From: Pseudomonadota bacterium | GTDB taxonomy: Bacteria; Pseudomonadota; Gammaproteobacteria; Burkholderiales; SG8-39 | DNA: 64,000 bases | Assembly (NCBI GenBank): GCA_021811085.1 | Contig: JAJZPQ010000002.1 | Location: 132,698-196,697 of the forward strand | Direction: 5' to 3' | Part shown: piece after piece, positions 1 to 64,000 of the stretch | Position numbering within the stretch: position 1 is the first letter of the stretch | How the letters are laid out: each line of letters opens with the position of its first letter | The notes under the pieces: model-generated | Seen by the model: the letters and a program-made list of their open reading frames with translations, nothing else | The model's database searches: none | What the model was told of the DNA's origin: nothing | Translations under genes and position numbers: made by a program

Positions 1-58
1 GGCGCGCACCCAGGCCGATTCATCGCGCGGCGGTTCGGCAAATATCATCTCATTCGCT

Positions 59-910
59 TCACATGCGCCAGAGCAGCAATCTCGAGCCGCCCTGCGCGCC
101 GATCGCAACGGTCAACTCGGGCGGCACGCCGGGCACGGTGAAGCCGTTGCTGATCAGAAGGCTGCCGGAGCGCATTTCGCGGCGCGCTTTGCGCCACAGC
201 CCGCCCATCGCCGCAGGCGACAGGTAGGCGTAGACGACGTCATACCGGCTCAAGTCGAGTTTATGGAAATCTCCCCAGCTGATGCGGCAGGACCGGCGCC
301 CGAGCGCCGCGCGCAGCCAACTCAGCAGGAATGGCACCGGCGCCGATTCGATGCCGTAGTAGCGGCCCGCGGGACGCGTGCGCGCAAGCCAGGCAAGCAC
401 CCCGCCGAGCCCGCAGCCCAGGTCGAGGAAGGTGAAACTGCGCTCCTGCGGCAACAGGCCGGCGACTGCTTGCGCCGCGGCGCGGCTTGACAGAAACAGC
501 GGCACCCGTGTTCGCGACACACCCCAGTATAGCGAGGCCATCAGGCAAAACGCGCCAAGTGCGTACGCGGGCGGCAAGCCGAATGCCAGCGTCCACACCA
601 ATCCCGGAACGAACAGCAGATGGATCGGCAGCCACCAGGCTTCCATCCCCAGGACGCGCCCGAAGCTCGCCGCGACGATCCCCTGCAGCATTGCCCAGGC
701 CATGGCATTGCCGCTCCCCGCCGCCGCATCCGAACCCGGTGCGGTCAGCGCAAGCAGCGTCAGCACCACCAGCGACGCCCCGACCTGCGCAGCGGCCGCA
801 TGCAGCAACGGCACGCGCGCCCGATAGGCGCCCGCGGACCGGGCCACGGCGTCGACGGCGCGCTCAGGGCTTGGCAGCGGCATTCTCATTCGCAACGTCG
901 GGCTCTGCAT
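59..910 (-). CDS. Class I SAM-dependent methyltransferase with hydrophobic N-terminal half
   Basis: 283-aa ORF. Motif I-like FLDLGCGLGGVLAWLAR is followed by YGIES. The N-terminal ~130 aa are strongly hydrophobic. Start uncertain: ATGs at 910, 889 and 883 all overlap the motB 3' end. Confidence 0.6.
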   Translation of the reverse strand: MQSPTLRMRMPLPSPERAVDAVARSAGAYRARVPLLHAAAAQVGASLVVLTLLALTAPGSDAAAGSGNAMAWAMLQGIVAASFGRVLGMEAWWLPIHLLFVPGLVWTLAFGLPPAYALGAFCLMASLYWGVSRTRVPLFLSSRAAAQAVAGLLPQERSFTFLDLGCGLGGVLAWLARTRPAGRYYGIESAPVPFLLSWLRAALGRRSCRISWGDFHKLDLSRYDVVYAYLSPAAMGGLWRKARREMRSGSLLISNGFTVPGVPPELTVAIGAQGGSRLLLWRM

Positions 911-1802
911 TGGGTTTCGCCTCGCCTTCCAGCGTGCCCCCGCCCTTGCTCACCGCCTCCTCGGTTTTCTTGTTCATGACGATGATGCTGATGCGGCGGT
1001 TGATCGGATTCAGGGGATTGTCGGCGTCGAACAGAACCGCTGAGGACAGCCCCTCCACGCGCAGCACGCGGTTTTCCTTCATGCCGCCAGTGACCAGTTC
1101 GCGCCGTGCCGCGTTCGCCCGATCGGCCGACAATTCCCAGTTGCTGTAGCCTTTGTCCCCGCCGGAATAGGCTTGCGCGTCGGTGTGCCCGGAAATGCTG
1201 ATGCGGTTAGGCACGTCGTTCAGCCCCTTGCCGATCTCGCGCAGGATATCGCGGGTATAGGGCTGCAGCTGCGCGCTGCCGCTGGCGAACATCGGCCGGT
1301 TGTATTCATCCACGATCTGAATGCGCAGACCCTCGGTGGTGAGATCGAGCAGCATCTGCTTGCGGAACGGCTTCAACGCCGGATTGCTCTCGATCGCGCT
1401 CTCGATGCGGTCCTGCAAATCCCGCAACTTGAGCTTCTCTTTGCGGGCAAGCTCGGCTTCTGCCGCCTTGAGGTCGACGTCGTGCTTGCCATGATGGATA
1501 TCGCCCTTGGTAACCTGACCTTCGGCGCGGGTGAAATCCTGGCCGCCGCCCTTGATCATGCTGGATCTGTCGCCGCTGCCGCTGCCGCCCATCAGAGCCA
1601 CTTTGAGCGGAGTCTGGAAATATTCGGATATGCCCTTCAAGTCTCCGGCGCTGGCCGTGCCGAGCAGCCACATGAGCAGGAAAAATGCCATCATCGCTGT
1701 GACAAAATCGGCATAAGCGATCTTCCACGCGCCGCCATGGTGGCCGCCAGCGTGTTTCTTCACGCGCTTTACGACTATCGGCCGTTGTGAATCTTCGCTC
1801 AT
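864..1802 (-). CDS. motB: Flagellar motor stator protein MotB
   Basis: WKIAYADFVTAMMAFFLLMWLL TM/plug region and an OmpA-like C-terminus (NWELSADRANAARRELV). I chose the ATG at 1802 (MSEDSQ...), which forms an ATGA overlap with the motA stop; the longer ORF to 1964 would run through motA. Confidence 0.9.
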   Translation of the reverse strand: MSEDSQRPIVVKRVKKHAGGHHGGAWKIAYADFVTAMMAFFLLMWLLGTASAGDLKGISEYFQTPLKVALMGGSGSGDRSSMIKGGGQDFTRAEGQVTKGDIHHGKHDVDLKAAEAELARKEKLKLRDLQDRIESAIESNPALKPFRKQMLLDLTTEGLRIQIVDEYNRPMFASGSAQLQPYTRDILREIGKGLNDVPNRISISGHTDAQAYSGGDKGYSNWELSADRANAARRELVTGGMKENRVLRVEGLSSAVLFDADNPLNPINRRISIIVMNKKTEEAVSKGGGTLEGEAKPNAEPDVANENAAAKP

Positions 1803-2680
1803 GGTGTTTGCGCCGGCGGCGGGCGCGCCTTGCGCTGCTTCACCGTTTCCTCGAGTTCTGTAAAGGTGGGGCGCTCGGTCGAATACAGGACCTTGCGCCC
1901 GAACTCCACCGCCACCTGCGGCGCATAGCCGTTGAGGCTGGCGAGCAGCGTGACCTTTATGCATTGCAGCATCTTGGTCGATTCGGCGAGCTTGTGTTCG
2001 AGCAGCAGCGACAGCGGCCCGACGAAACCGTACGAAAGCAGAATGCCGAGGAAAGTGCCGACCAGCGCAGCGGCAATCAGTTTGCCCAGTTCGGCCGGCG
2101 GTATTCCGACCGACTCCATGGTGTGCACCACGCCCATGACGGCGGCGACGATGCCGAACGCCGGCATAGCGTCGGCCATTTTTGCGAGCGCGTTGACCGG
2201 AATCGTCCCCTCTTCGTGATGGGTTTCTATCTCGTTGTCCATCAGGTTCTCGATCTCGAACGCATTGAGGTTGCCGCCGACCATCAGGCGCAGGTAATCG
2301 GTCAGGAATTCCACCACGTGGTGATCGGAGACGACTGTGGGGTACTTGGTGAACACCGGGCTCTGCTCAGGCGCATCGACATCGGCCTCGACCGACATCA
2401 GCCCCTCCTTGCGCACCTTGGCGAGGATGTCGTAAAGCAGTGACAGTGTCTCCAGGTACAGTGTCTTGCTGAAGCGCGAGCCTCGCAGCAGGCTGGGCAG
2501 GGCTTTCAGCGTCGCCTTGATGACTTTGGAGGGATTGGCCACCAGGAACGATCCCAGGGCGGAGCCGCCGATCATCAGCAGTTCCACCGGCTGGAGCAGC
2601 GATCCGAGGTGACCGCCGGCTATCGCAAAGCCACCGAATACAGCACCCAATATCGCGACGTAACCGACGATAACCAGCAC
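1799..2680 (-). CDS. motA: Flagellar motor stator protein MotA
   Basis: 293 aa. N-terminus LVIVGYVAILGAVFGGFAIAGGHLGSLLQPVELLMIGG is typical of MotA. GTG start at 2680 is preceded by GGGAGA. Directly upstream of motB. Confidence 0.92.
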   Translation of the reverse strand: MLVIVGYVAILGAVFGGFAIAGGHLGSLLQPVELLMIGGSALGSFLVANPSKVIKATLKALPSLLRGSRFSKTLYLETLSLLYDILAKVRKEGLMSVEADVDAPEQSPVFTKYPTVVSDHHVVEFLTDYLRLMVGGNLNAFEIENLMDNEIETHHEEGTIPVNALAKMADAMPAFGIVAAVMGVVHTMESVGIPPAELGKLIAAALVGTFLGILLSYGFVGPLSLLLEHKLAESTKMLQCIKVTLLASLNGYAPQVAVEFGRKVLYSTERPTFTELEETVKQRKARPPPAQTP

Positions 2681-2906
2681 AAAATTCTCCCTACGCCCGA
2701 ACCGACCGCCAGAATGATCACCGAATTCCAGGCCGGGTCTTACCGGGCCGCGCAGAGAAGGTAACAGGCGCCGCCCCGCTCCTAAACCGGAAACAGCGCT
2801 GCAATCACCCCGCTATTGCCGCAACCGGGTGGACGAACCGGTCGAGCCGGCGGCAACGGCCCCCGAAGCAGAGCGGCGACCGCGCTGCCCCGGGCGCGCC
2901 TGCCGT

Positions 2907-3458
2907 TCAGACCGCAGCAGCAGCGGTGTGCGTCCCCACGCGCGAAGGCTTCTTCGACTTGCCGGCGCGCGACGGCGGACGGCACAGTCCGCAAACGTAA
3001 TTGCGGTTGAGTTCCAGCTTGTGGGTGATGAAATTGCCGCCGCAGCGCGTGCACGGCACGGTCTCGAGCAGGCTGCCGAGAAAACGCACCAGCGTCCAGG
3101 CCCGCGTGAGCGTCAGGATCGGCTCGAGGCTGTTGGCGTGCACGTGCTCGAGATACAGGCGATAACCCTTGATCAGCGCGTGCACGCCGCGCAGTTCGGT
3201 ATGCGCGACCAGGTAATGGTAGATGTCGACGAACAACGAGGAATGAACGTTGGGTTGCCAGCCGAGGAACCAGTCGGCCGAAAACGGCAGCATTCCTTTC
3301 GACGGGGATTCACCCTTGACCTCCTTGTACAGCTTGAGCAGACGCTCGCGGCTGAGTCCGGTCTCGGTTTCCAGCACCTGCAGCCGGGCGCCAAGGTGGA
3401 TGAGCTCGATCGCGAGCCGTATCTCGTTGCCTTCGGATACCACGCTTTTGTTGCGCAT
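2907..3458 (-). CDS. flhC: Flagellar master regulator subunit FlhC
   Basis: 183 aa. SVVSEGNEIRLAIELIHLGARLQVLETETGLSRERLLKLYKE plus a C-terminal Cys4 zinc site (CTRCGG...CGLC). Follows flhD. Confidence 0.92.
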   Translation of the reverse strand: MRNKSVVSEGNEIRLAIELIHLGARLQVLETETGLSRERLLKLYKEVKGESPSKGMLPFSADWFLGWQPNVHSSLFVDIYHYLVAHTELRGVHALIKGYRLYLEHVHANSLEPILTLTRAWTLVRFLGSLLETVPCTRCGGNFITHKLELNRNYVCGLCRPPSRAGKSKKPSRVGTHTAAAAV

Positions 3459-3476
3459 CGCTCCCCCGACCCGGAC

Positions 3477-3794
3477 TCAGGCCAGCTCTTCGACGGGTTG
3501 TCCCGCAAGCAGGATGGCCGCGTGCGACTGCGGCATGGCGCCGTCCTTGCCGTGGCTCGTGAGCAAGCCCAGTATCAGCCGGTCATCGAAGCGCATGCGG
3601 CATAGAAGCACATTTGCGCCCGCCATTTTCAGCACCTGGCCCGCGGTCAGATCGGCCAGGATGTCGGCCAGCTGCTGACTGATTCCCAGGCGATATATTG
3701 CCGCGGACTTGTCCTCGCGAATCATGTGCTGCGCCAGCATCAGGTAGGTAAGATTCAGTTCCTTGATTTCACCCAGCATGTCGGATTTGTTCAT
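3477..3794 (-). CDS. flhD: Flagellar master regulator subunit FlhD
   Basis: 105 aa. LGEIKELNLTYLMLAQHMIREDKSAAIYRLGISQQLADIL is a FlhD signature. 18 nt upstream of flhC. Confidence 0.9.
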   Translation of the reverse strand: MNKSDMLGEIKELNLTYLMLAQHMIREDKSAAIYRLGISQQLADILADLTAGQVLKMAGANVLLCRMRFDDRLILGLLTSHGKDGAMPQSHAAILLAGQPVEELA

Positions 3795-3891
3795 TTATGT
3801 TCTCCCTGTTTGCGGTTAACGCGCCCTCTCTCCAGGCACGATCGCATTTTGGACGCGGCGCCGGACCGGACAAATAGGAGTCTGTCTGTGT

Positions 3892-5694
3892 TTACGCGTC
3901 TCCTCGCGCGAATTCTCGTGTAAGAATTTGTCCTACATGATGGTTCATTTGATGATCGCGCGCGCCGATTCCCGGCCGCTGCAGCGCCTGCCCGCCCGGG
4001 CGTGCGCCGAGCATTTCGGTGATGTCCGCGACGCTGCGCGGCGGGCTGAACAGGAAACCCTGTACCCGGTCGCAATGCTGCTGGCGGAAGAATTCCAGCT
4101 GTTCGACAGTTTCGACCCCTTCCGCTACCGTGACCAGACCCAACCCGCGCGCAAGCGCGCCTATGGCCTGCACGATTGCCGCGCTTTCCACGTCCTTGAT
4201 GACGTCGCAGGAAAACGACTTGTCGATCTTCAGAATATCGATGGGGAAGCGCCGCAGATAGCTCAGTGACGAGTAACCGGTGCCGAAATCGTCGACGGAT
4301 ATCTTGACGCGCATGCTCTTCAGCGCCTGCAGCGTCGCGATGGTCGTATCGGCATGCCGCATCAGCACCGACTCGGTGATTTCGAGCTCCAGGCATTGTG
4401 GGTCGATGCCGGTATGCGCAAGCACCTGTTCGACCACCTGCACCAGGCCGGGCTGCCAGAACTGCACTGCGGAAATATTCACTGCGATCGTCAGTCCGGT
4501 ATGCCCGGCGTCATGCCAGGCTTTGGCCTGGCGGCAGGCATTGAGCAGCACCCAGTTGCCGATCTCCGTGATCAGTCCCGACTCGTTGGCAAGCGGAATG
4601 AATTCATCCGGCTGCAGCAGCCCCATCTCCGGGTGGCGCCAGCGCACCAGCGCTTCCACGCCGGTCAGCGCCCCGGTGACCGCGTTCAGATTCGGTTGGT
4701 ACTCGATCAGCAATTCCTCCCGCGCCACGGCCTTGCGCAGCGCGCTCTCAAGCACCAATTGCGCGCTTGCCACAGCGCCCATTTCACGCGCGTAGAACTG
4801 GCAATTGTTGCCGCCCATGCTCTTCGCGCGGAACATCGCGGTCTCGGCGTTTATCAGCAGTTCGGGTATGTCATCGCCATCCCGCGGCGACGCGACAATG
4901 CCGATGCTTACGGATATGTAGAACTCCAGCACGCCCTCGACGAAAGGGCTGGAAAATGCCTGCCGGATGCGCTCGGCGCCATCGCGCGCCTGCTCGTCGC
5001 CAGAGGTATTGCCGAGAAATACCGCAAACTCGTCGCTGCCCAGCCTGGCCACCATCCCTTCCTCGGGCACGCACTCCTGCAGCCGTTGCCCGATCCGGCG
5101 GATCAGCGCGTCCCCGACCTTGTGGCCGAAGCAGTTATTGATGCGCAGGAACCGGTCGACGTCCAGAACGTAGATCGCGGCCGACTGTGCGTCGGCCTGC
5201 CCCGTCTTGCGGCCGACATAATCGCAGAACAAATTGCGGTTCGGCAACCCGGTCAGGCTCTCGTAGAAAGCGAGCTTGTGCACGCGGGCGTCGGCCTGCT
5301 CCTTCGCGCGCCGCATGGCGGCACCATGGATTTCGCGCTCCATCGCCGGCAGCAGGCGGGCAAAATTGCCCTTTACAATCGAATCCTGCGCCCCGCTGCA
5401 CATCGCCGCGACTTCGACGTGCTCGCTGACATCGCCCGAATAGATGATGAACGGGATATCCTTGCCGCACTCTTTCAGCAGGTCGAGCGCCTCGAGCGAA
5501 CTGAAGCGCGGCATCGAATGGTCGGAAATGACGATGTCCCATTCGGAATCGAGCAGAGCGGAGCGCATATCCTCGGCGCAGTCCACCCTGGTGTAGGTGA
5601 TATCGGTGTTCGTTCGGGTCAGCTCGGAATACAAAAGACGCGCGTCGTCCTCTGAGTCCTCGACTATGAGAAGGCGGATGTGCTGGTTGGTCAT
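3892..5694 (-). CDS. Response-regulator receiver + GGDEF(degenerate) + EAL c-di-GMP phosphodiesterase
   Basis: REC domain (IRLLIVEDSEDD...ISDHSMP). GGDEF domain with RLGSDEF instead of GGDEF. EAL domain with EALVRW, DDFGTGYSSLSYL, KIDKSF and AEGVET. Start taken at ATG 5694 (MTNQHIRLLIVED); the upstream part of the ORF is Arg/Ala-rich noise. Confidence 0.88.
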   Translation of the reverse strand: MTNQHIRLLIVEDSEDDARLLYSELTRTNTDITYTRVDCAEDMRSALLDSEWDIVISDHSMPRFSSLEALDLLKECGKDIPFIIYSGDVSEHVEVAAMCSGAQDSIVKGNFARLLPAMEREIHGAAMRRAKEQADARVHKLAFYESLTGLPNRNLFCDYVGRKTGQADAQSAAIYVLDVDRFLRINNCFGHKVGDALIRRIGQRLQECVPEEGMVARLGSDEFAVFLGNTSGDEQARDGAERIRQAFSSPFVEGVLEFYISVSIGIVASPRDGDDIPELLINAETAMFRAKSMGGNNCQFYAREMGAVASAQLVLESALRKAVAREELLIEYQPNLNAVTGALTGVEALVRWRHPEMGLLQPDEFIPLANESGLITEIGNWVLLNACRQAKAWHDAGHTGLTIAVNISAVQFWQPGLVQVVEQVLAHTGIDPQCLELEITESVLMRHADTTIATLQALKSMRVKISVDDFGTGYSSLSYLRRFPIDILKIDKSFSCDVIKDVESAAIVQAIGALARGLGLVTVAEGVETVEQLEFFRQQHCDRVQGFLFSPPRSVADITEMLGARPGGQALQRPGIGARDHQMNHHVGQILTREFARGDA

Positions 5695-6002
5695 GGCTGC
5701 ACCCAAGGTACGCCGCCGTCGGACAGGCGCGACGTTTCGGCTCGAAGGCGCAGGCGGTACGCCCGCCGCGACTTTCGCGACAGCGACCCGGCCGCCACAC
5801 CACCATGCGGCGCGGCGCCGCCGCAATCCAGAATGTGGCCAGCGCACCGCAGTCGAGCTGCTCTACCAAATTGATTCATAGATAGTTTGTCATCCGCAGT
5901 GCGCGCCGCGTCGCAAATCCGCTAATCGAAGCGTCACACTTACGCTTGATTATCGGCAGGCGCGCGCCTAACTTGAGCCTGGCAAGCGCGGCGATGGCCG
6001 CG

Positions 6003-6644
6003 CTACTTGCGGTTCATGTCGGCGATGCAGCCGGCAAGCGCCGCGCGCACGTCGCCGCCGCTCAGGATGCAGCTGCCCGAGCGGGTCCAGCCAGCCTGGC
6101 CACCGGGCGCAGCTTCCTGCGGCCGCGCTTCGCCTGCCGGCGCGGCAGGCGCTTGCAGTTGGCCGAGTTTTTTCTCGCTTTCTGCGAGCGACGCCGTGAG
6201 GCGCGCCTCCGTCGCAGTCCGTTCGGTCCGCTGCTGCGCGAGCGCTTTCTTCAATTCCTCCACCGATTTGGCATAGCCGGACAGCTTCGCTTCCTGGCGC
6301 TCGATTGCCATCGCCCGCCGCTCGAGCAATTGCGCCAGCAGGTCGTAGGCGAGTGCCATTCCGAGCATGCCGCCGGCCAGCGCCACGCCGAGGTAGATCA
6401 GCAAGGCGCGCAGGCGCCGCCGCGGTCTTGGCGCGATCTTCGCCGCGACGGCCGGGTCATGCCCCGGCGGCTGCGCCAGTGCGCGCTTTTCCGGCCGGCC
6501 GCGCTCGCGCGGCGCGTCCTGCACCTGCGCAGTTCCCGCGCACTTGCGCAAAGCCTGCAAAGACGCGATGCCCTTATCGAGCGCAGCCGCTGCCGCCGCA
6601 AGCAGCGCGCGTTTGCCGCGCGCGGACAGCGCATTCGTGCGCAT
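6003..6644 (-). CDS. Hypothetical membrane-anchored coiled-coil protein
   Basis: Strong GC3 bias in this frame. One TM segment (ALLIYLGVALAGGMLGMALAY) followed by a heptad-like region (ERQEAKLSGYAKSVEELKKALAQQRTERTATEARL). No recognisable family. Start uncertain (ATG 6644 or 6794). Confidence 0.4.
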   Translation of the reverse strand: MRTNALSARGKRALLAAAAAALDKGIASLQALRKCAGTAQVQDAPRERGRPEKRALAQPPGHDPAVAAKIAPRPRRRLRALLIYLGVALAGGMLGMALAYDLLAQLLERRAMAIERQEAKLSGYAKSVEELKKALAQQRTERTATEARLTASLAESEKKLGQLQAPAAPAGEARPQEAAPGGQAGWTRSGSCILSGGDVRAALAGCIADMNRK

Positions 6645-6954
6645 GCGCAGCCATAGGCGCGCGCGAACCGGCCAGGCCTCGGTGGCGGCGGGATCTTCTG
6701 CCGCCACCTCGTCATCACGCGTCAGCGTGCGGCTTGCACCGGGAGCACGGGCTGTAGTCAAGAAACACCTCGGATCGTGGCCGCTGCGACCCACATGTAT
6801 CGACCGCCAGTGTTGAAACTTGAGCGTCCGTTCCCGCCTGCGCGCCGCGCTCCGGATCGCAGGCTAATCTTTCGGCCGGCGCCGTCGTTAACCGAGCGAA
6901 CGGACGTATCGCGGCGCGTATCGCCCGCAGGCCGGTGTCAGGAGGATGGCTGCC

Positions 6955-7233
6955 ATGGATCAACGATCCGATCTCGCAACAGCCGGCGGCGCCGCACGGC
7001 TGATCGCGCGCACCAGGGCGCTGCTGAAGAACGTAAAAAGCCTCGCACTTCTGGATCTCTCCGACCGGGTGGCGCGGCTGTCGCTCGGCATGGCTCCCGA
7101 GGAGAATGGACAGCGCGTCATCACGGAAAGATTGCCCAAGCGCGATATCGCGAACCGCGTCGGAGCCACCCGCGATATTGCCAGCCGCGCGTTCAAGGAT
7201 CGCGTCCTGAGCGGCTGCAAAATGTCGCCATGA
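6955..7233 (+). CDS. Stand-alone Crp/Fnr-type winged-HTH protein (no cNMP-binding domain)
   Basis: LLDLSDRVARLSL...ITERLPKRDIANRVGATRDIASRAFKDR matches the C-terminal DNA-binding domain pattern of Crp/Fnr regulators. AGGAGG at 6940-6945 lies 9 nt before ATG 6955 (an ATG at 6946 abuts the SD). The stop overlaps the next gene's ATG (ATGA). Confidence 0.45.
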   Translation: MDQRSDLATAGGAARLIARTRALLKNVKSLALLDLSDRVARLSLGMAPEENGQRVITERLPKRDIANRVGATRDIASRAFKDRVLSGCKMSP

Positions 7234-8093
7234 CCGGGTGCCAGCAAGCCTTCAATATGATCGAACTTGAGGCTGCGCGCTGCGCCAGGGAACTGGATAT
7301 CCCGCCGTGCCCGGCGCTCCTCGCCAGGTTCGACGAGGAGTTTCACGCCGCACAGCCCGACCTGCACAGGCTCGCCGCATTGATCGGCACCGACATCGGC
7401 CTGTCGGCCACGCTGATCAAGACCGTCAACTCGCCGTTCTACGGTCTGGCCAAAAAGGCGACCAGCATCGAACAGGCGCTGTGGATACTCGGACTGCGCA
7501 CCAGCGCGAACCTGGTCGGCGGGCTCCTGCTTCGTCGCGCTTTTCCGGCAAACATAAACGCCGCCATGACCGCATTCTGGGAGCGCTCGATGCAGATAGC
7601 GGGACTGGCCGCCGCGATCGCCGCGCGCCTCAAGAACATCGACAAAAGCGAGGCGCACACCTATGTCCTGTTTCGCGATTGCGGCATGCTGGTGATGCTG
7701 CGCAAATATCCGCACTACGCCGGCATCATGGAGCAAAGTGCGAAGATTCCCGGCGCGCAACTCACCCGCCTCGAGGACACCCAGTTCCGATTCAACCACG
7801 CGCGTGTCGCCTGCGCGCTCGCCCGAAGCTGGTTCCTGTCTGAACCGCTTTGCGCAGCGATTCTTCATCATCATGATTTTGCCCTGGCGGAAAAGAATGC
7901 GCTCGCGGCGCAGCTGCCAAACCCGAAGCTGCTTGCCTTCGGACTGCTGGCGGAGCAAATCGCCGCGCTGCACGCCAACCAAGGCCTGTGCCCGGACTGG
8001 ATCGGTGCAGAGCGCTTCGTGCTGGCCACCCTCGGCATCGGCGCGGACGATATCGTCGAGCTGACCGAGGAGTTGCTCGGCGTCGCCGCCTAG
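7230..8093 (+). CDS. HDOD domain signalling protein
   Basis: PPCPALLARFDEEFHAAQPDLHRLAALIGTDIGLSATLIKTVNSPFYGLAKKATSIEQALWILGLRT is a typical HDOD N-terminal pattern, with an HD-like helical bundle after it. Start at ATG 7230; the ORF-track extension back to 6777 is Arg-rich and not protein-like. Confidence 0.8.
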   Translation: MTGCQQAFNMIELEAARCARELDIPPCPALLARFDEEFHAAQPDLHRLAALIGTDIGLSATLIKTVNSPFYGLAKKATSIEQALWILGLRTSANLVGGLLLRRAFPANINAAMTAFWERSMQIAGLAAAIAARLKNIDKSEAHTYVLFRDCGMLVMLRKYPHYAGIMEQSAKIPGAQLTRLEDTQFRFNHARVACALARSWFLSEPLCAAILHHHDFALAEKNALAAQLPNPKLLAFGLLAEQIAALHANQGLCPDWIGAERFVLATLGIGADDIVELTEELLGVAA

Positions 8094-8194
8094 TCGCCTA
8101 AACGCCACTCCAGAACCGTCGAATCGGCCATCGGCTCAAGTTCCCCGTACTTGTTGACGTAATGGCTGTACCGGGGGATTGCGAGCAGCCGTCT

Positions 8195-10630
8195 ATGAGT
8201 GATGCAGTGGAAGCAGATGTAAGCAAGATCGACCGATTCGAGATCAGGCAAGTCCTGGGCGAAGGCGGACAGGGCATCGTATACCTCGCGCACGACCCGA
8301 AATTGAAGCGCCAGGTGGCGATCAAGACACTGACGGCGGCGACCGGTGACGAGATGCAGATCCTGCTGCATGAAGCGCGCGCCGTCAGCGCCTTGCAACA
8401 CCCCTGTATCGTACCGGTGTTCGAAGCCGGCGATTATTACGGTACCCCCTACCTCGTTTTCGAATACGTCACCGGCGAGACGCTCGACGCACTGATCAAG
8501 CGCGGCGGCGCGCTGCCGACGGAACGCGCCCTGAAAATCGCGGCACAGGTACTGGACGGTCTGGCCCATGCCCACGAACACGGCGTGCTGCACCGGGACA
8601 TCAAGCCCGCGAACATCATGTTGAACAGCGATGGCATGCCGCGCATCATGGATTTCGGCGCCGCCTCAAGGAATCACGTCAGCTGGCTCGAAGGGGTCCA
8701 TGTCGGCGTCGACGAGGATCTGGTCGGCACCCCTGCCTACATGGCGCCCGAATACATCGAGAAAAAACAGTATTCCGCCGGAACCGATATATTCGCCGCG
8801 GGGCTGGTGTTTTGCGAAATGCTGACCGGCCAGCGCGTTTTCAGAGGCAATGGTGGCAGTGTCGATCAACTGTTGCTGAAGATCGTCAACGATCCCATTG
8901 TGCTGCCAAAGGGCCCCGGCCTGAACGAGAAGTTAGTCGCATGGCTGTTGACAGCCATGGCTAAGGATCCGCAGGCGCGCTACGAGTCGGTGGTGGAAAT
9001 GAAGGAGGCCCTGCTGCGGGCCACCGATTCCGGATCGGGCAAGACTGCCGCAGCCGAAGGCCAGGGCACCGTGGAATTTCTGCTGCGCCGGATCAAGTTG
9101 AAAAAAGAGTTTCCGGCGATGTCGGAGTCCATATCCAACGTCAACAACATCATCTTTTCCGATAGCGGCAGCGTCACCACGCTGACGAATGCGGTGCTCA
9201 AGGATTTCGCGCTCACCAACAAGATCATCAAGCTCGCCAATTCCAGCTATTACAACCCGTCGGGCCGCGGCAACATCAGCACGATTTCCGGCGCAGTCTA
9301 CCGACTCGGTTTCGACACCATCCGCAATATCGTGCTGGGCCTGCTGCTTTTCGACCATGTAAAAGACCGCAACCAGGCGCAGGATCTGATGGCCGAGTGC
9401 GTGCAGGCGATCCTCGGCGGGGCGATCGCCAAGGAGATCTGCATTTCCCAGGGCTACGCCAACGCCGAAGAAACATTTGTCTGCGCCATGATGCACAATC
9501 TCGGACGCCTGCTGTCGATCTACTATTTCCCCGAAGAGACCGAGGAAATCAGAAAACTCTTGGCGCTGGGCGGAGCCGACGAAGAACAAATCTCGAGGAA
9601 AGTGCTCGGCGCGAGCTACACCGAACTCGGCCAGGGCGTCGCGAAATCATGGGGATTTCCGCAGAAAATCATCGGCAGCATGGACAAGAATCCGCCGCAC
9701 AATGCGCCGCGCGGGCGCCCCAATCCGGACGAGACCACGCGCCTGATTGCGTGCATGGCAACCGATCTGTCCGCCGCGGTGGTGACCGGCGATCCAGGGG
9801 AGCAAAAGAAACGCTCCGCCGAGGCGTTGGAAAAATACAAGGGCCGGCTGAAGCTGAATCCGAATGCGGCCGATGGCATGTTCCTGCGCTCTCTGGAAAA
9901 ATTCAAAGAATACACCGTGGCGGTAGGGTGGAAACTCGACCAGGGCATCGCCGATAGGCTCGGCATGCTGCAGCTAGCGGAAGACGATGCCGGCGCCGAT
10001 GTCACTCAACTCTTGCCGCCTGCACCCGCGCAAACCGAGGACATCGAGAACACCATGCGCATGGGCGTGCGCAGCGTGGCGGCCGCGCCGTCCGCGCCGC
10101 CACTGGAACTCGCGCGGCGGAACAAGGACGTGCTGTCCGGGGGAATACAGGACATCACCAATGCCATGGTCGAAGGCAGCAGCCTGAACGACATCCTGCG
10201 CATCATCATCGAGACGATCTATACCGGTATCTGCTTCGATCATGTGATCTTCGCCCTGCGCGAATCCAGGAGCGCGGCCATGACCGGGCGGTTCGGACTG
10301 GGCGATGGGATCGATACCCTGGTCGAGCAGTTTCATTTCACCCTCGATTTCGTGCCCGATGTGTTTCACGTCGCGCTGCAGAGGAACATCGACGTATTCA
10401 TCAGCGATACCGGCGACCCCAAAATTGCGGCGCGCATCCCGCAGTGGTACCGCAAGGCGTTTGCGGCGGGGGCGTTTCTGCTGTTTCCGATCGTCGTCAA
10501 GGACAAGCCGTTCGGCATGATCTACGCCGACGCCGCCCGCGCGAACTCGGTCAGGATTGAGGAAGACGAGATCAAACTCCTGCGCACCTTGCGTAACCAG
10601 GCCGTGCTGGCAGTCCGCCATTCGGCCTGA
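8195..10630 (+). CDS. Hanks-type Ser/Thr protein kinase fused to HDOD and C-terminal GAF domains
   Basis: Kinase motifs GEGGQGIVY, VAIKTL, HRDIKPANIML, DFG and YMAPEY. Central HDOD (FPAMSESISNVNNII...LANSSYYN...ISGAVYRLGFDTIRN). C-terminal GAF-like region (SLNDILRIIIETIY...FGMIYAD). Start is ATG 8195 or 8162. Confidence 0.85.
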   Translation: MSDAVEADVSKIDRFEIRQVLGEGGQGIVYLAHDPKLKRQVAIKTLTAATGDEMQILLHEARAVSALQHPCIVPVFEAGDYYGTPYLVFEYVTGETLDALIKRGGALPTERALKIAAQVLDGLAHAHEHGVLHRDIKPANIMLNSDGMPRIMDFGAASRNHVSWLEGVHVGVDEDLVGTPAYMAPEYIEKKQYSAGTDIFAAGLVFCEMLTGQRVFRGNGGSVDQLLLKIVNDPIVLPKGPGLNEKLVAWLLTAMAKDPQARYESVVEMKEALLRATDSGSGKTAAAEGQGTVEFLLRRIKLKKEFPAMSESISNVNNIIFSDSGSVTTLTNAVLKDFALTNKIIKLANSSYYNPSGRGNISTISGAVYRLGFDTIRNIVLGLLLFDHVKDRNQAQDLMAECVQAILGGAIAKEICISQGYANAEETFVCAMMHNLGRLLSIYYFPEETEEIRKLLALGGADEEQISRKVLGASYTELGQGVAKSWGFPQKIIGSMDKNPPHNAPRGRPNPDETTRLIACMATDLSAAVVTGDPGEQKKRSAEALEKYKGRLKLNPNAADGMFLRSLEKFKEYTVAVGWKLDQGIADRLGMLQLAEDDAGADVTQLLPPAPAQTEDIENTMRMGVRSVAAAPSAPPLELARRNKDVLSGGIQDITNAMVEGSSLNDILRIIIETIYTGICFDHVIFALRESRSAAMTGRFGLGDGIDTLVEQFHFTLDFVPDVFHVALQRNIDVFISDTGDPKIAARIPQWYRKAFAAGAFLLFPIVVKDKPFGMIYADAARANSVRIEEDEIKLLRTLRNQAVLAVRHSA

Positions 10631-10754
10631 ACGCGCCGTGCGCCGATGCCGGGACAAAACGCAGGTTCTGCAGTGTCAGCGCCGCTTGCTCAAGCGGAAT
10701 CTTTCCCCTTCTCGAAATCGGGAATCGGCCGGTCGAGCAGTCAGCGTGGAAACC

Positions 10755-10828
10755 TGGAGGCTGGGGTCGGAATCGAACCGGCGTACACGGCTTTGCAGGC
10801 CGCTGCATGACCACTCTGCCACCCAGCC
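10755..10828 (-). tRNA. tRNA-Cys (GCA)
   Basis: Reverse complement GGCTGGGTGGCAGAGTGGTCATGCAGCGGCCTGCAAAGCCGTGTACGCCGGTTCGATTCCGACCCCAGCCTCCA. 74 nt, cloverleaf-compatible acceptor and T arms (GGTTCGATTCC), anticodon loop CT-GCA-AA, encoded CCA. Confidence 0.93.
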
Positions 10829-10926
10829 GTATAGAGCACGCGCCAGCCAGGCGCTGCGGCAATCTGGAACGGGGAGCGCGCCTGCGGCTTGCGCCGCAGG
10901 CCGTTACGCGCCTTCCCTTCGAATCT

Positions 10927-11002
10927 TGGAGCGGCAGAAGAGTCTCGAACTCTCGACCTCAACCTTGGCAAGGTTGCGCTCTACCAACTGAGCTACTGCC
11001 GC
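10927..11002 (-). tRNA. tRNA-Gly (GCC)
   Basis: Reverse complement GCGGCAGTAGCTCAGTTGGTAGAGCGCAACCTTGCCAAGGTTGAGGTCGAGAGTTCGAGACTCTTCTGCCGCTCCA. 76 nt, D-loop AGCTCAGTTGGTAGAGC, anticodon GCC, encoded CCA. Confidence 0.93.
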
Positions 11003-11040
11003 AAGAGGATGCGAATTATACCGGGGTTTTGCCCCGGGGA

Positions 11041-11610
11041 TCAACCATGTTTTATCACTGTGGGCATGGCCATTTTGAGGTAATAAAACATGGACCACAG
11101 GGTGAGCACTGCCGCGAGCAGGATCAGCCCGGTGCCCCAAGGCTGCGGCCGGAACGCGCCGATCGCATCGTGGTAGAGCAGCATCGGGATCGCGACCATC
11201 TGCGACACGGTCTTGATCTTGCCCACCATGGATACGGCGACGCTTTTGCCTGCGCCCAGCTGCGCCATCCACTCGCGCAGCGCCGAAATGGTGATTTCCC
11301 TGCCGATGATGATCACCGCGATCACCGCGTTCAGCCGGTTGAGGTCGACCAGCACGATCAGCGCCGCAGCGACCATCAGCTTGTCCGCGACCGGATCGAG
11401 GAAAGCGCCGAACGCGGACACCTGGTTCAGCTTGCGCGCGAGATAGCCGTCGAGCAGATCGGTCAGCGCTGCAGCCGTAAAAATGACGGTCGCGATCAGA
11501 TTTTGTTGCGGCGGCGTGAGCCAGGTGGGCGGGAAATAATACACGCCCACGAACAGCGGAATCATCACAATGCGCATCCAGGTGAGCGCATTCGGAACAT
11601 TGAAACGCAT
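11041..11610 (-). CDS. pgsA: CDP-diacylglycerol--glycerol-3-phosphate 3-phosphatidyltransferase
   Basis: MRFNVPNALTWMRIVMIPLF and the CDP-alcohol phosphatidyltransferase motif DLLDGYLARK...GAFLDPVADK. Start at ATG 11610. uvrC-pgsA-tRNAGly-tRNACys order as in E. coli. Confidence 0.9.
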   Translation of the reverse strand: MRFNVPNALTWMRIVMIPLFVGVYYFPPTWLTPPQQNLIATVIFTAAALTDLLDGYLARKLNQVSAFGAFLDPVADKLMVAAALIVLVDLNRLNAVIAVIIIGREITISALREWMAQLGAGKSVAVSMVGKIKTVSQMVAIPMLLYHDAIGAFRPQPWGTGLILLAAVLTLWSMFYYLKMAMPTVIKHG

Positions 11611-11724
11611 GGCGAATATCCAAAAATGCAGGCTTCCTCGCGTGCCAGCCGCGCCCGGAAGCGCCGACCGCCGCTCGCACCGGGTTGCAATACCAGCCGT
11701 CAAGATACCTCAATCGGCCGCAGC

Positions 11725-13551
11725 TTAGTGCAACTCCCGGTAAATTTTTTCGGCCAGCTTGCGGCTGATGCCCTGCACCTGGGCCAGGTCGTCGATGCTC
11801 GCGCCGATCACTCCCTTGAGGCCGCCGAAACGCGCCAGCAGCTCCCTGCGCCGTTTCGCGCCGATGCCGCTGATGCCTTCCAGCGACGAAGTCACGCGCG
11901 CCTTGCCGCGGCGCGCGCGATGCCCGGTGATGGCGAAGCGGTGTGCTTCGTCGCGGATCGCCTGGATCAGATGCAGGCCCGGATTGTCGCGCGCAAGCTG
12001 GATGCTGCTCTTGCCGTCGGCGCAGATCAGCTGTTCCAGGCCCGGCTTGCGCGCCTCGCCCTTGGCCACGCCGTAGAGATAGATGTCGCTCAAACCGAGT
12101 TCGGCCAGCACCTCGCGCGCTACGCCGACCTGGCCCTTGCCGCCGTCGATCAGGATCAGGTCGGGCACGACCCCCTCCCCGCGCGAAATCTTCTCGTAGC
12201 GGCGCTGCAGCACCGAGCGCATGGCGGCATAATCGTCGCCGGCCTGTATGCCGGCGATGTTGTAGCGCCGATATTCGGAATTGCGCATCTCCGCGCGGTC
12301 ATAGACGACGCAGGAGGCGACCGTCGCCTCGCCCTGGGTATGACTGATGTCGAAGCATTCGATGCGCTGAACCGTATCGGGCAGCGCCAGGGCCTCGCGC
12401 AGCGCGGCCAGCCGCGCTTCCTGGTTGCTGGCCTCCGACAGGCGCTGCGCCAGCGCCAGCTGGGCGTTCTTTTGCGCCATCTCGACCCAGGCGCGGCGCT
12501 GCCCCTGCGGCCGCACGACGATCTGGACCGCATGCCCTGCCTGCTGCGCCAGCGCAGCCTCGATCTCCTGCGCATCGAACTCCGCCCCGGCGACGATGAT
12601 CGCCGGCACCTGCCGGTTCACGTAATGCTGCGCGAGGAAAGCCTGCAGCACCTCGGACGCGCTGCGCTCCTCGGCGTTGTGCGGAAAAAAGCTCTTGTCG
12701 CCCAGCTGCCGGCCCTGGCGCACCATGGTCAGGTTGACGCAGGCCGCACCCGCGGCTTCGGCGCAGGCGATGATGTCGGCGTCGCCGCCCGTGCTGCTTT
12801 CGGCGTACTGCTTGTGCTGCATGGTCGCCAGCGCCTGGATCTGGTCGCGGTAGAACGCAGCCTGTTCGTAGCGCTGCAGCTCCGCGGCCGCGCGCATTTT
12901 TTCGCCCAGGGCCTGCAGCACGTCGTCCTCGCGTCCCTGCAGGAACAGTTCGGCATTTTTCGCATCGGCGGCATAGCTGTCGCTGTCGATCAGCCCGACG
13001 CAGGGCGCCGAGCAGCGCCGAATCTGGTGCAGCAGGCAGGGCCGGGAGCGGTTCTGGAACACCGAATCCTCGCAGGTGCGCAGGCGGAAGATCTTTTGCA
13101 GCAGCTGTATGCTTTCGCGCACCGCGCCAGTGTGCGGGAACGGGCCGAAGTAGCGGTTCTTGCCGTCGAGCGCGCCGCGGTGAAAGCCCAGGCGCGGATA
13201 GGCATGGCCGCTCAGCATCAGATAGGGATAGGACTTGTCGTCGCGGAACAGGATGTTGTAGCGCGGCGCAAGCGACTTGATCAGGTTGTTTTCCAGGATC
13301 AACGCCTCGGCCTCCGAGCGCGTCACCGTGGTCTCGATCGTTGCGACCTGCGTCAGCATGAGCTCGATGCGCGGGCTCTGCTGGGTCTTCTGGAAATACG
13401 AGCTCACGCGCTTTTTCAGGTCGCGCGCCTTGCCCACGTAGAGCACGTCGCTCTTCGCGTTGAGCATGCGATACACGCCGGGCAAATGCGGCAGGCGGCT
13501 GATCAGCGCCGGCGCGTCGAAAGCCGGCGCGGCTTGCGCAGGCGCGGTCAT
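11725..13551 (-). CDS. uvrC: Excinuclease ABC subunit C
   Basis: GIY-YIG N-terminus ([26 protein letters not shown]), UVR domain, C-terminal (HhH)2 ([23 protein letters not shown]). Start ATG 13551 forms an ATGA overlap with the upstream UDG stop. Confidence 0.93.
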
Positions 13552-14198
13552 GGCGGCCCCAATTCGGCAACGATGTCGCGCAATACCGCGTGGAACATGG
13601 CCTCGGTGAGCCGCTTGGTCTGCGTATTGTAGCGGCTGCAATGATAGCTATCGTAGAGCCTGATGCCTGCAGAAGCGTGCGGCGTCGGCAGGTCGTGCAC
13701 GGCGTGATGCGCAAATTTGCGGCTCGCGCGCTTGAGCCCGCAAGCGAGCAGCACCGCCTCGTGCGCGATGCTGCCCAAAGCGAGGATCACGCGCGGCGGC
13801 CGCGCCCGCAGTTCGGCCGCGAGATAGCGATTGCAGCAGCGGATCTCCTGCGGCAGCGGCTTGTTCTGCGGCGGCAGGCACTTCACTGCGTTGCTGATGC
13901 GGCAGCTCTTCAGCACCAGCGGGTCGTCGGCCGCCACCGACTCGGCCTGGCTGGCGAAGCCGAACTGATGCAGGCTGCGGTACAGCAGGATGCCCGCATG
14001 ATCGCCGGTGAAGGGCCTCCCGGTGCGATTGGCCCCGTGCATGCCGGGCGCAAGGCCCACGATCAGCAGGTCGGCTGCGGCGTCGCCGAACGCAGGCACC
14101 GGCCGCGCATGGTAGCCGGGATACTCCTGCCGCACCTGCTCGAGAAAGTCGGCGAGGCGTGCGCAATCGCGGCAATCGAGGTCGAAGCTAACGGTCAT
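13548..14198 (-). CDS. Uracil-DNA glycosylase superfamily protein (family 4/5-like)
   Basis: [30 protein letters not shown] matches the GLAP..HG.NRTGR.FTGD motif of UDG family 5-type enzymes. Start at ATG 14198 (MTVSFDLDC). Confidence 0.8.
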
Positions 14199-14226
14199 GG
14201 GCGATGCGCGCGCGGCCGCCGCAAGC

Positions 14227-15270
14227 TCAAGCCAGAGCGGCGACGAAGCGCGCGAGTCCCTCTTGCGCCAGCTGGAAGCGCGCATGCGCATGCAGCGTGG
14301 CCAGCCCCGGCGCCAGGCGCACTCCGCGCATCGCGGCGGCGCGCCGCTGGTCAAGCGATGCTCCGTCCAGGCCGTCGAGCAGTTCCTGCGCCGCTGCGGG
14401 CGCATTGCACAACAGCACCATGTCGCATCCCGCATCGAGTGCAGCTCGCCCCCGCTCGACCACACCGCCGGCAACGCTGGCACCTTCCATCGAAAGATCG
14501 TCGCTGAATATCATGCCGTCGAAGCCGAGTTGCCGGCGCAGGATTCGGCGCAGCCACAGCGAAGAAAATCCGGCCGCGTGCGCATCGACCGCGGGGTAGA
14601 TCACGTGCGCCGGCATCACCGCCGCCAAGCCGTGCTGGATCAGATCCCTGTAGGGAAGCAGGTCGGCCGCCTCGATGTCGGCATAACTGCGCTCGTCTAC
14701 CGGCAGCGCCAGATGCGAATCGGCGCGCACATAGCCGTGTCCGGGAAAATGCTTGCCCACGTTCGCCATGCCCGCTTCACGCAGGCCCGCAAGCAATGCC
14801 GCCGACAGCTGCGCGATCGCCACGGGATCCGAATGCAAGGCGCGATCGCCGATCACGCCGCTCGCGCCGAAATCCACGTCCAGCACCGGCGTGAAGCTGA
14901 AGTCCACGCCGCAAGCGAGCAGCTCGCTCGCGAGCACGTAGGCGATATCGCCGGCCGCCTTGCAGGCAGCTGCGCGGTCGCGGTCCCAGGCCTCGCCCAG
15001 GCGCCGCATCGGCGGTATCGCCGAAAAACCATGGCGAAAGCGCTGTACCCGGCCGCCCTCGTGGTCGACCGCAAGCAGCAGTTCGGGCGCGCGCAAGGCG
15101 CGGATTGCTGCCGTCAGTTCGCACAGCTGCTGCGGCGAGCGGTAATTGCGGGTAAACAAAATCACGCCGCCGACCAGGGGGTGGCGCAGGATTTCGCATT
15201 CCGCCGCGCTCAATTCCGTGCCGGCTATGTCGAGCATCACCGGTCCCAAGTCCTGACGCGCCTCAGCCAT
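14227..15270 (-). CDS. nagZ: Beta-N-acetylhexosaminidase (peptidoglycan recycling)
   Basis: 347 aa. MLDIAGTELSAAECEILRHPLVGGVILFTRNY, LLLAVDHEGGRVQRF, KHFPGHG: GH3 NagZ pattern. Confidence 0.88.
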   Translation of the reverse strand: MAEARQDLGPVMLDIAGTELSAAECEILRHPLVGGVILFTRNYRSPQQLCELTAAIRALRAPELLLAVDHEGGRVQRFRHGFSAIPPMRRLGEAWDRDRAAACKAAGDIAYVLASELLACGVDFSFTPVLDVDFGASGVIGDRALHSDPVAIAQLSAALLAGLREAGMANVGKHFPGHGYVRADSHLALPVDERSYADIEAADLLPYRDLIQHGLAAVMPAHVIYPAVDAHAAGFSSLWLRRILRRQLGFDGMIFSDDLSMEGASVAGGVVERGRAALDAGCDMVLLCNAPAAAQELLDGLDGASLDQRRAAAMRGVRLAPGLATLHAHARFQLAQEGLARFVAALA

Positions 15271-15652
15271 GGTCTTCTCCCTCCAGCACCACGAAAGCGC
15301 AAGCCATCTCCACTTCGTCGCTCAGGCTGAGATGGGCGTGACGGATGCCGCGCTGATCGAGCAGCGCGGCGAGCGGCTCGGAAAACTGCAGGTAGGGCCG
15401 GCCCGAGCGTTCGTTGGCGACGCTGACGTTATGCCAGTTGACCGGGAAATGGATGCCGGTGCCCATGGCCTTGGAAAACGCCTCTTTGGCGGCAAAGCGC
15501 TTGGCCAGGTAATGCGCGGGTTTCACGTGCGCGCAAAAGCGCTCGTATTCGTGTTCGACCAGCACACGCAGGGCGAAACGGTGGCCGAAGCGCGCCAGCG
15601 CGCGTTCGATGCGGCGGATATCGATCAGATCAGTGCCGGTACCGAGGATCAC
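15263..15652 (-). CDS. acpS: Holo-[acyl-carrier-protein] synthase
   Basis: [16 protein letters not shown]-terminus and [10 protein letters not shown] motif. GTG start at 15652 overlaps the pdxJ stop (GTGA). 129 aa, the expected size. Confidence 0.85.
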
Positions 15653-16374
15653 GCGCGCCTGGCCTCGGTCATCAGCCGTTTCATTTCGCGCACCGCCGCC
15701 TCCCAGCCGGTGAAAATGGCCTGCGCCACGATCGCATGCCCGATATTGAGTTCGGCGATGCCCGGCACGGCGGCGATCGGTCCGACGTTGTCGTAATTGA
15801 GGCCATGGCCCGCGTTCACTTTCAGGCCGATGCGCCTGCCGTATTCGACGGCGGCGCAAATGCGCTTGAATTCGGCTTGCTGCTCGTCTTGCGCGGCGTC
15901 GGCGTAGTGGCCGGTGTGCAGTTCGATCACCGGCGCGCCGGCCGCCTTCGCCGCATCGATCTGCGCCGTATCGGCATCGATGAACAGGGACACGCGAATT
16001 CCCGCCGCACCAAGCAGCTGGCAGGCTTCGCGCACGCGTACGAGCTGGCTCGCCACATCCAGGCCGCCTTCCGTGGTCAGCTCCTGGCGCCGCTCCGGCA
16101 CCAGGCAGACATCGTGCGGCCGGATGCGCAGCGCGAACTGCAGCATTTCCGGCGTCACCGCGGACTCCAGGTTCATGCGCGTGCGCAGCTGTGCGCGCAG
16201 CGCCTGCACGTCGCGGTCCTGGATATGACGCCGGTCTTCGCGCAGATGCAGCGTAATCGCATCGGCGCCGGCGTTTTCGGCGAGCAGGGCTGCACGCAGC
16301 GGATCCGGATAGCTCGTGCCGCGCACCTGGCGCAGCGTAGCCACATGGTCGATGTTCACGCCGAGTTCAATCAC
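15649..16374 (-). CDS. pdxJ: Pyridoxine 5'-phosphate synthase
   Basis: 241 aa. [46 protein letters not shown]. Confidence 0.93.
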
Positions 16375-17093
16375 AATTGCTGCAGCTCCTCGAATATGCG
16401 CCGGCTGTTGAGCGGTTTCTGCTCCAGGCGATGGCTGATCAGCAGGCGCATCAGGGCTTTCGCCTGCTGCAGGGTCTGCGGGTCGCGGTAGTCGTCGCGC
16501 ACGATATCGAGCAGTGTGCGTCCCGACAGCACCAGCCCGGCAGGTGCGCCGCCGTTGATCGAGACCGGCCCGCGTTCCGGTTCGTAGGCATAAGATCCCT
16601 GCGGTTCGATCTGCGCGCCGCTGGCGCTGTCCCGGTCCAGGGCAAGCGCATAGCCGAGTTCGCGCAGCAGCGCCTTCTCGAAACGGCGCAACACCGCCCC
16701 CGGCTCGGCTTCCTCGCCCAGGCGCGCCAGCGCCGTCTGATAATCGAGGAACAATTGCTCGTGTGCGTCCTCGCGCGGCAGCAGCTTCAACAGCAGTTCG
16801 TTAAGGTAGAAACCGCACAGCAGCGCCCTGCCCTGCAGGCGCGGCTGCCCGCCCTGCCATTCCGCACGCAGCAGCAGGCGCAGTTCGCCGCGGCCGGACC
16901 AGCTCAGTCCCAGAGGCTGAAACGCCATGATGCTGCCGCGCAGGGCCGAGCGCGGGCGCTTGGCGCCGCGTGCCACCATGCCCACGCGGCCGTGCGCGCG
17001 GGTGAAGGTCTCCACTACCAGGCTGGTCTCGCGAAACGGGTAGGTATGCAGGACATAGCCGAGCTGATTGTCCTGGCGCGCGCGCGTGCTCAT
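16371..17093 (-). CDS. recO: DNA repair protein RecO
   Basis: 240 aa. [39 protein letters not shown]-terminal OB-fold pattern. Conserved era-recO-pdxJ context. Confidence 0.85.
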
Positions 17094-17160
17094 TGGACTG
17101 GCTGGTCGCTGCGCGTCAAGCCCATATCGAACCTGCGCCCCTCGGGACGGCCCGCCGGAC

Positions 17161-18054
17161 TCACGGCTCGAACCCCAGATTCTTCAGCGTGCGCTCATCG
17201 TCGGTCCAGCCCTGCTTCACTTTGACCCAGATTTGCAGAAATACCTTGCCGCCGAACAGTTTCTCCATGTCGCGCCGCGCGTCGGTCCCGATCAGCTTCA
17301 GCTTTTCTCCGCCTTTGCCGATTACCATCGATTTATGGCTGGCCTTGTCGACGATGATGGCGACATGGATGCGCCGCAGTCTGCCCTCGGTTTCGAATTT
17401 CTCCACGATGGTGCTGGCGCCATAAGGCAGCTCGTCCCCGAGTTGCCGGAACAGTTTCTCGCGCACCAACTCCGCGGCGAGAAAGCGTTCGCTGCGGTCG
17501 GTGAATTCGCCTGCCGGGTAGAGCGCGGGTTGCTGCGGCAGATGCGCGCGCAACGCCTGCAGCAAAGCCGCGGTCTGCTCGCCGCTCTTGGCGCTGACGG
17601 GGACGATGTCCGAAAACGCCCGATCCGCCTGGAGTTCGGCCAGCAGAGGCAGCAGCAGATTCTTGTTCGCCAGGCGGTCGATCTTGTTCAGCGCGAGCAC
17701 GGCGGGCCGTCCCGGCGGCAGCAGTCCGAACACCTGCCGGTCCTCGCGGCTGATGCGTCCGGCCTCGATCACCACCAGGATCACGTCGACGTCGTGCAAC
17801 GCCTGGGTAATGCTGCGATTCATGAGGCGGTTGAGCGCGCTCGCGTTCTTGGTCTGGAACCCGGGGGTGTCGACGAATACGTATTGTGCGTCGGCGCCGG
17901 TGCGTATGCCGGTAATGCGATGGCGTGTGGTCTGCGCCTTGCGCGAAGTGATGCTGACCTTTTCCCCGACCAGGTGATTCAGCAGCGTGGACTTGCCCAC
18001 ATTGGGCCGGCCGATGATGGCAATCGTGCCGCAGCGAAAGTCGGCCGATTTCAC
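17161..18054 (-). CDS. era: GTPase Era
   Basis: G1 [17 protein letters not shown]3 DTPG, G4 NKID, C-terminal KH domain. No in-frame ATG near the N-terminus; GTG at 18054 overlaps the rnc stop (GTGA) and gives a normal 297-aa Era. Confidence 0.9.
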
Positions 18055-18719
18055 TTTTGCGTCAGCTCGAATGCGTGCTGCGCCGCTTCCTGCTCGGCTA
18101 TGCGCCGGCTGGCGCCGAAACCGGTGGTGCGGATCGCAAGTTCCGGAATATGGCATTCCACCTGGAACTGCTGTTTATGCGCGGCGCCTTTGGTCGCGAC
18201 GACGGCATATTGCGGCAGCGGAATTCTGCGCGCCTGCAGCGACTCCTGCAGCAGGGTCTTGGGATCCTTGCCCAGCGTTTGCGGATCCAGGTGCTCGAGC
18301 AAAGAGGCGTACAGGCTGCGGATCACACCCTGCGCCGCGCCGAAGCCTCCGTCCAGGAACACCGCGCCGAACAAGGCCTCGAGGCTGTCGGCGAGGATGG
18401 AAGGCCGGCGAAAACCGCCGCTCTTGAGCTCGCCCTCGCCCAGGCGCAGGTAAGTGCCCAGTTCCAGCTGCTGCGCCAGTTCGGCAAGGGCTTCCTGCCG
18501 CACCAGACTCGCACGCAGGCGCGACAGTTCGCCTTCTTTCAGCTCGCCGAAGCGCCGGTACAGCTCATCTGCAATACAGCAATTGAGGATGCTGTCGCCG
18601 AGAAACTCGATGCGCTCGTTATGCGCGAGGCTGTGGCTGCGGTGCGTCAGCGCCTGCTGCAACAGGGACGCCTGCGCGAAGCTGTAGCCCAGCTTTCGCT
18701 GTAGCGGCCCGTAGTCCAT
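18051..18719 (-). CDS. rnc: Ribonuclease III
   Basis: Signature [12 protein letters not shown] and a C-terminal dsRBD. Start at ATG 18719 ([12 protein letters not shown]). Confidence 0.92.
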
Positions 18720-18732
18720 CGCACCTCGGAGC

Positions 18733-19110
18733 TTACTGACTGTCCGTGCCGCCGCCAGGGGCGGTGCTCGCGGCAAAGTCGATCAACAGCGACACGTTGG
18801 CGAACAACGGAATCTTCTTGGTGTATGCGAACGAAATGACGACCTCACCGCTGTCCTTGCTGATCTCCAGATCGCCCGGCGTCACCACCGTAATGCTGTT
18901 GATATTGGAATAACGATCGAACGCCTTGCGTATGTCGGCAACGCTGCCGGTGCGCCCTTCGCTGGCGGCAATGGCAACGATAGCCTTTTTCGCAGTCAGG
19001 AAATCCATGTAAGCCGGCAGGACTTTCATGGCGCCCACGGCAGCCAGGGCCAGCACCACGCCGATCAAGAAAACCACCAGAAAACTGACCCCACGTTGCT
19101 TATTGCGCAT
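18733..19110 (-). CDS. Small membrane-anchored protein of the lepB-rnc spacer (DUF4845-like)
   Basis: 125 aa. N-terminal anchor [31 protein letters not shown]. Position between lepB and rnc matches a conserved betaproteobacterial small gene; the family assignment is from memory. Confidence 0.65.
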
Positions 19111-19124
19111 GATTGCCTAGCTCC

Positions 19125-19913
19125 CTATTTGAAACGTCCGAAGCGCCTCAACTCGCTGAAATTGAACCAGATGAAAAAAGCCTTGCCGACGATATTGGCT
19201 TCGGGCACGAAGCCCCATACCCGGCTGTCGCTGCTGTTGTCGCGGTTGTCGCCCATCATGAAGTAATGCCCCGGCGGGACCGTGCACATCACTCCATTAT
19301 TATTGTAAATGCAATTTTCCCGCAACGGGAACTGTTTTACATAGGGCAAAGCGGCCGGTTCGTTGCTGTCGAGCAGGATCGAGTGCTGGACCTTCCCCAG
19401 CGTTTCGGTGTACTCCTTCAGGTACTGGATCTTGTCCTTGAGCAGATAGTCGCCGGTCTCCTTGAGCTGCACTTCGTGGCCGTTGATGGTAAGGCGCTTG
19501 CCCTCGTAGGCAATCTTGTCCCCGGGAAGGCCGACAACGCGTTTGATGTAGTCCACCGACGGGTCCTCCGGATAGCGGAATACCATCACGTCGCCGCGCT
19601 CGGGTTCGTTGATGCTGATGATCTTGGTATTGATCACCGGCAGGCGGATGCCGTAGGTGAATTTATTGACCAGGATGAAATCGCCGACCAGCAGCGTCGG
19701 AATCATCGAGCCGGAAGGAATCTTGAACGGCTCCACCAGGAACGAGCGCAGCATGAACACGATCAGGATCACCGGGAAAAAGCTCTTCGGGTATTCGATC
19801 CACCACGGCTCGCGCGCCCCGGCAGCGCGGCGCTTGCCGAAATAAAGCACGTCCATCGCGGTGACGACGCCGGTGACGACCAGCAGACTGAACAGCAGCA
19901 GCGCAAAATTCAT
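19125..19913 (-). CDS. lepB: Signal peptidase I
   Basis: 262 aa. Catalytic Ser box IPSGSMIPTLLVGDFILVNK, Lys box YIKRVVGLPGD, GDNRDNSSDSR. Confidence 0.9.
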   Translation of the reverse strand: MNFALLLFSLLVVTGVVTAMDVLYFGKRRAAGAREPWWIEYPKSFFPVILIVFMLRSFLVEPFKIPSGSMIPTLLVGDFILVNKFTYGIRLPVINTKIISINEPERGDVMVFRYPEDPSVDYIKRVVGLPGDKIAYEGKRLTINGHEVQLKETGDYLLKDKIQYLKEYTETLGKVQHSILLDSNEPAALPYVKQFPLRENCIYNNNGVMCTVPPGHYFMMGDNRDNSSDSRVWGFVPEANIVGKAFFIWFNFSELRRFGRFK

Positions 19914-19922
19914 CTGATATCC

Positions 19923-21713
19923 TCAATCGACCTGCAGAATGGCGAGGAACGCCTCCTGCGGGATCTCCACGTTGCCTACCTGTTTCATGCGCTTTTTGCC
20001 GGCCTTCTGCTTCTCCAGCAGTTTTTTCTTGCGCGTGATGTCGCCGCCATAGCATTTCGCCAGCACGTTCTTGCGCAGAGCCTTGACCGTCTCGCGCGCG
20101 ATGATGTTGGCGCCGATTGCCGCCTGCACCGCCACGTCGAACATCTGCCGCGGGATCAGCGTGCGCATGCGCGATACCAGTTCGCGCCCGCGGTAGCGGC
20201 TGCTGTCGCGATGCACCATCAGCGACAGCGCATCGACGCGCTCGCCGTTGATGAGGATATCGAGCTTGACCACGTCCGACGCACGGTATTCCTTGAACTC
20301 GTAGTCGAGCGAGGCGTAGCCGCGGCTCGCGGACTTGAGCTTGTCGAAGAAATCCATCACCACTTCGGACAGCGGCATCTCGTAGGTCAGCATGACGTGC
20401 CGCCCGGTATACTGCATGTTCGTCTGCACGCCGCGCTTCTGCGTGCACAGCGTCATGATCGCGCCGACGTGCTCCTGCGGCACGAAGATCGTGGTGGTGA
20501 TGATCGGCTCGCGTATTTCTTCGATGCGCGACAGATCCGGCATCTTGGCCGGGTTCTCCACGCGCTCCAGCGTGCCGTCGCGCATGAGCACCTCGTACAC
20601 CACGGTGGGCGCAGTGGTGATCAGGTTCTGGTCGTACTCGCGCTCGAGGCGTTCCTGCACGATGTCCATATGCAGCAGCCCGAGAAAGCCGCAGCGAAAG
20701 CCGAAGCCGAGTGCCTGCGACACCTCGGGCTCGAATTGCAGCGAGGCGTCGTTGAGCTTGAGCTTGTTCAGCGCGTCGCGCAGACCGTCGTACTGATTGG
20801 CCTCGACCGGGTACAGGCCCGCGAACACCTGCGGCTTGATCACCTTGAACCCGGGCAGCGCGGCCGCCGCCGGACGCTCGGCCAGGGTGACGGTGTCGCC
20901 GACCTTGGCCGCCTCCAGCTCCTTGATGCCGGAGATGATGAAACCCACTTCGCCCGCCGACAGGCTCGGCCGCGACTGCGACTTGGGCGTGAACACGCCC
21001 ACCTGTTCGCACAGGTGCACCGTGCCCGAAGACATGAGCAGTATCCTGTCCTTGGGGCGCAGCGCCCCGTCCATCATGCGCACCAGCATCACCACGCCGA
21101 CATAGTTGTCGAACCAGGAATCGATGATCAGCGCCTTGAGCGGCGCCGCGGGGTCACCCTTGGGCGGGGAAATGCGCGTGATCACCGCCTCGAGGATGTC
21201 CTGCACGCCTTCACCGGTCTTCGCGCTCACGCGCAATGCGTCCTTGGCGTCGATGCCGATCACGTCCTCGATCTCGCGGATCGCCCCCTCCGGATTGGCC
21301 GAAGGCAGGTCGATCTTGTTGAGCACCGGCACGACCTCGACGCCCTGCTCGATCGCGGTATAGCAGTTGGCCACGGTTTGCGCTTCCACGCCCTGCGATG
21401 CGTCGACGACCAGCAGCGCACCCTCGCAGGCCGCGAGCGAGCGCGACACCTCGTAGGAAAAGTCGACGTGCCCCGGCGTGTCGATCAGGTTCAGGTTATA
21501 GATTTCGCCGTTGCGCGCCTTGTATTGCAGCGCCGCCGTTTGCGCCTTGATGGTGATGCCGCGCTCGCGTTCCAGATCCATGGAATCGAGCACCTGCTCC
21601 TCCATTTCGCGCTCCGACAATCCGCCGCAGAGCTGGATGAAGCGGTCGGCCAGCGTGGATTTGCCGTGATCGATATGGGCGATGATGGAAAAATTGCGGA
21701 TGTGCTGCATCAT
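19923..21713 (-). CDS. lepA: Elongation factor 4
   Basis: 596 aa. [32 protein letters not shown] and the LepA-specific C-terminus. Confidence 0.95.
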
Positions 21714-21761
21714 GAAAAAGGGCGCCTGTATGGCACCCTTTGAAGAATAACATTCGGTATT

Positions 21762-22028
21762 TTAACGGATTTTGGCCAAATAAGCACGGAGTTTGGGGGT
21801 GTCGAGATGGTAGTGGCACAGTTCGGTGCCGGCATGCATCAGCACCGGCACCAGCTCGCCGAAACGCGCCTCCAAAGCCGCATCGCCGTCCACATCGACC
21901 ACATCCACGGCAAAGCCGAACTCGTCGCGCAGCGGTGCGAGCGCGGCCAGCATGTCCTCGCACAGATGGCAATAATTGCGGCCATACAGTACGAAGCGCG
22001 CATGCGCCGCAGCAGTCGCCGCTCGCAT
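21762..22028 (-). CDS. Glutaredoxin-like small protein
   Basis: FVLYGRNYCHLCEDML carries a CxxC redox motif in a thioredoxin-fold context. ~88 aa from ATG 22028. Confidence 0.6.
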   Translation of the reverse strand: MRAATAAAHARFVLYGRNYCHLCEDMLAALAPLRDEFGFAVDVVDVDGDAALEARFGELVPVLMHAGTELCHYHLDTPKLRAYLAKIR

Positions 22029-22041
22029 CACAGCCGTCCCG

Positions 22042-23457
22042 TCATTTGCCGTTCTGGCCTTTGACGGTGACAAAGCTTTGATTCTCCCCGCGGCGCACAT
22101 GCAACGTAATGGTGACGGACTTGTCTATGGCGTCCAACGCCTTGTTGAACTGCGCCACGCTCTTGGCTTCGGTATTGATGCCCTTGTGAATCAGGGCCAG
22201 GATGATGTCGCCTTTGCGGATATCGGCGCGCGACTGGCCGCGCACCTCGTCCACGAGCACGCCGCTCGATAGCTTCAACTCCTTGCGCTGCTCTGCGGAC
22301 AGTTCAGACAGCACCAGGCCGAGGCGGTTGGCTGCGGCCTCGACCGGCTTGGCGCGCTTGGTCTCGCCGTTGGCGACCTTGTCCGCAGGTATCTCCGCCA
22401 CGGTAACCGTCAGGTCCTTGGCCGCGCCGTTGCGCCACACCTGCATGCTCGCTTTGCTGCCCGGCCGGGTCGCGCCGACGATGCGCGGCAGTTCGCTCGA
22501 GCTCGAGACGTTCTTGCCGTCGAACTTGAGGATGATGTCGCTCACTTCCACGCCCGCCTTGTCCGCCGGCCCGCCCTTCTCCACCGCATTGACGAGCGCG
22601 CCCTGGGGCGTGGGCAGGCCGAAGGAATCGGCCAGTTCCTTCGTTACTTCCTGGATCACCACGCCGATGCGGCCGCGGCTGACATGCCCGCTCGCGCGCA
22701 GCTGGTTCTGCACGTCGAGCGCGAGATCGATGGGGATCGCGAACGACAGTCCCATGTAGCCGCCGGTGCGGCTGTAGATCTGCGAGTTGATGCCGACCAC
22801 CTCGCCGCGCAGATTGAACAGGGGGCCGCCCGAGTTGCCCGGGTTCACCGCGGCGTCGGTCTGGATGAAGGGCACCAGGTTTTCCTGCGGCAGCGAGCGC
22901 GCCTTGCCGCTGACTATGCCTGCGGTGACGGTATTGTCGAAACCGAAGGGTGAGCCGATCGCGAGCACCCATTCACCCACCTTGAGCTTGTTCGGATCGC
23001 CGAATTTGACCGCCGGCAGGCCGCTCGCGTCGATCTTGATCAGCGCCACGTCGGTGCGTTTGTCGGTGCCGATGAGCTTGGCCTTGAACTCACGCTTGTC
23101 GGTGAGGCGCACGGTGATTTCGTCGGCGCCTTCAACCACGTGGGCATTGGTGAGGAGATAGCCGTCGGCGCTGATGATGAAGCCGGAGCCGAGCGAGCGG
23201 GTGGAAAACTCGCGCGGCGAATCGCCCTGATTGGGCGGCATGAAGCGGCGGAAGAACTCGAAGAACGGATCGTTCTCGTCCAGATTCGGGAGCTGCGGAA
23301 TTTGCGGATGCGCGCGCAAGGTCTGCGCGGTGCTGATGTTGACCACGGCCGGCCCCTGTTTTTCCACCAGCTCGGTGAAATCGGGCAATTCGCGCGCCTG
23401 GGCATAGGCACTGAGCGGCAACAGCAGTGCCAGGCATAGGAGCAGTGTCTTTCGCAT
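22042..23457 (-). CDS. mucD: Periplasmic serine endoprotease, DegP/MucD (HtrA) family
   Basis: 471 aa. Signal peptide, catalytic GNSGGPLFNLRGEVVGINS, two PDZ-like C-terminal domains. Downstream of rpoE-rseA-rseB. Confidence 0.9.
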   Translation of the reverse strand: MRKTLLLCLALLLPLSAYAQARELPDFTELVEKQGPAVVNISTAQTLRAHPQIPQLPNLDENDPFFEFFRRFMPPNQGDSPREFSTRSLGSGFIISADGYLLTNAHVVEGADEITVRLTDKREFKAKLIGTDKRTDVALIKIDASGLPAVKFGDPNKLKVGEWVLAIGSPFGFDNTVTAGIVSGKARSLPQENLVPFIQTDAAVNPGNSGGPLFNLRGEVVGINSQIYSRTGGYMGLSFAIPIDLALDVQNQLRASGHVSRGRIGVVIQEVTKELADSFGLPTPQGALVNAVEKGGPADKAGVEVSDIILKFDGKNVSSSSELPRIVGATRPGSKASMQVWRNGAAKDLTVTVAEIPADKVANGETKRAKPVEAAANRLGLVLSELSAEQRKELKLSSGVLVDEVRGQSRADIRKGDIILALIHKGINTEAKSVAQFNKALDAIDKSVTITLHVRRGENQSFVTVKGQNGK

Positions 23458-23536
23458 CGTTACGTCCCCTTATTGCGTATCACAAGGTGTTACAAGAAAA
23501 CGCCGTTACGAGTCCGCATAAGCCGCGGATCATCGA

Positions 23537-24490
23537 TTACGGCTTATGGTACTCCACCGACTCCGCCAGTTTTTTTACACTCTCGGCGGGAGTCTCCCCG
23601 ACTACGGTCACCAGATGGCCGGCGATCTGTCTGCTGTAGATATTGATCGCGCCTTGATGCGACAAGCCCGGCGGCGGCAGCGAGGTCTTGTTCGCCAAAG
23701 GCTCGATGAACACCGATACCGCGGCCAGGCCGTCCGAATAGACCACGTGCCCGACTTCGTTCGAACCGCCCTGGGTGCGCCGCATTTCGGTCACTTTCCT
23801 GAAGCCGGGCAGCTCCGCGCCTATGCTCCAGCCGGATGCAGCCAGGCTGGCGGCCACGGCACCGGAATTCTCGATATGCCAGGCACGCGACTGCGCCAGG
23901 AATTTCGACTTCAGCTGGTCGTGGCCGACCTTGCCGATGTGGATTTCGGTGAACGCGAATTGTTCGATCGGCTCGCCCTTGTCGTTCAACGTCTGGGATT
24001 TGAGCAGCATGCCCGATACCGTGTCCGCGCACAATTTGCGCCCGTAGCGCAGCGTGTCCTTGGGCTGGAGCACGATCGCCTGGCACTCGTGGCCGGCAAC
24101 GCGATCCACCGGCCCGGCGCTGACGTCGTAGTGCTCGCCGATATCCTGCAGGTTTTCCGGCAGCAGCGCCGGGAATACCTTGTGGTCCGTTTGCTTGTCG
24201 ACTTTTATGGTCTTGCTGTCGGGCAGATAGCACTTCACCTCGTCGCCGCTGCGCACGATTTCGCGCGGGCGGCCATCGAGCGTCTCCAGCTTTTCCTGCG
24301 GCCCGTGCCGGCCGGCAATATGGACGATGCGCGAGGTCTCGGCCTGGTCCCCGCTGCGGTAGATGAAGGTCCCGGTGTAGCTGAGCTTCTGCGTCGCCGC
24401 GTGGATGCGCTGCAGCCACGACAGCGCATCGCCGTCGGCCCGCGCCGTCTGCAGCGACAACGCGAGCAGCAGCATGACCAGAACTCTCAT
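23537..24490 (-). CDS. rseB: Sigma-E regulatory protein RseB/MucB
   Basis: Signal peptide MRVLVMLLLALSLQTARA, then WLQRIHAATQKLSYTGTFIY. ATG 24490 overlaps the rseA stop (ATGA). Confidence 0.85.
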   Translation of the reverse strand: MRVLVMLLLALSLQTARADGDALSWLQRIHAATQKLSYTGTFIYRSGDQAETSRIVHIAGRHGPQEKLETLDGRPREIVRSGDEVKCYLPDSKTIKVDKQTDHKVFPALLPENLQDIGEHYDVSAGPVDRVAGHECQAIVLQPKDTLRYGRKLCADTVSGMLLKSQTLNDKGEPIEQFAFTEIHIGKVGHDQLKSKFLAQSRAWHIENSGAVAASLAASGWSIGAELPGFRKVTEMRRTQGGSNEVGHVVYSDGLAAVSVFIEPLANKTSLPPPGLSHQGAINIYSRQIAGHLVTVVGETPAESVKKLAESVEYHKP

Positions 24491-24984
24491 CGACGCGCGC
24501 TGCTCCGCTCTTCGGCCACGGTGCGCACATAGGACGCGACGCCCTGCATCGCATTGCTCGGGGAATAGCGCTGGTGCGCAAGCAGGTAGTCGTTCGCACC
24601 CTCGCCTGCCGGCACTGCGACTTGCTCCGCCCGCGGCGGAGTGGCAACGGCAACCTGTACTGCATTCTGCTGCGTTCCGGACAACGCGATCCAGCCGACG
24701 AACGCCACCGCGGCTACGCTCGCCGCCAGCGACAATGCCGCCCAGCGCATACGTTCCGCTTTGCTGCGGCGCTGCGGCGCAAGCACCGTGGGCTCGGCAT
24801 CGAGCCGGGCGCGGATCGCGTCGCACAGATCCGGGCCCTGCACGCCACGCAAGGCGTCCCCGATCAGGTGGTAGCAATCCCAGTCCTGGCGCAGCTGTAC
24901 GTCACGCTTGATCTGCGGCAGCAGCGAACCCGTCTGCTCGCCGCTCAACTCGCCGTCCATCCAGGCAGACAAAGTCTCTTTCAT
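24487..24984 (-). CDS. rseA: Anti-sigma-E factor RseA/MucA
   Basis: N-terminus MKETLSAWMDGEL (typical anti-sigma-E N-domain) and a central TM segment (WAALSLAASVAAVAFVGWIAL). Sits between rpoE and rseB. Confidence 0.75.
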   Translation of the reverse strand: MKETLSAWMDGELSGEQTGSLLPQIKRDVQLRQDWDCYHLIGDALRGVQGPDLCDAIRARLDAEPTVLAPQRRSKAERMRWAALSLAASVAAVAFVGWIALSGTQQNAVQVAVATPPRAEQVAVPAGEGANDYLLAHQRYSPSNAMQGVASYVRTVAEERSSARR

Positions 24985-24988
24985 GGCG

Positions 24989-25588
24989 TCACCATCTCTT
25001 GTCTTTAGATATATCCAACAGCGGCCGCAACTGCTCCGCAATGGCCTCGCGCGCGCGGAATATGCGCGAGCGCACCGTGCCGATCGGGCACTCCATGATC
25101 TTCGCGATATCCTCGTAGCTCATGCCTTCGATTTCGCGCAGCATGATCGCCGCCCTCAGTTCCTCAGGCAGCCGATCCATGCTTTGGTTCACGGTTTGTG
25201 CGATCTGCTTGCTCATCAGCAGATTTTCCGGGGTATTGAGGTCGCGCAGCTGGTCGCCTTCGTCGAACGCCTCCGCCTCTTCCGAATCGTGGTTGGTGGT
25301 GGTGGGCGCGCGCCGCCCCATCGAAGCGAGGTAGTTCTTGGCGGTGTTGATGCCGATGCGGTACAGCCAGGTGTAGAAGGCGCTGTCTCCGCGGAAGGAC
25401 GGCAAGGCCCGGTAGGCCTTCACGAACGCCTCCTGCGTCACATCCTCGACTTCGCCCGCATCGCGGATGAAGCGCGACAGCAGGCGCCCGAGCTTGCGCT
25501 GATACTTGCTGACCAGCAGTTCGAATGCATGCTTATCACCCTGTTGCGCACGCTCGACCAGCTGCTGGTCAATGTCGCGCTCACTCAT
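24989..25588 (-). CDS. rpoE: ECF RNA polymerase sigma factor sigma-E (sigma-24)
   Basis: 199 aa from ATG 25588. LVERAQQGDKHAFELLVSKYQRK, region 2 (DVTQEAFVKAYRAL), region 4 HTH (MSYEDIAKIMECPIGTVRSRIFRARE). Confidence 0.93.
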   Translation of the reverse strand: MSERDIDQQLVERAQQGDKHAFELLVSKYQRKLGRLLSRFIRDAGEVEDVTQEAFVKAYRALPSFRGDSAFYTWLYRIGINTAKNYLASMGRRAPTTTNHDSEEAEAFDEGDQLRDLNTPENLLMSKQIAQTVNQSMDRLPEELRAAIMLREIEGMSYEDIAKIMECPIGTVRSRIFRAREAIAEQLRPLLDISKDKRW

Positions 25589-25806
25589 GCGCCGCCCTTC
25601 CCCTAAGCCCTGGGGCCGTTCTTGCTTTGTCGCGCCCAGGCAATTTTCAGTATACCCCAACTGTCCCGGCAGCCGCGTGAAGGCGGCCCCCGGGACGAAG
25701 TCCAACTCAAGCATTTTCATTGGCGTCGCGCTGCTACCGGGGAATTTCAAGGCTTACCTCGCGCACGTAGGACCACCACGGTTCGACCCCTAGCCGCCTA
25801 TTAAGT

Positions 25807-26226
25807 TCACCGTCCGAGACGCCAGCGCAGCCATACGCGCAGACGGCGCAGGTCCTCGGCCGCCGCGGCATCTGGCAGCAGCACCAACGAGCGGCGACCG
25901 CCGCCGCTTGCCAAATTCACGACGATGATCCAGCCGGACACATAGCTGTCCGCCAGTATTTCCGCCTCTTGCCATGCCCCGCGCCCGTCTTGAAGGCGAA
26001 CCCCGCCCTGGGACCTCAACTCCAGGGCGCGCGCGGCGCCGGCGACCCACTGCAGGGCCTGCGCGCAATGCCAGCCCCAGGCGAGGACCATGCCCGCCGC
26101 GATCGGCGCGAACGCGAGCGCGGGCAGGCTGATCCAGGCGCAGGCGAGAGCCGCCGCGGCCATCAGCGTCAGGGCCAGTGCTAGAACGCGGGAGGGTCTT
26201 AAGGCAAGGCTTAGGGTCTGGATCAA
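25807..26226 (-). CDS. YgfX/CptA-like two-TM inner-membrane protein (tentative)
   Basis: Two hydrophobic helices (VLALALTLMAAAALACAWISLP / IAAGMVLAWGW). Then RALELRSQGGVRLQDG...WIIVVNLASGGGRRSLVLLPDAAAAEDLRRLRVWL, collinear by eye with E. coli YgfX (GEIRLL.DGRLRW...MMLRLRSDGGKRQHLWLAADSMDEAEWRDLRRIL). Start uncertain; TTG 26226 overlaps the fabF stop. Confidence 0.45.
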   Translation of the reverse strand: MIQTLSLALRPSRVLALALTLMAAAALACAWISLPALAFAPIAAGMVLAWGWHCAQALQWVAGAARALELRSQGGVRLQDGRGAWQEAEILADSYVSGWIIVVNLASGGGRRSLVLLPDAAAAEDLRRLRVWLRWRLGR

Positions 26227-27461
26227 ACCCGGGCAAAAACCAGCGTGCCGTTGGTGCCGCCAAAGCCGAAAGAATTCGACAGCGCCACATCGATCTTCAT
26301 CTGGCGCGCCGTGTTCGGCACGTAATCCAGGTCGCATTGCGGATCCTGGTTGAAAATATTGGTCGTCGGCGGCGCGACCTGGTGATGCACCGCGAGCGCA
26401 GAAAACACCGCTTCCACGCCGCCTGCCGCGCCCAGCAGATGCCCGGTCATGGACTTGGTCGAGCTGACCGCGACCTTCTTCGCATGCGCACCCAGGCTGC
26501 GCTTCACCGCCGTGGTTTCGGCGAGGTCGCCCAGCGGCGTCGAGGTGCCGTGGGCATTGATGTAATCGACCTGGTCGGCGTTGAAGCGGGCGTTGCGCAA
26601 TGCGGCGTTCATGCAGCGCGCCGCGCCGTCGCCGTCTTCGCGCGGCGCCGTCATGTGGAACGCGTCGCCGCTCATGCCGTAGCCGGCGAGTTCGGCGTAG
26701 ATCCTGGCTCCGCGCGCCTTGGCGTGCTCGTATTCCTCGATCACCAGCACGCCCGCGCCCTCGCCCAGGACGAAACCATCGCGGTCTTTATCCCAAGGCC
26801 GGCTTGCCGTGGCCGGATCGTCGTTGCGATGCGACAGCGCGCGCGCCTGGGCGAATCCGCCCATCGCAAGTTCGGTGACCACGGCTTCGGCACCGCCGGC
26901 CACCATCACGTCGCAGTCGCCGTATTCGATCAGGCGCCCGGACTCGCCGATGCAATGCGTCGCCGTGGTGCAGGCCGTGACCATGGCGAGGTTCGGGCCC
27001 TGCATGCCGTACTTGATCGACAGGTTCCCGGAAATCATGTTGATGATCGTACTCGGAATGAAAAACGGCGAGATCTTGCGCGGCCCGCCGGCGAGCAGTT
27101 CGCGCTGCGTCTGCTCGATCATTTGCAGCCCGCCGATGCCGGAGCCGATATTCACCCCGACGCGCTCGGCATTTTCGGGCGTGACCTGCAGGCCGCTATC
27201 CCGGATCGCCTGTATGCCCGCGGCCATGCCGTAATGGATGAACGTATCCATATGGCGCGCTTCCTTGCGCTCCAGGTACAGCGACAGATCGAAACCCTTC
27301 ACCTCGCCTGCGATTTGGCAGGCGAGGCGCGCGGGATCGAAGCGGCTGACTCGGGTGATGCCTGAGCGGCCGGCGAGGATGCTGGCCCAGGCTTCTGCTA
27401 CGGTATTACCAACCGGGGAAATGATGCCCAACCCGGTAATGACGACTCTGCGGCGGGACAA
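26223..27461 (-). CDS. fabF: 3-oxoacyl-ACP synthase II
   Basis: 412 aa. RRVVITGLGIISPVG, active-site Cys in VTACTTATHCIG, HGTSTPLGD, SFGFGGTN. Confidence 0.95.
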   Translation of the reverse strand: MSRRRVVITGLGIISPVGNTVAEAWASILAGRSGITRVSRFDPARLACQIAGEVKGFDLSLYLERKEARHMDTFIHYGMAAGIQAIRDSGLQVTPENAERVGVNIGSGIGGLQMIEQTQRELLAGGPRKISPFFIPSTIINMISGNLSIKYGMQGPNLAMVTACTTATHCIGESGRLIEYGDCDVMVAGGAEAVVTELAMGGFAQARALSHRNDDPATASRPWDKDRDGFVLGEGAGVLVIEEYEHAKARGARIYAELAGYGMSGDAFHMTAPREDGDGAARCMNAALRNARFNADQVDYINAHGTSTPLGDLAETTAVKRSLGAHAKKVAVSSTKSMTGHLLGAAGGVEAVFSALAVHHQVAPPTTNIFNQDPQCDLDYVPNTARQMKIDVALSNSFGFGGTNGTLVFARV

Positions 27462-27496
27462 AATGCCTCCGGCAAAAGGCGCGCTGGCGCTTGGAA

Positions 27497-27739
27497 TTAG
27501 GCTTTCTTGGCGTGGCTGTTTACGTAATCGATCGCCTGCTGCACGGTGGTGATTTTCTCCGCGTCTTCGTCCGGAATCTCAGTCTCGAATTCCTCTTCCA
27601 GAGCCATGACCAGTTCCACCGTATCGAGCGAATCTGCACCCAGGTCATCGATGAAGGAGGACTCATTCTTGATCTCGGCCTCGTTTACGCCCAACTGCTC
27701 GGCGACGATCTTTTTCACACGTTGTTCAACATTTTCCAT
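27497..27739 (-). CDS. acpP: Acyl carrier protein
   Basis: 80 aa with the phosphopantetheine site [19 protein letters not shown]. Confidence 0.95.
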
Positions 27740-27825
27740 TTGATTCTCCTTCCCTCGTTTTTGCTTCGAAAACAGTCGCGCATTTTACCAAAATTCACCG
27801 ACCGGCGTTTGAATATTCGGCGCCT

Positions 27826-28566
27826 TCACGCCATGTACATGCCGCCGTTCACATGCAGCGTGGTGCCGGTGATATAACCCGCCTGGGGCGAGGCGAGGAA
27901 CACCACTGCCGCCGCGACGTCTTCGGCCGTGCCCAGGCGCGCCAGCGGAATCCGGCCCAGGATCGCCTGGCGCTGCTGCTCGTTCAGCGCACGCGTCATG
28001 TCGGTATCGATGAAGCCAGGCGCAACGCAGTTCACGGTAATGTTGCGGCTCGCGATTTCCTGAGCCAGCGAACGCGCCATCCCGGCGATACCCGCCTTGG
28101 CCGCGGCATAGTTGATCTGGCCGGGGTTGCCCGAGCTGCCCACCACCGACGTGATATTGATGATGCGCCCGGCGCGCGCCTTCATCATGCCGCGCAGCAC
28201 CGCGCGCGACAGGCGGAACACCGATTTCAGATCGGTGTCGATCACCGCATCCCACTCGGCTTCCTTCATGCGCATGGCCAGGTTGTCCTGGGTGATGCCG
28301 GCATTGTTGACCAAAATGCCAATGGCGCCGAAATCCTTCTCGATCTGCGCCATCAAGGCATCGATGGCTGCAGCGTCGTTGACGTCGAGCACAGCCCCCC
28401 TGCCGCCATATCCGGCTGCGGCCAGATAATCGCCGATCGCCTGGGCGCCGCCTGCCGAAGTCGCGGTGCCGATCACTTTCGCGCCTTGCGCCCCTAGCCC
28501 GAGAGCAATCGCCTTGCCTATGCCGCGCGTGGCTCCGCTCACCAATGCGATTTGTCCTTGCAGCAT
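27826..28566 (-). CDS. fabG: 3-oxoacyl-ACP reductase
   Basis: Start ATG 28566 (MLQGQIALVSGATRGIGKAIA). SDR catalytic NYAAAKAG. 246 aa. The long upstream ORF extension runs through fabD and was discarded. Confidence 0.93.
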   Translation of the reverse strand: MLQGQIALVSGATRGIGKAIALGLGAQGAKVIGTATSAGGAQAIGDYLAAAGYGGRGAVLDVNDAAAIDALMAQIEKDFGAIGILVNNAGITQDNLAMRMKEAEWDAVIDTDLKSVFRLSRAVLRGMMKARAGRIINITSVVGSSGNPGQINYAAAKAGIAGMARSLAQEIASRNITVNCVAPGFIDTDMTRALNEQQRQAILGRIPLARLGTAEDVAAAVVFLASPQAGYITGTTLHVNGGMYMA

Positions 28567-28568
28567 GA

Positions 28569-29504
28569 TCAACCTCCTTTTGCCAGGCTGACGCCCTGCT
28601 CGATGCTTGCTTTGTCCGCCAGCGCCAGCGACTCGAGCCTGCCATCGATGCGCTTGGTCATCCCCGCCAGCACCTTGCCCGGCCCGCATTCGGCGACATG
28701 CGTGATGCCCTGCGCCGCGAATGCCTGAATCGTCTCCACCCAGCGCACCGGATTGAATGCCTGGCGCACCAAGGCATCCTTGATGCGCGCCGGATCGTCG
28801 TAGCTCGCCACGTCGACGTTGTTGATCACCGCGATGCGCGGAGCCTTGAACGCGATGCCCTGCATGTACTGCTGCAGACGCTCGGCGGCCGGCTGCATCA
28901 GCGCGGAATGAAACGGTGCGCTGACCGGCAGCGGCAGCGCGCGCTTGGCGCCCCTGGCCTTGGCGGCGTCGCAAGCGCGTTTGACCGCCGCGGCGTGGCC
29001 GGCGATCACCACCTGGCCGGGCGAATTGAAGTTCACCGCCTGCACGATCTCGCCCTGCGCCGCCTCGGCACAGGCCGCGCGCACGCCCTCCTCGTCCAGA
29101 CCCAGAATCGCGGCCATCGCGCCCTGCCCCTGCGGCACGGCTTCCTGCATCGCCTGGGCGCGAAAGCGCACCAGCGGCAGCGCGTCGCGAAACGACAGGA
29201 CGCCGGCGGCCACCAGCGCGGTGTACTCGCCCAGGCTGTGCCCGGCGAGCAAAGCCGGCTCGGTGCCGCCGAGACTGATCCAGGCGCGATAGGCGGCATA
29301 GCCGGCCGTGAGCATGACCGGCTGGGTGTTGACGGTCTGGTTCAGCTGCTCCGCCGGACCTTCGGCCATGAGCTTGCCCATGTCCTGGGCGAGCGCCGCG
29401 GAAGCTTCGGCCAGCACTTCGCGCACTGCCGCGATATCGCCGTAGGCCTGCATCATGCCGACCGCTTGCGAACCCTGCCCGGGAAATACCATTGCGAGTT
29501 TCAT
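28569..29504 (-). CDS. fabD: Malonyl-CoA:ACP transacylase
   Basis: MKLAMVFPGQGSQAVGM and the active site GHSLGEYTALVAAG. Start ATG 29504. Confidence 0.93.
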   Translation of the reverse strand: MKLAMVFPGQGSQAVGMMQAYGDIAAVREVLAEASAALAQDMGKLMAEGPAEQLNQTVNTQPVMLTAGYAAYRAWISLGGTEPALLAGHSLGEYTALVAAGVLSFRDALPLVRFRAQAMQEAVPQGQGAMAAILGLDEEGVRAACAEAAQGEIVQAVNFNSPGQVVIAGHAAAVKRACDAAKARGAKRALPLPVSAPFHSALMQPAAERLQQYMQGIAFKAPRIAVINNVDVASYDDPARIKDALVRQAFNPVRWVETIQAFAAQGITHVAECGPGKVLAGMTKRIDGRLESLALADKASIEQGVSLAKGG

Positions 29505-29571
29505 AGTTTCTGCATCAAAGTGAGATCCGATTGCACCGTGTGTAGCGGCGAGCCGCATCGTTGCAGAGTAA

Positions 29572-30531
29572 TTACATTTGCACCAGCACGGCGCCCCAGG
29601 TAAAGCCGCCGCCTACGCCTTGCAGCATGACTTTGTGGCCGGGCTTGATGCGCCCGTCGCGTATGGCCAGATCCAGCGCCAGCGGCACCGAAGCGGCCGA
29701 AGTATTGCCGTGCCGGTCCACGGTCACGATCAGTTTTTCATGCGGCAGGCCGAGGCGCTTCGCGGTCGATTCCAGGATGCGCAGGTTGGCCTGGTGCGGA
29801 ATCAGCCAATCGACGTCTTCGATCCGCTGTCCGCATTTCGCCAGGGTTTCGCGCGCCACCTCGTCCAGCACCCGCACCGCAAACTTGAACACCGCGGGGC
29901 CGTCCATGCGCAGGAACGGGTCGCCGGTGACCTTGCCGCCGCAGACGCTGCCGGGAACGGACAGAATGCCGGCATGGCTGCCGTCGGCGTGCAGGGCGCT
30001 CGCCATGATGCCGGGCTTGTCGTCCGCGCGCAGCACCACGGCGCCGGCGCCGTCGCCGAACAACACGCAGGTGCCGCGGTCGTTCCAGTCGAGGATGCGC
30101 GAGAACACTTCCGCGCCTACCACCAGCGCGCAGCGGTTCTGGCCCGCGCGGATGTAGAGGTCGGCCGTCGCGAGCGCGTAGACGAAGCCGCTGCATACCG
30201 CCTGCAGATCGAACGCGGCGCCGCCTTTGATGCCGAGCTTCGCCTGCAACAGGCAGGCGGTGCTCGGGAAAATATAGTCCGGAGTGGAGGTGGCGACGAT
30301 GATGAGATCGATATCCCCGGCGGCGATGCCCGCGCTGGCGATCGCGGCTTTGCTCGCCTCGAGCGCGAGGCTGCTCGCGGTCTCGCCAGCTTCGGCGATA
30401 TGCCGCTGGCGGATACCTGTGCGCGAGCGTATCCACTCATCGGAGGTATCCATGCGCCGTGCGAGGTCGTCGTTGGTAACGACATTGCGCGGCAGATAAC
30501 TGCCGCTGCCTATGATTCTGGAATAGATCAC
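29572..30531 (-). CDS. fabH: 3-oxoacyl-ACP synthase III
   Basis: 319 aa. Active-site [25 protein letters not shown]. Confidence 0.93.
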
Positions 30532-31553
30532 GCCGCTTCCACCTTGTCAGGGCCTGCTGCCGCCAGGCGTTGGGAAATGCGCTGCAGCACGCCCTCGCGC
30601 ACCTCGTCGAATGCACGTTCGATCGCGTTTTCGAAGCCGAAGCTGTCGGCCGAGCCATGGCTTTTCACCACGATGCCCTTCAAGCCGAGCAGGCTGGCGC
30701 CGTTGTAGCGCGCCGGATCGACCCGGCGCTTGAATGCCGATAGCACCGGCATCGCGACGGCGCCGCAAAGATACGTGAACCAGTTGCGCTTGAATTCGTC
30801 GGTAAGGAAGGCGCGCAGCATTTTGGCCAGCCCCTCGGCGGTCTTGAGCGCGACATTGCCGACGAAGCCGTCGCACACGACGATGTCGGTAGTGCCTTTG
30901 AAAATGTCGTCGCCTTCGACGTTGCCGTAGAAGTTGAGTCCGCTCGCACGCAGCAGCTCGGCTGTCTGCTTCACCATCTCATTGCCCTTGATTTCCTCTT
31001 CGCCGATATTGAGCAGGCCGATGCTGGGACGCTCCTTGTGCTGTATCGCGGAAACCAGCATGGCGCCCATGATGGCGAACTGCAGCAAATGCTCCGGCGT
31101 GCAATTGACATTGGCGCCGAGGTCGAGCACATACACCTCGCCTTTCATGGTCGGCATGATGCCGGCAATGGCGGGGCGGTCGATTCCGGGCAGGGTCTTG
31201 AGCACGAAGCGTGAAATCGCCATCAGCGCGCCGGTGTTGCCCGCGCTGACGCAGGCCTGCGCTTCGCCGCTCTTGACCAGATCGACGGCGACGCGCATGG
31301 AGGAGTCTTTTTTGCCGCGCAGCGCCAGGGCCGGCGCCTCGTCCATGCCTACGGTCTGGGTCGCGTGGTGCAGGCGCAGCTGCGGGCCGGGCGTCGCGTG
31401 CTGCGCGCGCAGTTCGGCCTCGATCGCCGGCTGCAAACCGACCAGAATCAGCTTGCTTTGCGGGTGGGATTTCTGGAACTTCAGCGCGGCGGGGACGGTC
31501 ACGCCGGGGCCGTGATCGCCTCCCATGCAATCGATGGCTACCGTGGCATCCAT
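30528..31553 (-). CDS. plsX: Phosphate acyltransferase PlsX
   Basis: 341 aa. [31 protein letters not shown]. The stop overlaps the fabH start. Confidence 0.93.
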
Positions 31554-31642
31554 TTAGTTGTTCGCGGCAGTCGGGCGATCATCCATCCGGCTTGATGCCG
31601 GGCGAACGGGCGCGCTACCCGTTCGCGCTGCGCCAGGCGCGC

Positions 31643-31822
31643 TTATTCGCCTTTGGACTTGACGATTTTCTTGCCACGATAATAGCCGCTGGGGCTGATA
31701 TGGTGGCGCAGATGCACTTCGCCGGTGGTCGGCTCGACCGCCATGGGGGGATTGGTCAGAAAGTCGTGCGCGCGATGCATGCCGCGCTTGGAGGGCGACT
31801 TCTTATTCTGTTGGACTGCCAT
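31643..31822 (-). CDS. rpmF: 50S ribosomal protein L32
   Basis: Not in the ORF track (59 aa). My minus-strand translation is [59 protein letters not shown]. Sits between yceD and plsX as expected. Confidence 0.9.
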
Positions 31823-31833
31823 GTCAATGCTCC

Positions 31834-32316
31834 TTACTTGTTCAATCTTTTCAGCGCGGCGAGCGCCTGAAAAGCCGAGGGCCCACTGCCCTCATTCGTT
31901 CCTGCTGCTGCCTGGCAATGCTCATGTTTAGGCACCATGGGCAAGGCCAATAAAAGCTCGTCTTCCACCAAAGCCGCGACGCTCATGTCGCGGCCGGCCA
32001 GCACGCGGTCCACGTCGTCATCCGCCGCCAATATCTCGGCTTCGCTGGCCGCAAGTTCCAGCTGCACTTCAAACCGCAGCGGATATTCGACCTCGCCTAG
32101 ACAACGCTGGCACTGCAGGCGCACACTGCCGCTCGCCTCCAGCCCCAGTTCGGGTTTGCCCCGTTCGTTGATTTCGCCCGTCAGCACGAAATCCAGGACC
32201 AAACCCGAACAGCCGGATTGGACCAGCCGCGGCAGGGATTCAATGCCTAGACGACCTTTGAGCACACCTGCGGAACGGGCAAACTCCAGGCCGTCAATAG
32301 CCGCCGGTTGCAACAT
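31834..32316 (-). CDS. yceD: YceD (DUF177) large-subunit rRNA accumulation protein
   Basis: 160 aa. [12 protein letters not shown] Cys motif and an acidic C-terminal half. Immediately upstream of rpmF. Confidence 0.8.
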
Positions 32317-32479
32317 AGGCGCGCATGATATTATTTTTGACCTGCCCTGTCAAAGGAAAAACAAAATTTTCAACACCTTGCTGAAGATTTGCGCGCACCG
32401 GGCGCGGCCCCCTTTCGGCAGGCGCCCGGTCTGGTTTCGCCAATCCTAATCGATGTTTATCCTGAAAAGAGCGACAAAT

Positions 32480-34090
32480 ATGCATAACGCAAAAAAACGA
32501 TTCATCAGGACCGGTCTGATCGCAGCGCTATCCGTGTATGCGGGGCTGGCAGTCGCAGCCAAAACGCTGGTGTTCTGCTCCGAAGGCAGCCCGGAAGGAT
32601 TCAACCCCCAGTTCTTCGAGACCGGCACCACCATGGATGCATCGTCAGTTCCGATTTACAACCGTCTGGTCCAATTCGATCTCGGCACGACCAACATCGT
32701 TCCTGCCTTGGCCGAATCCTGGCAGGTCTCGGCGGACGGCCTCAGCTACACCTTCCATCTGCGCAAGGGCGTGAAGTTCCACAGCAACGCCAAATTCAAA
32801 CCGACGCGCGATTTCGACGCCGACGACGTGTTGTTCACCTATGAGCGCATGGCCGATCCGAAGCACCCGTTCCACAACACCGCGCCGGGCCAGACCTTTG
32901 CCTATTTTGAAGACATGGGTCTGGCTAAGATCGTCGACAAACTGGAAAGAATCGATAACTACACCGTCCGCTTCAAGCTAACGCACCCGGAAGCCCCCTT
33001 TTTGGCCGACATGGCGATGGATTTTGCGTCCATCCTGTCGGCCGAATATGCGGATAGGATGAAAGCGGCCGGGACGCCGGAAATCATCGACCGCGAGCCG
33101 ATCGGAACCGGGCCGTTCCAATTCGTCTCTTACCAGCAGGATGCGGTCATCCGCTACAAAGCGTTCGATCAGTATTGGGGCGGCCGCCCGAAAATCGACA
33201 ATCTGATCTACGCGATCACGCCGGATGCTTCGGTGCGCTACGCCAAACTGAAGGCCGGCGAGTGCCAGGTAATGGCCTTCCCCAAACCGGCCGACATCGC
33301 GCTGATGCAACGCGATCCGCAGTTGAAGTTGTTAACCCAGGAAGGCCTGAATATCGGTTACATCGCGTTTAACGTCGAGAAAAAGCCCTTCGATAACAAG
33401 CTGGTGCGCCAGGCGCTCAGCCTGGCCGTCGACCGACAGGCGATACTCAAGTCGGTGTACCAGGGCGCGGGGATAGCGGCCAAGAACCCGATTCCGCCGA
33501 CCATGTGGTCCTACAACGACAAGGTCCAGCCCTATCCTTACGACGTTGCCAAGGCCAAGGCGCTGCTGAAGCAGGCCGGCTATCCCAACGGCTTCGAAAC
33601 CGAGCTGTGGTATTTGCCGGTGACGCGCCCGTACAATCCGGACGGCAAACGTATGGCCGAGTTGATCCAGGCCGACTGGGCGAAAATCGGCGTCAAAACC
33701 CGGCTGACGACGTTCGAATGGGGCGAATACCGCAAGCGCAGCAAGGCCGGGGAACAGCAGACCATGATGTTCGGCTGGTCCGGCGACAACGGCGATCCCG
33801 ATAATTTCTTCGGTCCCTTGCTGAGCTGCGAAGCGGTGAAAGGCGGCGGCAATGTTTCACGCTGGTGCGACAAGGATTTCGAGAACTTGATCCAGAAGGC
33901 AAAAACGACGCCGAAACAGGCCGATCGCGCCAAGTTCTATGAAAAGGCGCAGGAAATCGTGCATGAACAAGCCCCACAGCTCGAAATCGCGCATTCGATC
34001 CGGTACACGCCGGTACGCAAGGAAGTGATCGGCTTCAAAATGGATCCGACGGCGCACCACTACTTCAACCGGGTCGACTTGGCAAAGTAG
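32480..34090 (+). CDS. dppA: Peptide ABC transporter periplasmic substrate-binding protein (DppA/OppA family 5)
   Basis: Signal peptide MHNAKKRFIRTGLIAALSVYAGLAVA. Then KTLVFCSEGSPEGFNPQ, LAESWQVSADGLSYTFHLRKGVKFH. Start ATG 32480 (purine-rich stretch upstream) or 32453. Confidence 0.88.
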   Translation: MHNAKKRFIRTGLIAALSVYAGLAVAAKTLVFCSEGSPEGFNPQFFETGTTMDASSVPIYNRLVQFDLGTTNIVPALAESWQVSADGLSYTFHLRKGVKFHSNAKFKPTRDFDADDVLFTYERMADPKHPFHNTAPGQTFAYFEDMGLAKIVDKLERIDNYTVRFKLTHPEAPFLADMAMDFASILSAEYADRMKAAGTPEIIDREPIGTGPFQFVSYQQDAVIRYKAFDQYWGGRPKIDNLIYAITPDASVRYAKLKAGECQVMAFPKPADIALMQRDPQLKLLTQEGLNIGYIAFNVEKKPFDNKLVRQALSLAVDRQAILKSVYQGAGIAAKNPIPPTMWSYNDKVQPYPYDVAKAKALLKQAGYPNGFETELWYLPVTRPYNPDGKRMAELIQADWAKIGVKTRLTTFEWGEYRKRSKAGEQQTMMFGWSGDNGDPDNFFGPLLSCEAVKGGGNVSRWCDKDFENLIQKAKTTPKQADRAKFYEKAQEIVHEQAPQLEIAHSIRYTPVRKEVIGFKMDPTAHHYFNRVDLAK

Positions 34091-34093
34091 CCT

Positions 34094-34205
34094 GGCGCAG
34101 CGCAATGGGAAATCCGCTGCGTCAGTAAAATTCGGCGATTGTTCGGCCGAGGAATCCAGGATAATCGCGCTTCATTGAAAACCGCAGGCGGCTCACGCAG
34201 CCGCC
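34094..34205 (+). promoter_or_regulatory. Two intercistronic stem-loops between the binding-protein and permease genes
   Basis: Stem 34094-34102 / 34115-34123 (9 bp including one G-U, 12-nt loop). Perfect 7-bp stem GGCGGCT (34187-34193) / AGCCGCC (34199-34205). No U-tract. Consistent with mRNA-stabilising or attenuating hairpins often seen after SBP genes. Confidence 0.3.
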
Positions 34206-34242
34206 GCGACAGCACTCAACCACCGGTCGAACAGGCAGCACC

Positions 34243-35253
34243 ATGTTTGGATTTTTCCTGCGCCGCGCCAGTCTGATCATTCCGACGTTCATCGGCATCA
34301 CGCTGCTGGTGTTTTCGCTGATCCACATGATTCCGGGCGATGCGGTCGAGGCCATGTCGGGTGAGCGTGGCATGGATGCCGCGCGTTATGCGCGGCTGGT
34401 GCATCAATTGGGCCTGGATCGGCCGCTGTACGTGCAATATTTCGACTACCTCGGGCACGTGCTGCAAGGCGATCTCGGCCATTCGATCGTCACCCAGGAA
34501 TCGGTGCTGCACGAGTTCCTCGCTTTGTTTCCGGCCACCGTGGAATTGTCCTTTTGCGCAATGCTGATCGCCCTTGCGATCGGACTGCCGGCCGGCATCC
34601 TGGCGGCGCTGAAACGCAATACGGTGTTCGACTATGCGGTGATGGGCGTGTCGCTGACCGGCTACTCCATGCCGATTTTCTGGTGGGCGCTGCTGCTGAT
34701 TCTGCTGTTCTCGGTCACCCTGGGCTGGACTCCGGTTTCCGGCCGCATCGACATCTTGTTCGACTTGCCGCCGGTGACCGGCTTCATGCTGATCGACAGC
34801 CTGTTGTCGGGCGAGCCGGGCGCATTTCGATCGGCCCTGTCGCACCTGATCCTGCCCGCGATAGCGCTCGGCACGATACCGCTGGCGGTGGTCGCACGCA
34901 TGACGCGCTCGGCGATGCTGGAAGTGCTGCGCGAAGACTACGTACGCACCGCACGCGCCAAAGGCCTGTCGCGCTTCAGGGTGGTCGGCATCCACGCGCT
35001 GCGCAATGCACTGATCCCGGTCGTTACCGTAATCGGCTTGCAGGTCGGCACGCTGTTGGCTGGCGCGATCCTGACCGAAACGATTTTCTCCTGGCCCGGC
35101 ATCGGCAAGTGGCTGGTCGAGGCGATACACCGCCGCGATTATCCGGTGGTCCAAGGGGGAATCCTGCTGTCGGCAACGATCATTATCGTGGTCAATCTGG
35201 CCGTTGATCTGTTGTACGGCGTGATCAACCCGAGAATACGCCACAGTTCATGA
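34243..35253 (+). CDS. dppB: Peptide ABC transporter permease
   Basis: 336 aa. [34 protein letters not shown]-terminus and the EAA-loop region [13 protein letters not shown]. Confidence 0.9.
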
Positions 35254-36146
35254 GCCAGGCCGCTACCGTTGCCGCTCCCGCCGCGCCGCCGCATCCTTTG
35301 CGCGAATTCTGGATTCATTTTCGCCAGAATCGCGGCGCCGTCATCGGTTTGGCCGCGGTCGTCGTGATCGCGCTGCTCGCGCTGTGCGCGAACCTGATCG
35401 CGCCGCATTCGCCGATCGCGCAATTCCGCGATGCGACGCTGGTGCCGCCGGCCTGGCAGGCCGGCGGCAGCGCCAGATTCCTGCTCGGCACCGATCCGGT
35501 CGGGCGCGACATGCTCTCGCGCCTGATCCACGGCACGCGCCTATCGCTGCTTATCGGACTGGTGTCGGTGTCCTTGTCGCTCGTCCTCGGCGTTACGCTG
35601 GGGCTGATCGCCGGCTATTTCCGCGGCGTGACCGAAATCGCGATCATGCGCCTGATGGACGTCATGCTGGCCCTGCCGAGCCTGCTGCTGGCGGTCGCGA
35701 TCGTGGCCGTGCTCGGCCCCGGTCTGGTCAATGCCATGTATGCGATCGCGGTGGTGATGCTGCCGCACTATGCGCGCCAGACCCGCGCCGCGGTGATCGC
35801 CGAGATGGCCAAGGATTATGTCAACGCGTCGCGCATCGCCGGCGCCGGCACGCTGCGCATCATGTTCGACTGCGTGTTGCCCAATTGCACCGCGCCGCTG
35901 ATCGTGCAGGCCACGCTCGGTTTCTCCAGCGCGATCCTGGATGCCGCGGCGCTCGGATTTCTCGGTCTCGGCGCGCAGCCGCCGACGCCGGAATGGGGCT
36001 CGATGCTGGCGAGCGCGCTCGAGTTCATTCAGAGCGCGTGGTGGGTGGTGACCTTCCCCGGCCTGGCGATTCTGCTGTCGGTGCTGGCCTTCAACCTGAC
36101 CGGCGACGGCCTGCGCGATGCGCTCGATCCCAAACTGAAGCGATGA
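35250..36146 (+). CDS. dppC: Peptide ABC transporter permease
   Basis: 298 aa. [21 protein letters not shown], and [12 protein letters not shown] in the EAA loop. ATGA overlap with dppB. Confidence 0.9.
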
Positions 36147-37147
36147 TGCGGCCGCTGCTCGACATCCGGGACCTGCGCGTCGAATTCGGCACGGAACAAA
36201 TGCCCGTCACTGCCGTCGACGGCCTCGACCTCGTTGTCGCGCCAGGCGAAGTCGTCGGCATCGTGGGCGAATCCGGTTCCGGCAAGAGCGTCACCTCGCT
36301 CGCCGTGATGGGACTGATCGATTACCCGGGCCGGGTCAGCGCGCAGCACCTGCGCTTCGACGGGCGCGACCTGCTTGGAATGAGCGACAGCGGACGGCGC
36401 GGCTTGCTCGGCAAGGATATCGCGATGATTTTTCAGGACCCGATGAGCAGCCTCAATCCCTGCTTCACGGTCGCCTATCAATTGATCGAGACGCTGCGCG
36501 TGCATCAGGGAGGGTCGAAGACTGCATTGCGCGAGCGGGCACTGGCGCTGCTGCAGCAGGTCGAGATTCCGGATGCGCAGCGCCGGCTGAACGCCTATCC
36601 GCATCAATTGTCCGGCGGCATGAGCCAGCGGGTGATGGTGGCGATGGCTATCGCCTGCAACCCGCGGCTGCTGATCGCCGACGAGCCGACCACCGCGCTC
36701 GACGTCACGGTGCAGGCGCAAATGCTCGAACTGCTGCTGCAGCTGCAGCGCGAACGCGGCATGGCCTTGATGCTGATCACGCACGATTTGAGCGTCATCG
36801 CCCAGACTGCGCAGCGCGTGGTGGTGATGTATGCCGGACAGGTGGTCGAAACCGGGCGCGTGCCGGACATTTTCAAGGCGCCGCGCCACCCCTACACCCA
36901 AGCCCTGCTCGCGGCGCTGCCCGAACGCAACCTCGGCCGCGAGCGCCTGCAGGCCATCCCGGGCGTGGTGCCGGGCCAGTACGACCGGCCCAGCGGCTGC
37001 CTGCTGCATCCGCGTTGCGCCTATGCCGCCGCGCCTTGCCGCGCTGTGCGCCCGGCCTTGAGCGGCGACAGCGAGGCGCAAGTGCGCTGCCACTTCGCGC
37101 TCGACCCCACCGGACATCCGGGCAACGGCTGGGATCGGACCGCGTGA
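36143..37147 (+). CDS. dppD: Peptide ABC transporter ATP-binding protein
   Basis: [11 protein letters not shown], Walker A GESGSGKS, signature LSGGMSQR, Walker [14 protein letters not shown]-terminal oligopeptide-type extension. The start overlaps the dppC stop. Confidence 0.9.
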
Positions 37148-38136
37148 TGCGCGCGGATATGCACATGCACGACGCTTTGCTGCAGGCGCGAAACCTGGCC
37201 AAATACTATCCGGTGGCGCAACGCTGGTTGAAACCCAGGGGGCTCGCGCGTGCGCTCGATGGCGTATCATTCGCACTCGCGCGCGGCAAGACCCTCGCAG
37301 TGGTCGGCGAATCCGGCTGCGGCAAATCGACTTTGGCACGCCAGATTGCGATGATCGAGCCGCCGACCAGCGGCGAATTGTGGATGGCCGGCGCCAATAT
37401 CGCCCAAGCCGGCCGCGCCGCGAGAAAGCGCGTGCGCCCGCTGGTGCAAATGGTGTTCCAGAATCCGTATGCCAGCCTGAACCCGCGCAAGAAAGTCGGT
37501 GCGATGCTGGAAGAACCTTTGATCATCAACACCCGTTTGAAGCCTGCACAGCGGGCCGAGCGCGCGTACGCGATGATGGCCAGGGTCGGCCTGCGGCCGG
37601 AACACTACGGCCGCTACCCGCACATGTTTTCCGGCGGCCAACGGCAGCGCATTGCGATCGCGCGCGCGCTGATGCTCGACCCGCAGGTGATCGTGGCCGA
37701 CGAGCCGCTGTCCGCGCTCGACGTTTCAATTCAGGCGCAGGTGTTGAACCTGCTGATGGATTTGCAGCAGAGCAGCGGCGTAGCCTATCTGTTCATCTCG
37801 CACAACCTGGCAGTAGTGGAACATATTGCCGACGAGGTATTGGTGATGTACCTCGGCAAGACGGTCGAGCATGGCAGCAAGCGCGAGGTGTTCACGCGTC
37901 CGCTGCATCCGTACACCAAGGCATTGCTGGCCAGCACCCCGCGTATCGATCCGGCGCAGCGTCAGAAAAAAATCATCTTGAGCGGCGAACTGCCCTCGCC
38001 GCTCGCGCCGCCGCCCGGCTGCGCCTTCAACACCCGCTGTCCGCATGCGCGTACGCAATGCCGGGAACAGGTTCCGCCTCTGAATGTTTTTCAGGGCCGG
38101 CAAGTTGCTTGTCACCGCATCGCCGAAATTTCCTGA
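37147..38136 (+). CDS. dppF: Peptide ABC transporter ATP-binding protein
   Basis: Walker A GESGCGKST, signature FSGGQRQR, Walker B VIVADEPLSALD. Start ATG 37147 (or GTG 37144), overlapping the dppD stop. Confidence 0.88.
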   Translation: MRADMHMHDALLQARNLAKYYPVAQRWLKPRGLARALDGVSFALARGKTLAVVGESGCGKSTLARQIAMIEPPTSGELWMAGANIAQAGRAARKRVRPLVQMVFQNPYASLNPRKKVGAMLEEPLIINTRLKPAQRAERAYAMMARVGLRPEHYGRYPHMFSGGQRQRIAIARALMLDPQVIVADEPLSALDVSIQAQVLNLLMDLQQSSGVAYLFISHNLAVVEHIADEVLVMYLGKTVEHGSKREVFTRPLHPYTKALLASTPRIDPAQRQKKIILSGELPSPLAPPPGCAFNTRCPHARTQCREQVPPLNVFQGRQVACHRIAEIS

Positions 38137-38160
38137 AATCGCCTTCCCCACCAACACGAA

Positions 38161-40206
38161 ATGGAGCTGCCATTGAAATCGTACTTTTTTAGCGCACTGG
38201 CACTGGTACTCGGCGCGGCTGGCGCGGCCGCTGGCGAACCGCCCAAGCAGACCTCCGGCATCGACCTCGAATACGTAGACAGCGCGGTTCGGCCCCAGGA
38301 CGATTTTTTCCAGTATTTCAGTGGCAAATGGCTGGCCACCACCGAGATCCCCGCCGATAAATCCAGTTGGGGCTCGTTTCTCCAACTGCGCGACGATACC
38401 CAGAGCCAATTGCGCGCAATCATCGAGACTGCAGCGCAGGATGCGCATGCAGCGCCAGGTTCCGACGCGCAAAAAATCGGCGATTTCTATGCCAGTTTCA
38501 TGGATGAACCAACGCTTGACCGGCTCGGGCTGAAGCCGCTCGCGCAAGAACTCACGCATATCGCGGCGCTGAAGGACAAGCGGCAGATTCCGGCGCTGAT
38601 CGCGCATCTGCAACAATTGGGCGTGAAGACCGCCTACCGCGTGGCGATCCATCAGGACGCACGCGATTCGACCAAATACGTCGTCGACCTGGGACAAAGC
38701 GGCTTGGGCATGCCCGACCGCGATTATTACTTGAAGCGCGATGACGCCAAGCTGGGCGCAGCGCGCACCAAGTATCAGACCTACATCGACGAGCTGCTGA
38801 AGCTCGCGGGCGATCGGCAAGCCGCTGCACACGCCGGGCAAATCCTGGCACTGGAAACCGGGCTGGCCAAAGTCCAGTGGACCAAGGTCGAAAACCGCGA
38901 TCCGGTCAAAACCTACAACAAGGTCGAACTCGACCGGCTCGGCCAGCTGGCACACGGCTACCGCTGGAAAGCGTATTTGGATGCCGCCGGCATCAGCGGC
39001 AAGGTCGATTACGTGATCGTCAGCCAGCCGAGCTATTTCACCGGCCTCAACCGGGTTCTGAAAAAAATGCCCTTGTCGGCGTGGAAAGCGTATTTCGAAT
39101 TTCATCTGCTCAACAGCTACGCGCCTTACCTGTCGCAGCCATTCGTCGATGAACACTTTTCCTTCAATGGCGAGGTATTGCTGGGTATCCCGCAGAACCT
39201 GCCACGCTGGAAGCGCGGCGTGCTCACGCTCGAACAGTCGATCGGCGAGAGCCTGGGCAAACTCTATGTCGCGCGCTATTTCCCGGCCGAGCGCAAGGCG
39301 CGCATGGAAACCTTGGTGCAAAATCTGCTCGCGGCCTACCGGCAAAGCATAGGCGAGCTCGACTGGATGAGCCCGCAGACCAAGCAGGAAGCGCTGCAAA
39401 AACTGGCCAAGTTCACGCCGAAGATCGGCTATCCGAACAAGTGGCGCGACTATTCGGCGCTGCAGATCGTCAAAGGCGACCTGGTCGGCGATGTGGCGCG
39501 CGCGAACGCGTTCGAATACCAGTACCAGCTCGCCAAACTGGGCAAACCGATCGACCGCGAAGAGTGGGGCATGACGCCGCAAACCGTGAATGCCTACTAC
39601 AATCCGGAATTGAACGAGATCGTGTTTCCGGCCGCGATCCTGCAGCCGCCGTTTTTTGATGCCAATGCCGAGGATGCGGCCAATTACGGCGCGATCGGCG
39701 CCGTGATCGGCCACGAAATCAGCCATGGATTCGACGACCAGGGCAGCCAGTACGATGGCGACGGCAATTTGCGCGACTGGTGGACCAAGGACGACCACAA
39801 GAACTTCGCCGCCAAGACCAAGATGCTGGTGGAGCAATACAATGCGTTCAGCCCGGTGCCGGGTTATCACGTCAACGGCAAATTGACGCTGGGCGAAAAT
39901 ATTGCCGACAACTCCGGACTGGCGATCGCGTACAAGGCCTACCATTTGTCGCTCGGCGGCAAGGAGGCCCCGGTGATCGACGGATTGTCCGGTGACCAGC
40001 GGCTGTTCATGAGCTTTGCGCGAATCTGGCGCGGCAAAACGCGTGAAAGCCAGGCCATCGTGTGGCTGAAAACCGACCCGCATTCGCCGGGGCGTTTCCG
40101 CTGCGACGGCACGCTGGCCAATCAGCCTGGCTTCTACGGCGCGTTCGGGGTCAAGCAAGGCGACCGGATGTATCTGCCGCCCGAGCGGCGCGTGATAATG
40201 TGGTAG
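38161..40206 (+). CDS. M13-family zinc metallopeptidase (PepO / endothelin-converting-enzyme-like)
   Basis: 681 aa. Signal peptide, VNAYYNPELNEIVFPAAILQPPFF, zinc site HEISHGFDD, GENIADNSG, C-terminal PPERRVIMW. Confidence 0.9.
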   Translation: MELPLKSYFFSALALVLGAAGAAAGEPPKQTSGIDLEYVDSAVRPQDDFFQYFSGKWLATTEIPADKSSWGSFLQLRDDTQSQLRAIIETAAQDAHAAPGSDAQKIGDFYASFMDEPTLDRLGLKPLAQELTHIAALKDKRQIPALIAHLQQLGVKTAYRVAIHQDARDSTKYVVDLGQSGLGMPDRDYYLKRDDAKLGAARTKYQTYIDELLKLAGDRQAAAHAGQILALETGLAKVQWTKVENRDPVKTYNKVELDRLGQLAHGYRWKAYLDAAGISGKVDYVIVSQPSYFTGLNRVLKKMPLSAWKAYFEFHLLNSYAPYLSQPFVDEHFSFNGEVLLGIPQNLPRWKRGVLTLEQSIGESLGKLYVARYFPAERKARMETLVQNLLAAYRQSIGELDWMSPQTKQEALQKLAKFTPKIGYPNKWRDYSALQIVKGDLVGDVARANAFEYQYQLAKLGKPIDREEWGMTPQTVNAYYNPELNEIVFPAAILQPPFFDANAEDAANYGAIGAVIGHEISHGFDDQGSQYDGDGNLRDWWTKDDHKNFAAKTKMLVEQYNAFSPVPGYHVNGKLTLGENIADNSGLAIAYKAYHLSLGGKEAPVIDGLSGDQRLFMSFARIWRGKTRESQAIVWLKTDPHSPGRFRCDGTLANQPGFYGAFGVKQGDRMYLPPERRVIMW

Positions 40207-40221
40207 CAAAGGGAGAGCAAA

Positions 40222-40665
40222 ATTTTTCACACCCTGCTGACGCTTTGCCTGCTCTGGGCCGCGCTCGCTCCGGCTTCGGCGCAGGTGTACAAATGGGTCG
40301 ACGAAAAGGGCACGACGCATTATGGCGAACGCCCGCCTCAGGGCAGGAAAGCGCAGGAGGTGGAGCAGCGCCTGTCCAAACCCGGACCGGCGCCGGCAAA
40401 GGCAGCCGAGCCGGACTGGAAGGCCAAAGACCTGGAATTCCGCAGCCGCCGCATCGAAGCCGAACAGGCCGAGGCCAAGCAAAAGCAGCAGGACGCGGCA
40501 AATCGCCAGGCCTGCAACCAGGCGCGCGACCACCTCGCCCAAATGAAGACGGCGCGAGGCTTGTACCGGCTAAACGACCAGGGCGAACGCGTGTATGAAA
40601 GCGACGAGGAACGCCGAGCCAGCACGGCGCAGCTCGAAGCGCTGATCGCGCAGCGCTGCCGCTGA
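40222..40665 (+). CDS. Secreted DUF4124-like protein; start codon unresolved
   Basis: VYKWVDEKGTTHYGERPP is the DUF4124 signature, and a Lys/Glu/Gln-rich coiled region follows. A signal peptide (IFHTLLTLCLLWAALAPASA) is encoded upstream of the first GTG (40285), with no ATG/GTG/TTG before it. ATT 40222 lies 6 nt after GGAG (40212-40215). Confidence 0.55.
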   Translation: MFHTLLTLCLLWAALAPASAQVYKWVDEKGTTHYGERPPQGRKAQEVEQRLSKPGPAPAKAAEPDWKAKDLEFRSRRIEAEQAEAKQKQQDAANRQACNQARDHLAQMKTARGLYRLNDQGERVYESDEERRASTAQLEALIAQRCR

Positions 40666-40698
40666 CAGCGGGCATCCTGTCTTCCAATACGTGGTTAA

Positions 40699-41298
40699 AT
40701 GCCGTCCGTCATGAAATCCAACGTTCAAATCGTTCTGGCCTCGACCTCGAAATACCGGCGCGAGCTGCTCGCACGGCTGGGGCTTCCATTCGAAGTGGCG
40801 TCACCGCAGGTGGACGAGACGGCGCTGACCGGGGAGGCCCCGCAGGATACCGCGCGGCGCTTGGCCGAAGCCAAGGCGCGCGCGGTGGCGGTGCGCTTTC
40901 CCCAGGCCATTATCATCGGCTCGGACCAGGTCGCGGTGCTCGAGGGCATGCAGTTGGGCAAGCCCGGGGATCACGCCAACGCGCTGCGCCAGCTCAAGGC
41001 GATGCGCGGCAAGGAGGTGGTGTTCCACACCGCACTGTGCCTGTACGCCGCCGCCAGCGCACGCGCGCAGACGCGCGTGGTGCCCTTCAGCGTGCGCTTT
41101 CGCAATTACAGCGACGCGCAGATCGAGCGCTATTTGCAGCGCGAGCAGCCTTACGACTGCGCCGGCAGCGCCCGCTGCGAGGGCCTGGGCATCGCGCTGA
41201 TCGCGGAAATGCGCGGCGACGATCCGAACGCCCTGATCGGGCTGCCGCTGATCGCGCTCACCGAAATGCTTGCCTCACAGGGCGTGGACGTCCTCTAG
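40699..41298 (+). CDS. maf: Maf-like nucleoside triphosphate pyrophosphatase (YceF type)
   Basis: 199 aa. [37 protein letters not shown], and the YDCAGS-type motif ([12 protein letters not shown]). Confidence 0.88.
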
Positions 41299-41312
41299 AC
41301 GGCGCCTCGATC

Positions 41313-42023
41313 ATGGCGGCCGGCACGCTGTATCTGATTCCGACCACGCTGGGCGAGAGCGCGCTGGCGGCGGTCATTCCGCAGGACGTGCAGCAGCGCG
41401 TGCGCACGCTCGAATACTTCGTCGCCGAGAATCCCAAAACGGCGCGCGCCTATCTGAAGCAGGTCGGCATGGCCAGGCCGCTGCAGGAATTGCACATTGC
41501 CACGCTGGACGAACATACCGCGGAGGCGGCCATTGCCGGCCTCGCGGCGCCGCTGCGCGCCGGGCACGACCTCGGCGTGATGTCCGAAGCGGGCTGCCCC
41601 GGCATCGCCGACCCCGGCGCCAAACTCGTGTTGTATGCGCAGCGCCAGGGCATGCGCGTGGTGCCGCTGGTCGGCCCCTCCTCCATCCTGCTTGCGCTCA
41701 TGGCCTCCGGACTGGAAGGACAGCGCTTCACCTTTCACGGCTATCTTCCCGTGGCCGATGCCGAGCGCTTAAAGGCCTTGCGCGACTTGGAGAAGCAGTC
41801 GCGGCGGCTGAAGCAGACGCAGATTTTCATCGAGACGCCTTACCGCAACGGCCGGCTGGTGCAAAGCATTCTCGACATTTGCGCGGCGGATACGCTGCTG
41901 TGCATCGCCGCAGAAGTCAGCCTGGCGACCGAGGATATCCGCACCATGACGGTCGCACAGTGGAAAAAAGCCCCGCCGCGGCTCGAGCGCAGGCCGTCCT
42001 TGTTCTTATTGCTGGCGCATTGA
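41313..42023 (+). CDS. SAM-dependent methyltransferase, tetrapyrrole-methylase (RsmI-like) fold
   Basis: GTLYLIPTTLGE N-terminus, SEAGCPGIADPG, VPLVGPSSILLALMASGL. Start ATG 41313; the ORF-track extension to 41037 overlaps maf. Confidence 0.8.
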   Translation: MAAGTLYLIPTTLGESALAAVIPQDVQQRVRTLEYFVAENPKTARAYLKQVGMARPLQELHIATLDEHTAEAAIAGLAAPLRAGHDLGVMSEAGCPGIADPGAKLVLYAQRQGMRVVPLVGPSSILLALMASGLEGQRFTFHGYLPVADAERLKALRDLEKQSRRLKQTQIFIETPYRNGRLVQSILDICAADTLLCIAAEVSLATEDIRTMTVAQWKKAPPRLERRPSLFLLLAH

Positions 42024-42057
42024 CGGCGCAGGGCGGCGCGGAGAGCCGCCGCTCGCT

Positions 42058-43005
42058 CTAGCGCAGGCGGATGCTCTCGCGCAGCGTGAAATCGGCGAAA
42101 CTCTTCGCCGCAGCAGCACCGAAGCGCTTGGCGATGCGCTCGACCGGATTGGACTTCTGCGTGTAGTCGACGATGTTTTCGGCCTTGATCACGTCGCGTG
42201 CCACCGATTCGACGCTGCCGTAGCCGTCGGCGAGTCCGAGTTCCACGGCCTTGCGCCCGGTCCAGACCAGACCGCTGAACAGTTCGGGATCGTCCTTGAG
42301 GCGCTTGCCGCGCCCTTGCTTCACCACTGCGATAAATTGCTGATGGATGTCGTTGAGCATGCTCAACGCGTACTCCTTCTGCTTCGGATCGACAGGAGAA
42401 AACGGGTCCATGAAGCCTTTGTTTTCGCCGGCGGTGAGCAGGCGCCGCTCCACGCCCAGCTTTTCCATGCCGCCGGTAAAGCCGAATCCGTCCATGAGCA
42501 CACCGATGGAGCCGACCAGACTCGCCTTGTTGACATAGATCTTGTCGGCCGAGGCCGCGACGAAATAGCCGCCGGAGGCGCAGACATCCTCCACCACCAC
42601 GTACAAGGGCGTATTGGGATAAACGCCGCGCAGCCGCCGCATCTCGTCGTTGATGATGCCTGCTTGCACCGGGCTGCCCCCGGGTGAATTGATGCGCAGG
42701 ATCACGCCCTGGGTGTTCTTGTCCTTGAACGCGCTTTGCAGAGCGCTGGTGATTTTTTCGGCGCTGGCATCGCTCTTGGCATCGATCACGCCTTCGAGTT
42801 CGACCAGGGCGGTGTGCTTGCCCTCGGCCATGATGTCGCCATCGCCGCGCCACTGGAACAGCATGACCAGGAGGAAGGTGAGGTAGGCAAACGTCAGGAG
42901 CTTAAAGAATATGCCCCAGCGGCGGGCCTTGGTCTGCTCCTTCAGCGCGGAAAACGCCAGTTTCTCCAGCGTCTCGCGCTCCCAATCTTTCTCGTCTTGC
43001 GCCAT
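42058..43005 (-). CDS. sppA: Signal peptide peptidase SppA (S49, 36K type)
   Basis: 315 aa. N-terminal TM, RINSPGGSPVQ, ASGGYFVAASADKIYVNKASLVGSIGV. Confidence 0.85.
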   Translation of the reverse strand: MAQDEKDWERETLEKLAFSALKEQTKARRWGIFFKLLTFAYLTFLLVMLFQWRGDGDIMAEGKHTALVELEGVIDAKSDASAEKITSALQSAFKDKNTQGVILRINSPGGSPVQAGIINDEMRRLRGVYPNTPLYVVVEDVCASGGYFVAASADKIYVNKASLVGSIGVLMDGFGFTGGMEKLGVERRLLTAGENKGFMDPFSPVDPKQKEYALSMLNDIHQQFIAVVKQGRGKRLKDDPELFSGLVWTGRKAVELGLADGYGSVESVARDVIKAENIVDYTQKSNPVERIAKRFGAAAAKSFADFTLRESIRLR

Positions 43006-43009
43006 CGTC

Positions 43010-43441
43010 TCAATCTTTCCTTAAATAGACCCTGCCGTCGTTTTCGAACACCTGCAGACGGATCAACCCCGTGCCGCGGCAGGGCCCGCCGCGGCAGGCG
43101 CCGCTTTCAGGCGCATACAGCGCGCCGTGCGTGGAGCATATCAAATACTCACCGTCCGTATCGAAAAACTTCCCTGGATTCCAGTCGAGTTCCATGGCGA
43201 TGTGAGCGCAGCGGTTGACGTAGGCGTAGACGCGCCCGCCGTGGCGGATGGCGAAGGCCGGGACGGTCTCCGCCTTGTGCTCGACCTCGAAGCGCACGCC
43301 GTCACCGCCGTCGGCGAGATCGCTGCTGGCGCAGATCGGGCGTGCGCCGTGCCCTGCCCCGGCCGGGCCGGTCTCGTCCAGGGATGCGACTGCCTGGCTC
43401 AGCGGTTCGCTGAGCTCGCTCAGGCGTTCTTTTCCAGCCAT
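43010..43441 (-). CDS. Rieske [2Fe-2S] domain protein
   Basis: CAHIAMELD (CxH) and CSTHGALY (CxxH) boxes about 20 aa apart. Start ATG 43441 or 43471. Confidence 0.75.
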   Translation of the reverse strand: MAGKERLSELSEPLSQAVASLDETGPAGAGHGARPICASSDLADGGDGVRFEVEHKAETVPAFAIRHGGRVYAYVNRCAHIAMELDWNPGKFFDTDGEYLICSTHGALYAPESGACRGGPCRGTGLIRLQVFENDGRVYLRKD

Positions 43442-44076
43442 GACGCCAGATCCTGCGGCTGGTCGATGCACGCGAGCGGATTGAGTTCGGTTAGACTGTC
43501 CCGGGGATGCGCGCCGTAACTCACCGCCAGCGCCGGCACGCCTGCGCTCAGCGCCATCTGCAGATCGTGCGCCGTATCGCCTATCATCAGTGTCGCTTCC
43601 GGCTCGACCAGCAGTTCCTGCATCAGCTCCTGCAGCATGGCCGGATGCGGCTTGGAATGGGTCTCGTCGGCGCAGCGCGTGGAATCGAAATACTGTTTGA
43701 GCTGGGTCGCTTCGAGCACGCGGTCGAGACCGACGCGGCTTTTGCCCGTGGCCACCGCCAGCAGATGGCCCCGGTTTTTCAGCTCCACCAGCATATCGCG
43801 CATGCCCGGGAACAATTCGATGTCCGGATCGCGCGCCAGATAATGACAGCGGTAGCGCTCCGCAAGCTTGCCGTAGTCTGCCAGCGGCAGTTCAGGCACG
43901 GCATAAGTCAGGGCGTCTTTGAGCCCGAGCCCGATCACATGGGCGGCACGCTCGTGCTCGGGCACGGGCAGTCCGAGGTCGCGGCAGCTTGCCTGGATGC
44001 TGGCGATGATGGCCGAGGCCGAGTCCATCAGCGTCCCGTCCCAGTCGAAAACCAGCAGTTCAAATCTTCTTTGCAT
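43420..44076 (-). CDS. HAD-superfamily hydrolase (phosphoglycolate-phosphatase-like)
   Basis: Start ATG 44076. Motif I LLVFDWDGTLMDS, motif III K..., motif IV LMIGDTAHDLQMA. Confidence 0.8.
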   Translation of the reverse strand: MQRRFELLVFDWDGTLMDSASAIIASIQASCRDLGLPVPEHERAAHVIGLGLKDALTYAVPELPLADYGKLAERYRCHYLARDPDIELFPGMRDMLVELKNRGHLLAVATGKSRVGLDRVLEATQLKQYFDSTRCADETHSKPHPAMLQELMQELLVEPEATLMIGDTAHDLQMALSAGVPALAVSYGAHPRDSLTELNPLACIDQPQDLASWLEKNA

Positions 44077-44138
44077 GTTCCGTCCTACAAATGGGGCTGA
44101 CCGCCCGCTAATCAAGCCTCGCGCCCCTGGACTTCGCG

Positions 44139-45077
44139 CTAATGCGCGCGTTCCTGCGCGAGCATGAATTTCTCCAGCTCCGGCGGCAGCGGCGCCTCCA
44201 GCTTCAGCCGCTCGCCGCTTCCCGGATGCACGAACGCGAGTTTCCACGCATGCAGGAACATGCGCTTCATGCCCTGTTTGGCCAGGCGCTTGTTCAGTTC
44301 GAAATCGCCGTACTTGTCGTCGCCCACGATCGGAAAACCCAGGTGCGCGAGATGCACGCGGATCTGATGCGTGCGTCCGGTCTTGAGCTGCGCCTGCAAC
44401 AGGCTATAGCCGCCGCAGGCGCGCTTGAGCTCGAACACGGTATGCGACTCGCGCCCTGCGTCGTCCACGCTCACGCGGCGCTCGCCGGCGCCGGTGACAT
44501 AGCGCTGCAGCTTGAGTTTCACGTCCTGTTTGCCCGCCGGCCACTGCCCCTGCACCAGCACCAGGTAGCGCTTGTCCATCTGGCCGGTGCGTATCAGTTC
44601 GTGCATTGCGATGAGCACCGAGCGCTTCTTCGCCAGCAGCAGCAGCCCCGAAGTGTCGCGGTCGAGTCGATGCACCAGTTCGAGGAATTTGGCCTGCGGG
44701 CGCGCGGCGCGCAATTGCTCGATCACGCCATGGCTGATGCCACTGCCGCCATGCACCGCCAGCCCGGCGGGTTTATTCGCGGCGATCAGCCCCTCGTCCT
44801 CGTACAGCAGCGGCAAGTCGATTTTCGGCGGCTTCGGCGCCGCGGTCTTGGCGCCGAGGCGCAAGGGCGGAATGCGCACCCGGTCGCCTTCCTGCAGGCG
44901 GTAGGTCGCGTCCACGCGCCCGCTGTTGACCCGGACCTCCCCGCTTCTCAGAATGCGATAAATATGGCTTTTGGGCACGCCTTTGCATTCGCGCAGCAGG
45001 AAATTGTCGACGCGCTGCCCAGAGGTTTCGGAGCCGATATTCACCAGCTTCACGGAAACTTTACTTAAACCCTTCAT
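44139..45077 (-). CDS. rluC: 23S rRNA pseudouridine synthase RluC
   Basis: 312 aa. N-terminal S4 domain (GQRVDNFLLRECKGVPKSHIYRILRSGEVRVN) and catalytic HRLDRDTSG. Divergent from rne, as in many proteobacteria. Confidence 0.9.
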   Translation of the reverse strand: MKGLSKVSVKLVNIGSETSGQRVDNFLLRECKGVPKSHIYRILRSGEVRVNSGRVDATYRLQEGDRVRIPPLRLGAKTAAPKPPKIDLPLLYEDEGLIAANKPAGLAVHGGSGISHGVIEQLRAARPQAKFLELVHRLDRDTSGLLLLAKKRSVLIAMHELIRTGQMDKRYLVLVQGQWPAGKQDVKLKLQRYVTGAGERRVSVDDAGRESHTVFELKRACGGYSLLQAQLKTGRTHQIRVHLAHLGFPIVGDDKYGDFELNKRLAKQGMKRMFLHAWKLAFVHPGSGERLKLEAPLPPELEKFMLAQERAH

Positions 45078-45089
45078 TTTGCTTATAAT
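45060..45089 (+). promoter_or_regulatory. Candidate sigma70 promoter for rne
   Basis: Perfect -10 TATAAT at 45084-45089. TTTACT (4/6 to TTGACA) at 45060-45065 with an 18-nt spacer. Would give a ~340-nt leader. Confidence 0.4.
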
Positions 45090-45434
45090 GTTCGCACTGG
45101 CTCAGTCGCGGGACAGGGTTTGTTGCGTCGAAATGACATTTTCAGACCTGAACACGTCCCCGGTTTTGCGGCCCGGAAGGCCGTAACCCTGAGCAATGCG
45201 GTTAATATCGCTCACCGGAAGTAGCGAGAGTGTAATTGATTTGGCGCGCTGCAAGCAGCGGCAGATTACGACATCCGGTATTCGTACCGGAAACAAGTAC
45301 GACAGACCCAACCGATTCCCCTTCCACTCCTCTTATCCAAGACTGGAATGCATCGCTAAGCCCCTGAACATTTAGGCCCAGGTTTGTCCTGCCCGAGATT
45401 TGTCCTGCCCATGCGCGCGCAGGAGCAATATTAG
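45078..45434 (+). promoter_or_regulatory. Long structured rne leader / rluC-rne divergent control region
   Basis: 357-bp non-coding gap before rne. Contains CCGGTA-TTCG-TACCGG (45275-45290), CGGCC-CGGAA-GGCCG (~45161-45183), a 12-bp direct repeat TTTGTCCTGCCC (45383-45394 and 45399-45410), and SD AGGAG at 45421-45425. Confidence 0.5.
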
Positions 45435-48182
45435 ATGAAGCGCATGCTGTTTAATGCGACACAGGCCGAAGAACTCCGTGTCGCCATAGTCGATGGTCAA
45501 AAACTCATAGACCTAGACATTGAATCGGCCTCGAAAGAGCAACGCAAGAGCAATATCTACAAGGGTGTCATCACCCGTGTTGAGCCCAGCCTCGAGGCTG
45601 CGTTCATCGATTACGGCACCGACCGACACGGTTTTCTCCCGTTCAAGGAAGTCGCCCGCGCCTATTTCAAGGCAGGTGTCGACGTCGGCCGCGCGCGCAT
45701 CCAGGACGCGCTCAAGGAAGGCCAGGAACTGATCGTCCAGGTGGAAAAGGACGAGCGCGGCAATAAAGGCGCCGCGCTTACCACTTTCATCAGCCTCGCC
45801 GGACGCTACCTGGTGCTGATGCCGAACAACCCGCGCGGCGGCGGCGTATCGCGCCGCGTCGAAGGCGAAGACCGCGAAGAGCTGCGCGACACCATGGACC
45901 AGCTGCCGGTGCCGCAGGGTATGAGCGTCATCGCGCGCACCGCGGGCATCGGCCGCTCGGTGGAAGAACTCGATTGGGACCTGAAATACCTGCTGCAGCT
46001 GTGGCATGCGATCGAGGAGGCCTCCACCAGCCAGAAAGGCGCGTTCTTGATTTACCAGGAAGGCAGCCTCGTGATCCGCGCCATCCGCGACTACTTCCAT
46101 CCGGAAATCGGCGAGATCCTGATCGACACCGATTCTATCTTCGAGCAGGCGCAGCAGTTCATGGCGCATGTGATGCCGGACAACGTGAACCGGGTGAAGC
46201 GCTACCGCGACGACGTGCCCCTGTTCTCGCGCTTCCAGATCGAGCACCAGATCGAAACCGCCTATTCGCGCCAGGTCAACCTGCCTGCGGGCGGCGCCGT
46301 GGTCATCGACCATACCGAGGCGCTGGTGGCGATCGACGTCAACTCGGCGCGCTCCACCCGCGGCAGCGACATCGAGGAAACTGCGTTTCGCACCAATCTC
46401 GAGGCAGCCGAGGAGATCGCGCGCCAGCTGCGCCTGCGCGACCTGGGCGGCCTGATCGTGATCGACTTCATCGACATGGAGTCGCAGCGCAACCAGCGCG
46501 AAGTCGAAAACCGCCTGCGCGAATCGCTGCACTTCGACCGCGCGCGCGTGCAGATGGGCAAGATTTCGCGCTTCGGCCTAATGGAACTGTCGCGCCAGCG
46601 CCTGCGCCCGTCGCTAGGCGAAGGCAGCACCATCACCTGCCCGCGCTGCAATGGCATCGGCCATATCCGCGGCATCGAATCCACGGCGCTGCACATCCTG
46701 CGCATCATCCAGGAAGAAGCGATGAAGGAAAATACCGCCGCCGTGCATGCGCAGGTGCCGGTGGACGTCGCGACCTTCCTCTTGAACGAGAAGCGCACCG
46801 ACATTCACAGCGTGGAAGCGCGCCTCAAGGTCAATGTAGTGCTGATCCCGAACACGCATTTGGAAACGCCGCATTACCAGATTTCGCGCCTGCGCCACGA
46901 CGATCTGAACCAGGCCGAACCGCTGCCCGCCAGCTATAACATGGTGCAATTGCCGGCCGAGGAAGAAACCAAGCCGCAGACCGGCGCAGAGCCGAAGGCG
47001 GTGCGGCAGCAGGCCGCGGTGCAGGGCATCACCCCAGCCGAACCCGCGCCTATGCCGGTGGCGAAACCGGCCGCCCCGCAGGAGCAAGCCAAGCCAGGCA
47101 TCATTTCCCGCATCATGGGTTGGTTCAAGGGAGAAACTCCTGCGGCCGAGGCCGAACCCAGCAGCGGCATTCGTCCTTCGCGCCGTGAACCCCGGCGTGA
47201 GCCGCAGCGCGATCGCGGTGAACGCGGTGAACGCGGAGATCGTGGAGAGCGCGGCGGACGTGGCGGGCGCGGCGGACGCGACCGGCAGGAGCGCGGTGGA
47301 CGCGAAGCACGTCCGGCGCAAGGCGAAGTCAACCGGCCGGAACAGCGCGAGCCGCGTCAGGAACGCAGCCGCGGCGAGCGCCCGGAACGCGAAGCACGTC
47401 CCGAGCGCGGTGAACGCCCCGAGCGCGAAGCGCGGCCGGAACGGGAAGCACGTCCCGAGCGCGGTGAGCGCCCGCAGCGCGAACCGCGTGAACCACGCGA
47501 GCCGCGTCAGCCAAGAGTGCAACCGCAAGGCGAGCTGCAGTCCGGCGCCGAAGCCAGGCCGCAGGGTGAAGCACGTCCCGAGGGCGGCGAACCCGGACGC
47601 AGTCGCGGCCGGCGCGGCCGCGGTGGCCGCGGTGAACGCGGTGAAAGAGGCGACCGCGGTGAACGTGGTGAACGCGGTCCGCGCATGGAGCGCGGCGAGC
47701 GGACCGAGCCAGCCGAACGCGTGCGCGCCGAGCAAGCCGAACACGCCGCGCGCGCGCTGCGCGAGGAGCACGAAGCTGAACCGCAAACCGAACCGAGCAC
47801 GCCGCTGGAGTCGGCCATGCCCGAGGAGCATCGGCCTGCCCCGGCACCCGTAGAGGCTGCGATTTTCGCTGAGCCGGCTGCAGCTGTTGCGGCGGTCGAA
47901 CTCAGCGCCGTGCCTGAACCCGCAGCGCCTGCGCCTGCGATCAGCCGCGTTGAACCCGCCGTCGCAACGGCGCCTGTCGCGCCGCCGGCGCCTGCGCCGA
48001 TCGATGTCGATAAGGCATTGCAGGAAAGCGGCCTGGTGCTGGTGCAGACCGATCCGAGCAAAGTGAAGCTGGCAGAGCCGCCAGCCGAGCCTCAGTTCGT
48101 GCCGGCGCGGCCGCGTCCGCGGCGCACCCCGCCCCCCGACTCCGGGCCACTGCAAATCGTGGAAACACGCAAAGATGCCTAA
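45435..48182 (+). CDS. rne: Ribonuclease E
   Basis: 915 aa. [31 protein letters not shown]1 domain, the DNase-I-like/Zn-link catalytic half ([12 protein letters not shown]), then a low-complexity Arg/Glu/Pro-rich scaffold half. Confidence 0.95.
47170..47720 (+). repeat. Degenerate in-frame tandem repeats encoding the Arg/Glu/Gly/Pro-rich segments of RNase E
   Basis: The protein reads [21 protein letters not shown] ... (ERPEREARP / [12 protein letters not shown]) x several ... [24 protein letters not shown]. The DNA shows repeated cgcgaagcacgtcccgagcgcggtga units. All other frames stay open here because of composition. Confidence 0.7.
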
Positions 48183-48229
48183 GGTCCGCTAGCCAGGCGC
48201 ACGGCCACCCCGACGGGCGGCCTCAAATC

Positions 48230-48268
48230 AAGGGCTGAGCCTGACCGGGCTCGGCCCTTGGCGTTTTT
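48230..48268 (+). terminator. Rho-independent terminator of rne
   Basis: 12-bp stem AAGGGCTGAGCC (48230-48241) / GGCTCGGCCCTT (48248-48259) with one mismatch, a 6-nt loop, then GGCGTTTTTG (T-run 48264-48268). Confidence 0.6.
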
Positions 48269-48374
48269 GCTGACCCAGGATGCCATGCCACGCCGCGCCG
48301 GCTGGCGCCGCGCCCCGGCAATGTTGTAAGCTGTGCGGCCCCAGCCACCAATGCGGCCAGCGCCCGCTACTTCC

Positions 48375-49601
48375 ATGACCCAATCCGCAGTCAACAATCC
48401 GGACGAACCCATGCTCGCCGGGATTACCGTCCTCGATTTCACCCGCGTGCTGGCCGGACCGTACGCGACGCGCATGCTCGCCGATCTGGGCGCGCATGTG
48501 ATCAAGATCGAACGCCCCGGCGAAGGCGATGAGATCCGCCATACCGTGCTGCAACTCGATCCCGCACGCACGGACCAGAGCAGTTATTTCGCGCGGCTGA
48601 ACGCGGGCAAGGAGAGCATCGCCATCGATCTCGCGCATGCGCAGGCGCGCGAAATCGCGCTCGACCTGGTGCGCAACGCGGATGTGGTGGTGGAAAATTT
48701 CTCCCCCGGCGTGATGGCGCGCTACGGCCTGGACGATGCCGCGCTGCGCGCCCTGCGCCCCGACCTCGTCTACTGCTCGATCTCGGGCTTCGGCCAGACC
48801 GGACCGCTCGCTTCGATGCAGGCCTACGCGCATCTGATCAATGCCATCTCCGGCATGATGGACCTGGACCGCGGCAGCGAGGCGCAGCCGCGCGTGGCCT
48901 ATTTGCAGGCGGCCGATGTGCTCGCCGGCGCCCATGCATTCGGCGCGATCTGCGCAGCCCTGGTGCGCCGAGGCCGCAGCGGGCGCGGCGCCTACCTGGA
49001 CGTGTCGATGCTCGAGTGCCTGGTCGCCGCGGACGACCTCACCTACGGCGCGATCCTGAACGGCGGCAAGGTGCAACGCGAGCCGCGCATAGGCATGGTG
49101 GTGCATCCCATAGGCGGGCGTTACCTGGCGATGCAAAGCGCGGGCGCGCCGCACCTGTGGTCGCGCCTGGTGAACCTGATCGGCCGGCCCGAACTCGAAA
49201 CCGATCCGCGCTTTTCCACGCCGATGGCGCGGCGCGCGAACTGGCATGACCTGCTCAAAATCCTGCGCGCGTGGCTCAGCGGCTTCGACAGCGTGGAACA
49301 GGCGGTCAAAACGCTTTCTGCGGCGCGCATCCCGGCCGTGCCCATGCTCTCCCCCGAGGAAGTCATCGACCACCCGCAGCTCGCGGCGCGCTCGGCGTTT
49401 CCCGAAATCGAGCACCGCGGCCGCGGCCGCATACGCGTGACGGCGCTGCCGTTCCATGTCGACCACGCCCCGGTCGCCCCGGGCGGCCCGGCGCCCTATC
49501 GCGTCGGCGAACATACGCAGCAGGTGCTGCAAGGACTCGGCTACGATGCCGAGCGCATCCGTGCGCTGCAGGCGGAGCGGGTGGTCGAGATTCCGGACTG
49601 A
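48375..49601 (+). CDS. Family III CoA-transferase (CaiB/BaiF family)
   Basis: GITVLDFTRVLAGPYATRMLADLGAHVIKIERPGEGDEIR is the family III N-terminal signature. Start ATG 48375, 48333 or 48411. Confidence 0.85.
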   Translation: MTQSAVNNPDEPMLAGITVLDFTRVLAGPYATRMLADLGAHVIKIERPGEGDEIRHTVLQLDPARTDQSSYFARLNAGKESIAIDLAHAQAREIALDLVRNADVVVENFSPGVMARYGLDDAALRALRPDLVYCSISGFGQTGPLASMQAYAHLINAISGMMDLDRGSEAQPRVAYLQAADVLAGAHAFGAICAALVRRGRSGRGAYLDVSMLECLVAADDLTYGAILNGGKVQREPRIGMVVHPIGGRYLAMQSAGAPHLWSRLVNLIGRPELETDPRFSTPMARRANWHDLLKILRAWLSGFDSVEQAVKTLSAARIPAVPMLSPEEVIDHPQLAARSAFPEIEHRGRGRIRVTALPFHVDHAPVAPGGPAPYRVGEHTQQVLQGLGYDAERIRALQAERVVEIPD

Positions 49602-50045
49602 ATCCAGACTCCCGGAGCTGATGCCGGGCGCGTATCTGCAGAACGACAAAGCCGCCGTCGATGCCGAACTCGCGGCAGACGATTACATCCGGCAGACCTA
49701 TCTCGGTGTTGCATGAATGCCTCGACCCGCAGGCATGGACGCGGCTTGGCCCTGGATCAACGAACGCAAGATTCCGGGATAGCGGCGCCAAGCGATGCAC
49801 TTGTTTCGCAGTAAATCCAGTGTCGCACCTTCGTCTTCACCAACCCACCTTGGGCCGCTATCTGCCGCAAAGCGAACGAATTATCCGACGGCTTAAGGGG
49901 TCGTGTTTCGGCCAGAACCGACATTGGCTAAGCTTCCCCATAAAACATAGACACGCGCAGTGGAAGCAACATCGGTCTCAGCCCCACGGGACGGCGCGCA
50001 AATCAGATTGGCCTTGCGCCTCCACGAAGGTGTCTGAGCCTAGAG

Positions 50046-50082
50046 AACCCAGTTCTGGGTTGACTTAACCCATATCTGGGCT
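50046..50082 (+). promoter_or_regulatory. Two operator-like 16-bp dyads (AACCCA-N4-TGGGYT) spaced 21 bp apart
   Basis: Dyad 1 is AACCCAGTTCTGGGTT (50046-50061), with perfect 7-bp arms. Dyad 2 is AACCCATATCTGGGCT (50067-50082), 5/6 in the right arm. Dyad 1 abuts or overlaps the -35; dyad 2 fills the promoter spacer. Confidence 0.45.
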
Positions 50083-50088
50083 CATTAT
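50060..50088 (+). promoter_or_regulatory. Candidate sigma70 promoter placing the transcription start at or next to the ATG (leaderless mRNA)
   Basis: TTGACT (50060-50065, 5/6), a 17-nt spacer, CATTAT (50083-50088, 4/6 with A2 and T6), then 6 nt (ATCCAG) to the ATG at 50095. No Shine-Dalgarno sequence before that ATG. Confidence 0.5.
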
Positions 50089-50094
50089 ATCCAG

Positions 50095-50571
50095 ATGAAG
50101 ACGCGAAAACTTACTGCCTCAGATGTTTGCGAGGTCACAGGATATAGCAGGGATCAACTCAAAGCGCTGCTAAAAGGGGTGCCCACTTGGTCTCCCGCGC
50201 CGAGCGCACGCGTAGCGAGGGAATTCTTGCCGCATGACTTGATCGTGCTCGGAGTGGTTCGGGCTCTTGACAGCCGCGTAGGCATGCGGCGCAAGCAGAT
50301 AGGATTGATGCTTCCAAAATTGCGGCAAGCGTTACTTGGCCCGCGGGAAGTGGATAGGTCCGCCTATCTGGCGATCTCGTTCAATCCACTGCATGTCGAG
50401 TACGTCAGCGAAAAGACTTCAATTAGGGAAGGAGTCATGGTTTCGCTTGAGCCCATTTTCGACCGCGTCGACGGTTACCTTGGTGCGGCTCAATCTTGGA
50501 ACGCGTCCCAAGAGAACCTTCGGCTTCCGCTCGGCGCGGTTCGATCCCGTCGACGTAAAGCCGCCGGGTAA
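50095..50571 (+). CDS. MerR/excisionase-like HTH protein, putative regulator of the islet operon
   Basis: 158 aa. LTASDVCEVTGYSRDQLKALLK followed by FLPHDLIVLGVVRALDSRVGMRRKQIG resembles the MerR-type HTH + wing layout. The C-terminal ~80 aa are unassigned. 14 nt upstream of the methyltransferase. Confidence 0.55.
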   Translation: MKTRKLTASDVCEVTGYSRDQLKALLKGVPTWSPAPSARVAREFLPHDLIVLGVVRALDSRVGMRRKQIGLMLPKLRQALLGPREVDRSAYLAISFNPLHVEYVSEKTSIREGVMVSLEPIFDRVDGYLGAAQSWNASQENLRLPLGAVRSRRRKAAG

Positions 50572-50585
50572 GAAAGTCCAGTACG

Positions 50586-53540
50586 ATGAACGCCGCGCCG
50601 CTCCAACGAGTCCTCGAAGCAACTGGCTTCTTTCCGGATGGAGAACCTGCGCGCGGACTTCAGTTAGCCGCCAAGGCCCGTGAACGTCGTGGGCGGGTAT
50701 TTTCGCCCGATGCATCCTGGCGAAGCCCTTCCGCACTCAAGGTCTACTTCAAGTTCGAACCGAGCATACCTTTGAACAGCGTCATCGGTGAATGGCGCCG
50801 CGAGATCTGGAACGAAGGATTCTCACCACTATTGTGGATTGTCTCACCGGACAAAATTGAGCTTTTCAATGGTTTTGGCGAGCCGATGGAAAGCGGTGAT
50901 GCTGAGGCCAACCGGATCGCTACCTTTCGAAACATCGATTCTGAACTTCGTGAGCTGGATGCCCTAGCAGGTCGTGTGGCACTTGAGACGGGTCAGTCCT
51001 GGCGTCAAATGCCACAGATCGACCGGAAGTCGAGCGTCGACCAGAGACTACTGTCCGATTTGGCGCACCTGGAACACGATTTAGTTGAGATGAATCTCGA
51101 TAGGCACGCGGCTCAGGCACTAATCGGCAGGACCATATTCACGCAATATCTCATCGACCGTGGAATCGTTAGTTCCTTGCGGCTCAAGAAGCTGACCGGA
51201 CATTCGACACTTCCGCCAATACTTCGAGACCGAAATGCTACTGCCCGGCTCTTTGCGTGGCTAAGCGAGACGTTCAACGGCGACATGTTCCCGCCATCTT
51301 CAGCAACGAACACTCCACGCACCTCCTACTTGGGCCGAGTAGCAGATTTTCTCGCCGCAACCGATCCGGTCTCGGGGCAAACTTCATTCTTTCCTTATCA
51401 ATTTGACGTGATCCCCGTTGAGTTGATTAGTTCGATCTACGAGCAGTTCGCCCACTCGGCTTCCGAATCCAAGGCCGGCGTAGACGCTCGAAAGCATGGA
51501 ATTCACTACACGCGGCTCTCCGCAGTCTCGTTGGTCCTTGACGAGGTCATGAATGGACTCACGGGACGGGAAAGTGTGCTCGATTTGACCTGCGGTTCCG
51601 GGGTTTTCCTTGTCGAGGCGTTGCGCCGGCTCGTTGCGCTGCAAACTCCTGATGGAAGTCCGTCGCGCGATGTAATCCGGAAGACGCTTTATCAGCAGGT
51701 TTACGGAATCGATCTGAGCGAGGCCGCGATTCGGGTTGCGGCATTCAGTTTGTACCTTTCGGCGCTTGAGCTGGACCCAGATCCGCATCCCCCAGAGGAA
51801 CTCAAGTTCGATCCTCTAGTTAATCGAACGCTTTTTGCGGGAAACGCTCACACAATCGAGCTAACTCGAGAAGGCGCGGCGCGGCTCACGGAAGATGGCG
51901 CCCTGAAAAAGTTCGATCTAATCGTAGGTAACCCGCCTTGGAGCTTCAAAGGCAAACGTGGGACAGCTGCCAGACGCAAAGGTCGAGCCCACGGTGTGCC
52001 CGCGCAACCGCGCGGTGAAGGGCTGGATTTTCTTCATCGCGCAATAGCGTTTTCGCACGAGAGAACCAGATTCGGGGTGATTCTTAACGCAATGTCGTTT
52101 TTCAGTGGGAGTGCCACTGGCATCGCGGCCGCAAAGCACGTTCTGCGTCTTCTGGCTCCTGTCACTTTAGTAAATCTGTCCTCGCTATCTGGCTGGTTGT
52201 TCGCCACAGCGAGTGCGCCAGCGGTCGTCCTTTACGCGCGGCATCGCGCGCAACGACCTGATCAATTGACAGTTGTCCAAGTACCTTGGTCGGCCGCTGG
52301 TACCCGGACACACACGTTCGAGGTTTCACGGAGTGATGTCATACGGCTAACACTCGCGGAGGTCGAGAAGAATCCGTTCAAACTCAAGGCGGCTGCAGTG
52401 GGCCGGCGCCGCGATCTGGCACTTCTCGACGATCTCGGCTCTTCGTTCTCCACGTTGGCCGCACAGCTTACCTTGTTCCAAACCAAACTGAGCGATGGGC
52501 TTACCCACGGTTCACCAAGTAATCAGACTCGCGATGCGCGCGCCCTGAAGGGGCTTGAGGTACTCGACGCCAAAAATATCAGGCCGATGTCAATTCCAGA
52601 CTCTCTCCCGCGCTTTACGCTGTTAAGAGCTCAGTGGCCTCGGACACAAGAGACGTATCGCGCTCCACTCGTGATTATCAAGGAAATGGTTGGAGACAAT
52701 GCCCGGGCAATAGCGGCCGTATCTGAGCGAGACCTTATTTTTACTGATGCATTTTTCGGCGTGTCTCTGCCCAAGAGTTATGCTCCAATCGCGCATCTTC
52801 TCGTCGCGGTGTTGAGCTCATCGGTCGCGTCGTGGTTCTTCACAATGACTGCTTCTGAATTCGCGATCTGGAAGCGGAAACTCCTGATTCGGGACGTGAA
52901 TCTCTTGCCGATCCCGGATCTTAAGGCGGCCGCGGCATCTTCCGTTGGCAAGCAGCTATTGCGTCTGTCGAGGAAGATGCATGGGCAAGTCGGAGGCGCC
53001 GATGATTGGGCTGCCTTAGACCTAGCGGTATTCGATCTTTATGGGCTTGATGACGCAGACCGCGCAGTGGTGCAAGACGGTTGGTTCCGAGCAAGCTGGC
53101 AATGGCAGGCCGGAAGGGAAGCATCCGTGTCGGCTGCAAGCATCGACTTGGATCTCCCCAACTACGCTCGACTATTTCTATCCGTGGTTTCAGGCTGGCT
53201 TTCTATTCGGAATGAACAGCATATGCGCGCGGAGATTTTCGACGTGCCAGCGCGAAATGCACTGCGAGTCATCAGATTTATACTTGAACCAGGATCAGGA
53301 CCGTCCAGCATCAATGTGGTTCAAGTCAACTGCGAACTTAACGAGGTGCTAGCGAACATTGGCAAGCGGCTCAATGTAAAAATCGCCAGCGCATTGAGCG
53401 CGAGCCGGGAGCTACGCGTCCATGGCAGAAACGAGGTCGTCATCGTGAAGCCGTCGGCTCGTCGCTATTGGATGGGCGTTTGCGCCCTCGATGATGCTGA
53501 TGCCGTGGTGGCTGAAAGCCTCGCCGGTACCGCTGAATGA
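50586..53540 (+). CDS. Large gamma-class N6-adenine DNA methyltransferase with MmeI/Eco57I-like layout (unassigned N-domain, helical connector, MTase, large C-terminal specificity region)
   Basis: 984 aa. ELISSIYEQF (res ~279-288). Motif X HGIHYTRLSAVSLVLDEV. Motif I VLDLTCGSGVFL (res 331-342, nt 51576-51611). Motif IV NPPW (res 449-452, nt 51930-51941). Connector LIGRTIFTQYLIDRGI (res ~179-194). About 430 aa after the MTase core have no motif I recognise. Confidence 0.85.
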   Translation: MNAAPLQRVLEATGFFPDGEPARGLQLAAKARERRGRVFSPDASWRSPSALKVYFKFEPSIPLNSVIGEWRREIWNEGFSPLLWIVSPDKIELFNGFGEPMESGDAEANRIATFRNIDSELRELDALAGRVALETGQSWRQMPQIDRKSSVDQRLLSDLAHLEHDLVEMNLDRHAAQALIGRTIFTQYLIDRGIVSSLRLKKLTGHSTLPPILRDRNATARLFAWLSETFNGDMFPPSSATNTPRTSYLGRVADFLAATDPVSGQTSFFPYQFDVIPVELISSIYEQFAHSASESKAGVDARKHGIHYTRLSAVSLVLDEVMNGLTGRESVLDLTCGSGVFLVEALRRLVALQTPDGSPSRDVIRKTLYQQVYGIDLSEAAIRVAAFSLYLSALELDPDPHPPEELKFDPLVNRTLFAGNAHTIELTREGAARLTEDGALKKFDLIVGNPPWSFKGKRGTAARRKGRAHGVPAQPRGEGLDFLHRAIAFSHERTRFGVILNAMSFFSGSATGIAAAKHVLRLLAPVTLVNLSSLSGWLFATASAPAVVLYARHRAQRPDQLTVVQVPWSAAGTRTHTFEVSRSDVIRLTLAEVEKNPFKLKAAAVGRRRDLALLDDLGSSFSTLAAQLTLFQTKLSDGLTHGSPSNQTRDARALKGLEVLDAKNIRPMSIPDSLPRFTLLRAQWPRTQETYRAPLVIIKEMVGDNARAIAAVSERDLIFTDAFFGVSLPKSYAPIAHLLVAVLSSSVASWFFTMTASEFAIWKRKLLIRDVNLLPIPDLKAAAASSVGKQLLRLSRKMHGQVGGADDWAALDLAVFDLYGLDDADRAVVQDGWFRASWQWQAGREASVSAASIDLDLPNYARLFLSVVSGWLSIRNEQHMRAEIFDVPARNALRVIRFILEPGSGPSSINVVQVNCELNEVLANIGKRLNVKIASALSASRELRVHGRNEVVIVKPSARRYWMGVCALDDADAVVAESLAGTAE

Positions 53541-54199
53541 AACTGCCCGACGAGGCCCCGGCGGCGCTCGGCCACGAGTTTATTGCGCTATCTACGGACG
53601 TCACTGTCGCGATACTCACTATTCTGACCGCTGGATGGCGCCGTGCGAAAGCATACCGCGACGTAAATACGCAGGCTGGTGAGGTACCTGTCACAGAGCG
53701 TCTTCGGGACGGTATGAGACAAGCGCTCAAGCTGGATGGATATCCGTGGGCCAAGATGCTCTTGGTGCTACCCGGAACGGAGGCGCGATCACGGGAAGCG
53801 CTTGTTCCAGATGGTCGGACCGATATCCCGCTCGTATGGCTTGAGATTTTTCTTCGGCACGGCGAGCATGATCCGCATGCGATCGTTGAATGTAAGCGGA
53901 TCGCTGGCTCGGACACATCCCTTTGCCGCGAATATGTGATCGAAGGCATAGACCGGTTCCGGTCCGGCAAGTATGGGTTCAATCACGCTGTCGGCTTTAT
54001 GGTCGGATATTTGCTTTGTGGCACCGATGCAGAGGCGGTCGCGGGTATCAATGGCTATTTAAACCGGCAAGGCCGCACTGATGAAGAGCTTCGCAGCTCG
54101 GGTTCGGCAGCAGCGACGTGGGCTAGTCGTCATGGCCGAGCTTCCTCCTCCGCAATTTCGCTGCACCATATGTTCTTTGAGCTCGCAACAGTGATGTGA
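53537..54199 (+). CDS. Mrr-like PD-(D/E)xK nuclease (putative restriction endonuclease partner)
   Basis: 220 aa. Helix VTERLRDGMRQALKLDGY (E54), then VPDGRTDIPLVW (P91-D92, D96), then AIVECKRIAG (E118-C-K120, nt 53888-53896): the classic E...PD...ExK order. The ATG overlaps the methyltransferase stop (ATGA at 53537-53540). Confidence 0.6.
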   Translation: MKLPDEAPAALGHEFIALSTDVTVAILTILTAGWRRAKAYRDVNTQAGEVPVTERLRDGMRQALKLDGYPWAKMLLVLPGTEARSREALVPDGRTDIPLVWLEIFLRHGEHDPHAIVECKRIAGSDTSLCREYVIEGIDRFRSGKYGFNHAVGFMVGYLLCGTDAEAVAGINGYLNRQGRTDEELRSSGSAAATWASRHGRASSSAISLHHMFFELATVM

Positions 54200-54592
54200 T
54201 AAATCAGAACAGAGCTTATCCTGAGTCGGTGTGGGGGGCGAAGATTAGCGACCCTAAACCTGGGCTTCGTTGCAACGGCTGCGAGACAAGTCCAAGATGT
54301 TGGGAATGATCGCTTTGGGTCGGATACGGCCGGTTAATCAAGCGTGATCGAGGTCCGCCCCTGGCGGCAAAGCGATTACGGCACCAATACGAGGACCGCC
54401 GCCCTGTTTGCTCGCAGACAGGAAAATCGCGAGAGGGGAAAAGCCCTAAACTCCGCGTCCCTCCTCGCTCTGCGGCCGATTCCCCGCCGAACTTTGAGCG
54501 CGTAGCCCGCCCTCTCCCGCCTCACCGGGAGAGGAATTTCCCGTCCTGACTTTTCTCCGGCGCCCGTACCTGGCGCTTTGCCCCTCGGGGAA

Positions 54593-55297
54593 TCAGCGTC
54601 CCGCGCCGCGGCTGCGCACCAGCTGGTACGGCCGCAGCAGGTAGAACACCGAGGCGAAGCCGCTCCAGATATGCACCAGGCGCGTGAACGGAAACAGCAG
54701 GAAGATCGTGAGGCCGATGGTCAGGTGCAGCTTGAACACGATCGAGGCGCCGGCGATGAGGTCTGCCGCTCCCGAGCGGAAGGTCCAGATGCGCTGCGCC
54801 CAATCCATCAGTTTCAGCATCTCCGAGCCGTCGAGGTGCTGCGCCGAGACCGGGATCGTGGCGAGACCGATCAGGACCTGCACCAGGAACAACACGAGCA
54901 CCAGGATATCGCTCGGTTTGCTGGTGGCGCGAATGCGCGCGTCGCCGAGACGGCGCAGCAGCAGAATCAGCAATCCCGCGGTCAGGATCACCCCGAAAAT
55001 TCCTCCCGCGATCATCGCTGTCAGTTGCTTTTCGCTCGCCGGTACTCCCAGAAAGTTCCACACCGCGTGCGGCGTGAGCAGGCCGCCGAGGTGGCCGAAG
55101 AAAATGCCAAGGATGCCGATGTGGAACAGGTTCGACCCCCATCTGAGCTGGCCATGGCGCAGCAACTGGGACGAATCGCTCTTCCAGGTGTACTGCTCGC
55201 GGTCGAAGCGGATCAGGCTGCCGAGGAAAAACACCACCAGGCAGATGTACGGGTAATAGCCGAACAGGAACTGGTTCAGATAGGCGTTGAGGTCCAT
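54593..55297 (-). CDS. narI: Respiratory nitrate reductase gamma subunit
   Basis: 234 aa. MDLNAYLNQFLFGYYPYICLVVFFLGSLIRFDREQYTWKSDSSQLL, with haem-ligand His in the TM helices. Confidence 0.93.
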   Translation of the reverse strand: MDLNAYLNQFLFGYYPYICLVVFFLGSLIRFDREQYTWKSDSSQLLRHGQLRWGSNLFHIGILGIFFGHLGGLLTPHAVWNFLGVPASEKQLTAMIAGGIFGVILTAGLLILLLRRLGDARIRATSKPSDILVLVLFLVQVLIGLATIPVSAQHLDGSEMLKLMDWAQRIWTFRSGAADLIAGASIVFKLHLTIGLTIFLLFPFTRLVHIWSGFASVFYLLRPYQLVRSRGAGR

Positions 55298-55311
55298 GCG
55301 TGGCTCCTGAT

Positions 55312-55989
55312 TCAGGGGTTCTTGGGTACGAAGCGGATGAATTGCGGGCGCGACTGCTGCGCGCCCTGTGCCGCGGCCGCATTAAGACCGGCCGGCGGGC
55401 CGAACTCCACCGGAGTCTCGTCCCAATCCTCATCCAGGGATGGCGCCGCCTGCGCCTTGCCCGGGCGCTGGGCCTTAGCCAGCGGCGCCGCGCCGTGCAG
55501 GTCCAGCAGTGCGGCGAAAACCGCTGCATAGGGGCTGCCGCCTGCGGCCAGACGCTCGCCGATGGCGCGCAGGATATGCACGCAGTCCTCGAGCAAGTCG
55601 TGCACGTCCGCGGCCGGCCGCGTCGCCAGATATTCCAGCAGCGCCGGCAGATAGTCCGGCAGTTCGTTCACTGCGAGTACGAAACCCGAGCGCCGGTACA
55701 AGGCGTTGAGGTCCACCATCGCCTGGCCGCGATCGCGCGAGTCGCCGTGCACGTGCTCGAACAGGTGCAGCGAAGTCGAGCGTCCGGCGTCGAATTGCGC
55801 CACGTAGCGCTCCTGCAGATCGAGCAGATCCTCGCGTTTGAGTTCGGCCAGCAGTCCGGCAAGGTCATCTTGGGTCGCTCCGCGCAGCGCGGGTTCCGCG
55901 CCCAGCCTGCGCGCGATCTCGGGCAGCGCGGTCACCAGTTCCTCCGAGGGATAGCTGAGCAGGACCGCAAGCAGTTTGAGGTTCTTCAT
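55312..55989 (-). CDS. narJ: Nitrate reductase molybdenum cofactor assembly chaperone
   Basis: 225 aa. LKLLAVLLSYPSEELV, YVAQFDAGRSTSLHLFEHVHGDSRDRGQAMVDL. Sits between narH and narI. Confidence 0.88.
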   Translation of the reverse strand: MKNLKLLAVLLSYPSEELVTALPEIARRLGAEPALRGATQDDLAGLLAELKREDLLDLQERYVAQFDAGRSTSLHLFEHVHGDSRDRGQAMVDLNALYRRSGFVLAVNELPDYLPALLEYLATRPAADVHDLLEDCVHILRAIGERLAAGGSPYAAVFAALLDLHGAAPLAKAQRPGKAQAAPSLDEDWDETPVEFGPPAGLNAAAAQGAQQSRPQFIRFVPKNP

Positions 55990-56007
55990 CTTGTCATCTC
56001 CTGGCGA

Positions 56008-57531
56008 CTAGGTTAGCGACTTGATCGGGATGGTCTTGCGTTTCTTGCCGCCGAACAGGCTGGCCTCGGATTGGCCGTCGGAGCAGCCGTTGCCGAAGGA
56101 GAAGCCGCAGCCGCCGCGCAGGTCGTAGGCGTTTTCCGCATATTCGCGGTGCGTGGTCGGAATGACGAAGCGGTCCTCGTAGTTCGCGATCGCCATGTAG
56201 CGGTACATATCCTCCACCTCCGCCTTGGACAGGCCGACCTGCTTCAGCACCTCCGTGTTCTCGCGCTGCTCCACGTGCCGGCCGCGCATGTAGGCGCGCA
56301 TCGCGAGCATGCGCTCGAGCGCCGCCACCACCGGCGCCTCGTCGCCCGCAGTGAGCAGATTGGCAAGGTACTGCAGCGGGATGCGCAGGCTGCGCACATC
56401 GGGCAGCGCACCGAACGCGCCGAGTTGCCCGGTATTGGCGGCCGCGCTGATCGGCGACAGCGGCGGCACATACCAGACCATGGGCAGCGTGCGGTACTCC
56501 GGATGCAGCGGCAGCGCGACTTTCCACTCCATCGCCATTTTGTACACAGGTGATTCCTGCGCCGCCTTGATCCAGGCCTCGGGCACGCCGTCGGCGCGCG
56601 CCTGCGCCTGCACTTCGGCCGCATGCGGATCGAGAAACACACCCAGTTGCGCCTTGTACAAATCCTTTTCGTTCTCCACGCTCGCCGCATCGAGGATGCG
56701 GTCGGCGTCATAGAGCATCACGCCGAGGTAGCGGATGCGCCCGACGCAAGTCTCCGAGCAAACGGTGGGCTGCCCCGATTCGATGCGCGGATAGCAGAAA
56801 ATGCACTTCTCGGCCTTGCCGGTGGACCAGTTGTAGTAGATCTTCTTGTACGGACAGCCGGATACGCACATGCGCCAGCCGCGGCACTTGTCCTGGTCGA
56901 TCAGGACAATGCCGTCTTCCTCGCGCTTGTAGATCGAGCCCGACGGGCAGGATGCGACGCAGGTCGGATTGAGGCAATGCTCGCACAGGCGCGGCAGGTA
57001 CATCATGAAGGTGTTTTCGAACTGACCGTACATCTCCTTCTGCATGTCCTCGAAATTGGAGTCCTTCCCGCGCTTGGCGAACTCGCCGCCGAGGATTTCC
57101 TCCCAGTTGGGCCCGCCTTCGATTTTCTCCATGCGCTCTCCTGTGATCAGCGAGCGCGGGCGTGCGGTCGGCGGCGCCTTCATTTCCGGCGCATTGTGCA
57201 GGTGCTGGTAATCGTAGGTAAACGGCTCGTAATAGTCGTCGATCTGCGGCAGGTTCGGATTCGCGAAAATCTTCAGTAACACCTCAAGCTTGCCGCCCTG
57301 CTTGGGCTGGATTTTGCCCGAGTCCTTGCGCACCCAGCCGCCGTTCCATTTCTCCTGGTTTTCCCATTGTTTCGGGTAGCCGATGCCCGGTTTGGTTTCG
57401 ACGTTGTTGAACCAGGCGTACTCCATGCCCTCGCGGTTGGTCCAGACGTTCTTGCAGGTGACCGAGCAGGTGTGGCAGCCGATGCATTTGTCGAGGTTGA
57501 GCACCATGCCGATTTGAGCGCGTACTTTCAT
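56008..57531 (-). CDS. narH: Respiratory nitrate reductase beta subunit
   Basis: 507 aa. MKVRAQIGMVLNLDKCIGCHTCSVTCKNVWT and further Fe-S Cys clusters (CEHCLNPTCVASCP, CRGWRMCVSGCPY). Confidence 0.96.
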   Translation of the reverse strand: MKVRAQIGMVLNLDKCIGCHTCSVTCKNVWTNREGMEYAWFNNVETKPGIGYPKQWENQEKWNGGWVRKDSGKIQPKQGGKLEVLLKIFANPNLPQIDDYYEPFTYDYQHLHNAPEMKAPPTARPRSLITGERMEKIEGGPNWEEILGGEFAKRGKDSNFEDMQKEMYGQFENTFMMYLPRLCEHCLNPTCVASCPSGSIYKREEDGIVLIDQDKCRGWRMCVSGCPYKKIYYNWSTGKAEKCIFCYPRIESGQPTVCSETCVGRIRYLGVMLYDADRILDAASVENEKDLYKAQLGVFLDPHAAEVQAQARADGVPEAWIKAAQESPVYKMAMEWKVALPLHPEYRTLPMVWYVPPLSPISAAANTGQLGAFGALPDVRSLRIPLQYLANLLTAGDEAPVVAALERMLAMRAYMRGRHVEQRENTEVLKQVGLSKAEVEDMYRYMAIANYEDRFVIPTTHREYAENAYDLRGGCGFSFGNGCSDGQSEASLFGGKKRKTIPIKSLT

Positions 57532-60500
57532 GACTTCACTCCTTCAGCCAATTCGGCCGTCGCCTCTTCGTCCAACCAGTCCACTTTTTTCATTTTGCGC
57601 ACCACCACGAACTCGTCGCGGTTGGTGCCGATGGTGCCGTAGTAGTTGAAGCCGTAGGACAGCTGCGCGTAGCCGCCGATCATGTGCGTCGGCTTGGTGA
57701 CGATGCGCGTGACCGAGTTGTGGATGCCGCCGCGCGTACCGGTGATTTCCGAGCCCGGGGTGTTGATGATCTTCTCCTGCGCGTGGTACATCATGCACAT
57801 GCCCGGCAGCACGCGCTGGCTCACCACCGCGCGCGCCGCGATGGCGCCGTTCACGTTATAGAGTTCGATCCAGTCGTTGTCGACGATGCCGGCTTTCCTG
57901 GCATCGTCCTCCGACAGCCACACGATCGGACCGCCGCGCGACAACGTCAGCATCAGCAGATTGTCGGTGTAGGTCGAGTGGATGCCCCACTTCTGGTGCG
58001 GCGTGATGAAATTCAGCAGCACCTCGGGGTTGCCGTTGCCGCGCACGCCGCGCATCGCGCGAGTGGTCTTCAAGTCGACCGGCGGGCGGTACACGCACAG
58101 ACCTTCGCCGAAACCCAGCATCCACTTGTGATCCTGGTAGAACTGCTGGCGTCCGGTCAGGGTGCGCCAGGGAATCAGCTCGTTGACGTTGGTCCAGCCG
58201 GCGTTGTAGCTGACCTTCTCCGACTCGATGCCGCTCCAGGTCGGGCTGGATATGATCTTGCGCGGCTGCGCCTGCAGATCGCGAAAGCGCAGTTTCTCGT
58301 CCTCTTTTGCCCGCGCCAGGTGCGCATGCTCGCGCCCGGTGATTTTGGAGAGCGCCTCCCAGGCCTTCACCGCCACCTCGCCGTTGGTCTCCGGTGCGAG
58401 CGAGAGAATCACCTCGGCCGCGTCGATGTCGGTGTCGATCCTGGGCATGCCCCGCGTGATGCCCTCGTCCGTCACCGCGTAGTTCAGTTCGCCGAGCTGC
58501 TGCACTTCGTGCTCGGTGTTCCAGGCGATGCCCTTGCCGCCGTTGCCGACCTTCGCCATGAGCGGCCCGAGCGCCGTGAATTTCTTATAGGTGTTCGGGT
58601 AGTCGCGCTCGATCACCGTCATCGCCGGCGCGGTTTTGCCGGGAATCAGCTCGCACTGGCCTTTTTTCCATTCCTTGACGTCGAGCGCCTGCGCCAGCTC
58701 ACCCGGCGTGTCGTGCATCAGCGGCGTCAGCACCAGTTCTTTCTCCACCCCCAGGTGCCCGACGCACAGTTCGGAGAATTTCTTGGCAAAGCCTTTGTAA
58801 ATCTCCCAGTCGTTCCTCGCCTCCCACGCCGGATCCACTGCGGCCGACAGCGGGTGGATGAACGGGTGCATGTCCGAGGTGTTGAGGTCGTTCTTCTCGT
58901 ACCAGGTAGCGGTGGGCAGCACGATGTCCGAATACAGGCAGGTGGTCGACATGCGGAAATCCAGCGTCACCAGCAGGTCGAGCTTGCCCTCGGGCGCCTC
59001 TTCGCGCCAGGTCACCTCCTCCGGTTTGGTGCCGCCGAAGCTACCGAGGTCCTTGCCCTGCACCCCATGCGTCGTCCCCAGGAGATGCTTGAGGAAATAC
59101 TCGTGGCCCTTGCCCGAGGATCCGATCAGATTGGAACGCCAAATAAAGAGATTTCTCGGAAAATTGGCCGGATCGTCCGGATCCTCGCAGGCGAGGCGCA
59201 GCTTGCCGTCTTTGAGCGACTTCACCGCGTAATCCTTGGGATCCATGCCGGCGGCCGCGGCATCCTTGACCACCTGGATCGGATTGGTCTGCAGCTGCGG
59301 CGCCGAGGGCAGCCAGCCCATGCGCTCGGCGCGCACATTGAAGTCGATCAGCGAGCCGGTGTATTCCTTCGGATCGGCCAGCGGCGAGAGGATCTCGCTG
59401 ATCGCGAGCTTCTCGTAGCGCCATTGATCGGTATGCGCGTAAAAGAATGAAGTCGAATTCATCTGCCGCGGCGGGCGATGCCAATCGAGCGCGAACGCGA
59501 GCGCAGTCCAGCCGGTCTGCGGCCGCAGTTTTTCCTGCCCGACATAGTGGGCCCAGCCGCCGCCGGACACGCCGACGCAGCCGCACATGACCAGCATGTT
59601 GATGATGCCGCGGTAGTTCATGTCGCAGTGATACCAGTGGTTCATGCCTGCGCCGATGATCACCATCGATTTGCCCCGCGTCTTGTCGGCGTTGTCGGCG
59701 AACTGGCGCGCGACCAGGATCACGTCGGCGGCCTTGACGCCGGTGATGGCCTCCTGCCACGCCGGCGTGTAGGGCACGTTCTGCTCGAAGCTGCTGGCGA
59801 CATTGCCGCCGCCGAGGCCGCGATCGATGCCGTAGTTGGCGACGAGCAGGTCGAATACGCTCGCCACCAGTACCTCGCCTTCCGCCAACTGCAGTTTCTT
59901 CACCGGCACGTTGCGCAGCAGCACGTCCTTGCCCTGCTCGTTGTGGTTGAAGTTCTCGGTGACGATGCCGCCGAAATAAGGGAAGGCGACCGGCGCGACA
60001 TCGTCGCGCCGGTCGATCAGCGACAGACACAGCTTCGCTTCCCCTCCTCCCGCCTCCTTCTGTTCCAGATTCCATTTGCCGTCGCTCTGCCCCCAGCGGA
60101 ATCCGATGGAACCGTTCGGCACCACCACTTTTCCCGAGTGTTCGTCGAAAGCGACGGTCTTCCAGTCGGGGTTGTTCGCCTGCGCCAGCTTGTCGGAGAA
60201 GTCCGTGGCGCGCACGAAGCGGTCGGGCACGTAGCGCCCGTCGCGCTTGACCAGCTTTACCAGCATCGGCAGGTCGGTATAGCGGCGCGCGTAGTCCTGG
60301 AAATAGGCCGAAGGCTTGTCCAGGTGGAATTCCTTCAGGATCACATGCCCCATCGCCATCGCCAGCGCCGCATCGGTGCCCTGCTTGGGGTGCAGCCACA
60401 GGTCGCCGAGCTTGGACACCTCGGCGTAGTCCGGGGTGATCGATACGATTTTCGCCCCCTTGTAGCGCACTTCGGTGAAGAAATGGGCATCGGGCGTGCG

Positions 60501-61277
60501 CGTCTGCGGCACGTTCGAGCCCCAGGCCATGATGAACGTGGAGTTGTACCAGTCGGCCGATTCCGGCACGTCGGTCTGCTCGCCCCAGGTCTGCGGGCTC
60601 GCCGGCGGCAGGTCGCAGTACCAGTCGTAGAAACTCATGCACACGCCGCCGATCAGCGACAGGTAGCGGCTGCCGGCGGCATAGGACACCATCGACATCG
60701 CCGGAATCGGAGAAAATCCGACCACGCGGTCCGGGCCGTGCTTTTTGATGGTATAGATATTGGCCGAGGCGATGATCTCGTTCGCTTCGTCCCAGCTCGA
60801 GCGCACGAATCCGCCGAGCCCGCGGCGCGATTTGTAGTCCCTGGACGCCTGCGGCGATTCGACGATGGTGGCCCAGGCCTCCACCGGTCCGAGCGATTTG
60901 CGCGCCTCGCGCCAGGCGCGCAGCAATCTGCCGCGCACCATCGGGTATTTCACCCGGTTGGCGCTGTACATGTACCAGGAATACGAGGCCCCGCGCGAGC
61001 AGCCGCGCGGCTCGTGGTTGGGCAGGTCCGGGCGCGTGCGCGGATAGTCGGTCTGCTGCGTCTCCCAGGTGACGATGCCGCCCTTGACGTAGATTTTCCA
61101 GCTGCACGAGCCGGTGCAGTTGACCCCGTGCGTGGAGCGCACGATCTTGTCGTGCTGCCAGCGCTGGCGGTAGCCGTCCTCCCAGGTGCGGTCTTCGCGC
61201 GTCACCTGGCCGTGGCCGTCGGAAAAACTCTCCCGTTCCTGGCTGAAATAGCTGAGGCGGTCTAGAAAATGACTCAT
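57528..61277 (-). CDS. narG: Respiratory nitrate reductase alpha subunit
   Basis: 1249 aa. MSHFLDRLSYFSQ..., HGVNCTGSCSWKIYVKGGIVTWE (FS0 cluster motif), typical Mo-bisMGD domains. The stop overlaps the narH start. Confidence 0.97.
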   Translation of the reverse strand: MSHFLDRLSYFSQERESFSDGHGQVTREDRTWEDGYRQRWQHDKIVRSTHGVNCTGSCSWKIYVKGGIVTWETQQTDYPRTRPDLPNHEPRGCSRGASYSWYMYSANRVKYPMVRGRLLRAWREARKSLGPVEAWATIVESPQASRDYKSRRGLGGFVRSSWDEANEIIASANIYTIKKHGPDRVVGFSPIPAMSMVSYAAGSRYLSLIGGVCMSFYDWYCDLPPASPQTWGEQTDVPESADWYNSTFIMAWGSNVPQTRTPDAHFFTEVRYKGAKIVSITPDYAEVSKLGDLWLHPKQGTDAALAMAMGHVILKEFHLDKPSAYFQDYARRYTDLPMLVKLVKRDGRYVPDRFVRATDFSDKLAQANNPDWKTVAFDEHSGKVVVPNGSIGFRWGQSDGKWNLEQKEAGGGEAKLCLSLIDRRDDVAPVAFPYFGGIVTENFNHNEQGKDVLLRNVPVKKLQLAEGEVLVASVFDLLVANYGIDRGLGGGNVASSFEQNVPYTPAWQEAITGVKAADVILVARQFADNADKTRGKSMVIIGAGMNHWYHCDMNYRGIINMLVMCGCVGVSGGGWAHYVGQEKLRPQTGWTALAFALDWHRPPRQMNSTSFFYAHTDQWRYEKLAISEILSPLADPKEYTGSLIDFNVRAERMGWLPSAPQLQTNPIQVVKDAAAAGMDPKDYAVKSLKDGKLRLACEDPDDPANFPRNLFIWRSNLIGSSGKGHEYFLKHLLGTTHGVQGKDLGSFGGTKPEEVTWREEAPEGKLDLLVTLDFRMSTTCLYSDIVLPTATWYEKNDLNTSDMHPFIHPLSAAVDPAWEARNDWEIYKGFAKKFSELCVGHLGVEKELVLTPLMHDTPGELAQALDVKEWKKGQCELIPGKTAPAMTVIERDYPNTYKKFTALGPLMAKVGNGGKGIAWNTEHEVQQLGELNYAVTDEGITRGMPRIDTDIDAAEVILSLAPETNGEVAVKAWEALSKITGREHAHLARAKEDEKLRFRDLQAQPRKIISSPTWSGIESEKVSYNAGWTNVNELIPWRTLTGRQQFYQDHKWMLGFGEGLCVYRPPVDLKTTRAMRGVRGNGNPEVLLNFITPHQKWGIHSTYTDNLLMLTLSRGGPIVWLSEDDARKAGIVDNDWIELYNVNGAIAARAVVSQRVLPGMCMMYHAQEKIINTPGSEITGTRGGIHNSVTRIVTKPTHMIGGYAQLSYGFNYYGTIGTNRDEFVVVRKMKKVDWLDEEATAELAEGVKS

Positions 61278-61332
61278 GGTTGTCCTCTTTTCTGCAAATA
61301 GTGTGGTGCGTCGATAGCGTGCAAAGCGACTC

Positions 61333-62712
61333 TCAGCAGGGCATCGGAGCGTCGCGCCGGGAATAATTCCACCAGGTAATCACGATGCAGGTGACGTAGA
61401 ACACGATGAACATATACAGCGCGTAGGCCGGTCCGCCGAACGTCGAGATCGCTATGCCGTAGCTCATCGGGATGAAGAAACCGCCGTAGGCCGCCATCGC
61501 CGAGGAGAAGCCGAGCACGGCCGCCGCTTCCTTGTTGGCATCGCGCACCGCCTGCTCCTCGGCCGCCTTGCCCTTGCCGGAGGCTTCGCGCTGGCGCTCG
61601 TTCATGAAAATCACCGGGATCATGCGGAAGGTCGAACCGTTGCCGATCCCCGCGGCCGCGAACAGCGCCATGAAGGTCGCGAGGAAGCCGTAGAAATTGC
61701 CGCCCTGCCCGCCCTGCGGCAGGAAGTACAGCACCCCCAGCACGCCCACCACCATGGCAGTGAAAGTCCAGAAGGTTACGCGCGCACCGCCGAGTTTGTC
61801 CGACAGCCATCCTCCCAGCGGACGGATCAGCGCGCCGACCAGAGGGCCGAGCCAGGCGTAGGACAGCGCGTTGATCTGCGGAAACTGGCTCTTGATCAGC
61901 AGCGGGAAGCCGGCCGAATAGCCGATGAACGAGCCGAAGGTTCCGAGATACAGCCAGCACATGATCCAGTTGTGCTTGCGCTTGAAAATCACCGCCTGAT
62001 CGGAAAACGAGGCCTTGGCGCTGGCGAGGTCGTTCATGCCGAACCACGCCGCCACGGCGAATATCGCGATGAACGGGACCCAGATGAAGCCTGCGTTCTG
62101 CAGCCACATCTGCTTGACTTCGGCGCCCTTGGTCCAGACCTGCGGCTCGCCGCCGAGTGCGCCGAACACCCCGGCCGTGATGACCAGCGGCACCACGAAC
62201 TGCACCAGCGACACGCCGAGGTTGCCCAGGCCCGCGTTGAGCCCCAGCGCCGTGCCTTTCTGCGACTTCGGGAAAAAGAAATTGATGTTCGCCATGCTCG
62301 AGGCGAAGTTGCCGCCGCCGAAACCGCACAGCAGGGCCAGCACGATGAACACCGAATAGCTCGTCGAAGGATCCCTGACCGCGAATCCTATGCCCAGCGT
62401 CGGCAGCAGCAGCGATGCGGTGGAGATCGCCGTCCAGCGCCGGCCGCCGAATATCGGCACCATGAAGGAATAGAAAATCCGCAGCGTGGCGCCGCACAGC
62501 GCAGGCAGCGCGGCAAGCCAGAACAACTCCTTGGTCGAAAACTTGAAGCCGACGTTGGGCAGATTCACCACCACGACGCTCCACACCATCCACACCGCAA
62601 ACGCGAGCGTCAGCGACGGGATCGATATCCACAGGTTGCGGCTGGCGATGCGCCTGCCGGTGGACTCCCAGAACTTCTCGTCCTCCACGTCCCATATCTT
62701 GATATATGACAT
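61333..62712 (-). CDS. narK: MFS nitrate/nitrite antiporter (NarK2-type)
   Basis: 459 aa. 12-TM MFS with nitrate-signature-like motifs (GFGGGNFASSM, AAGIGNGSTF). Directly upstream of narG. Confidence 0.9.
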   Translation of the reverse strand: MSYIKIWDVEDEKFWESTGRRIASRNLWISIPSLTLAFAVWMVWSVVVVNLPNVGFKFSTKELFWLAALPALCGATLRIFYSFMVPIFGGRRWTAISTASLLLPTLGIGFAVRDPSTSYSVFIVLALLCGFGGGNFASSMANINFFFPKSQKGTALGLNAGLGNLGVSLVQFVVPLVITAGVFGALGGEPQVWTKGAEVKQMWLQNAGFIWVPFIAIFAVAAWFGMNDLASAKASFSDQAVIFKRKHNWIMCWLYLGTFGSFIGYSAGFPLLIKSQFPQINALSYAWLGPLVGALIRPLGGWLSDKLGGARVTFWTFTAMVVGVLGVLYFLPQGGQGGNFYGFLATFMALFAAAGIGNGSTFRMIPVIFMNERQREASGKGKAAEEQAVRDANKEAAAVLGFSSAMAAYGGFFIPMSYGIAISTFGGPAYALYMFIVFYVTCIVITWWNYSRRDAPMPC

Positions 62713-62769
62713 GCTTAGTTCCTCCGAAAAATATACTTCATTTACTAGATCTCCGTCGAGCCAGTCGCC

Positions 62770-64000
62770 TCAACGCCCGCCACCAGCCATCATTTTCTTG
62801 TCGACCGACGATAGGTGATATTCCTTCGCAAATGCGCCGGCCGGCTCTTTCATGAAGAACAGGCAGAAAACAAAGGTCACGGCAGCGGCGGCGCCGATCA
62901 TGTGAAAGAACTGGCTGTCGGTCATAGATACGAACGCGGAGGTAAACACAACGGCGCCCACATTGCCATAGGCTCCGGCATATCCCGCCACATTTCCCGT
63001 AATGCGCCGCTTGACAAACGGCACCAGGGCAAACGTCGTGCCGCAACCGCCGGTGACGAACAGCGCGCAAAGTACCGTTACCAGAACCGCCCCCGCCAAG
63101 GGCCATTGAGGCGTAATCATGCCCATCAGCATGAAACCTGCGGTCACGCCTGCAAGATAAATCAGGTGGGCAAGCTTCCTCGTGGGCGTACGGTCCGACA
63201 CATAACCGCCGAGCGCTCGGGAAAAGAAATTGAGCACCGCGAACATCGAACCAAACAGGCCGGCCATCACCGGGCTCAAGGCAAAGGTCTTTTGGAAAAA
63301 GTACGGAAGCATCGAAATAACCGCGAGCTCCGCGCCGAATGTAACGACATAGGACGCATTGAGCGTGCCTATCTGCGTAAATCTGTACTTGTCGTCTTCC
63401 GGAACGCCTTTCTTGAGAATAGGCACATTGACCTTGAGCAGGCCAAAGACTTGATACAGCACGCCGGCCGCTACGACCGCATACAGGATGTACGAGGTCT
63501 CGGCCGTGACATAGCCCTTGCTCGCCACCATCCTGACCAACAGCGAGAGCACGCCCCAGATGGGTATGGTCCAGACGATTGCAATGATCAAATCGCCCCA
63601 GGTGGATACTTCGATTGCCTGCGCCTTTCTCGATACCGGCCTGACCGTCCCTTTGGGACCGTCGGTAATGGCAAACCAGTAGTACACCCCATAGAGAGCC
63701 ATCGCAACGCCGGTCAGAGCTATGGCCCAGCGCCAACTGCCAAGAACCGTGAGCGCCAGGACCGGAACGGTTATTGCGGCCAGCGACGAACCCCAGTTGC
63801 CCAGACCCGCCTCAACGCCCTGGGAAAAGCCCGCGTCCCTGGGCTTGAACCAGAGCGAGGTCATTGCAATACCGACGACGAAGCCCGTCCCCACCATGCT
63901 CAGGATCAGCCTCGAGATCAGCATCTCGGTATAGGAAGAGGCAAAGCCGAACCAGATGCTGGGCAAGGCCATCGACCACATCACGATGCAAAATGTCTTT
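62770..64000 (-). CDS. narK: MFS nitrate transporter (NarK1/NasA-type), N-terminus cut by window edge
   Basis: The frame stays open to nt 64000. Polytopic MFS with GLGNWGSSLA and FVTGGCGTTFALVPF motifs. Tandem narK1-narK2-narGHJI arrangement as known from Pseudomonas aeruginosa. Confidence 0.85.
   Translation of the reverse strand, partial: KTFCIVMWSMALPSIWFGFASSYTEMLISRLILSMVGTGFVVGIAMTSLWFKPRDAGFSQGVEAGLGNWGSSLAAITVPVLALTVLGSWRWAIALTGVAMALYGVYYWFAITDGPKGTVRPVSRKAQAIEVSTWGDLIIAIVWTIPIWGVLSLLVRMVASKGYVTAETSYILYAVVAAGVLYQVFGLLKVNVPILKKGVPEDDKYRFTQIGTLNASYVVTFGAELAVISMLPYFFQKTFALSPVMAGLFGSMFAVLNFFSRALGGYVSDRTPTRKLAHLIYLAGVTAGFMLMGMITPQWPLAGAVLVTVLCALFVTGGCGTTFALVPFVKRRITGNVAGYAGAYGNVGAVVFTSAFVSMTDSQFFHMIGAAAAVTFVFCLFFMKEPAGAFAKEYHLSSVDKKMMAGGGR

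Follow-up and report, generated by a model that had tools for sequence, protein, structure and literature searches.

A compact, low-GC block of three genes lies between a CoA-transferase gene and narI in the 64,000-nucleotide stretch of DNA analyzed here (the window), and the question it raises is whether these genes constitute a defense module and, if so, of which kind. An earlier note, made from the sequence, had put them forward as a candidate uncharacterized restriction or defense module composed of a helix-turn-helix regulator (HTH), a 984-aa methyltransferase (MT) and a 220-aa nuclease (NUC). Judged from its genes and their conservation, the three-gene unit is most probably a variant, as yet undescribed, of a restriction-modification (RM) defense system, and the reading that we favor, with a probability of about 0.58, is that the islet represents a self-contained, horizontally mobile RM cassette of the split 'Type IIG-like' kind.

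The inserted islet (49602-54592, no strand assigned) is 4,991 bp long and separates the stop codon of the CoA-transferase gene from that of narI. Its GC content of 0.564 is ~5 sd below the mean of the 197 other 5-kb windows (0.632, sd 0.013, minimum 0.603), and GC3 amounts to 0.58-0.59 in the HTH, MT and NUC genes versus 0.75-0.87 in rne, the CoA-transferase gene and narGHJI, so that the abrupt GC drop reported earlier is borne out by computation. An empty site, which the earlier note had proposed to look for in relatives, is present in the related contig L096, where 13 bp lie between these two stop codons and nucleotide identity reaches 82-87% on either side; in L093, the same insertion site holds a mazE/PIN toxin-antitoxin pair. 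The segment 49602-54592 is an insertion of foreign DNA that was acquired horizontally, as had been suspected. Of the surrounding genes, which had been described as lying on the opposite strand, the nar genes alone do so, whereas the forward strand carries rne and the CoA-transferase gene (48375-49601).

All three genes of the islet are on the forward strand and are as tightly packed as first described, with a gap of 14 nt between HTH and MT and an ATGA overlap between MT and NUC. The lengths given for the noncoding flanks are likewise correct (493 bp on the left, 49602-50094, and 393 bp on the right, 54200-54592), but most of this flanking sequence is not shared with other cassettes: in blastn comparisons with other copies, precisely 50033-54202 of the forward strand matched L173 and L175-L179, at 76-78% identity and in differing genomic contexts. 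This segment, comprising the promoter/operators and the HTH, MT and NUC genes, is the cassette proper, while the DNA outside it is orphan on both sides and not common to other cassette copies. In the right flank, outside the common cassette, a hairpin made of a perfect 9-bp stem and a 6-nt loop (54511-54534, no strand assigned) is a possible terminator, albeit one that has no T-run; RNA families of Rfam are absent from 49400-54800.

A conserved promoter-like site can be shown to precede the three translationally coupled genes. The sigma-70-like sequence TTGACT-17-CATTAT (50060-50088, forward strand) was the sole such site in a promoter scan of 49550-54650; since shuffled sequence yields 2.2 +/- 1.3 sites, the scan by itself is not significant, and both the -35 and the -10 hexamer are kept among cassette relatives. 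The promoter end (50088) and the ATG of the HTH gene (50095) are 6 nt apart, and the HTH-MT-NUC mRNA is therefore probably leaderless if the predicted transcription start is correct. Two dyads spaced by 21 bp accompany the promoter (neither assigned to a strand): AACCCAGTTCTGGGTT (50046-50061), the final two bases of which fall within the -35 hexamer, and AACCCATATCTGGGCT (50067-50082), which fills the -35/-10 spacer, the location of a MerR-like operator. Across cassette copies of 76-78% overall identity the dyad arms are kept and the center is variable, and the conserved dyads are specific to the subfamily, AACCCAnnnCTGGGTT occurring with the HTH subfamily of the window and GTTGnnnnCAAC with the main HTH family. 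The unit thus has its own promoter and operator-like dyads, as the earlier note had claimed, and these are conserved in relatives.

The HTH gene (50095-50571, forward strand) encodes a putative autoregulator of 158 aa that belongs, though divergent, to a MerR_1-like family. On its own, the window protein matches only HTH_26 in Pfam, at E 0.005 and under the cut-off; main-family members exceed the Pfam cut-off for MerR_1 (26.8 and 23.7 bits vs 21.6), and hhalign relates the window protein to the main family over its full length (probability 96%, E 2e-9). Proteins of this family measure about 155 aa, and their gene is found upstream of the MT gene in 55 of the 81 genome loci, so the designation of the regulator as MerR-like, behind conserved operator-like dyads, can be retained.

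Pfam, PADLOC and the conservation profile identify the product of the MT gene (50586-53540, forward strand, 984 aa) as a predicted N6-adenine DNA methyltransferase of the gamma type that resembles Type IIG enzymes in length and domain order, in agreement with the initial description. A noncatalytic N-terminal domain (residues about 1-145) and a helical linker are followed by the core (residues about 300-560), which contains motif I, LDLTCGSG (332-339), and NPPW (449-452, nt 51930-51941), then by a variable TRD-like region (residues about 600-700) and a C-terminal domain. Pfam models N6_Mtase (2e-11), Eco57I and MmeI_Mtase all score above cut-off, and the PADLOC model REase_MTase_IIG (PDLC03623) matches residues 143-975 with an E value of 9e-48. 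Sequence variability is greatest at residues 600-690, adjoining a weak match to TaqI_C (E 0.14). An AF2 model of MT, based on an alignment of 26 sequences, was unusable (pLDDT 50).

Alternatively, MT by itself could make up an entire single-chain Type IIG enzyme, its N-terminal nuclease (D42, K56 and perhaps E73) being noncanonical and NUC an accessory, e.g., a subunit nicking the second strand, or an unrelated nuclease. PADLOC Type IIG models do align from MT residue 73 or 143 to the end of the protein, and P41-D42 and K56, which are invariant in the core family, have a PD...xK-like spacing. We nevertheless consider this quite improbable on several grounds: (i) the N-domain reads P41-D42...Y54-F55-K56 and thus contains no PD-ExK motif, the middle acidic position being Y or V in all members; (ii) the distant member L181 has S and R in place of D42 and K56, yet it retains the structural residues W75, N76, G78, P81, W84 and P88; (iii) an MT homologue on an Agrobacterium plasmid is devoid of the N-domain (residues 1-263 absent) and still retains NUC; (iv) Pfam at E <= 1 returned neither the MmeI N-terminal domain nor any other nuclease domain for MT, and among PDB sequences the N-domain profile gave chance matches and no nuclease. 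MmeI_Mtase was the lone match among MmeI-named Pfam families at that threshold, and a search of PDB sequences with MT, family profile included, gave no MmeI-named entry.

The only conserved nuclease motif of the cassette resides, as first proposed, in the coupled 220-aa open reading frame (53537-54199, forward strand), whose product we regard as a putative PD-(D/E)xK (Mrr-like) nuclease subunit on the basis of its invariant motif, one good AF2 model and a weak Foldseek match. The putative catalytic residues are D96 (nt 53822-53824), E118 (nt 53888-53890) and K120 (nt 53894-53896), giving D96 with E118-C-K120, and E118, K120 and the NPPW of MT had been named in the earlier note; D92, D96, E118, K120 and R121 do not vary in any member, down to 25-32% identity. 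AF2 gave a pLDDT of 81, with one confident model of five, and in that model the order helix-strand-strand-strand-helix-strand around the motif residues (H49-66, E75-77, E96-101, E115-123, H127-143 and E152-161) fits the PD-(D/E)xK topology. The best Foldseek match of the model in BFVD was a weak one, to an Mrr-domain protein (E 0.024, TM about 0.3); against the PDB nothing was found at E < 0.1, the top match being Can2 (0.17), and the NUC profile had chance matches only among PDB sequences. No match to NUC exists in Pfam, NCBIfam, PADLOC or PHROGs, and every source that names the protein calls it 'hypothetical protein'. The family nevertheless counts >1,000 clusters at 50% identity, from Proteobacteria, Latescibacterota, Acidobacteriota, Gemmatimonadota, Rhodothermales, Nitrospirales and Opitutales; the phage collection contained none, and the plasmid collection contained two Agrobacterium plasmids only.

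In genomic terms, the partnership of NUC with MT was shown to be obligate. Each of the 85 NUC-containing loci retrieved from the collections has MT immediately upstream (85/85), with a junction that is either an 8-nt gap or a 4-nt overlap, and the adjacency extends to the distant NUC relatives L086, L180 and L181 (25-32% identity). Pairwise identities of MT and NUC are correlated with r = 0.96 (73 distinct pairs), and clustering of open reading frames over 81 loci revealed HTH as the only other gene family conserved around the pair. Three apparent MT-NUC fusions (P0319, P0352 and P0308) proved to be frameshifted or garbled reading frames and were discarded as Rosetta-stone evidence. A paralogous nuclease heterodimer, formed by the MT N-domain and NUC, was also rejected, the two being unrelated (profile-profile probability 0.1%).

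Adjacent and coupled genes are found in many Type II systems as well, and an ordinary two-enzyme system of this type, with NUC as an independent sequence-specific endonuclease and MT as its large cognate methyltransferase, would account for a 220-aa protein that is about as large as many Type IIP endonucleases and has a classical D...ExK motif. We regard this as unlikely. MT has one catalytic domain, and its architecture is that of an enzyme methylating one strand of an asymmetric site; with one-strand methylation, as Type IIS, IIG and III systems have established, host DNA that has just been replicated would be open to attack by a nuclease acting independently. Moreover, the conservation of NUC (median identity 57%, relatives still recognizable at 25%) is far higher than is usual for stand-alone Type II endonucleases, and its divergence follows that of MT (r = 0.96).

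The places in which the cassette resides also speak for the split 'Type IIG-like' reading. It travels as mobile cargo and is itself devoid of a mobility gene, as the earlier note had remarked. Conjugative elements (ICE transfer operons) house it in 20 of the 81 genome loci, and one nearly invariant cassette is carried on ICEs of several proteobacterial genera, its MT protein being found in Pseudomonas aeruginosa too. In 11/81 genome loci the cassette is contained in or adjoins Type I RM loci, as it is in L173-L176, and the closest relatives of the window cassette are located between hsdS and hsdR. Within the genome set, all copies adjoining Type I genes are without their own HTH regulator, and none of the ICE marker and Type I genes searched for occurs within 10 kb of the window copy or of 36 other HTH-bearing genome loci.

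Such locations, together with the unusual end-to-end conservation of MT and the missing regulator in Type I-adjoining copies, could speak for a role outside restriction, with MT as an epigenetic or ICE-serving methylase that protects transferred DNA or regulates genes and NUC acting in repair, recombination or plasmid/ICE competition, or with the pair linked to Type I RM loci as a back-up effector resembling PrrC. This appears improbable, however, given that the window copy and the 36 HTH-bearing loci stand apart from the ICE and Type I genes searched for, that a DNA methylase strictly coupled to a D...ExK protein is the signature of modification-dependent self/non-self discrimination, and that mobility as cargo and the presence of a toxin-antitoxin pair at this site in L093 suit selfish defense/addiction modules. 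A bolder variant can be conceived, tentative and on balance doubtful, of a minimal ATP-independent two-subunit enzyme in which a helicase-less methyltransferase/recognition protein licenses a tiny Mrr-like nuclease via the noncatalytic N-terminal docking domain. In many lineages this enzyme, lacking a regulator and placed between hsdS and hsdR, may be wired into Type I RM loci, where it could serve as a second-line effector firing once the Type I enzyme is disabled, by analogy with PrrC in the EcoprrI locus.

A measured motif, CCAAGA, was considered as a possible link to the MT family and set aside. It belongs to TdeDORF925P of T. denitrificans ATCC 25259, in which it is assigned to Tbd_0925, the single IIG-annotated gene, and the identity of this protein with a family member could not be established: an MT family member is present in T. 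denitrificans DSM 12475 (L036), and DSM 12475 and ATCC 25259 are separate taxonomy entries. Type III genes were not found within 10 kb of the L036 cassette, and no mention of Tbd_0925 was found in the literature.

Taken as a split RM cassette, the islet would be expected to function as follows. MT would read a short asymmetric site via its own C-terminal recognition region and methylate one adenine, thereby marking host DNA. NUC would dock on MT, possibly via the conserved noncatalytic N-terminal domain, and would cleave unmethylated DNA with Mg2+ using D96, E118 and K120; since NUC has no detectable DNA-recognition module, docking would allow a single recognition domain to serve methylation and cleavage alike, an arrangement shared with Type IIG and Type III enzymes but without any ATPase. 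The HTH protein would bind the two dyads over the -35 hexamer and spacer of its own promoter and set the level of the probably leaderless HTH-MT-NUC transcript in the fashion of a C protein. The cassette may then act both as a defense and as an addiction module, which would explain why conjugative elements and Type I RM loci carry it as cargo and why it has entered a site that in the closest relative is used by a toxin-antitoxin pair. Several observations count against this model, among them the weak Foldseek match and missing profile matches of NUC and the promoter scan that does not exceed chance, all given above; in addition, (i) MT is conserved over its whole length, with a median identity of 60% across several phyla, recognition region included, which is unusual for an RM enzyme, and (ii) the order regulator-M-R, with both enzymes on one promoter, offers no obvious means of delaying restriction relative to methylation when a new host is entered.

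This cassette leaves the overall view of RM biology as it is. Its nuclease family, on the other hand, is unannotated though present in hundreds of bacteria, and because no model for NUC exists in the four resources searched, defense pipelines would report a lone 'Type IIG' or 'HsdM-family' methylase and overlook both nuclease and regulator. If the split-enzyme model is true, the cassette is among the smallest RM architectures sharing one recognition domain without an ATPase, which would make it attractive for studies of cleavage licensing and as a source of new specificities.

Among known systems, BREX PglX/BrxX and MADS Mad2 bear a weak likeness to MT in the SAM-binding region, but the matches are limited to about 65 residues (mad2: residues 153-557) and are far under the cut-offs, NCBIfam BREX_2_MTaseX scoring 27 bits vs a cut-off of 400. 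The 81 loci contain no conserved family of PglZ, BrxC, BrxL, mad1, mad3-8 or Res helicase partners around MT-NUC, and as HTH alone is conserved there, a BREX or MADS partner set is lacking; readings as BREX, MADS, DISARM or Type III were rejected for want of a conserved partner gene and for family scores far below cut-off. No description of an HTH-MT-NUC three-gene system was found in the literature. The likeness to single-chain MmeI/Type IIL-IIG enzymes is closer, including the size of about 920-1000 aa, the gamma-class N6-adenine core with NPPW, the Pfam models MmeI_Mtase and Eco57I and the PADLOC model REase_MTase_IIG over MT 143-975, whereas the N-domain of MT has no PD-ExK and the nuclease motif sits in a second protein.

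In Type II RM systems controlled by C proteins (e.g., PvuII, AhdI and Esp1396I), an Xre-type HTH protein of about 80-100 aa is co-transcribed with R from a promoter bearing paired C-boxes, in the order C-R, and M is transcribed separately. The cassette resembles these in having a small DNA-binding protein first in the operon, a dyad pair over its own promoter and an apparently leaderless transcript, but its regulator is MerR_1-like and of 158 aa (family about 155 aa), and the order is regulator-M-R. HTH control thus seems to work like a C-protein system of which the cassette is not a member, adding a MerR-type example to the RM controller proteins.

The closest parallel is provided by 'Type IIG-like' split RM systems such as AchA6III and OspHL35III, in which a methyltransferase/TRD protein of Type IIG architecture, MmeI-like, is accompanied by a nuclease that forms a polypeptide of its own (Blow et al. 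2016, PMC4752239); a PLD or GIY-YIG protein serves as the nuclease in these systems, and a translocase is added. Common to these and to our cassette are a methyltransferase with a recognition region and without N-terminal PD-ExK, an adjacent separate nuclease and, presumably, one recognition domain for both activities. In contrast, the cassette employs a 220-aa PD-(D/E)xK protein, has no ATPase or translocase anywhere and possesses a dedicated MerR-like regulator. The description of the module as uncharacterized therefore stands in part: its split logic is already contained in the work of Blow et al., and PADLOC would call MT an RM type IIG enzyme, whereas the small PD-(D/E)xK partner without translocase and the MerR-type controller are new.

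The islet that separates the CoA-transferase gene (48375-49601, plus strand, Pfam CoA_transf_3) from narI is an insertion. Measured from the CoA-transferase stop to the narI stop it spans 4,991 bp with a GC content of 0.564, against a mean of 0.632 (standard deviation, 0.013; minimum, 0.603) across 197 other 5-kb windows, and GC3 is 0.58-0.59 in its three genes versus 0.75-0.87 in neighbouring genes, which bears out the low GC described in the earlier note. That note had also proposed looking for relatives in which the two bordering genes adjoin, and metagenome contig L096 (6551-6565) provides such an empty site: the CoA-transferase and narI stop codons are 13 bp apart, with nucleotide identity to the window of 87% across the nar operon and 82% across the CoA-transferase and rne genes. 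The same junction (window 49598-54602) differs among related genomes, being occupied in the closest relative, L093 (nar 90% identical), by genes for a MazE-type antitoxin and a PIN toxin (L093:8706-9765) and in the relative L095 by a 7.4-kb block including a branched-chain amino-acid ABC transporter (L095:8697-16150).

Three plus-strand genes lie in the islet, encoding a putative regulator (HTH; 50095-50571, 158 aa), an N6-adenine methyltransferase (MT; 50586-53540, 984 aa) and a putative PD-(D/E)xK nuclease (NUC; 53537-54199, 220 aa), placed exactly as first read, with a 14-nt gap between HTH and MT, an ATGA stop/start overlap between MT and NUC, and flanks of 493 bp and 393 bp devoid of long ORFs. 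Only positions 50033-54202 are common to copies in other contexts (76-78% identity), so that the travelling unit, or cassette, comprises the promoter region and the three genes, while the rest of the islet (431 bp to the left, 390 bp to the right) is orphan DNA. These segments (49602-50032 and 54203-54592) are common neither to the other copies nor to the empty site; the left one contains short palindromes at 49886-49903 and 49925-49940 and the right one a perfect 9-bp stem-loop at 54511-54534. No integrase, transposase, tRNA gene or Rfam family was found in the islet, in keeping with the reported lack of mobility genes. The description of the surrounding genes as lying on the opposite strand applies to narGHJI only, since the CoA-transferase gene and rne (RNase E, 915 aa; 45435-48182) are on the plus strand. 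The rne product has S1, RNase_E_G and thioredoxin-like domains, despite which the precomputed annotation shows no Pfam match, and a GC 0.74/AT-skew 0.59 anomaly at 47000-47800 falls further downstream in the gene than these domains. A 56-aa ORF overlapping the end of the CoA-transferase gene (49546-49716), called as a gene in metagenome records, is probably spurious.

The association of MT with NUC is strict. A scan limited to one genome for each species gave 109 loci, 80 of them fetched. In each of the 85 loci compared in total, a homologue of MT (about 987 aa; 51-66% identity) stood directly upstream of NUC, separated by an 8-nt gap or joined by a 4-nt overlap, and pairwise identities of the two proteins were correlated (r = 0.96; 73 distinct pairs). 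The order persists in NUC relatives of only 25-32% identity, found on two Agrobacterium plasmids and on metagenome contigs L180 and L181; on plasmid NZ_CP116694.1 (L086:5759-8648) a 739-aa methyltransferase overlaps the NUC gene, there is no HTH gene, and the pair is annotated as 'N-6 DNA methylase' followed by 'hypothetical protein'. Clustering of ORFs over all loci revealed no widely conserved neighbour beyond the cassette genes. Three apparent MT-NUC fusions in the protein library (P0319, P0352 and P0308) were rejected as frameshifted or garbled ORFs. In three close copies of the cassette, a 569-aa protein without a Pfam match, absent from the window, is encoded 77 nt after NUC (L177:4978-6687, L178:4718-6427 and L179:4572-6281).

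NUC itself is an unannotated family. More than 1,000 homologues occur among 90% clusters, with 1,038 clusters at 50% identity; every one given a name by any source is 'hypothetical', and NUC has no match in Pfam, NCBIfam, PADLOC or PHROGs. Every member examined retains D92, D96, E118, K120 and R121. In the AlphaFold model (pLDDT 81, pTM 0.81; only one of five models was confident), ordered helix-strand-strand-strand-helix-strand, D96 opens one strand and E118-x-K120 lies in the next. A Foldseek search of this model against the PDB returned nothing below E 0.1; in the viral library a weak match to a restriction endonuclease with an Mrr domain ranked first (E 0.024, TM about 0.3), and entries lower down included a phage restriction endonuclease and a protein with a PD-(D/E)XK nuclease domain. 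NUC is thus likely to be a catalytic nuclease, as judged from conservation patterns rather than from a solved or confidently matched fold.

The MT core matches Pfam N6_Mtase, Eco57I and MmeI_Mtase, and carries the motifs LDLTCGSG and NPPW (449-452); MT as a whole is most variable at residues 600-690, beside a weak TaqI_C match. Since the PADLOC model 'REase_MTase_IIG' aligns to residues 143-975 (E 9e-48) and a second PADLOC model to residues 73-456, a standard pipeline would call MT an RM type IIG. The N-terminal 145 residues are strongly conserved but do not look catalytic: their motif reads P41-D42...Y54-F55-K56 and varies in the distant members (D42 to S and K56 to R in L181; Y54 to V in L180), while W75, N76, G78, P81, W84 and P88, in structural positions, are retained there. 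The Agrobacterium methyltransferase matches window MT residues 264-977 only, lacking the first 263 (N-domain and helical linker), and tblastn upstream of its gene found no trace of the missing part. Neither Pfam nor the PDB sequences contain a relative of the N-domain, and a kinship with NUC was rejected, the two being unrelated. The N-domain is therefore likely non-catalytic, to judge by its conservation pattern, and the earlier view of a IIG-shaped methyltransferase whose nuclease motif resides in the coupled ORF stands, with a type IIG match for MT and a D42/K56 motif that is not conserved in distant members.

These features can be accommodated by several lines of reasoning: (i) most likely, the cassette is a split restriction-modification system that carries a dedicated regulator, in which MT, using its own recognition region, would methylate host DNA at an asymmetric site, NUC, having no evident recognition module, would be recruited by MT to cut unmethylated DNA, and the HTH protein would autoregulate the operon; (ii) NUC is an independent Type II nuclease, the D...ExK motif of this 220-aa protein being consistent with this, which is unlikely because a methyltransferase of this architecture, with a single catalytic domain, would mark one strand, and in the known systems that do so, Type IIL/IIG and Type III, cleavage is tied to the methyltransferase/recognition subunit; (iii) MT is a self-sufficient Type IIG enzyme with NUC as an accessory, as the PADLOC match might suggest, which is very unlikely given the N-domain motif and the Agrobacterium version, which lacks the N-domain and keeps NUC.

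The regulator forms part of the unit in most copies: 55 of 81 genome loci have an HTH-type gene, coding for about 155-163 aa, that shares 4 nt with the start of MT. The window HTH is too diverged for tblastn, and its small family aligns with the main family end to end in profile-profile comparison (probability 96%, E 2e-9). Main-family members exceed the Pfam MerR_1 threshold, in line with the MerR-like regulator suggested earlier, and the window HTH by itself matches only HTH_26, below threshold. A promoter-like site and operator-like dyads, as the earlier note describes, were also found. A sigma-70-like site, TTGACT-17-CATTAT (50060-50088), is the sole match in 49550-54650, in a scan that is not above chance (shuffled sequence yields 2.2 sites); only 6 nt separate its end from the HTH ATG, which makes a leaderless mRNA probable. 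The two dyads are set 21 bp apart, AACCCAGTTCTGGGTT reaching into the -35 hexamer and AACCCATATCTGGGCT occupying the spacer, the usual position for MerR, and in the 76-78% identical copies variation falls in the dyad centres and the flanks, the hexamers and dyad arms being conserved. Other conserved dyads, GTTGnnnnCAAC, mark the main HTH subfamily, at -35 and just before the ATG; operators that differ with the HTH subfamily are as predicted for an autoregulator.

Elsewhere, 20 of the 81 genome loci (L027-L041, L047, L048, L054, L056 and L083) lie inside the transfer genes of conjugative elements, in the order TraC, DsbA-like, cassette, TraU, TraG_N, AbiEi, TraI_2 (e.g., L036:2042-19828). Element-borne cassettes are nearly identical in Thiobacillus, Stutzerimonas, Thauera, Dyella, Zoogloea, Rhodanobacter and Dechloromonas, and the MT sequence of this element matches exactly a 'MULTISPECIES' entry recorded from 322 contigs, with P. 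aeruginosa among the sources. The L036 copy belongs to T. denitrificans DSM 12475; in strain ATCC 25259, the single Type IIG-annotated gene, Tbd_0925, is matched to m6A at CCAAGA, a candidate lead to the motif of L036-type MT. One Propionivibrio MAG (JAGNOM01) holds two different cassettes, L007 and L041, one of them of the ICE-borne type, with MT 66% and 63% identical to that of the window; they may differ in specificity. Type I RM genes occur within 10 kb in 11 of the 81 loci (L020, L025, L026, L044, L057, L059, L069, L071, L073, L074 and L075; from Latescibacterota, Gemmatimonadota, Rhodothermales and others), all 11 lacking the HTH gene. The MT-NUC pair sits between hsdM and hsdR-ygjP in L073 and L075, and the closest relatives of the window cassette (L173-L176), with the HTH gene present, lie between hsdS and hsdR, so that this placement occurs in two divergent subfamilies. 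Either a hot spot for insertion or a PrrC-like functional link could account for it. Taken together, the contexts are those expected of mobile cargo serving defence or addiction, and a functional tie to Type I systems is also possible; a role outside restriction, or one that relies on a Type I system, is quite unlikely, the former being at odds with a likely nuclease paired with a methyltransferase and the latter drawing on the shared hsd placement.

To conclude, the cassette is a real, mobile, conserved three-gene module, notable for an abundant, unannotated partner that is likely a nuclease and for its compactness rather than for a new principle; our literature search found no paper on this HTH-MT-NUC system. 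Its proposed regulatory circuit resembles that of C-protein systems, of which it is not a member, given a MerR_1-like fold, a regulator of about 155 aa and the order regulator-M-R. The 'Type IIG-like' systems of Blow et al. 2016 (PMC4752239) have an MmeI-like MTase/TRD without a PD-ExK motif and a nuclease on a separate peptide, as in AchA6III, paired with a PLD nuclease/translocase, and OspHL35III, paired with a translocase and a GIY-YIG nuclease. The cassette family follows the same split logic and differs from them in its small, putative PD-(D/E)xK partner, the absence of a translocase and its MerR-type controller.

Follow-up and report, generated by a model that had tools for sequence, protein, structure and literature searches.

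An apparent two-piece Type IIG-like restriction-modification enzyme joining a methyltransferase that carries a putative pseudo-nuclease domain to a small separate nuclease

The gene at 50586..53540 (plus strand, ATG start) of the 64-kb stretch of DNA analysed here (the window) encodes a 984-aa protein, which by its motifs is a gamma-class N6-adenine methyltransferase. A sequence-only reading had likened this protein to the Type IIL (MmeI-like) restriction enzymes, and had seen no nuclease motif in its N-terminal module, which raises the question of what this module is and which polypeptide, if any, cuts DNA. In our best explanation, to which we give a probability of about 0.6, three genes here form a horizontally mobile restriction-modification operon, in which a Type IIG-like enzyme is divided between two polypeptides and has a pseudo-nuclease docking domain. 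The large methyltransferase and the small nuclease encoded next to it thus look like a widespread, undescribed two-piece restriction-modification enzyme. The features of the locus are as follows.

49700..54400, no strand: low-GC islet with the cassette (GC 0.51-0.58 vs 0.63-0.73 in the flanks)
50048..50088, plus strand: promoter with two palindromic operator-like boxes, by sequence pattern
50095..50571, plus strand: putative controller protein, 158 aa, with a predicted N-terminal MerR/excisionase-like helix-turn-helix and a C-terminal domain ending in RLPLGAVRSRRR
50586..50936, plus strand: putative pseudo-nuclease domain, residues 1-117, with D42 ... Y54-F55-K56 and without a canonical ExK (AlphaFold, Foldseek, alignment)
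50937..51464, plus strand: all-helical connector, residues 118-293 (AlphaFold), holding LIGRTIFTQYLIDRGI (179-194) and FNGDMFP (230-236)
51465..52280, plus strand: methyltransferase core, residues ~294-565 (Pfam and PDB profile matches)
52281..53165, plus strand: target-recognition region, residues 566-860, TaqI_C/CamA-like to ~820 (PDB profile match, Pfam TaqI_C)
53166..53540, plus strand: conserved C-terminal domain, residues 861-984 and the stop codon, with RELRVHGRNEVVIVKPSARRYWM and DADAVVAE
53537..54199, plus strand: predicted stand-alone PD-(D/E)xK nuclease, 220 aa, with the motif E49, E54, D96, E118, K120

The motifs that the sequence-only reading had named are all found where it had placed them, with SPD at 40-42, HYTR at 307-310, DLTCGSGVFL at 333-342 and NPPW at 449-452, the last three being invariant among the relatives; LKVYFKFEPS occupies residues 51-60. 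Within the core, these three belong to motif X (GIHYTR, 305-310), motif I (VLDLTCGSGVFL, 331-342) and motif IV (GNPPW, 448-452), so that the protein has the gamma order X, I, IV and the (N/D)PP(Y/F/W) form. The Pfam family N6_Mtase covers residues 280-561 (E 2e-11), and the Eco57I and MmeI_Mtase cores also match above their cut-offs, while residues 1-280 are covered by no Pfam family. Profile matches of the core in the PDB include CamA, BseCI, HsdM, BrxX, BsaXI, LlaGI, DrdV and MmeI. The NPPW core would be expected to methylate adenine. The four parts that the same reading had proposed, i.e. an N-terminal module, a helical connector, a methyltransferase core and a C-terminal region, are all present, and only the boundaries had to be changed: the alpha/beta N-terminal module ends at residue 117 in the AlphaFold model, not at ~150, and the C-terminal part consists of two pieces.

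The first of these pieces bears out the suggestion of a target-recognition domain up to residue ~820, as the profile of CamA (7lni/8cxz) matches residues 295-819 (E 2.9e-21), spanning both the methyltransferase and the recognition domain, and TaqI_C is weakly matched by two of 16 diverse members (best E 2.4e-4). It is also the fastest-evolving part of the protein, with a mean pairwise identity of 0.62-0.65 vs 0.83 for the methyltransferase core. The 984-aa protein probably finds its target by this TaqI/CamA-like domain. Beyond it, a further conserved domain (~860-984) is kept to the very last residues in relatives at only 24-35% identity, the share of the commonest residue per column being 0.89-0.94 across residues 941-980; Pfam and PDB profile searches gave no match for residues 861-984.

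Structure prediction and a Foldseek search, which had been proposed as a check, bear on the N-terminal module. The AlphaFold model of residues 1-300 (pLDDT 94.9, pTM 0.91) consists of an alpha/beta domain (1-117; H4-12, E25-27, E43-46, E52-57, H64-77, E82-86, E90-95, E110-115) followed by helices (118-293). BpuSI (3s1s) ranked first among its Foldseek matches (prob 0.80, 327 columns, best E 0.02), ahead of Hjc (prob 0.75 for the second rank), HhaI, RecU, a Cas4-like protein, NucS, Exo5 and SSO0001; PD-(D/E)xK nucleases thus follow BpuSI at the top, with no E below 0.001. The alignment to BpuSI, with its 327 columns, therefore takes in the nuclease plus the connector. The segment LIGRTIFTQYLIDRGI, which the sequence-only reading had likened to a connector helix of the MmeI/PglX type, lies inside the helical region 118-293; the nearest structural analogue of residues 1-300 is BpuSI, not MmeI or PglX.

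In the model, residues 1-117 show a PD-(D/E)xK-like fold that lacks the second metal-binding carboxylate, the Foldseek matches having no E below 0.001. The spacing is D42-X11-Y54-F55-K56, with Tyr54 at the site expected for the (D/E) of (D/E)xK; in 79 diverse members, position 54 is Y in 53 and D or E in none, so that the missing (D/E)xK noted at first holds for this protein and for all 79. Of these 79 members, 53 have D42 and 62 have K56; residues of structural importance are retained more often (F55 in 75, W75 in 78, N76 in 75). No intact nuclease was found in the N-terminal residues, since the fold is PD-(D/E)xK-like and its catalytic set is not intact. Of the three options offered for the module, i.e. 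a degenerate nuclease, a new domain or a divergent active site, the degenerate nuclease, possibly serving as a docking site, is the best supported.

BpuSI, a single-chain Type IIG/IIS/IIC enzyme, has a PD-(D/E)xK-fold domain, a helical connector, a gamma N6A methyltransferase and a recognition domain in the same order as the 984-aa protein (PMC3185434). Its domain boundaries are 6-174, 175-289 and 293-579, and its connector and methyltransferase have been described as HsdM-like (PMC3185434); the extent of the connector here (118-293) matches that of BpuSI, and the methyltransferase starts at ~294 here vs 293 there. However, BpuSI has an intact D60...E76-x-K78, proven by mutagenesis, and cuts by itself (PMC3185434), whereas here the equivalent of the acid is Tyr54, a strictly conserved nuclease gene accompanies that of the methyltransferase, the protein ends in an additional conserved domain (861-984), and the Foldseek E is only 0.02. 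The 984-aa protein thus has the Type IIG domain order, with Tyr54 in place of an intact D...(D/E)xK in the fused domain. Two REase_MTase_IIG models derived from PADLOC/REBASE, PDLC03623 and PDLC03603, run collinear from end to end with this protein and with distant relatives (e.g. residues 78-1006 of P0362 align to model positions 65-1004 of 1016, E 5e-84); the superfamily therefore has branches that already figure in catalogues as putative Type IIG enzymes. The label implies, however, a self-contained nuclease-methyltransferase, and neither the partner nuclease nor the helix-turn-helix protein is represented by a PADLOC model. We found no evidence of a characterised member of this superfamily.

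The resemblance to MmeI (Type IIL; 5hr4; PMC2582602, PMC2731913) holds for size (919 vs 984 aa) and for the methyltransferase core: MmeI_Mtase (PF20473) exceeds its cut-off of 27 bits with a score of 31.2 and matches 16 of 16 diverse members, and MmeI shows motifs X, I and IV in the order seen here, as GAHYTS, DPACGCGNFL and NPPF (PMC2582602). It ends there, as MmeI_N, MmeI_hel, MmeI_TRD and MmeI_C match neither the window protein (E <=1) nor the 16 diverse members (E <=0.01), and the profile aligns to 5hr4 over residues 335-462 only. MmeI has the catalytic motif VD70-X9-E80-M-K82 and requires no second gene (PMC2582602), whereas the 984-aa protein has no VD-X9-ExK motif and is accompanied by a conserved separate PD-(D/E)xK gene (84/86 and 6/6 loci). 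With the core match alone, membership of the MmeI family was rejected. Among solved structures, the best sequence-profile matches are CamA of Clostridioides difficile and enzymes of the M.TaqI/M.BseCI type. CamA is an orphan regulatory methyltransferase recognising the asymmetric CAAAAA (PMC8187626). Unlike the protein studied here, this 577-578-aa enzyme lacks an N-terminal nuclease-fold domain and a connector, as well as a C-terminal extension and a partner nuclease.

Two further assignments were rejected. PglX/BrxX of BREX is likewise a large N6A methyltransferase with a similar motif I region (E ~1e-3 to 1e-13), yet the 984-aa protein scores only 18-28 bits against NCBIfam BREX cut-offs of 400-900, and no BrxC, PglZ or BrxL neighbour occurs in the window or the loci examined. 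Relatives carry the NCBI label 'HsdM family', but a Type I system does not fit, since neither HsdS nor helicase-containing HsdR genes occur in the window cassette or loci L001-L006, and the recognition domain forms one polypeptide with the methyltransferase.

A candidate for the cutting activity is the 220-aa protein, whose start overlaps the methyltransferase stop by 4 nt (ATGA). It carries PDGRTD96IP ... IVE118CK120, an E...D...ExK pattern in textbook form, with the E on helix 1 (E49 or E54), D96 on strand 2 and E118-C-K120 on strand 3; E49, E118 and K120 are each present in 214 of 214 relatives, and D96 in 211. A hydrophobic N-terminal helix spans residues 20-37. The AlphaFold model, of moderate confidence (pLDDT 68, pTM 0.69), has an alpha-beta-beta-beta-alpha-beta order, and McrC, BstEII, the arenavirus endonuclease, Can2 and Shedu topped its Foldseek matches, with a best E of only 0.26. 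Sequence searches of Pfam, NCBIfam, PADLOC and the PDB returned no match, and hhalign detected no sequence similarity to the N-domain of the methyltransferase (prob 0.1). The gene lies directly downstream of the methyltransferase in 84 of 86 related loci from Proteobacteria, Acidobacteriota, Gemmatimonadota, Latescibacterota, Rhodothermales and Geobacter, and is also present in all six distant plasmid loci, where the methyltransferase shares 27-32% identity with the 984-aa protein; searches starting from the nuclease recover the same gene trio. A plain orphan methylase family, which would have told against the sequence-only reading, is thus not what these loci show.

In the reading of a split enzyme, the 984-aa protein would recognise the target and methylate adenine, its N-terminal 117 residues would have kept the fold of a BpuSI-type nuclease domain and lost the second metal-binding carboxylate, and cleavage would fall to the translationally coupled 220-aa protein with its strictly conserved catalytic site, which the pseudo-nuclease domain and the connector may recruit or position. 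Nuclease subunits targeted by another polypeptide are found in the split or heterodimeric enzymes BtsI, BsrDI and BbvCI, in BcgI-type RM plus S systems and in Type III Mod/Res, and active nuclease folds are paired with inactive paralogous ones in XPF-ERCC1 and Mus81-Eme1. If the two proteins form an active/inactive pair as in XPF-ERCC1 or Mus81-Eme1, cleavage would require the methyltransferase subunit to locate an unmethylated site. To our knowledge, none of those systems joins a Type IIG-like methyltransferase-recognition chain with a pseudo-nuclease to a 220-aa helicase-less nuclease.

Several points count against a split enzyme. No Foldseek E is below 0.001 (best 0.02 and 0.26), and the nuclease model has a pLDDT of 68; D42, K56 and E73 are invariant in the clade; an Agrobacterium plasmid copy, which may be a decayed one, lacks methyltransferase residues 1-263 and has the nuclease; and PADLOC files related proteins as single-chain Type IIG enzymes. 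In addition, 220 aa is the size of an ordinary, self-targeting Type IIP PD-(D/E)xK enzyme.

This last point and the intact E...D...ExK set, typical of Type IIP enzymes, leave some room for an ordinary three-gene Type II system, in which the 220-aa protein is a self-sufficient (e.g. homodimeric) endonuclease, the 984-aa protein its cognate methyltransferase with a vestigial N-domain, and the helix-turn-helix protein the controller; the order controller-methyltransferase-nuclease with palindromic operators fits classical systems as well. We consider this improbable, however, because a vestige would not be expected to be under the strong purifying selection seen in the N-domain and connector (mean pairwise identity 0.75 and 0.79), with W75 and N76 near-invariant over relatives less than 50% identical, and because both parts are retained throughout the superfamily beside the nuclease. 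Moreover, the methyltransferase/recognition module here resembles that of CamA with its asymmetric CAAAAA site (PMC8187626), and a homodimeric enzyme on a palindromic site would fit such a module poorly. The recognition region also diverges faster than the nuclease: between two relatives, L016 and L027, this region is only 72% identical, whereas all other parts are 89-92% and the nuclease is still 91% identical.

The N-domain might instead be an active nuclease with a non-canonical site formed by D42, K56 and a relocated glutamate, E73, which lies on the helix after strand 3. Such a relocation to the following helix is found in Cfr10I/NgoMIV, and the heterodimeric Type IIS enzymes BtsI and BsrDI would be the model for a holoenzyme whose two polypeptides have different catalytic centres and cut one strand apiece. 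Such a site would agree with the invariance of D42, K56, E58, E73 and E77 in 16 clade members, with the joint occurrence of D42, K56 and an acid at position 73 in 25 of the 79 diverse members, all on the branches nearest the window protein, and with the fact that one PD-(D/E)xK site usually requires a second to cut both strands (PMC2582602). Yet across the superfamily D42 is lost in 26/79 and K56 in 17/79, and position 73 is acidic in only 27/79, whereas 211-214 of 214 relatives of the partner retain its catalytic residues. Conservation in the N-domain is, furthermore, highest at hydrophobic or structural residues (F55, W75, N76, P81, L83), and a second active centre appears unlikely to us.

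The cassette of 4.3 kb has a CoA-transferase gene (48333..49601) on one side and narI (54593..55297, minus strand) on the other, in surroundings that comprise genes for RNase E, the CoA-transferase and narIJHG; terminal repeats were looked for around the islet and not found. Elsewhere, the same cassette occurs in unrelated neighbourhoods and as cargo of conjugative elements (conjugative plasmids, integrative elements), with a patchy spread over at least six phyla or classes. Decayed copies were also found: one has a frameshifted nuclease (L052), one is a deletion fusion (P0248) and one has no nuclease (L062). Such a spread, low GC, decayed copies and a methyltransferase gene tightly coupled to that of the nuclease all typify restriction-modification and defence cassettes, and speak against the notion that there is no restriction system here. 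In that reading, which we regard as very unlikely, an epigenetic/orphan-type methyltransferase would stand beside a nuclease-fold protein acting e.g. in repair, as an abortive-infection toxin that the methyltransferase restrains or in a post-segregational addiction module without antiviral function. In its favour, the nearest relative of the methyltransferase and recognition module with a solved structure, CamA, is an orphan regulatory enzyme (PMC8187626), and PglX and like large methyltransferases were formerly mislabelled Type IIG in REBASE (PMC12707154).

Within the split-enzyme reading, a more far-reaching version is conceivable but doubtful: the pair may represent a distinct, very widespread class in which an ancestral Type IIG nuclease domain is now a permanent pseudo-nuclease, heterodimerising with, positioning and licensing a trans-encoded minimal PD-(D/E)xK subunit, as a prokaryotic counterpart of XPF-ERCC1/Mus81-Eme1 in which methylation gates a cut made at a fixed distance from an asymmetric site. 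If this were true, many single-chain 'Type IIG' entries in databases would carry the wrong description, and the pair would make a modular scaffold of recognition plus nuclease.

The third gene of the operon encodes the 158-aa protein, for which the match to HTH_26 in Pfam is weak (E 0.005, below the cut-off). Its family is present upstream in 76 of 99 loci. The upstream proteins of the main clade match MerR_1 (E 8e-4) and HTH_17 weakly, below the cut-offs, and hhalign aligned their family with the 158-aa protein collinearly over 144 columns (prob 87%, E 3.9e-6), supporting a probable homology between the helix-turn-helix families of both clades. Within 49600-54600, the promoter ahead of this gene is the sole sigma-70-like site, with a -35 TTGACT (50060-50065), a 17-nt spacer and a -10 CATTAT that ends at 50088, 6 nt ahead of the ATG. 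Two CCCAnnnCTGGG boxes, palindromic operator-like sites at the gene's own promoter, accompany it: box 1 (CCCAGTTCTGGG, 50048-50059) flanks the -35 hexamer, and box 2 (CCCATATCTGGG, 50069-50080) lies within the spacer. Through these boxes, the 158-aa protein may autoregulate the single promoter in the style of a controller protein. The box pattern is found nowhere else in the window; the boxes and hexamers are conserved in the relatives L089-L092, and the main clade carries two GTTGnnnnCAAC palindromes in their place.

The open reading frame at 50586..53540 (+) encodes a protein of 984 aa, whose motifs lie where the sequence-only reading had placed them, and it forms the middle gene of a cassette together with a helix-turn-helix gene and a small nuclease gene.

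Features of the cassette (window coordinates) and motifs of the methyltransferase (residues, alignment numbering)
50060-50088, +: promoter TTGACT-17-CATTAT, the sole sigma-70-like site in the islet
50095..50571, +: 158-aa ORF, upstream of the methyltransferase gene on the same strand
50586..53540, +: 984-aa methyltransferase ORF
53537..54199, +: 220-aa ORF, its ATG overlapping the methyltransferase stop codon (ATGA)
Residues 40-42: SPD
Residues 51-60: LKVYFKFEPS
Residues 179-194: LIGRTIFTQYLIDRGI
Residues 307-310: HYTR
Residues 333-342: DLTCGSGVFL
Residues 449-452: NPPW

The methyltransferase motifs are intact. Pfam matches of the 984-aa protein fall in methyltransferase-core families only, i.e. 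N6_Mtase (280-561), Eco57I and MmeI_Mtase, apart from a faint match to TaqI_C at 663-776; among 16 diverse members of the family TaqI_C was matched in two (best E 2.4e-4), and no Pfam family covers residues 1-280. When a profile of the diverse alignment was used, the best match was CamA of C. difficile (7lni/8cxz; E 2.9e-21), spanning residues 295-819 of the query, that is, the methyltransferase and the recognition domain, and it was followed by BseCI, HsdM proteins, BrxX, BsaXI, LlaGI, DrdV and MmeI. Residues 861-984 form a further domain, without any known match, which is kept up to the extreme C-terminus even at 24-35% identity. The parts of the protein differ in how fast they diverge.

Mean identity between pairs of 119 close homologues, region by region
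Residues 1-117, N-domain: 0.75
Residues 118-293, connector: 0.79
Residues 294-565, methyltransferase core: 0.83
Residues 566-880, recognition region: 0.62-0.65
Residues 881-984, C-terminal domain: 0.74

Between the relatives at loci L016 and L027, residues 566-860 are only 72% identical, with the differences scattered across 621-820, whereas all else, the nuclease included, is 89-92% identical; the pattern is consistent with a region that determines specificity and diversifies more quickly than the nuclease.

The AlphaFold2 model of residues 1-300, computed from an alignment (A5) of 83 sequences at 29-87% identity, is of very high confidence (pLDDT 94.9, pTM 0.91). In this model residues 1-117 are alpha/beta (H4-12, E25-27, E43-46, E52-57, H64-77, E82-86, E90-95, E110-115), and residues 118-293 are helices throughout. 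No match of residues 1-300 in the PDB reached E < 0.001 with Foldseek, and the ranking is coherent: first came the Type IIG enzyme BpuSI (3s1s; E 0.02, probability 0.80), in an alignment whose length of 327 columns means that it takes in both nuclease and connector, and then the Holliday-junction resolvase Hjc (probability 0.75), HhaI, RecU, a Cas4-family protein, NucS/EndoMS, Exo5 and SSO0001, with bunyavirus cap-snatching endonucleases also among the matches. All of the matches listed are PD-(D/E)xK folds, and the N-domain in the model probably has the same fold. BpuSI consists of a nuclease (6-174), a connector (175-289) and a methyltransferase (293-579), and its catalytic residues are D60, E76 and K78 (PMC3185434); its methyltransferase start at 293 is close to that at about 294 in the window protein.

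In the model strand 2 has D42 at its N-terminal end and strand 3 contains Y54-F55-K56, so that Tyr54 takes the position of (D/E) in (D/E)xK. The absence of a (D/E)xK from this module, first noticed by eye, is borne out across the family: among 79 proteins (78 representatives mutually <50% identical and the window protein), none has D or E at position 54, where 53 have Y and the rest L, I, V, A, F, G, C, T, M or H. D42 is retained in 53/79 and K56 in 62/79, as compared with 75/79 for F55, 78/79 for W75 and 75/79 for N76; the would-be catalytic positions are conserved less than the structural ones. The canonical acid is thus absent across the family, a trait of the entire superfamily rather than a recent lesion. 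In Cfr10I and NgoMIV the catalytic glutamate has been relocated. A glutamate of that type could be E73, in the helix after strand 3, which occurs together with D42 and K56 in 25 of the 79 members, on the branches nearest the window; the N-domain would then still be active in a non-canonical way, and the pair would be a heterodimer with two catalytic sites, which we consider unlikely.

The build of the 984-aa protein is that of a BpuSI-type Type IIG enzyme, and it is predicted to work in the same way, but the intact fused nuclease site that defines such enzymes is lacking. Its proposed likeness to MmeI holds for the core, which matches MmeI_Mtase, and not for family membership: the MmeI (5hr4) profile match covers 335-462 only, and MmeI_N, MmeI_hel, MmeI_TRD and MmeI_C matched none of the 16 diverse members. 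Membership in BREX PglX and in Type I HsdM was rejected as well. The REBASE-derived 'REase_MTase_IIG' models PDLC03623 and PDLC03603 of PADLOC are collinear with the superfamily, and branches of it have therefore already been catalogued, as single-chain enzymes; REBASE once filed PglX likewise, as Type IIG (PMC12707154). Relatives are currently labelled 'N-6 DNA methylase', 'HsdM family' or, by PADLOC, single-chain Type IIG, and the partner 'hypothetical protein'. We found no description of the cassette, the proposed pseudo-nuclease or the obligate partner in the literature searched, the BREX-diversity paper and a restriction-modification review included. Six host genera or species were looked for in the methylome supplements of Blow et al. 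2016; none was found there, so that no recognition motif could be assigned.

The 220-aa protein has no sequence match in Pfam, NCBIfam, PADLOC or the PDB. Its motif residues are E49/E54, PDGRTD96IP and IVE118CK120RI; E118, K120, E49 and Y146 are invariant in 214 relatives, distant plasmid copies included, and D96 is retained in 211 of them. Its model is moderate (pLDDT 68, pTM 0.69), with the order of elements as expected, and the top Foldseek matches, with a best E of only 0.26, are McrC, BstEII, an arenavirus endonuclease, Can2 and the Shedu nuclease. Origin of this nuclease as a duplicate of the N-domain was rejected, as hhalign of alignments A3 and A2 gave a probability of 0.1 and no detectable homology. 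Residues 20-37 (window 53537-53650) form a strongly hydrophobic, conserved N-terminal helix, DVTVAILTILTAGW, and blocks 21-80 are the most confident of the model (block means 80-92); the helix is a candidate interface for docking on the methyltransferase chain.

The PD-(D/E)xK partner is strictly conserved and tightly linked to the methyltransferase. When a single genome was scanned for each species, 80 loci were obtained, 48-66% identical across the full 984 aa, from Beta-, Gamma- and Alphaproteobacteria, Acidobacteriota, Gemmatimonadota, Latescibacterota, Rhodothermales, Verrucomicrobiota and Geobacter. When these were taken together with six loci found earlier, a nuclease homologue lay directly downstream of the methyltransferase in 84 of 86, and of the two exceptions L067 lies at the end of a contig, while L062 is a genuine loss. 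Even at six plasmid loci whose methyltransferases are only 27-32% identical to that of the window, there is in every case an overlapping downstream gene of 180-237 aa, in which D...ExK is retained and which the nuclease profile hits at E 3e-25 to 7e-5, and searches begun from two nuclease homologues led to the same gene trio. Mirror-tree correlations of the nuclease with each methyltransferase domain are all 0.91-0.95, values that are driven by shared phylogeny and are therefore uninformative on an interface. That the cassette is an ordinary Type II system, in which the small nuclease finds its own target, seems to us as improbable as an active N-domain.

At L062 the methyltransferase without a 220-aa partner is followed (8250-10316) by a gene for a GHKL-ATPase-like protein of 688 aa whose C-terminal part bears a nuclease-like motif, '...DFVL...VEIKRP'; this may be an effector that has taken the partner's place, or a defence gene with no relation to it. 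Decayed copies of the cassette also occur: at L052:3542-4293 a frameshift interrupts the nuclease gene, and in P0248, a protein of 469 aa, an in-frame deletion has fused the first 320 or so methyltransferase residues with the C-terminal half of the nuclease. The methyltransferase of an Agrobacterium plasmid (L095:3480-5699), which is without residues 1-263, the nuclease gene being kept, may be another. P0248 was the sole candidate for a Rosetta-stone fusion and, being a deletion product with a non-catalytic nuclease half, is no evidence of interaction.

The promoter ends 6 nt ahead of the ATG of the 158-aa gene, and two palindromes, CCCAGTTCTGGG and CCCATATCTGGG, which flank the -35 hexamer and occupy the spacer, form a putative operator. 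They are conserved in the closest relatives, and the CCCAnnnCTGGG-type boxes of the window's clade have no further matches to the pattern in the 64 kb. The main clade of related cassettes has another palindrome pair, of the GTTGnnnnCAAC type, in the ~120 nt upstream of the helix-turn-helix gene (L001, L004, L006, L009, L011, L017, L021, L027, L051, L055, L057, L068), one copy abutting the helix-turn-helix start codon and one ~45 nt upstream; because the two clades differ in these boxes, operator and regulator appear to have co-diverged. The upstream protein of the main clade (156-163 aa, overlapping the methyltransferase start, with weak MerR_1 and HTH_17 matches) gave no BLAST match with the 158-aa protein, but profile-profile comparison shows the two to be homologous (probability 87%, E 3.9e-6) and collinear across 144 columns. 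A gene of the 158-aa family lies upstream of the methyltransferase in 76 of 99 loci, and in at least two of the remainder (L087, L088) the place is taken by an XRE-type helix-turn-helix gene of 96 aa that is unrelated to it, which argues that the regulator is a replaceable accessory and the methyltransferase-nuclease pair the core. In the clade of P0008, which is itself 67% identical to the window methyltransferase, no same-strand upstream gene was called at L093:3291-3833 and L094:241-783; when these stretches were searched in translation, the window-type protein was matched strongly (E about 2e-90), and the gene was probably missed by the gene caller or is disrupted.

We infer that the pair acts as one restriction-modification enzyme, in which the large chain would carry out recognition and methylation and the small chain cleavage, with the pseudo-nuclease domain and connector recruiting or licensing the small chain and the helix-turn-helix protein autoregulating the operon. 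A role of the cassette outside restriction is very unlikely. If the split architecture is true, automated defence-system annotation would need a two-gene rule for this family, which would also offer a natural case of a pseudo-nuclease domain kept in a restriction enzyme for a non-catalytic role; the recognition-methylation module would be physically separable from the nuclease, a property of practical use to those who engineer enzymes that nick DNA or cut it at an offset. No principle is overturned; the known modularity of restriction-modification systems is extended.

The family is large and poorly described: the methyltransferase matches >3,000 clusters at 90% identity, and 1,741 clusters at 50% identity match its N-terminal 300 residues. 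Its members come from at least six phyla or classes, and plasmids as well as integrative conjugative elements are among their carriers. Sequenced isolates with homologues include Accumulibacter phosphatis (NC_013194), Methylosarcina fibrata, Stutzerimonas stutzeri, Dechloromonas agitata DSM 13637 and Pseudoxanthomonas suwonensis (CP011144). The cassette is very common, and its working is probably misdescribed by present annotation. It is also mobile. In the window it is a 4.3-kb low-G+C stretch (0.51-0.58 vs 0.63-0.73 around) between a CoA-transferase gene and narIJHG, with no convincing terminal repeats or att sites bounding it and no adjoining integrase, and its neighbourhoods are unrelated from genome to genome. 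The whole 13-kb locus (cassette and 5 kb on each side) is 93-98% identical in DNA across seven genera, i.e. Stutzerimonas, Dechloromonas, Thauera, Zoogloea, Ectopseudomonas, Rhodanobacter and Yanghanlia (L025-L037, L084, L021; for example L027:1-12952), with TraC, a thioredoxin-like protein and RadC in the upstream flank and TraU in the downstream flank; in those genomes a conjugative element that has been spreading recently carries the cassette as cargo inside its transfer region. Distant relatives are borne by conjugative plasmids and adjoin recombinases, and a search of IMG/VR for phage carriage turned up no relative with the patterns used. Elsewhere in the window, the C-terminal half of an RNase E homologue (45435-48182, +) is long and highly repetitive, with an abundance of Arg, Glu and Pro, and it gives rise to many spurious long ORFs in other frames.

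What the first reader, a model, noticed from the sequence alone, without database searches (positions are those of the whole stretch)
53537..54199. Translationally coupled Mrr-like PD-(D/E)xK ORF downstream of the methyltransferase
The 220-aa product shows the canonical order of a restriction-endonuclease-like fold. A helix with a conserved Glu (VTERLRDGM, E54) is followed by a strand with PD (VPDGRTDIPLVW, D92/D96) and then a hydrophobic strand ending in ExK (AIVECKRIAG, E118/K120). The DGRTD...VECKR spacing resembles the Mrr catalytic domain pattern (DgGiD...vQcKr).

Its ATG is embedded in the MTase stop (ATGA), which suggests stoichiometric co-expression. The N-terminal 45 aa are hydrophobic (FIALSTDVTVAILTILTAGW), which is odd for a soluble nuclease. 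The C-terminal 60 aa are unassigned.
Basis: partly seen in the sequence, partly recalled or inferred. Interest (0 to 1): 0.65.

Follow-up and report, generated by a model that had tools for sequence, protein, structure and literature searches.

The report
Small nuclease partner of methyltransferase
The 220-residue gene is real and always sits, overlapping by four bases, behind a large restriction-modification-type methyltransferase; it is most likely that enzyme's separately encoded DNA-cutting subunit, an unannotated variant of an ordinary bacterial defence system.

Summary
The ORF (53537-54199, +) and its ATGA overlap with the upstream 984-aa gene are confirmed. It belongs to a large unannotated family: about 1000 clusters, with no Pfam, NCBIfam, PADLOC or PHROG model.

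In 80 of 80 genomes from many phyla a homologue of the same methyltransferase lies directly upstream. 50 of 51 distinct junctions keep an NTGA start/stop overlap.

Down to 23% identity the only invariant polar residues are E49, D96, E118 and K120. In an AlphaFold model these sit at the start of helix 1, the start of strand 2 and inside strand 3 of an alpha-beta-beta-beta-alpha-beta core, which is the PD-(D/E)xK signature.

No structure or profile search gave a significant match. Mrr membership specifically fails. The N-terminal helix is not a membrane helix.

The large protein is laid out like a Type IIG/IIL enzyme, but its own N-terminal nuclease-like domain never carries a canonical (D/E)xK (Y/I/L-F-K, V-F-V, I-I-E).

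Best reading: this is a three-gene cassette of a MerR-like regulator, a methyltransferase/recognition subunit with a degenerate nuclease domain, and a small catalytic nuclease subunit. It is carried on mobile elements, including a known defence hotspot of integrative conjugative elements. It is a new variant of a known kind and of moderate interest.

The parts
49650..54500 (.). Low-GC island (about 53-58% GC against 62-74% in the flanks) that holds the three-gene cassette. It lies between a CoA-transferase-like ORF and the nitrate-reductase genes.
   Evidence: Composition profile. No tRNA. No convincing flanking repeats.
50060..50088 (+). The only sigma-70-like promoter match in the island, 7 nt upstream of the first gene.
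   Evidence: It is a consensus match only and is no more than shuffles give.
50095..50571 (+). 158-aa helix-turn-helix protein. It is a divergent member of the MerR-like family that precedes the methyltransferase in 49 of 80 related loci, and is the likely controller of the cassette.
   Evidence: Weak Pfam HTH_26 hit. The upstream family matches MerR_1 above its cutoff. hhalign of the window protein against that family gives probability 71%, E 3.7e-5 over 145 collinear columns. Positional conservation is shown, and the B. betae locus is annotated MerR.
50586..51005 (+). Large subunit, residues 1-140: PD-(D/E)xK-fold nuclease-like domain with P41-D42 ... Y54-F55-K56, so the canonical Glu is absent.
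   Evidence: AF2 model, pLDDT 92. Foldseek top hits are DrdV, BpuSI and the Hjc resolvase. Column counts are D42 69/69, Y54 67/69 (His 2) and K56 68/69. Distant relatives have I-F-K, L-F-K, V-F-V, I-I-E and V-V-D.
51006..51470 (+). Large subunit, residues about 141-295: helical spacer.
   Evidence: All-helical in the model. Collinear with the PADLOC Type IIG profiles. Same position as the MmeI spacer at residues 156-300 (PMC4833311).
51471..52265 (+). [quoted passage not shown]
   Evidence: Pfam N6_Mtase 2.1e-11, Eco57I and MmeI_Mtase. The motifs are invariant in 69 homologues.
52266..53540 (+). Large subunit, residues about 561-984: target-recognition region (the least conserved part) and C-terminal domain, ending at the TGA stop.
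   Evidence: Weak TaqI_C hit at 663-776. Mean column identity is 0.66 for 561-800 against 0.72-0.80 elsewhere. PADLOC profile PDLC03623 is collinear to residue 975.
53537..53540 (+). ATGA start/stop overlap, the site of translational coupling.
   Evidence: NTGA is conserved in 78 of 80 loci and in 50 of 51 distinct junctions: TTGA 24, ATGA 16, GTGA 10.
53537..54199 (+). The 220-aa small subunit, a predicted PD-(D/E)xK nuclease. Secondary structure: helix 20-37, helix 49-66, strand 75-77, strand 96-101, strand 115-122, helix 127-143, strand 152-159, helix 164-177, strands 194-199 and 207-215.
   Evidence: AF2 model with pLDDT 84 and pTM 0.83. Family data.
53681..53683 (+). Codon for E49, the invariant Glu at the start of core helix 1.
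53822..53824 (+). Codon for D96, the invariant Asp at the first residue of core strand 2.
53888..53896 (+). Codons for E118-C119-K120, the ExK motif inside core strand 3.

Best explanation
ORF 53537-54199 encodes the small catalytic endonuclease subunit of a two-subunit restriction-modification-type system derived from Type IIG/IIL enzymes.

The 984-aa upstream protein supplies DNA recognition (its target-recognition region) and N6-adenine methylation. It keeps an N-terminal nuclease-fold domain that has lost the canonical (D/E)xK.

The 220-aa protein carries the intact site (E49, D96, E118-x-K120). It is made by termination-reinitiation at the NTGA overlap, probably in smaller amounts than the large protein. 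It is presumed to dock on the large subunit and cut unmethylated DNA that the large subunit has recognised. The upstream MerR-like HTH protein probably times expression.

Shown here: gene reality, the conserved overlap, strict co-occurrence and co-inheritance, the invariant residues, the predicted topology, the degenerate motif in the large protein, and the location on mobile elements and a defence hotspot.

Inferred: nuclease activity, physical association, which surfaces dock, and the defence phenotype.
For: 1. Co-occurrence. 80 of 80 loci from Beta-, Gamma- and Alphaproteobacteria, Latescibacterota, Acidobacteriota, Gemmatimonadota, Nitrospirales, Opitutales and Rhodothermales have the full-length methyltransferase homologue directly upstream on the same strand. 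The same holds for members at 23-30% identity or detectable only by HMM.

2. Junction. A 4-nt overlap is kept in 78 of 80 loci while the start codon itself varies.

3. Co-inheritance. Pairwise identities of the two proteins correlate with r=0.95 over 2211 pairs.

4. Invariant residues. E49, D96, E118 and K120 survive to 23% identity. They are also present in the plasmid homologues: RTDI...EFK and YDLAF...EAK.

5. Predicted fold. The model topology is alpha-beta-beta-beta-alpha-beta, with D96 at the start of strand 2 and ExK in strand 3.

6. Sub-threshold hits cluster on one fold class. Foldseek PDB top hits are Can2 nuclease structures. The viral library gives Rpb5, an Mrr-domain protein and a PD-(D/E)XK protein. 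Pfam PDDEXK_9 is the only family hit by more than one member (2 of 75, best E 0.0063). PADLOC gives Cas4 at 0.039 and CARF_PDDEXK at 0.043.

7. The large protein's N-terminal domain. It is a confident PD-(D/E)xK-like fold most like DrdV, BpuSI and Hjc. However, it has Y/H, I or L in place of the Glu that is essential in MmeI (D70, E80, K82; PMC4833311). In more distant relatives it also loses the Asp or the Lys.

8. A natural deletion. The Agrobacterium variant lacks the N-terminal 260 aa of the methyltransferase entirely yet keeps the small partner.

9. Context. One copy sits between TraC and TraU of a PAPI-1/ICEclc-type conjugation cluster that is 96-99.6% identical across genera. That interval is a published defence hotspot (PMC12629846). 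Other copies lie beside a TIR gene in a Tn7-like element and beside toxin-antitoxin genes.
Against: - No search returned a statistically significant match to any known nuclease. Foldseek gave E>=0.03 with TM about 0.2-0.3. PDB sequence and profile searches were empty. Pfam, NCBIfam, PADLOC and PHROGs gave no hit for the window protein.
- Only one of five AF2 models was confident (84, 71, 47, 46, 39).
- I could not inspect coordinates, so the spatial clustering of E49, D96, E118 and K120 is unverified.
- The large subunit still keeps D42 and K56 in the close family. An acidic residue supplied from elsewhere (for example E134, conserved as E or D) cannot be excluded, so that domain might still cut.
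- No physical interaction, methylation motif, transcript or phenotype data exist. Only DNA metagenome runs hold this sequence.
Confidence: 0.6

Rival explanations
1. Heterodimeric two-nickase model. Both the large subunit's N-terminal domain (using D42, K56 and a relocated acidic residue) and the small protein are active. Each cuts one strand, as in BtsI, BsrDI and BspD6I.
For: D42 and K56 are near-invariant and the N-terminal domain is well conserved within the close family (mean column identity 0.75). In BtsI and BsrDI a small subunit cuts only together with a large recognition subunit, and part of one catalytic site is shared between the subunits (PMC1950550, PMC2909958). It is established knowledge of Cfr10I/NgoMIV-type enzymes that the acidic residue of PD-(D/E)xK sites can migrate.
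Against: Across the wider family the N-terminal positions are not kept: Q for D42 in B. betae, and V, E or D for K56. One branch lacks the domain altogether. The small protein's motif never varies.
Confidence: 0.2
2. The small protein has a nuclease-like fold but acts as a non-catalytic accessory to a self-sufficient Type IIG enzyme, for example as a DNA-binding, licensing, assembly or regulatory subunit.
For: No significant similarity to any active nuclease was found. PADLOC would call the large protein alone a Type IIG restriction enzyme-methyltransferase.
Against: The residues that stay invariant to 23% identity are exactly a metal-binding and catalytic set, E, D, E and K. Meanwhile the large protein lacks the Glu that is essential in MmeI. 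A regulator is already present upstream.
Confidence: 0.1
3. An independent Mrr-like (Type IV, modification-dependent) nuclease that merely neighbours the methyltransferase.
For: In the best local hhalign path the motif PDGRTDI...IVECKRI lines up with Mrr GDGGIDGVI...YVQAKRW, but at E 0.29.
Against: No Mrr_cat hit in 75 members at E<=10. Profile-profile probability is 0.2%. There is no DNA-binding N-terminal domain. The strict 4-nt coupling and co-inheritance with an active-looking methyltransferase would be self-destructive for a nuclease that depends on methylation.
Confidence: 0.03
4. The pair is an addiction or abortive-infection module rather than classical restriction. The small nuclease attacks the host chromosome when methylation lapses, which stabilises the mobile element that carries it.
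For: The cassette rides on integrative conjugative elements, Tn7-like elements and plasmids, next to toxin-antitoxin genes. Post-segregational killing is an established property of many Type II restriction-modification systems (PMC2993543, listed).
Against: This does not exclude the best explanation. It needs the same nuclease chemistry, and nothing here distinguishes the two outcomes.
Confidence: 0.07

Closest known systems
Type IIG/IIL restriction-modification enzymes (MmeI, BpuSI, DrdV)
   Same: The large protein has the same domain order: N-terminal PD-(D/E)xK-fold domain, helical spacer, gamma-class N6-adenine methyltransferase, target-recognition region and C-terminal domain. It is of similar size. 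It matches the Pfam MmeI_Mtase and Eco57I families and PADLOC Type IIG profiles collinearly. The model of its first 300 residues hits DrdV and BpuSI first. The MmeI layout is taken from PMC4833311.
   Different: Those enzymes are single polypeptides with a functional D...ExK. Here the Glu is always missing (Y, H, I or L), and in distant relatives the Asp or Lys is missing too. A separate 220-aa protein with an intact E...D...ExK is always encoded behind it with a 4-nt overlap.
Heterodimeric Type IIS endonucleases with a small catalytic subunit (BtsI, BsrDI, BspD6I)
   Same: A large subunit carries DNA recognition. A small subunit of about 160-190 aa has no activity or specificity of its own and cuts only in the complex (PMC1950550, PMC2909958, PMC6261011). 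This is the proposed working principle for the 220-aa protein.
   Different: In those systems the methyltransferases are separate proteins and the large subunit has an active nuclease site. No sequence or structural homology to them was tested or found here, so the likeness is functional only.
Mrr / Mrr_cat (PF04471) Type IV restriction endonucleases
   Same: Same superfamily signature order (D ... (E/Q)xK followed by R) and a small alpha/beta core.
   Different: No detectable family membership. No winged-helix N-terminal domain. The protein is coupled to a methyltransferase rather than directed against methylated DNA.
Can2/Card1-type CARF-PD-(D/E)xK nuclease domain and the Cas4 and PDDEXK_9 families
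   Same: These are the families that recur among the best sub-threshold hits from both structure and sequence searches.
   Different: All hits are below significance (E 0.006-0.2, TM about 0.2). There is no CARF domain and no Cas4 cysteine cluster.

Membership tests
PD-(D/E)xK nuclease superfamily (restriction-endonuclease-like fold) | Core alpha-beta-beta-beta-alpha-beta topology | tested here: met
   DSSP of the AF2 model gives H49-66, E75-77, E96-101, E115-122, H127-143, E152-159. This is a predicted structure, not an experimental one, and only the best of five models was confident.
PD-(D/E)xK nuclease superfamily (restriction-endonuclease-like fold) | Acidic residue at the start of core strand 2 and (D/E)xK in core strand 3, conserved across the family | tested here: met
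   D96, E118 and K120 are invariant in 75 members down to 23% identity, together with E49 on helix 1. They are also present in HMM-only relatives.
PD-(D/E)xK nuclease superfamily (restriction-endonuclease-like fold) | Significant structural or profile similarity to an established member | tested here: inconclusive
   Foldseek PDB best E 0.14 (Can2), viral best E 0.03, Mrr-domain protein E 0.2. Pfam PDDEXK_9 E 0.0063 in 2 of 75 members. PADLOC Cas4 0.039 and CARF_PDDEXK 0.043. PDB profile searches were empty.
PD-(D/E)xK nuclease superfamily (restriction-endonuclease-like fold) | Divalent-metal-dependent phosphodiester cleavage | not testable with these tools
   Needs biochemistry.
Mrr_cat (PF04471) / Type IV Mrr-like | Match to the Mrr_cat family profile | tested here: not met
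   0 of 75 members hit PF04471 at E<=10. hhalign of the family profile against an alignment of 120 Mrr_cat proteins gave probability 0.2%, although that Mrr alignment was shallow (Neff 1.9).
Mrr_cat (PF04471) / Type IV Mrr-like | N-terminal winged-helix DNA-binding domain (Mrr_N) and stand-alone gene | tested here: not met
   No Pfam domain at all in the 220 aa. The gene is never alone in the loci examined: 80 of 80 have the methyltransferase.
Type IIG/IIL restriction-modification enzyme (for the upstream 984-aa protein) | N6-adenine methyltransferase motifs I and IV (NPPW) plus a target-recognition region in the same chain | tested here: met
   Pfam N6_Mtase, Eco57I and MmeI_Mtase, with weak TaqI_C. 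Motifs are invariant in 69 homologues.
Type IIG/IIL restriction-modification enzyme (for the upstream 984-aa protein) | N-terminal PD-(D/E)xK-fold domain followed by a helical spacer | tested here: met
   AF2 pLDDT 92. Foldseek gives DrdV E 0.017, BpuSI E 0.025 and Hjc E 0.075, which are marginal E-values with probabilities 0.57-0.77.
Type IIG/IIL restriction-modification enzyme (for the upstream 984-aa protein) | Catalytic D...(D/E)xK in that N-terminal domain (MmeI D70, E80, K82) | tested here: not met
   D42...Y54-F-K56, with Y in 67 of 69 and H in 2 of 69. Distant relatives have I-F-K, L-F-K, V-F-V, I-I-E and V-V-D. The MmeI residues are from PMC4833311.
Heterodimeric Type IIS endonucleases (BtsI/BsrDI/BspD6I type) | Small subunit that cleaves only in complex with a large recognition subunit | not testable with these tools
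   This is a functional analogy only. The literature basis is, and no homology test was run.

The most novel reading that the evidence does not exclude
A widespread and so far unrecognised class of restriction systems, with at least about 1000 sequence clusters. In this class a Type IIG/IIL-like enzyme has handed its cutting function to a separately encoded, translationally coupled small PD-(D/E)xK subunit. Its own nuclease domain has decayed into a docking or licensing pseudo-enzyme. Current annotation pipelines call these large proteins complete Type IIG enzymes and leave the true nuclease as 'hypothetical protein'.
Probability: 0.45. Interest if true: 0.65.

Novelty: new variant of a known kind. 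Interest (0 to 1): 0.5.

Why it matters
If correct, a large set of genes now labelled 'Type IIG restriction enzyme/methyltransferase' are only half of a system. Their partner nuclease family has no model in Pfam, NCBIfam, PADLOC or PHROGs, so defence-system censuses miscount them.

The architecture would be a natural example of a nuclease domain turning into a pseudo-enzyme while its activity moves to a trans-acting subunit.

A small, non-specific cutting module recruited by a programmable MmeI-like recognition subunit would interest enzyme engineers.

The cassette also rides in a conjugative-element defence hotspot that is shared almost unchanged between Beta- and Gammaproteobacteria. That bears on how such elements spread and protect themselves.

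Tried and rejected
- **Family libraries.** Single-sequence and profile searches of the 220-aa protein against Pfam, NCBIfam, PADLOC, PHROGs and PDB sequences gave nothing usable.
- **Foldseek.** Searches of the model against the PDB and the viral library gave no hit with E<0.01.
- **Mrr membership.** hhalign against E. coli Mrr alone aligned the motifs, but at E 0.29. hhalign against an Mrr_cat alignment gave probability 0.2%. Mrr membership was rejected.
- **Duplication of the large subunit's nuclease domain.** hhalign of the small-protein family against the large subunit's N-terminal domain found no relation. The idea that the small protein is a duplicated copy of that domain was rejected.
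- **Membrane anchor.** Rejected on hydrophobicity across the family and on the confident soluble-type helix in the model.
- **Fusion proteins as a Rosetta-stone argument.** P0168, P0202 and P0155 look like frameshift or deletion chimeras from metagenome assemblies, so they were not used as evidence.
- **Island boundaries.** A search for tRNA genes, direct repeats or inverted repeats was uninformative.
- **Expression data.** Only DNA metagenome runs from mine drainage and sediment hold the sequence.
- **Phage carriage.** None was found.

Full report
**Observation**

The ORF at 53537-54199 (+) exists and encodes 220 aa. Its ATG overlaps the TGA of the preceding 984-aa ORF (50586-53540) as ATGA.

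The gene lies in a low-GC island of about 4.8 kb (roughly 55% GC against 62-74% around it). The island holds three + strand genes: a 158-aa HTH protein (50095-50571), the 984-aa protein and the 220-aa protein. It has no tRNA and no convincing boundary repeats. The sequence comes from a mine-drainage metagenome, and no RNA data exist for it.

**The family**

The 220-aa protein has no match in Pfam, PADLOC, NCBIfam or PHROGs. It has none among PDB sequences either.

It is nevertheless a member of a large family. A word-indexed search found 1008 proteins, all about 220 aa and all unnamed or 'hypothetical'. An exhaustive profile search found 1024 clusters at 50% identity with E<1e-3.

In 36 close members many positions are invariant. 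In 75 members reaching 23% identity only E49, D96, E118, K120, G137, Y146 and H211 remain invariant. C119, R121, Y133, R140, F141 and H199 are at 90% or more.

The conserved helix Glu is E49, not E54. The conserved Asp is D96, not D92.

**Fold**

An AlphaFold model built from the 36-sequence alignment has pLDDT 84 and pTM 0.83, although only the top model of five is confident. Its elements are H20-37, H49-66, E75-77, E96-101, a short helix at 102-108, E115-122, H127-143, E152-159, H164-177, E194-199 and E207-215.

From H49 onward this is the alpha-beta-beta-beta-alpha-beta core of restriction-endonuclease-like proteins. E49 opens helix 1, D96 is the first residue of strand 2, and E118-x-K120 lies inside strand 3. 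These are the canonical positions.

No search confirms the fold at a significant level.
- Foldseek against the PDB gave best E 0.14 and TM about 0.2.
- Foldseek against viral structures gave best E 0.03.

What can be said is that the sub-threshold hits converge on one fold class.
- Can2 nuclease structures lead the PDB list.
- Rpb5, an Mrr-domain protein and a PD-(D/E)XK protein are in the viral top 17. That Rpb5's N-terminal domain is classified as restriction-endonuclease-like is my own knowledge.
- PDDEXK_9 is the only Pfam family hit by more than one of the 75 members (2 members, best E 0.0063).
- Two of the three weak PADLOC hits are Cas4 and CARF_PDDEXK.

I rate the PD-(D/E)xK assignment probable, not proven.

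**Mrr**

The specific claim of Mrr likeness fails. No member hits Mrr_cat even at E<=10. Against a profile of 120 Mrr_cat proteins the probability is 0.2%. That profile was shallow, with Neff 1.9.

**Membrane helix**

The stretch at residues 15-33 scores 1.79 on a 19-residue Kyte-Doolittle window but contains D21. The family median maximum is 1.3 and only 14 of 75 members reach 1.6. The model places a confident helix there. A membrane anchor is unlikely. A buried or interface helix is the simpler reading, and that is an inference.

**Neighbourhood**

A scan of one genome per species returned 149 confirmed loci, of which 80 were kept. They come from Proteobacteria, Latescibacterota, Acidobacteriota, Gemmatimonadota, Nitrospirales, Opitutales and Rhodothermales.

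- In 80 of 80 a full-length homologue of the 984-aa protein (51-66% identity) ends exactly where the small gene starts, on the same strand.
- In 78 of 80 the two genes overlap by 4 nt.
- Among 51 distinct junction sequences, 24 are TTGA, 16 ATGA and 10 GTGA. Only 21 have a Shine-Dalgarno-like 4-mer.

The overlap is therefore selected as such, which argues for termination-reinitiation coupling. With weak start codons this more likely gives less small protein than large protein, not equal amounts.

Pairwise identities of the two proteins across 67 distinct loci correlate with r=0.95, so they are inherited as a unit.

The pairing extends to remote members.
- Four proteins that match the profile only at 1e-14 to 1e-29 all follow a 980-1032-aa N6_Mtase/MmeI_Mtase/Eco57I gene, with 4-20 nt overlap.
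- Plasmid-borne methyltransferases only 26% identical to the window's are followed by small proteins that the family HMM recognises: B. betae 2e-18, M. oryzae 2e-17, B. gladioli 4e-9. All retain D...ExK.

A third gene, an HTH protein of about 160 aa that matches MerR_1, overlaps the start of the methyltransferase in 49 of 80 loci. The window's 158-aa ORF is a divergent member of it (hhalign probability 71%, E 3.7e-5, full length). The B. betae locus is annotated the same way.

**The large protein**

It has N6_Mtase, Eco57I and MmeI_Mtase domains and a weak TaqI_C match. It is collinear with two PADLOC 'Type IIG restriction enzyme-methyltransferase' profiles (8.9e-48 over residues 143-975). Motifs I and IV (NPPW) are invariant. 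The presumed recognition region (561-800) is the least conserved part.

Its first 300 residues have no Pfam family but fold confidently (pLDDT 92). The model shows a strand-rich domain at 1-115 followed by a helical spacer. The best structural matches are the Type IIL/IIG enzymes DrdV and BpuSI and the Hjc resolvase, followed by other PD-(D/E)xK nucleases. The E-values are marginal (0.017-0.075) but the probabilities are 0.57-0.77.

This matches the MmeI layout: nuclease 1-155, spacer 156-300, methyltransferase 301-620, recognition domain 621-825 and C-terminal bundle (PMC4833311). In MmeI, D70, E80 and K82 are each essential.

Here the equivalent strand pair reads P41-D42 ... Y54-F55-K56. The Glu position is Tyr in 67 of 69 homologues and His in 2. 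In more distant relatives it is I-F-K, L-F-K or Y-F-K. In the plasmid branch it is V-F-V with Gln in place of the Asp, or I-I-E and V-V-D.

An Agrobacterium branch has a 739-aa methyltransferase that lacks the first 260 residues or so altogether, and it still keeps the small partner.

So across the same evolutionary span the small protein's E-D-ExK never changes, while the large protein's nuclease-like domain never has a canonical site and is even dispensable.

**Mechanism**

The best-supported reading is a two-subunit restriction-modification-type system.
- The large subunit recognises DNA and methylates it.
- The small subunit, produced by coupled translation, provides the cutting site.
- The MerR-like protein probably controls timing, as controller proteins do in other restriction-modification systems. 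This last point is inference from established knowledge.

The working principle resembles BtsI, BsrDI and BspD6I, where a small subunit cuts only when bound to a large recognition subunit (PMC1950550, PMC2909958, PMC6261011).

Three variants remain possible:
- both subunits nick;
- the small protein is non-catalytic;
- the module acts mainly as an addiction system.

An independent Mrr-like Type IV enzyme is very unlikely.

**Context**

In about 15 loci from Thauera, Thiobacillus, Stutzerimonas, Ectopseudomonas, Dyella, Rhodanobacter and Zoogloea the whole 16.6-kb stretch is 96-99.6% identical. There the cassette sits between TraC/DsbA-like genes and DUF1525/TraU/TraG_N genes of a conjugation cluster. 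The TraC-TraU interval of PAPI-1-type elements has been described as a defence hotspot (PMC12629846).

Other copies lie in a Tn7-like element next to a TIR-domain gene and beside toxin-antitoxin genes. No phage carries the gene.

**Verdict**

- The nuclease interpretation is plausible and strengthened by comparative evidence, but it lacks a significant fold match.
- The Mrr label, the membrane idea and 'stoichiometric' expression are not supported.

This is a new variant of a known kind of system and of moderate interest. Its main value is an unannotated nuclease family and a likely mis-annotation of its partners as complete Type IIG enzymes.

Noticed in passing
window 50095-50571 (+): The 158-aa ORF ahead of the methyltransferase is a divergent member of a MerR-like HTH family. 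That family precedes the methyltransferase, often with a 4-nt overlap, in 49 of 80 related loci. The cassette therefore has three genes, not two.
   Followed up: yes
window 50586-51005 (+): The methyltransferase's own N-terminal domain folds like a Type IIG nuclease domain but reads D42...Y54-F-K56. The canonical Glu is missing in every homologue examined.
   Followed up: yes
L022-L036, L042 and similar (for example L022:51-13515): The cassette sits between TraC/DsbA-like and DUF1525/TraU/TraG_N genes of an integrative conjugative element. The whole 16.6 kb is 96-99.6% identical across Thauera, Thiobacillus, Stutzerimonas, Dyella, Rhodanobacter and Zoogloea, which indicates recent inter-class transfer.
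   Followed up: partly
L081:5759-8648 (Agrobacterium plasmid pAtA74a_a): A distant version of the pair in which the methyltransferase (739 aa) lacks the whole N-terminal nuclease-like domain and spacer. The two genes overlap by 14 nt.
   Followed up: partly
L088:493-7875: A distant copy of the pair lies beside TnsA-like and rve (TnsB-like) transposition genes and a CAP12/PCTIR TIR-domain gene. This looks like defence cargo of a Tn7-like element.
   Followed up: no
window 53864-53926 (residues 110-130 of the small protein): In the close family E110, H111, H114, C119 and C130 are invariant around the ExK strand, which hints at an extra metal or redox site. Only C119 stays at 90% or more in the wide family.
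   Followed up: no
proteins P0168, P0202, P0155 (metagenome assemblies): These are chimeric ORFs that join pieces of the methyltransferase to pieces of the small protein. They look like frameshift or deletion derivatives rather than natural fusions.
   Followed up: partly
window 45435-48182 (+): A 915-aa ORF whose N-terminus looks like RNase E (from my own knowledge, not tested). It has a long, highly repetitive Arg/Glu/Pro-rich C-terminal region, and GC reaches 74% there.
   Followed up: no
window 54593-61277 (-): Four - strand ORFs that look like a respiratory nitrate reductase operon (narI, narJ, narH, narG by their translations; not tested) directly flank the island. The island appears to be inserted between them and a CoA-transferase-like gene (48333-49601), with no integrase.
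   Followed up: no
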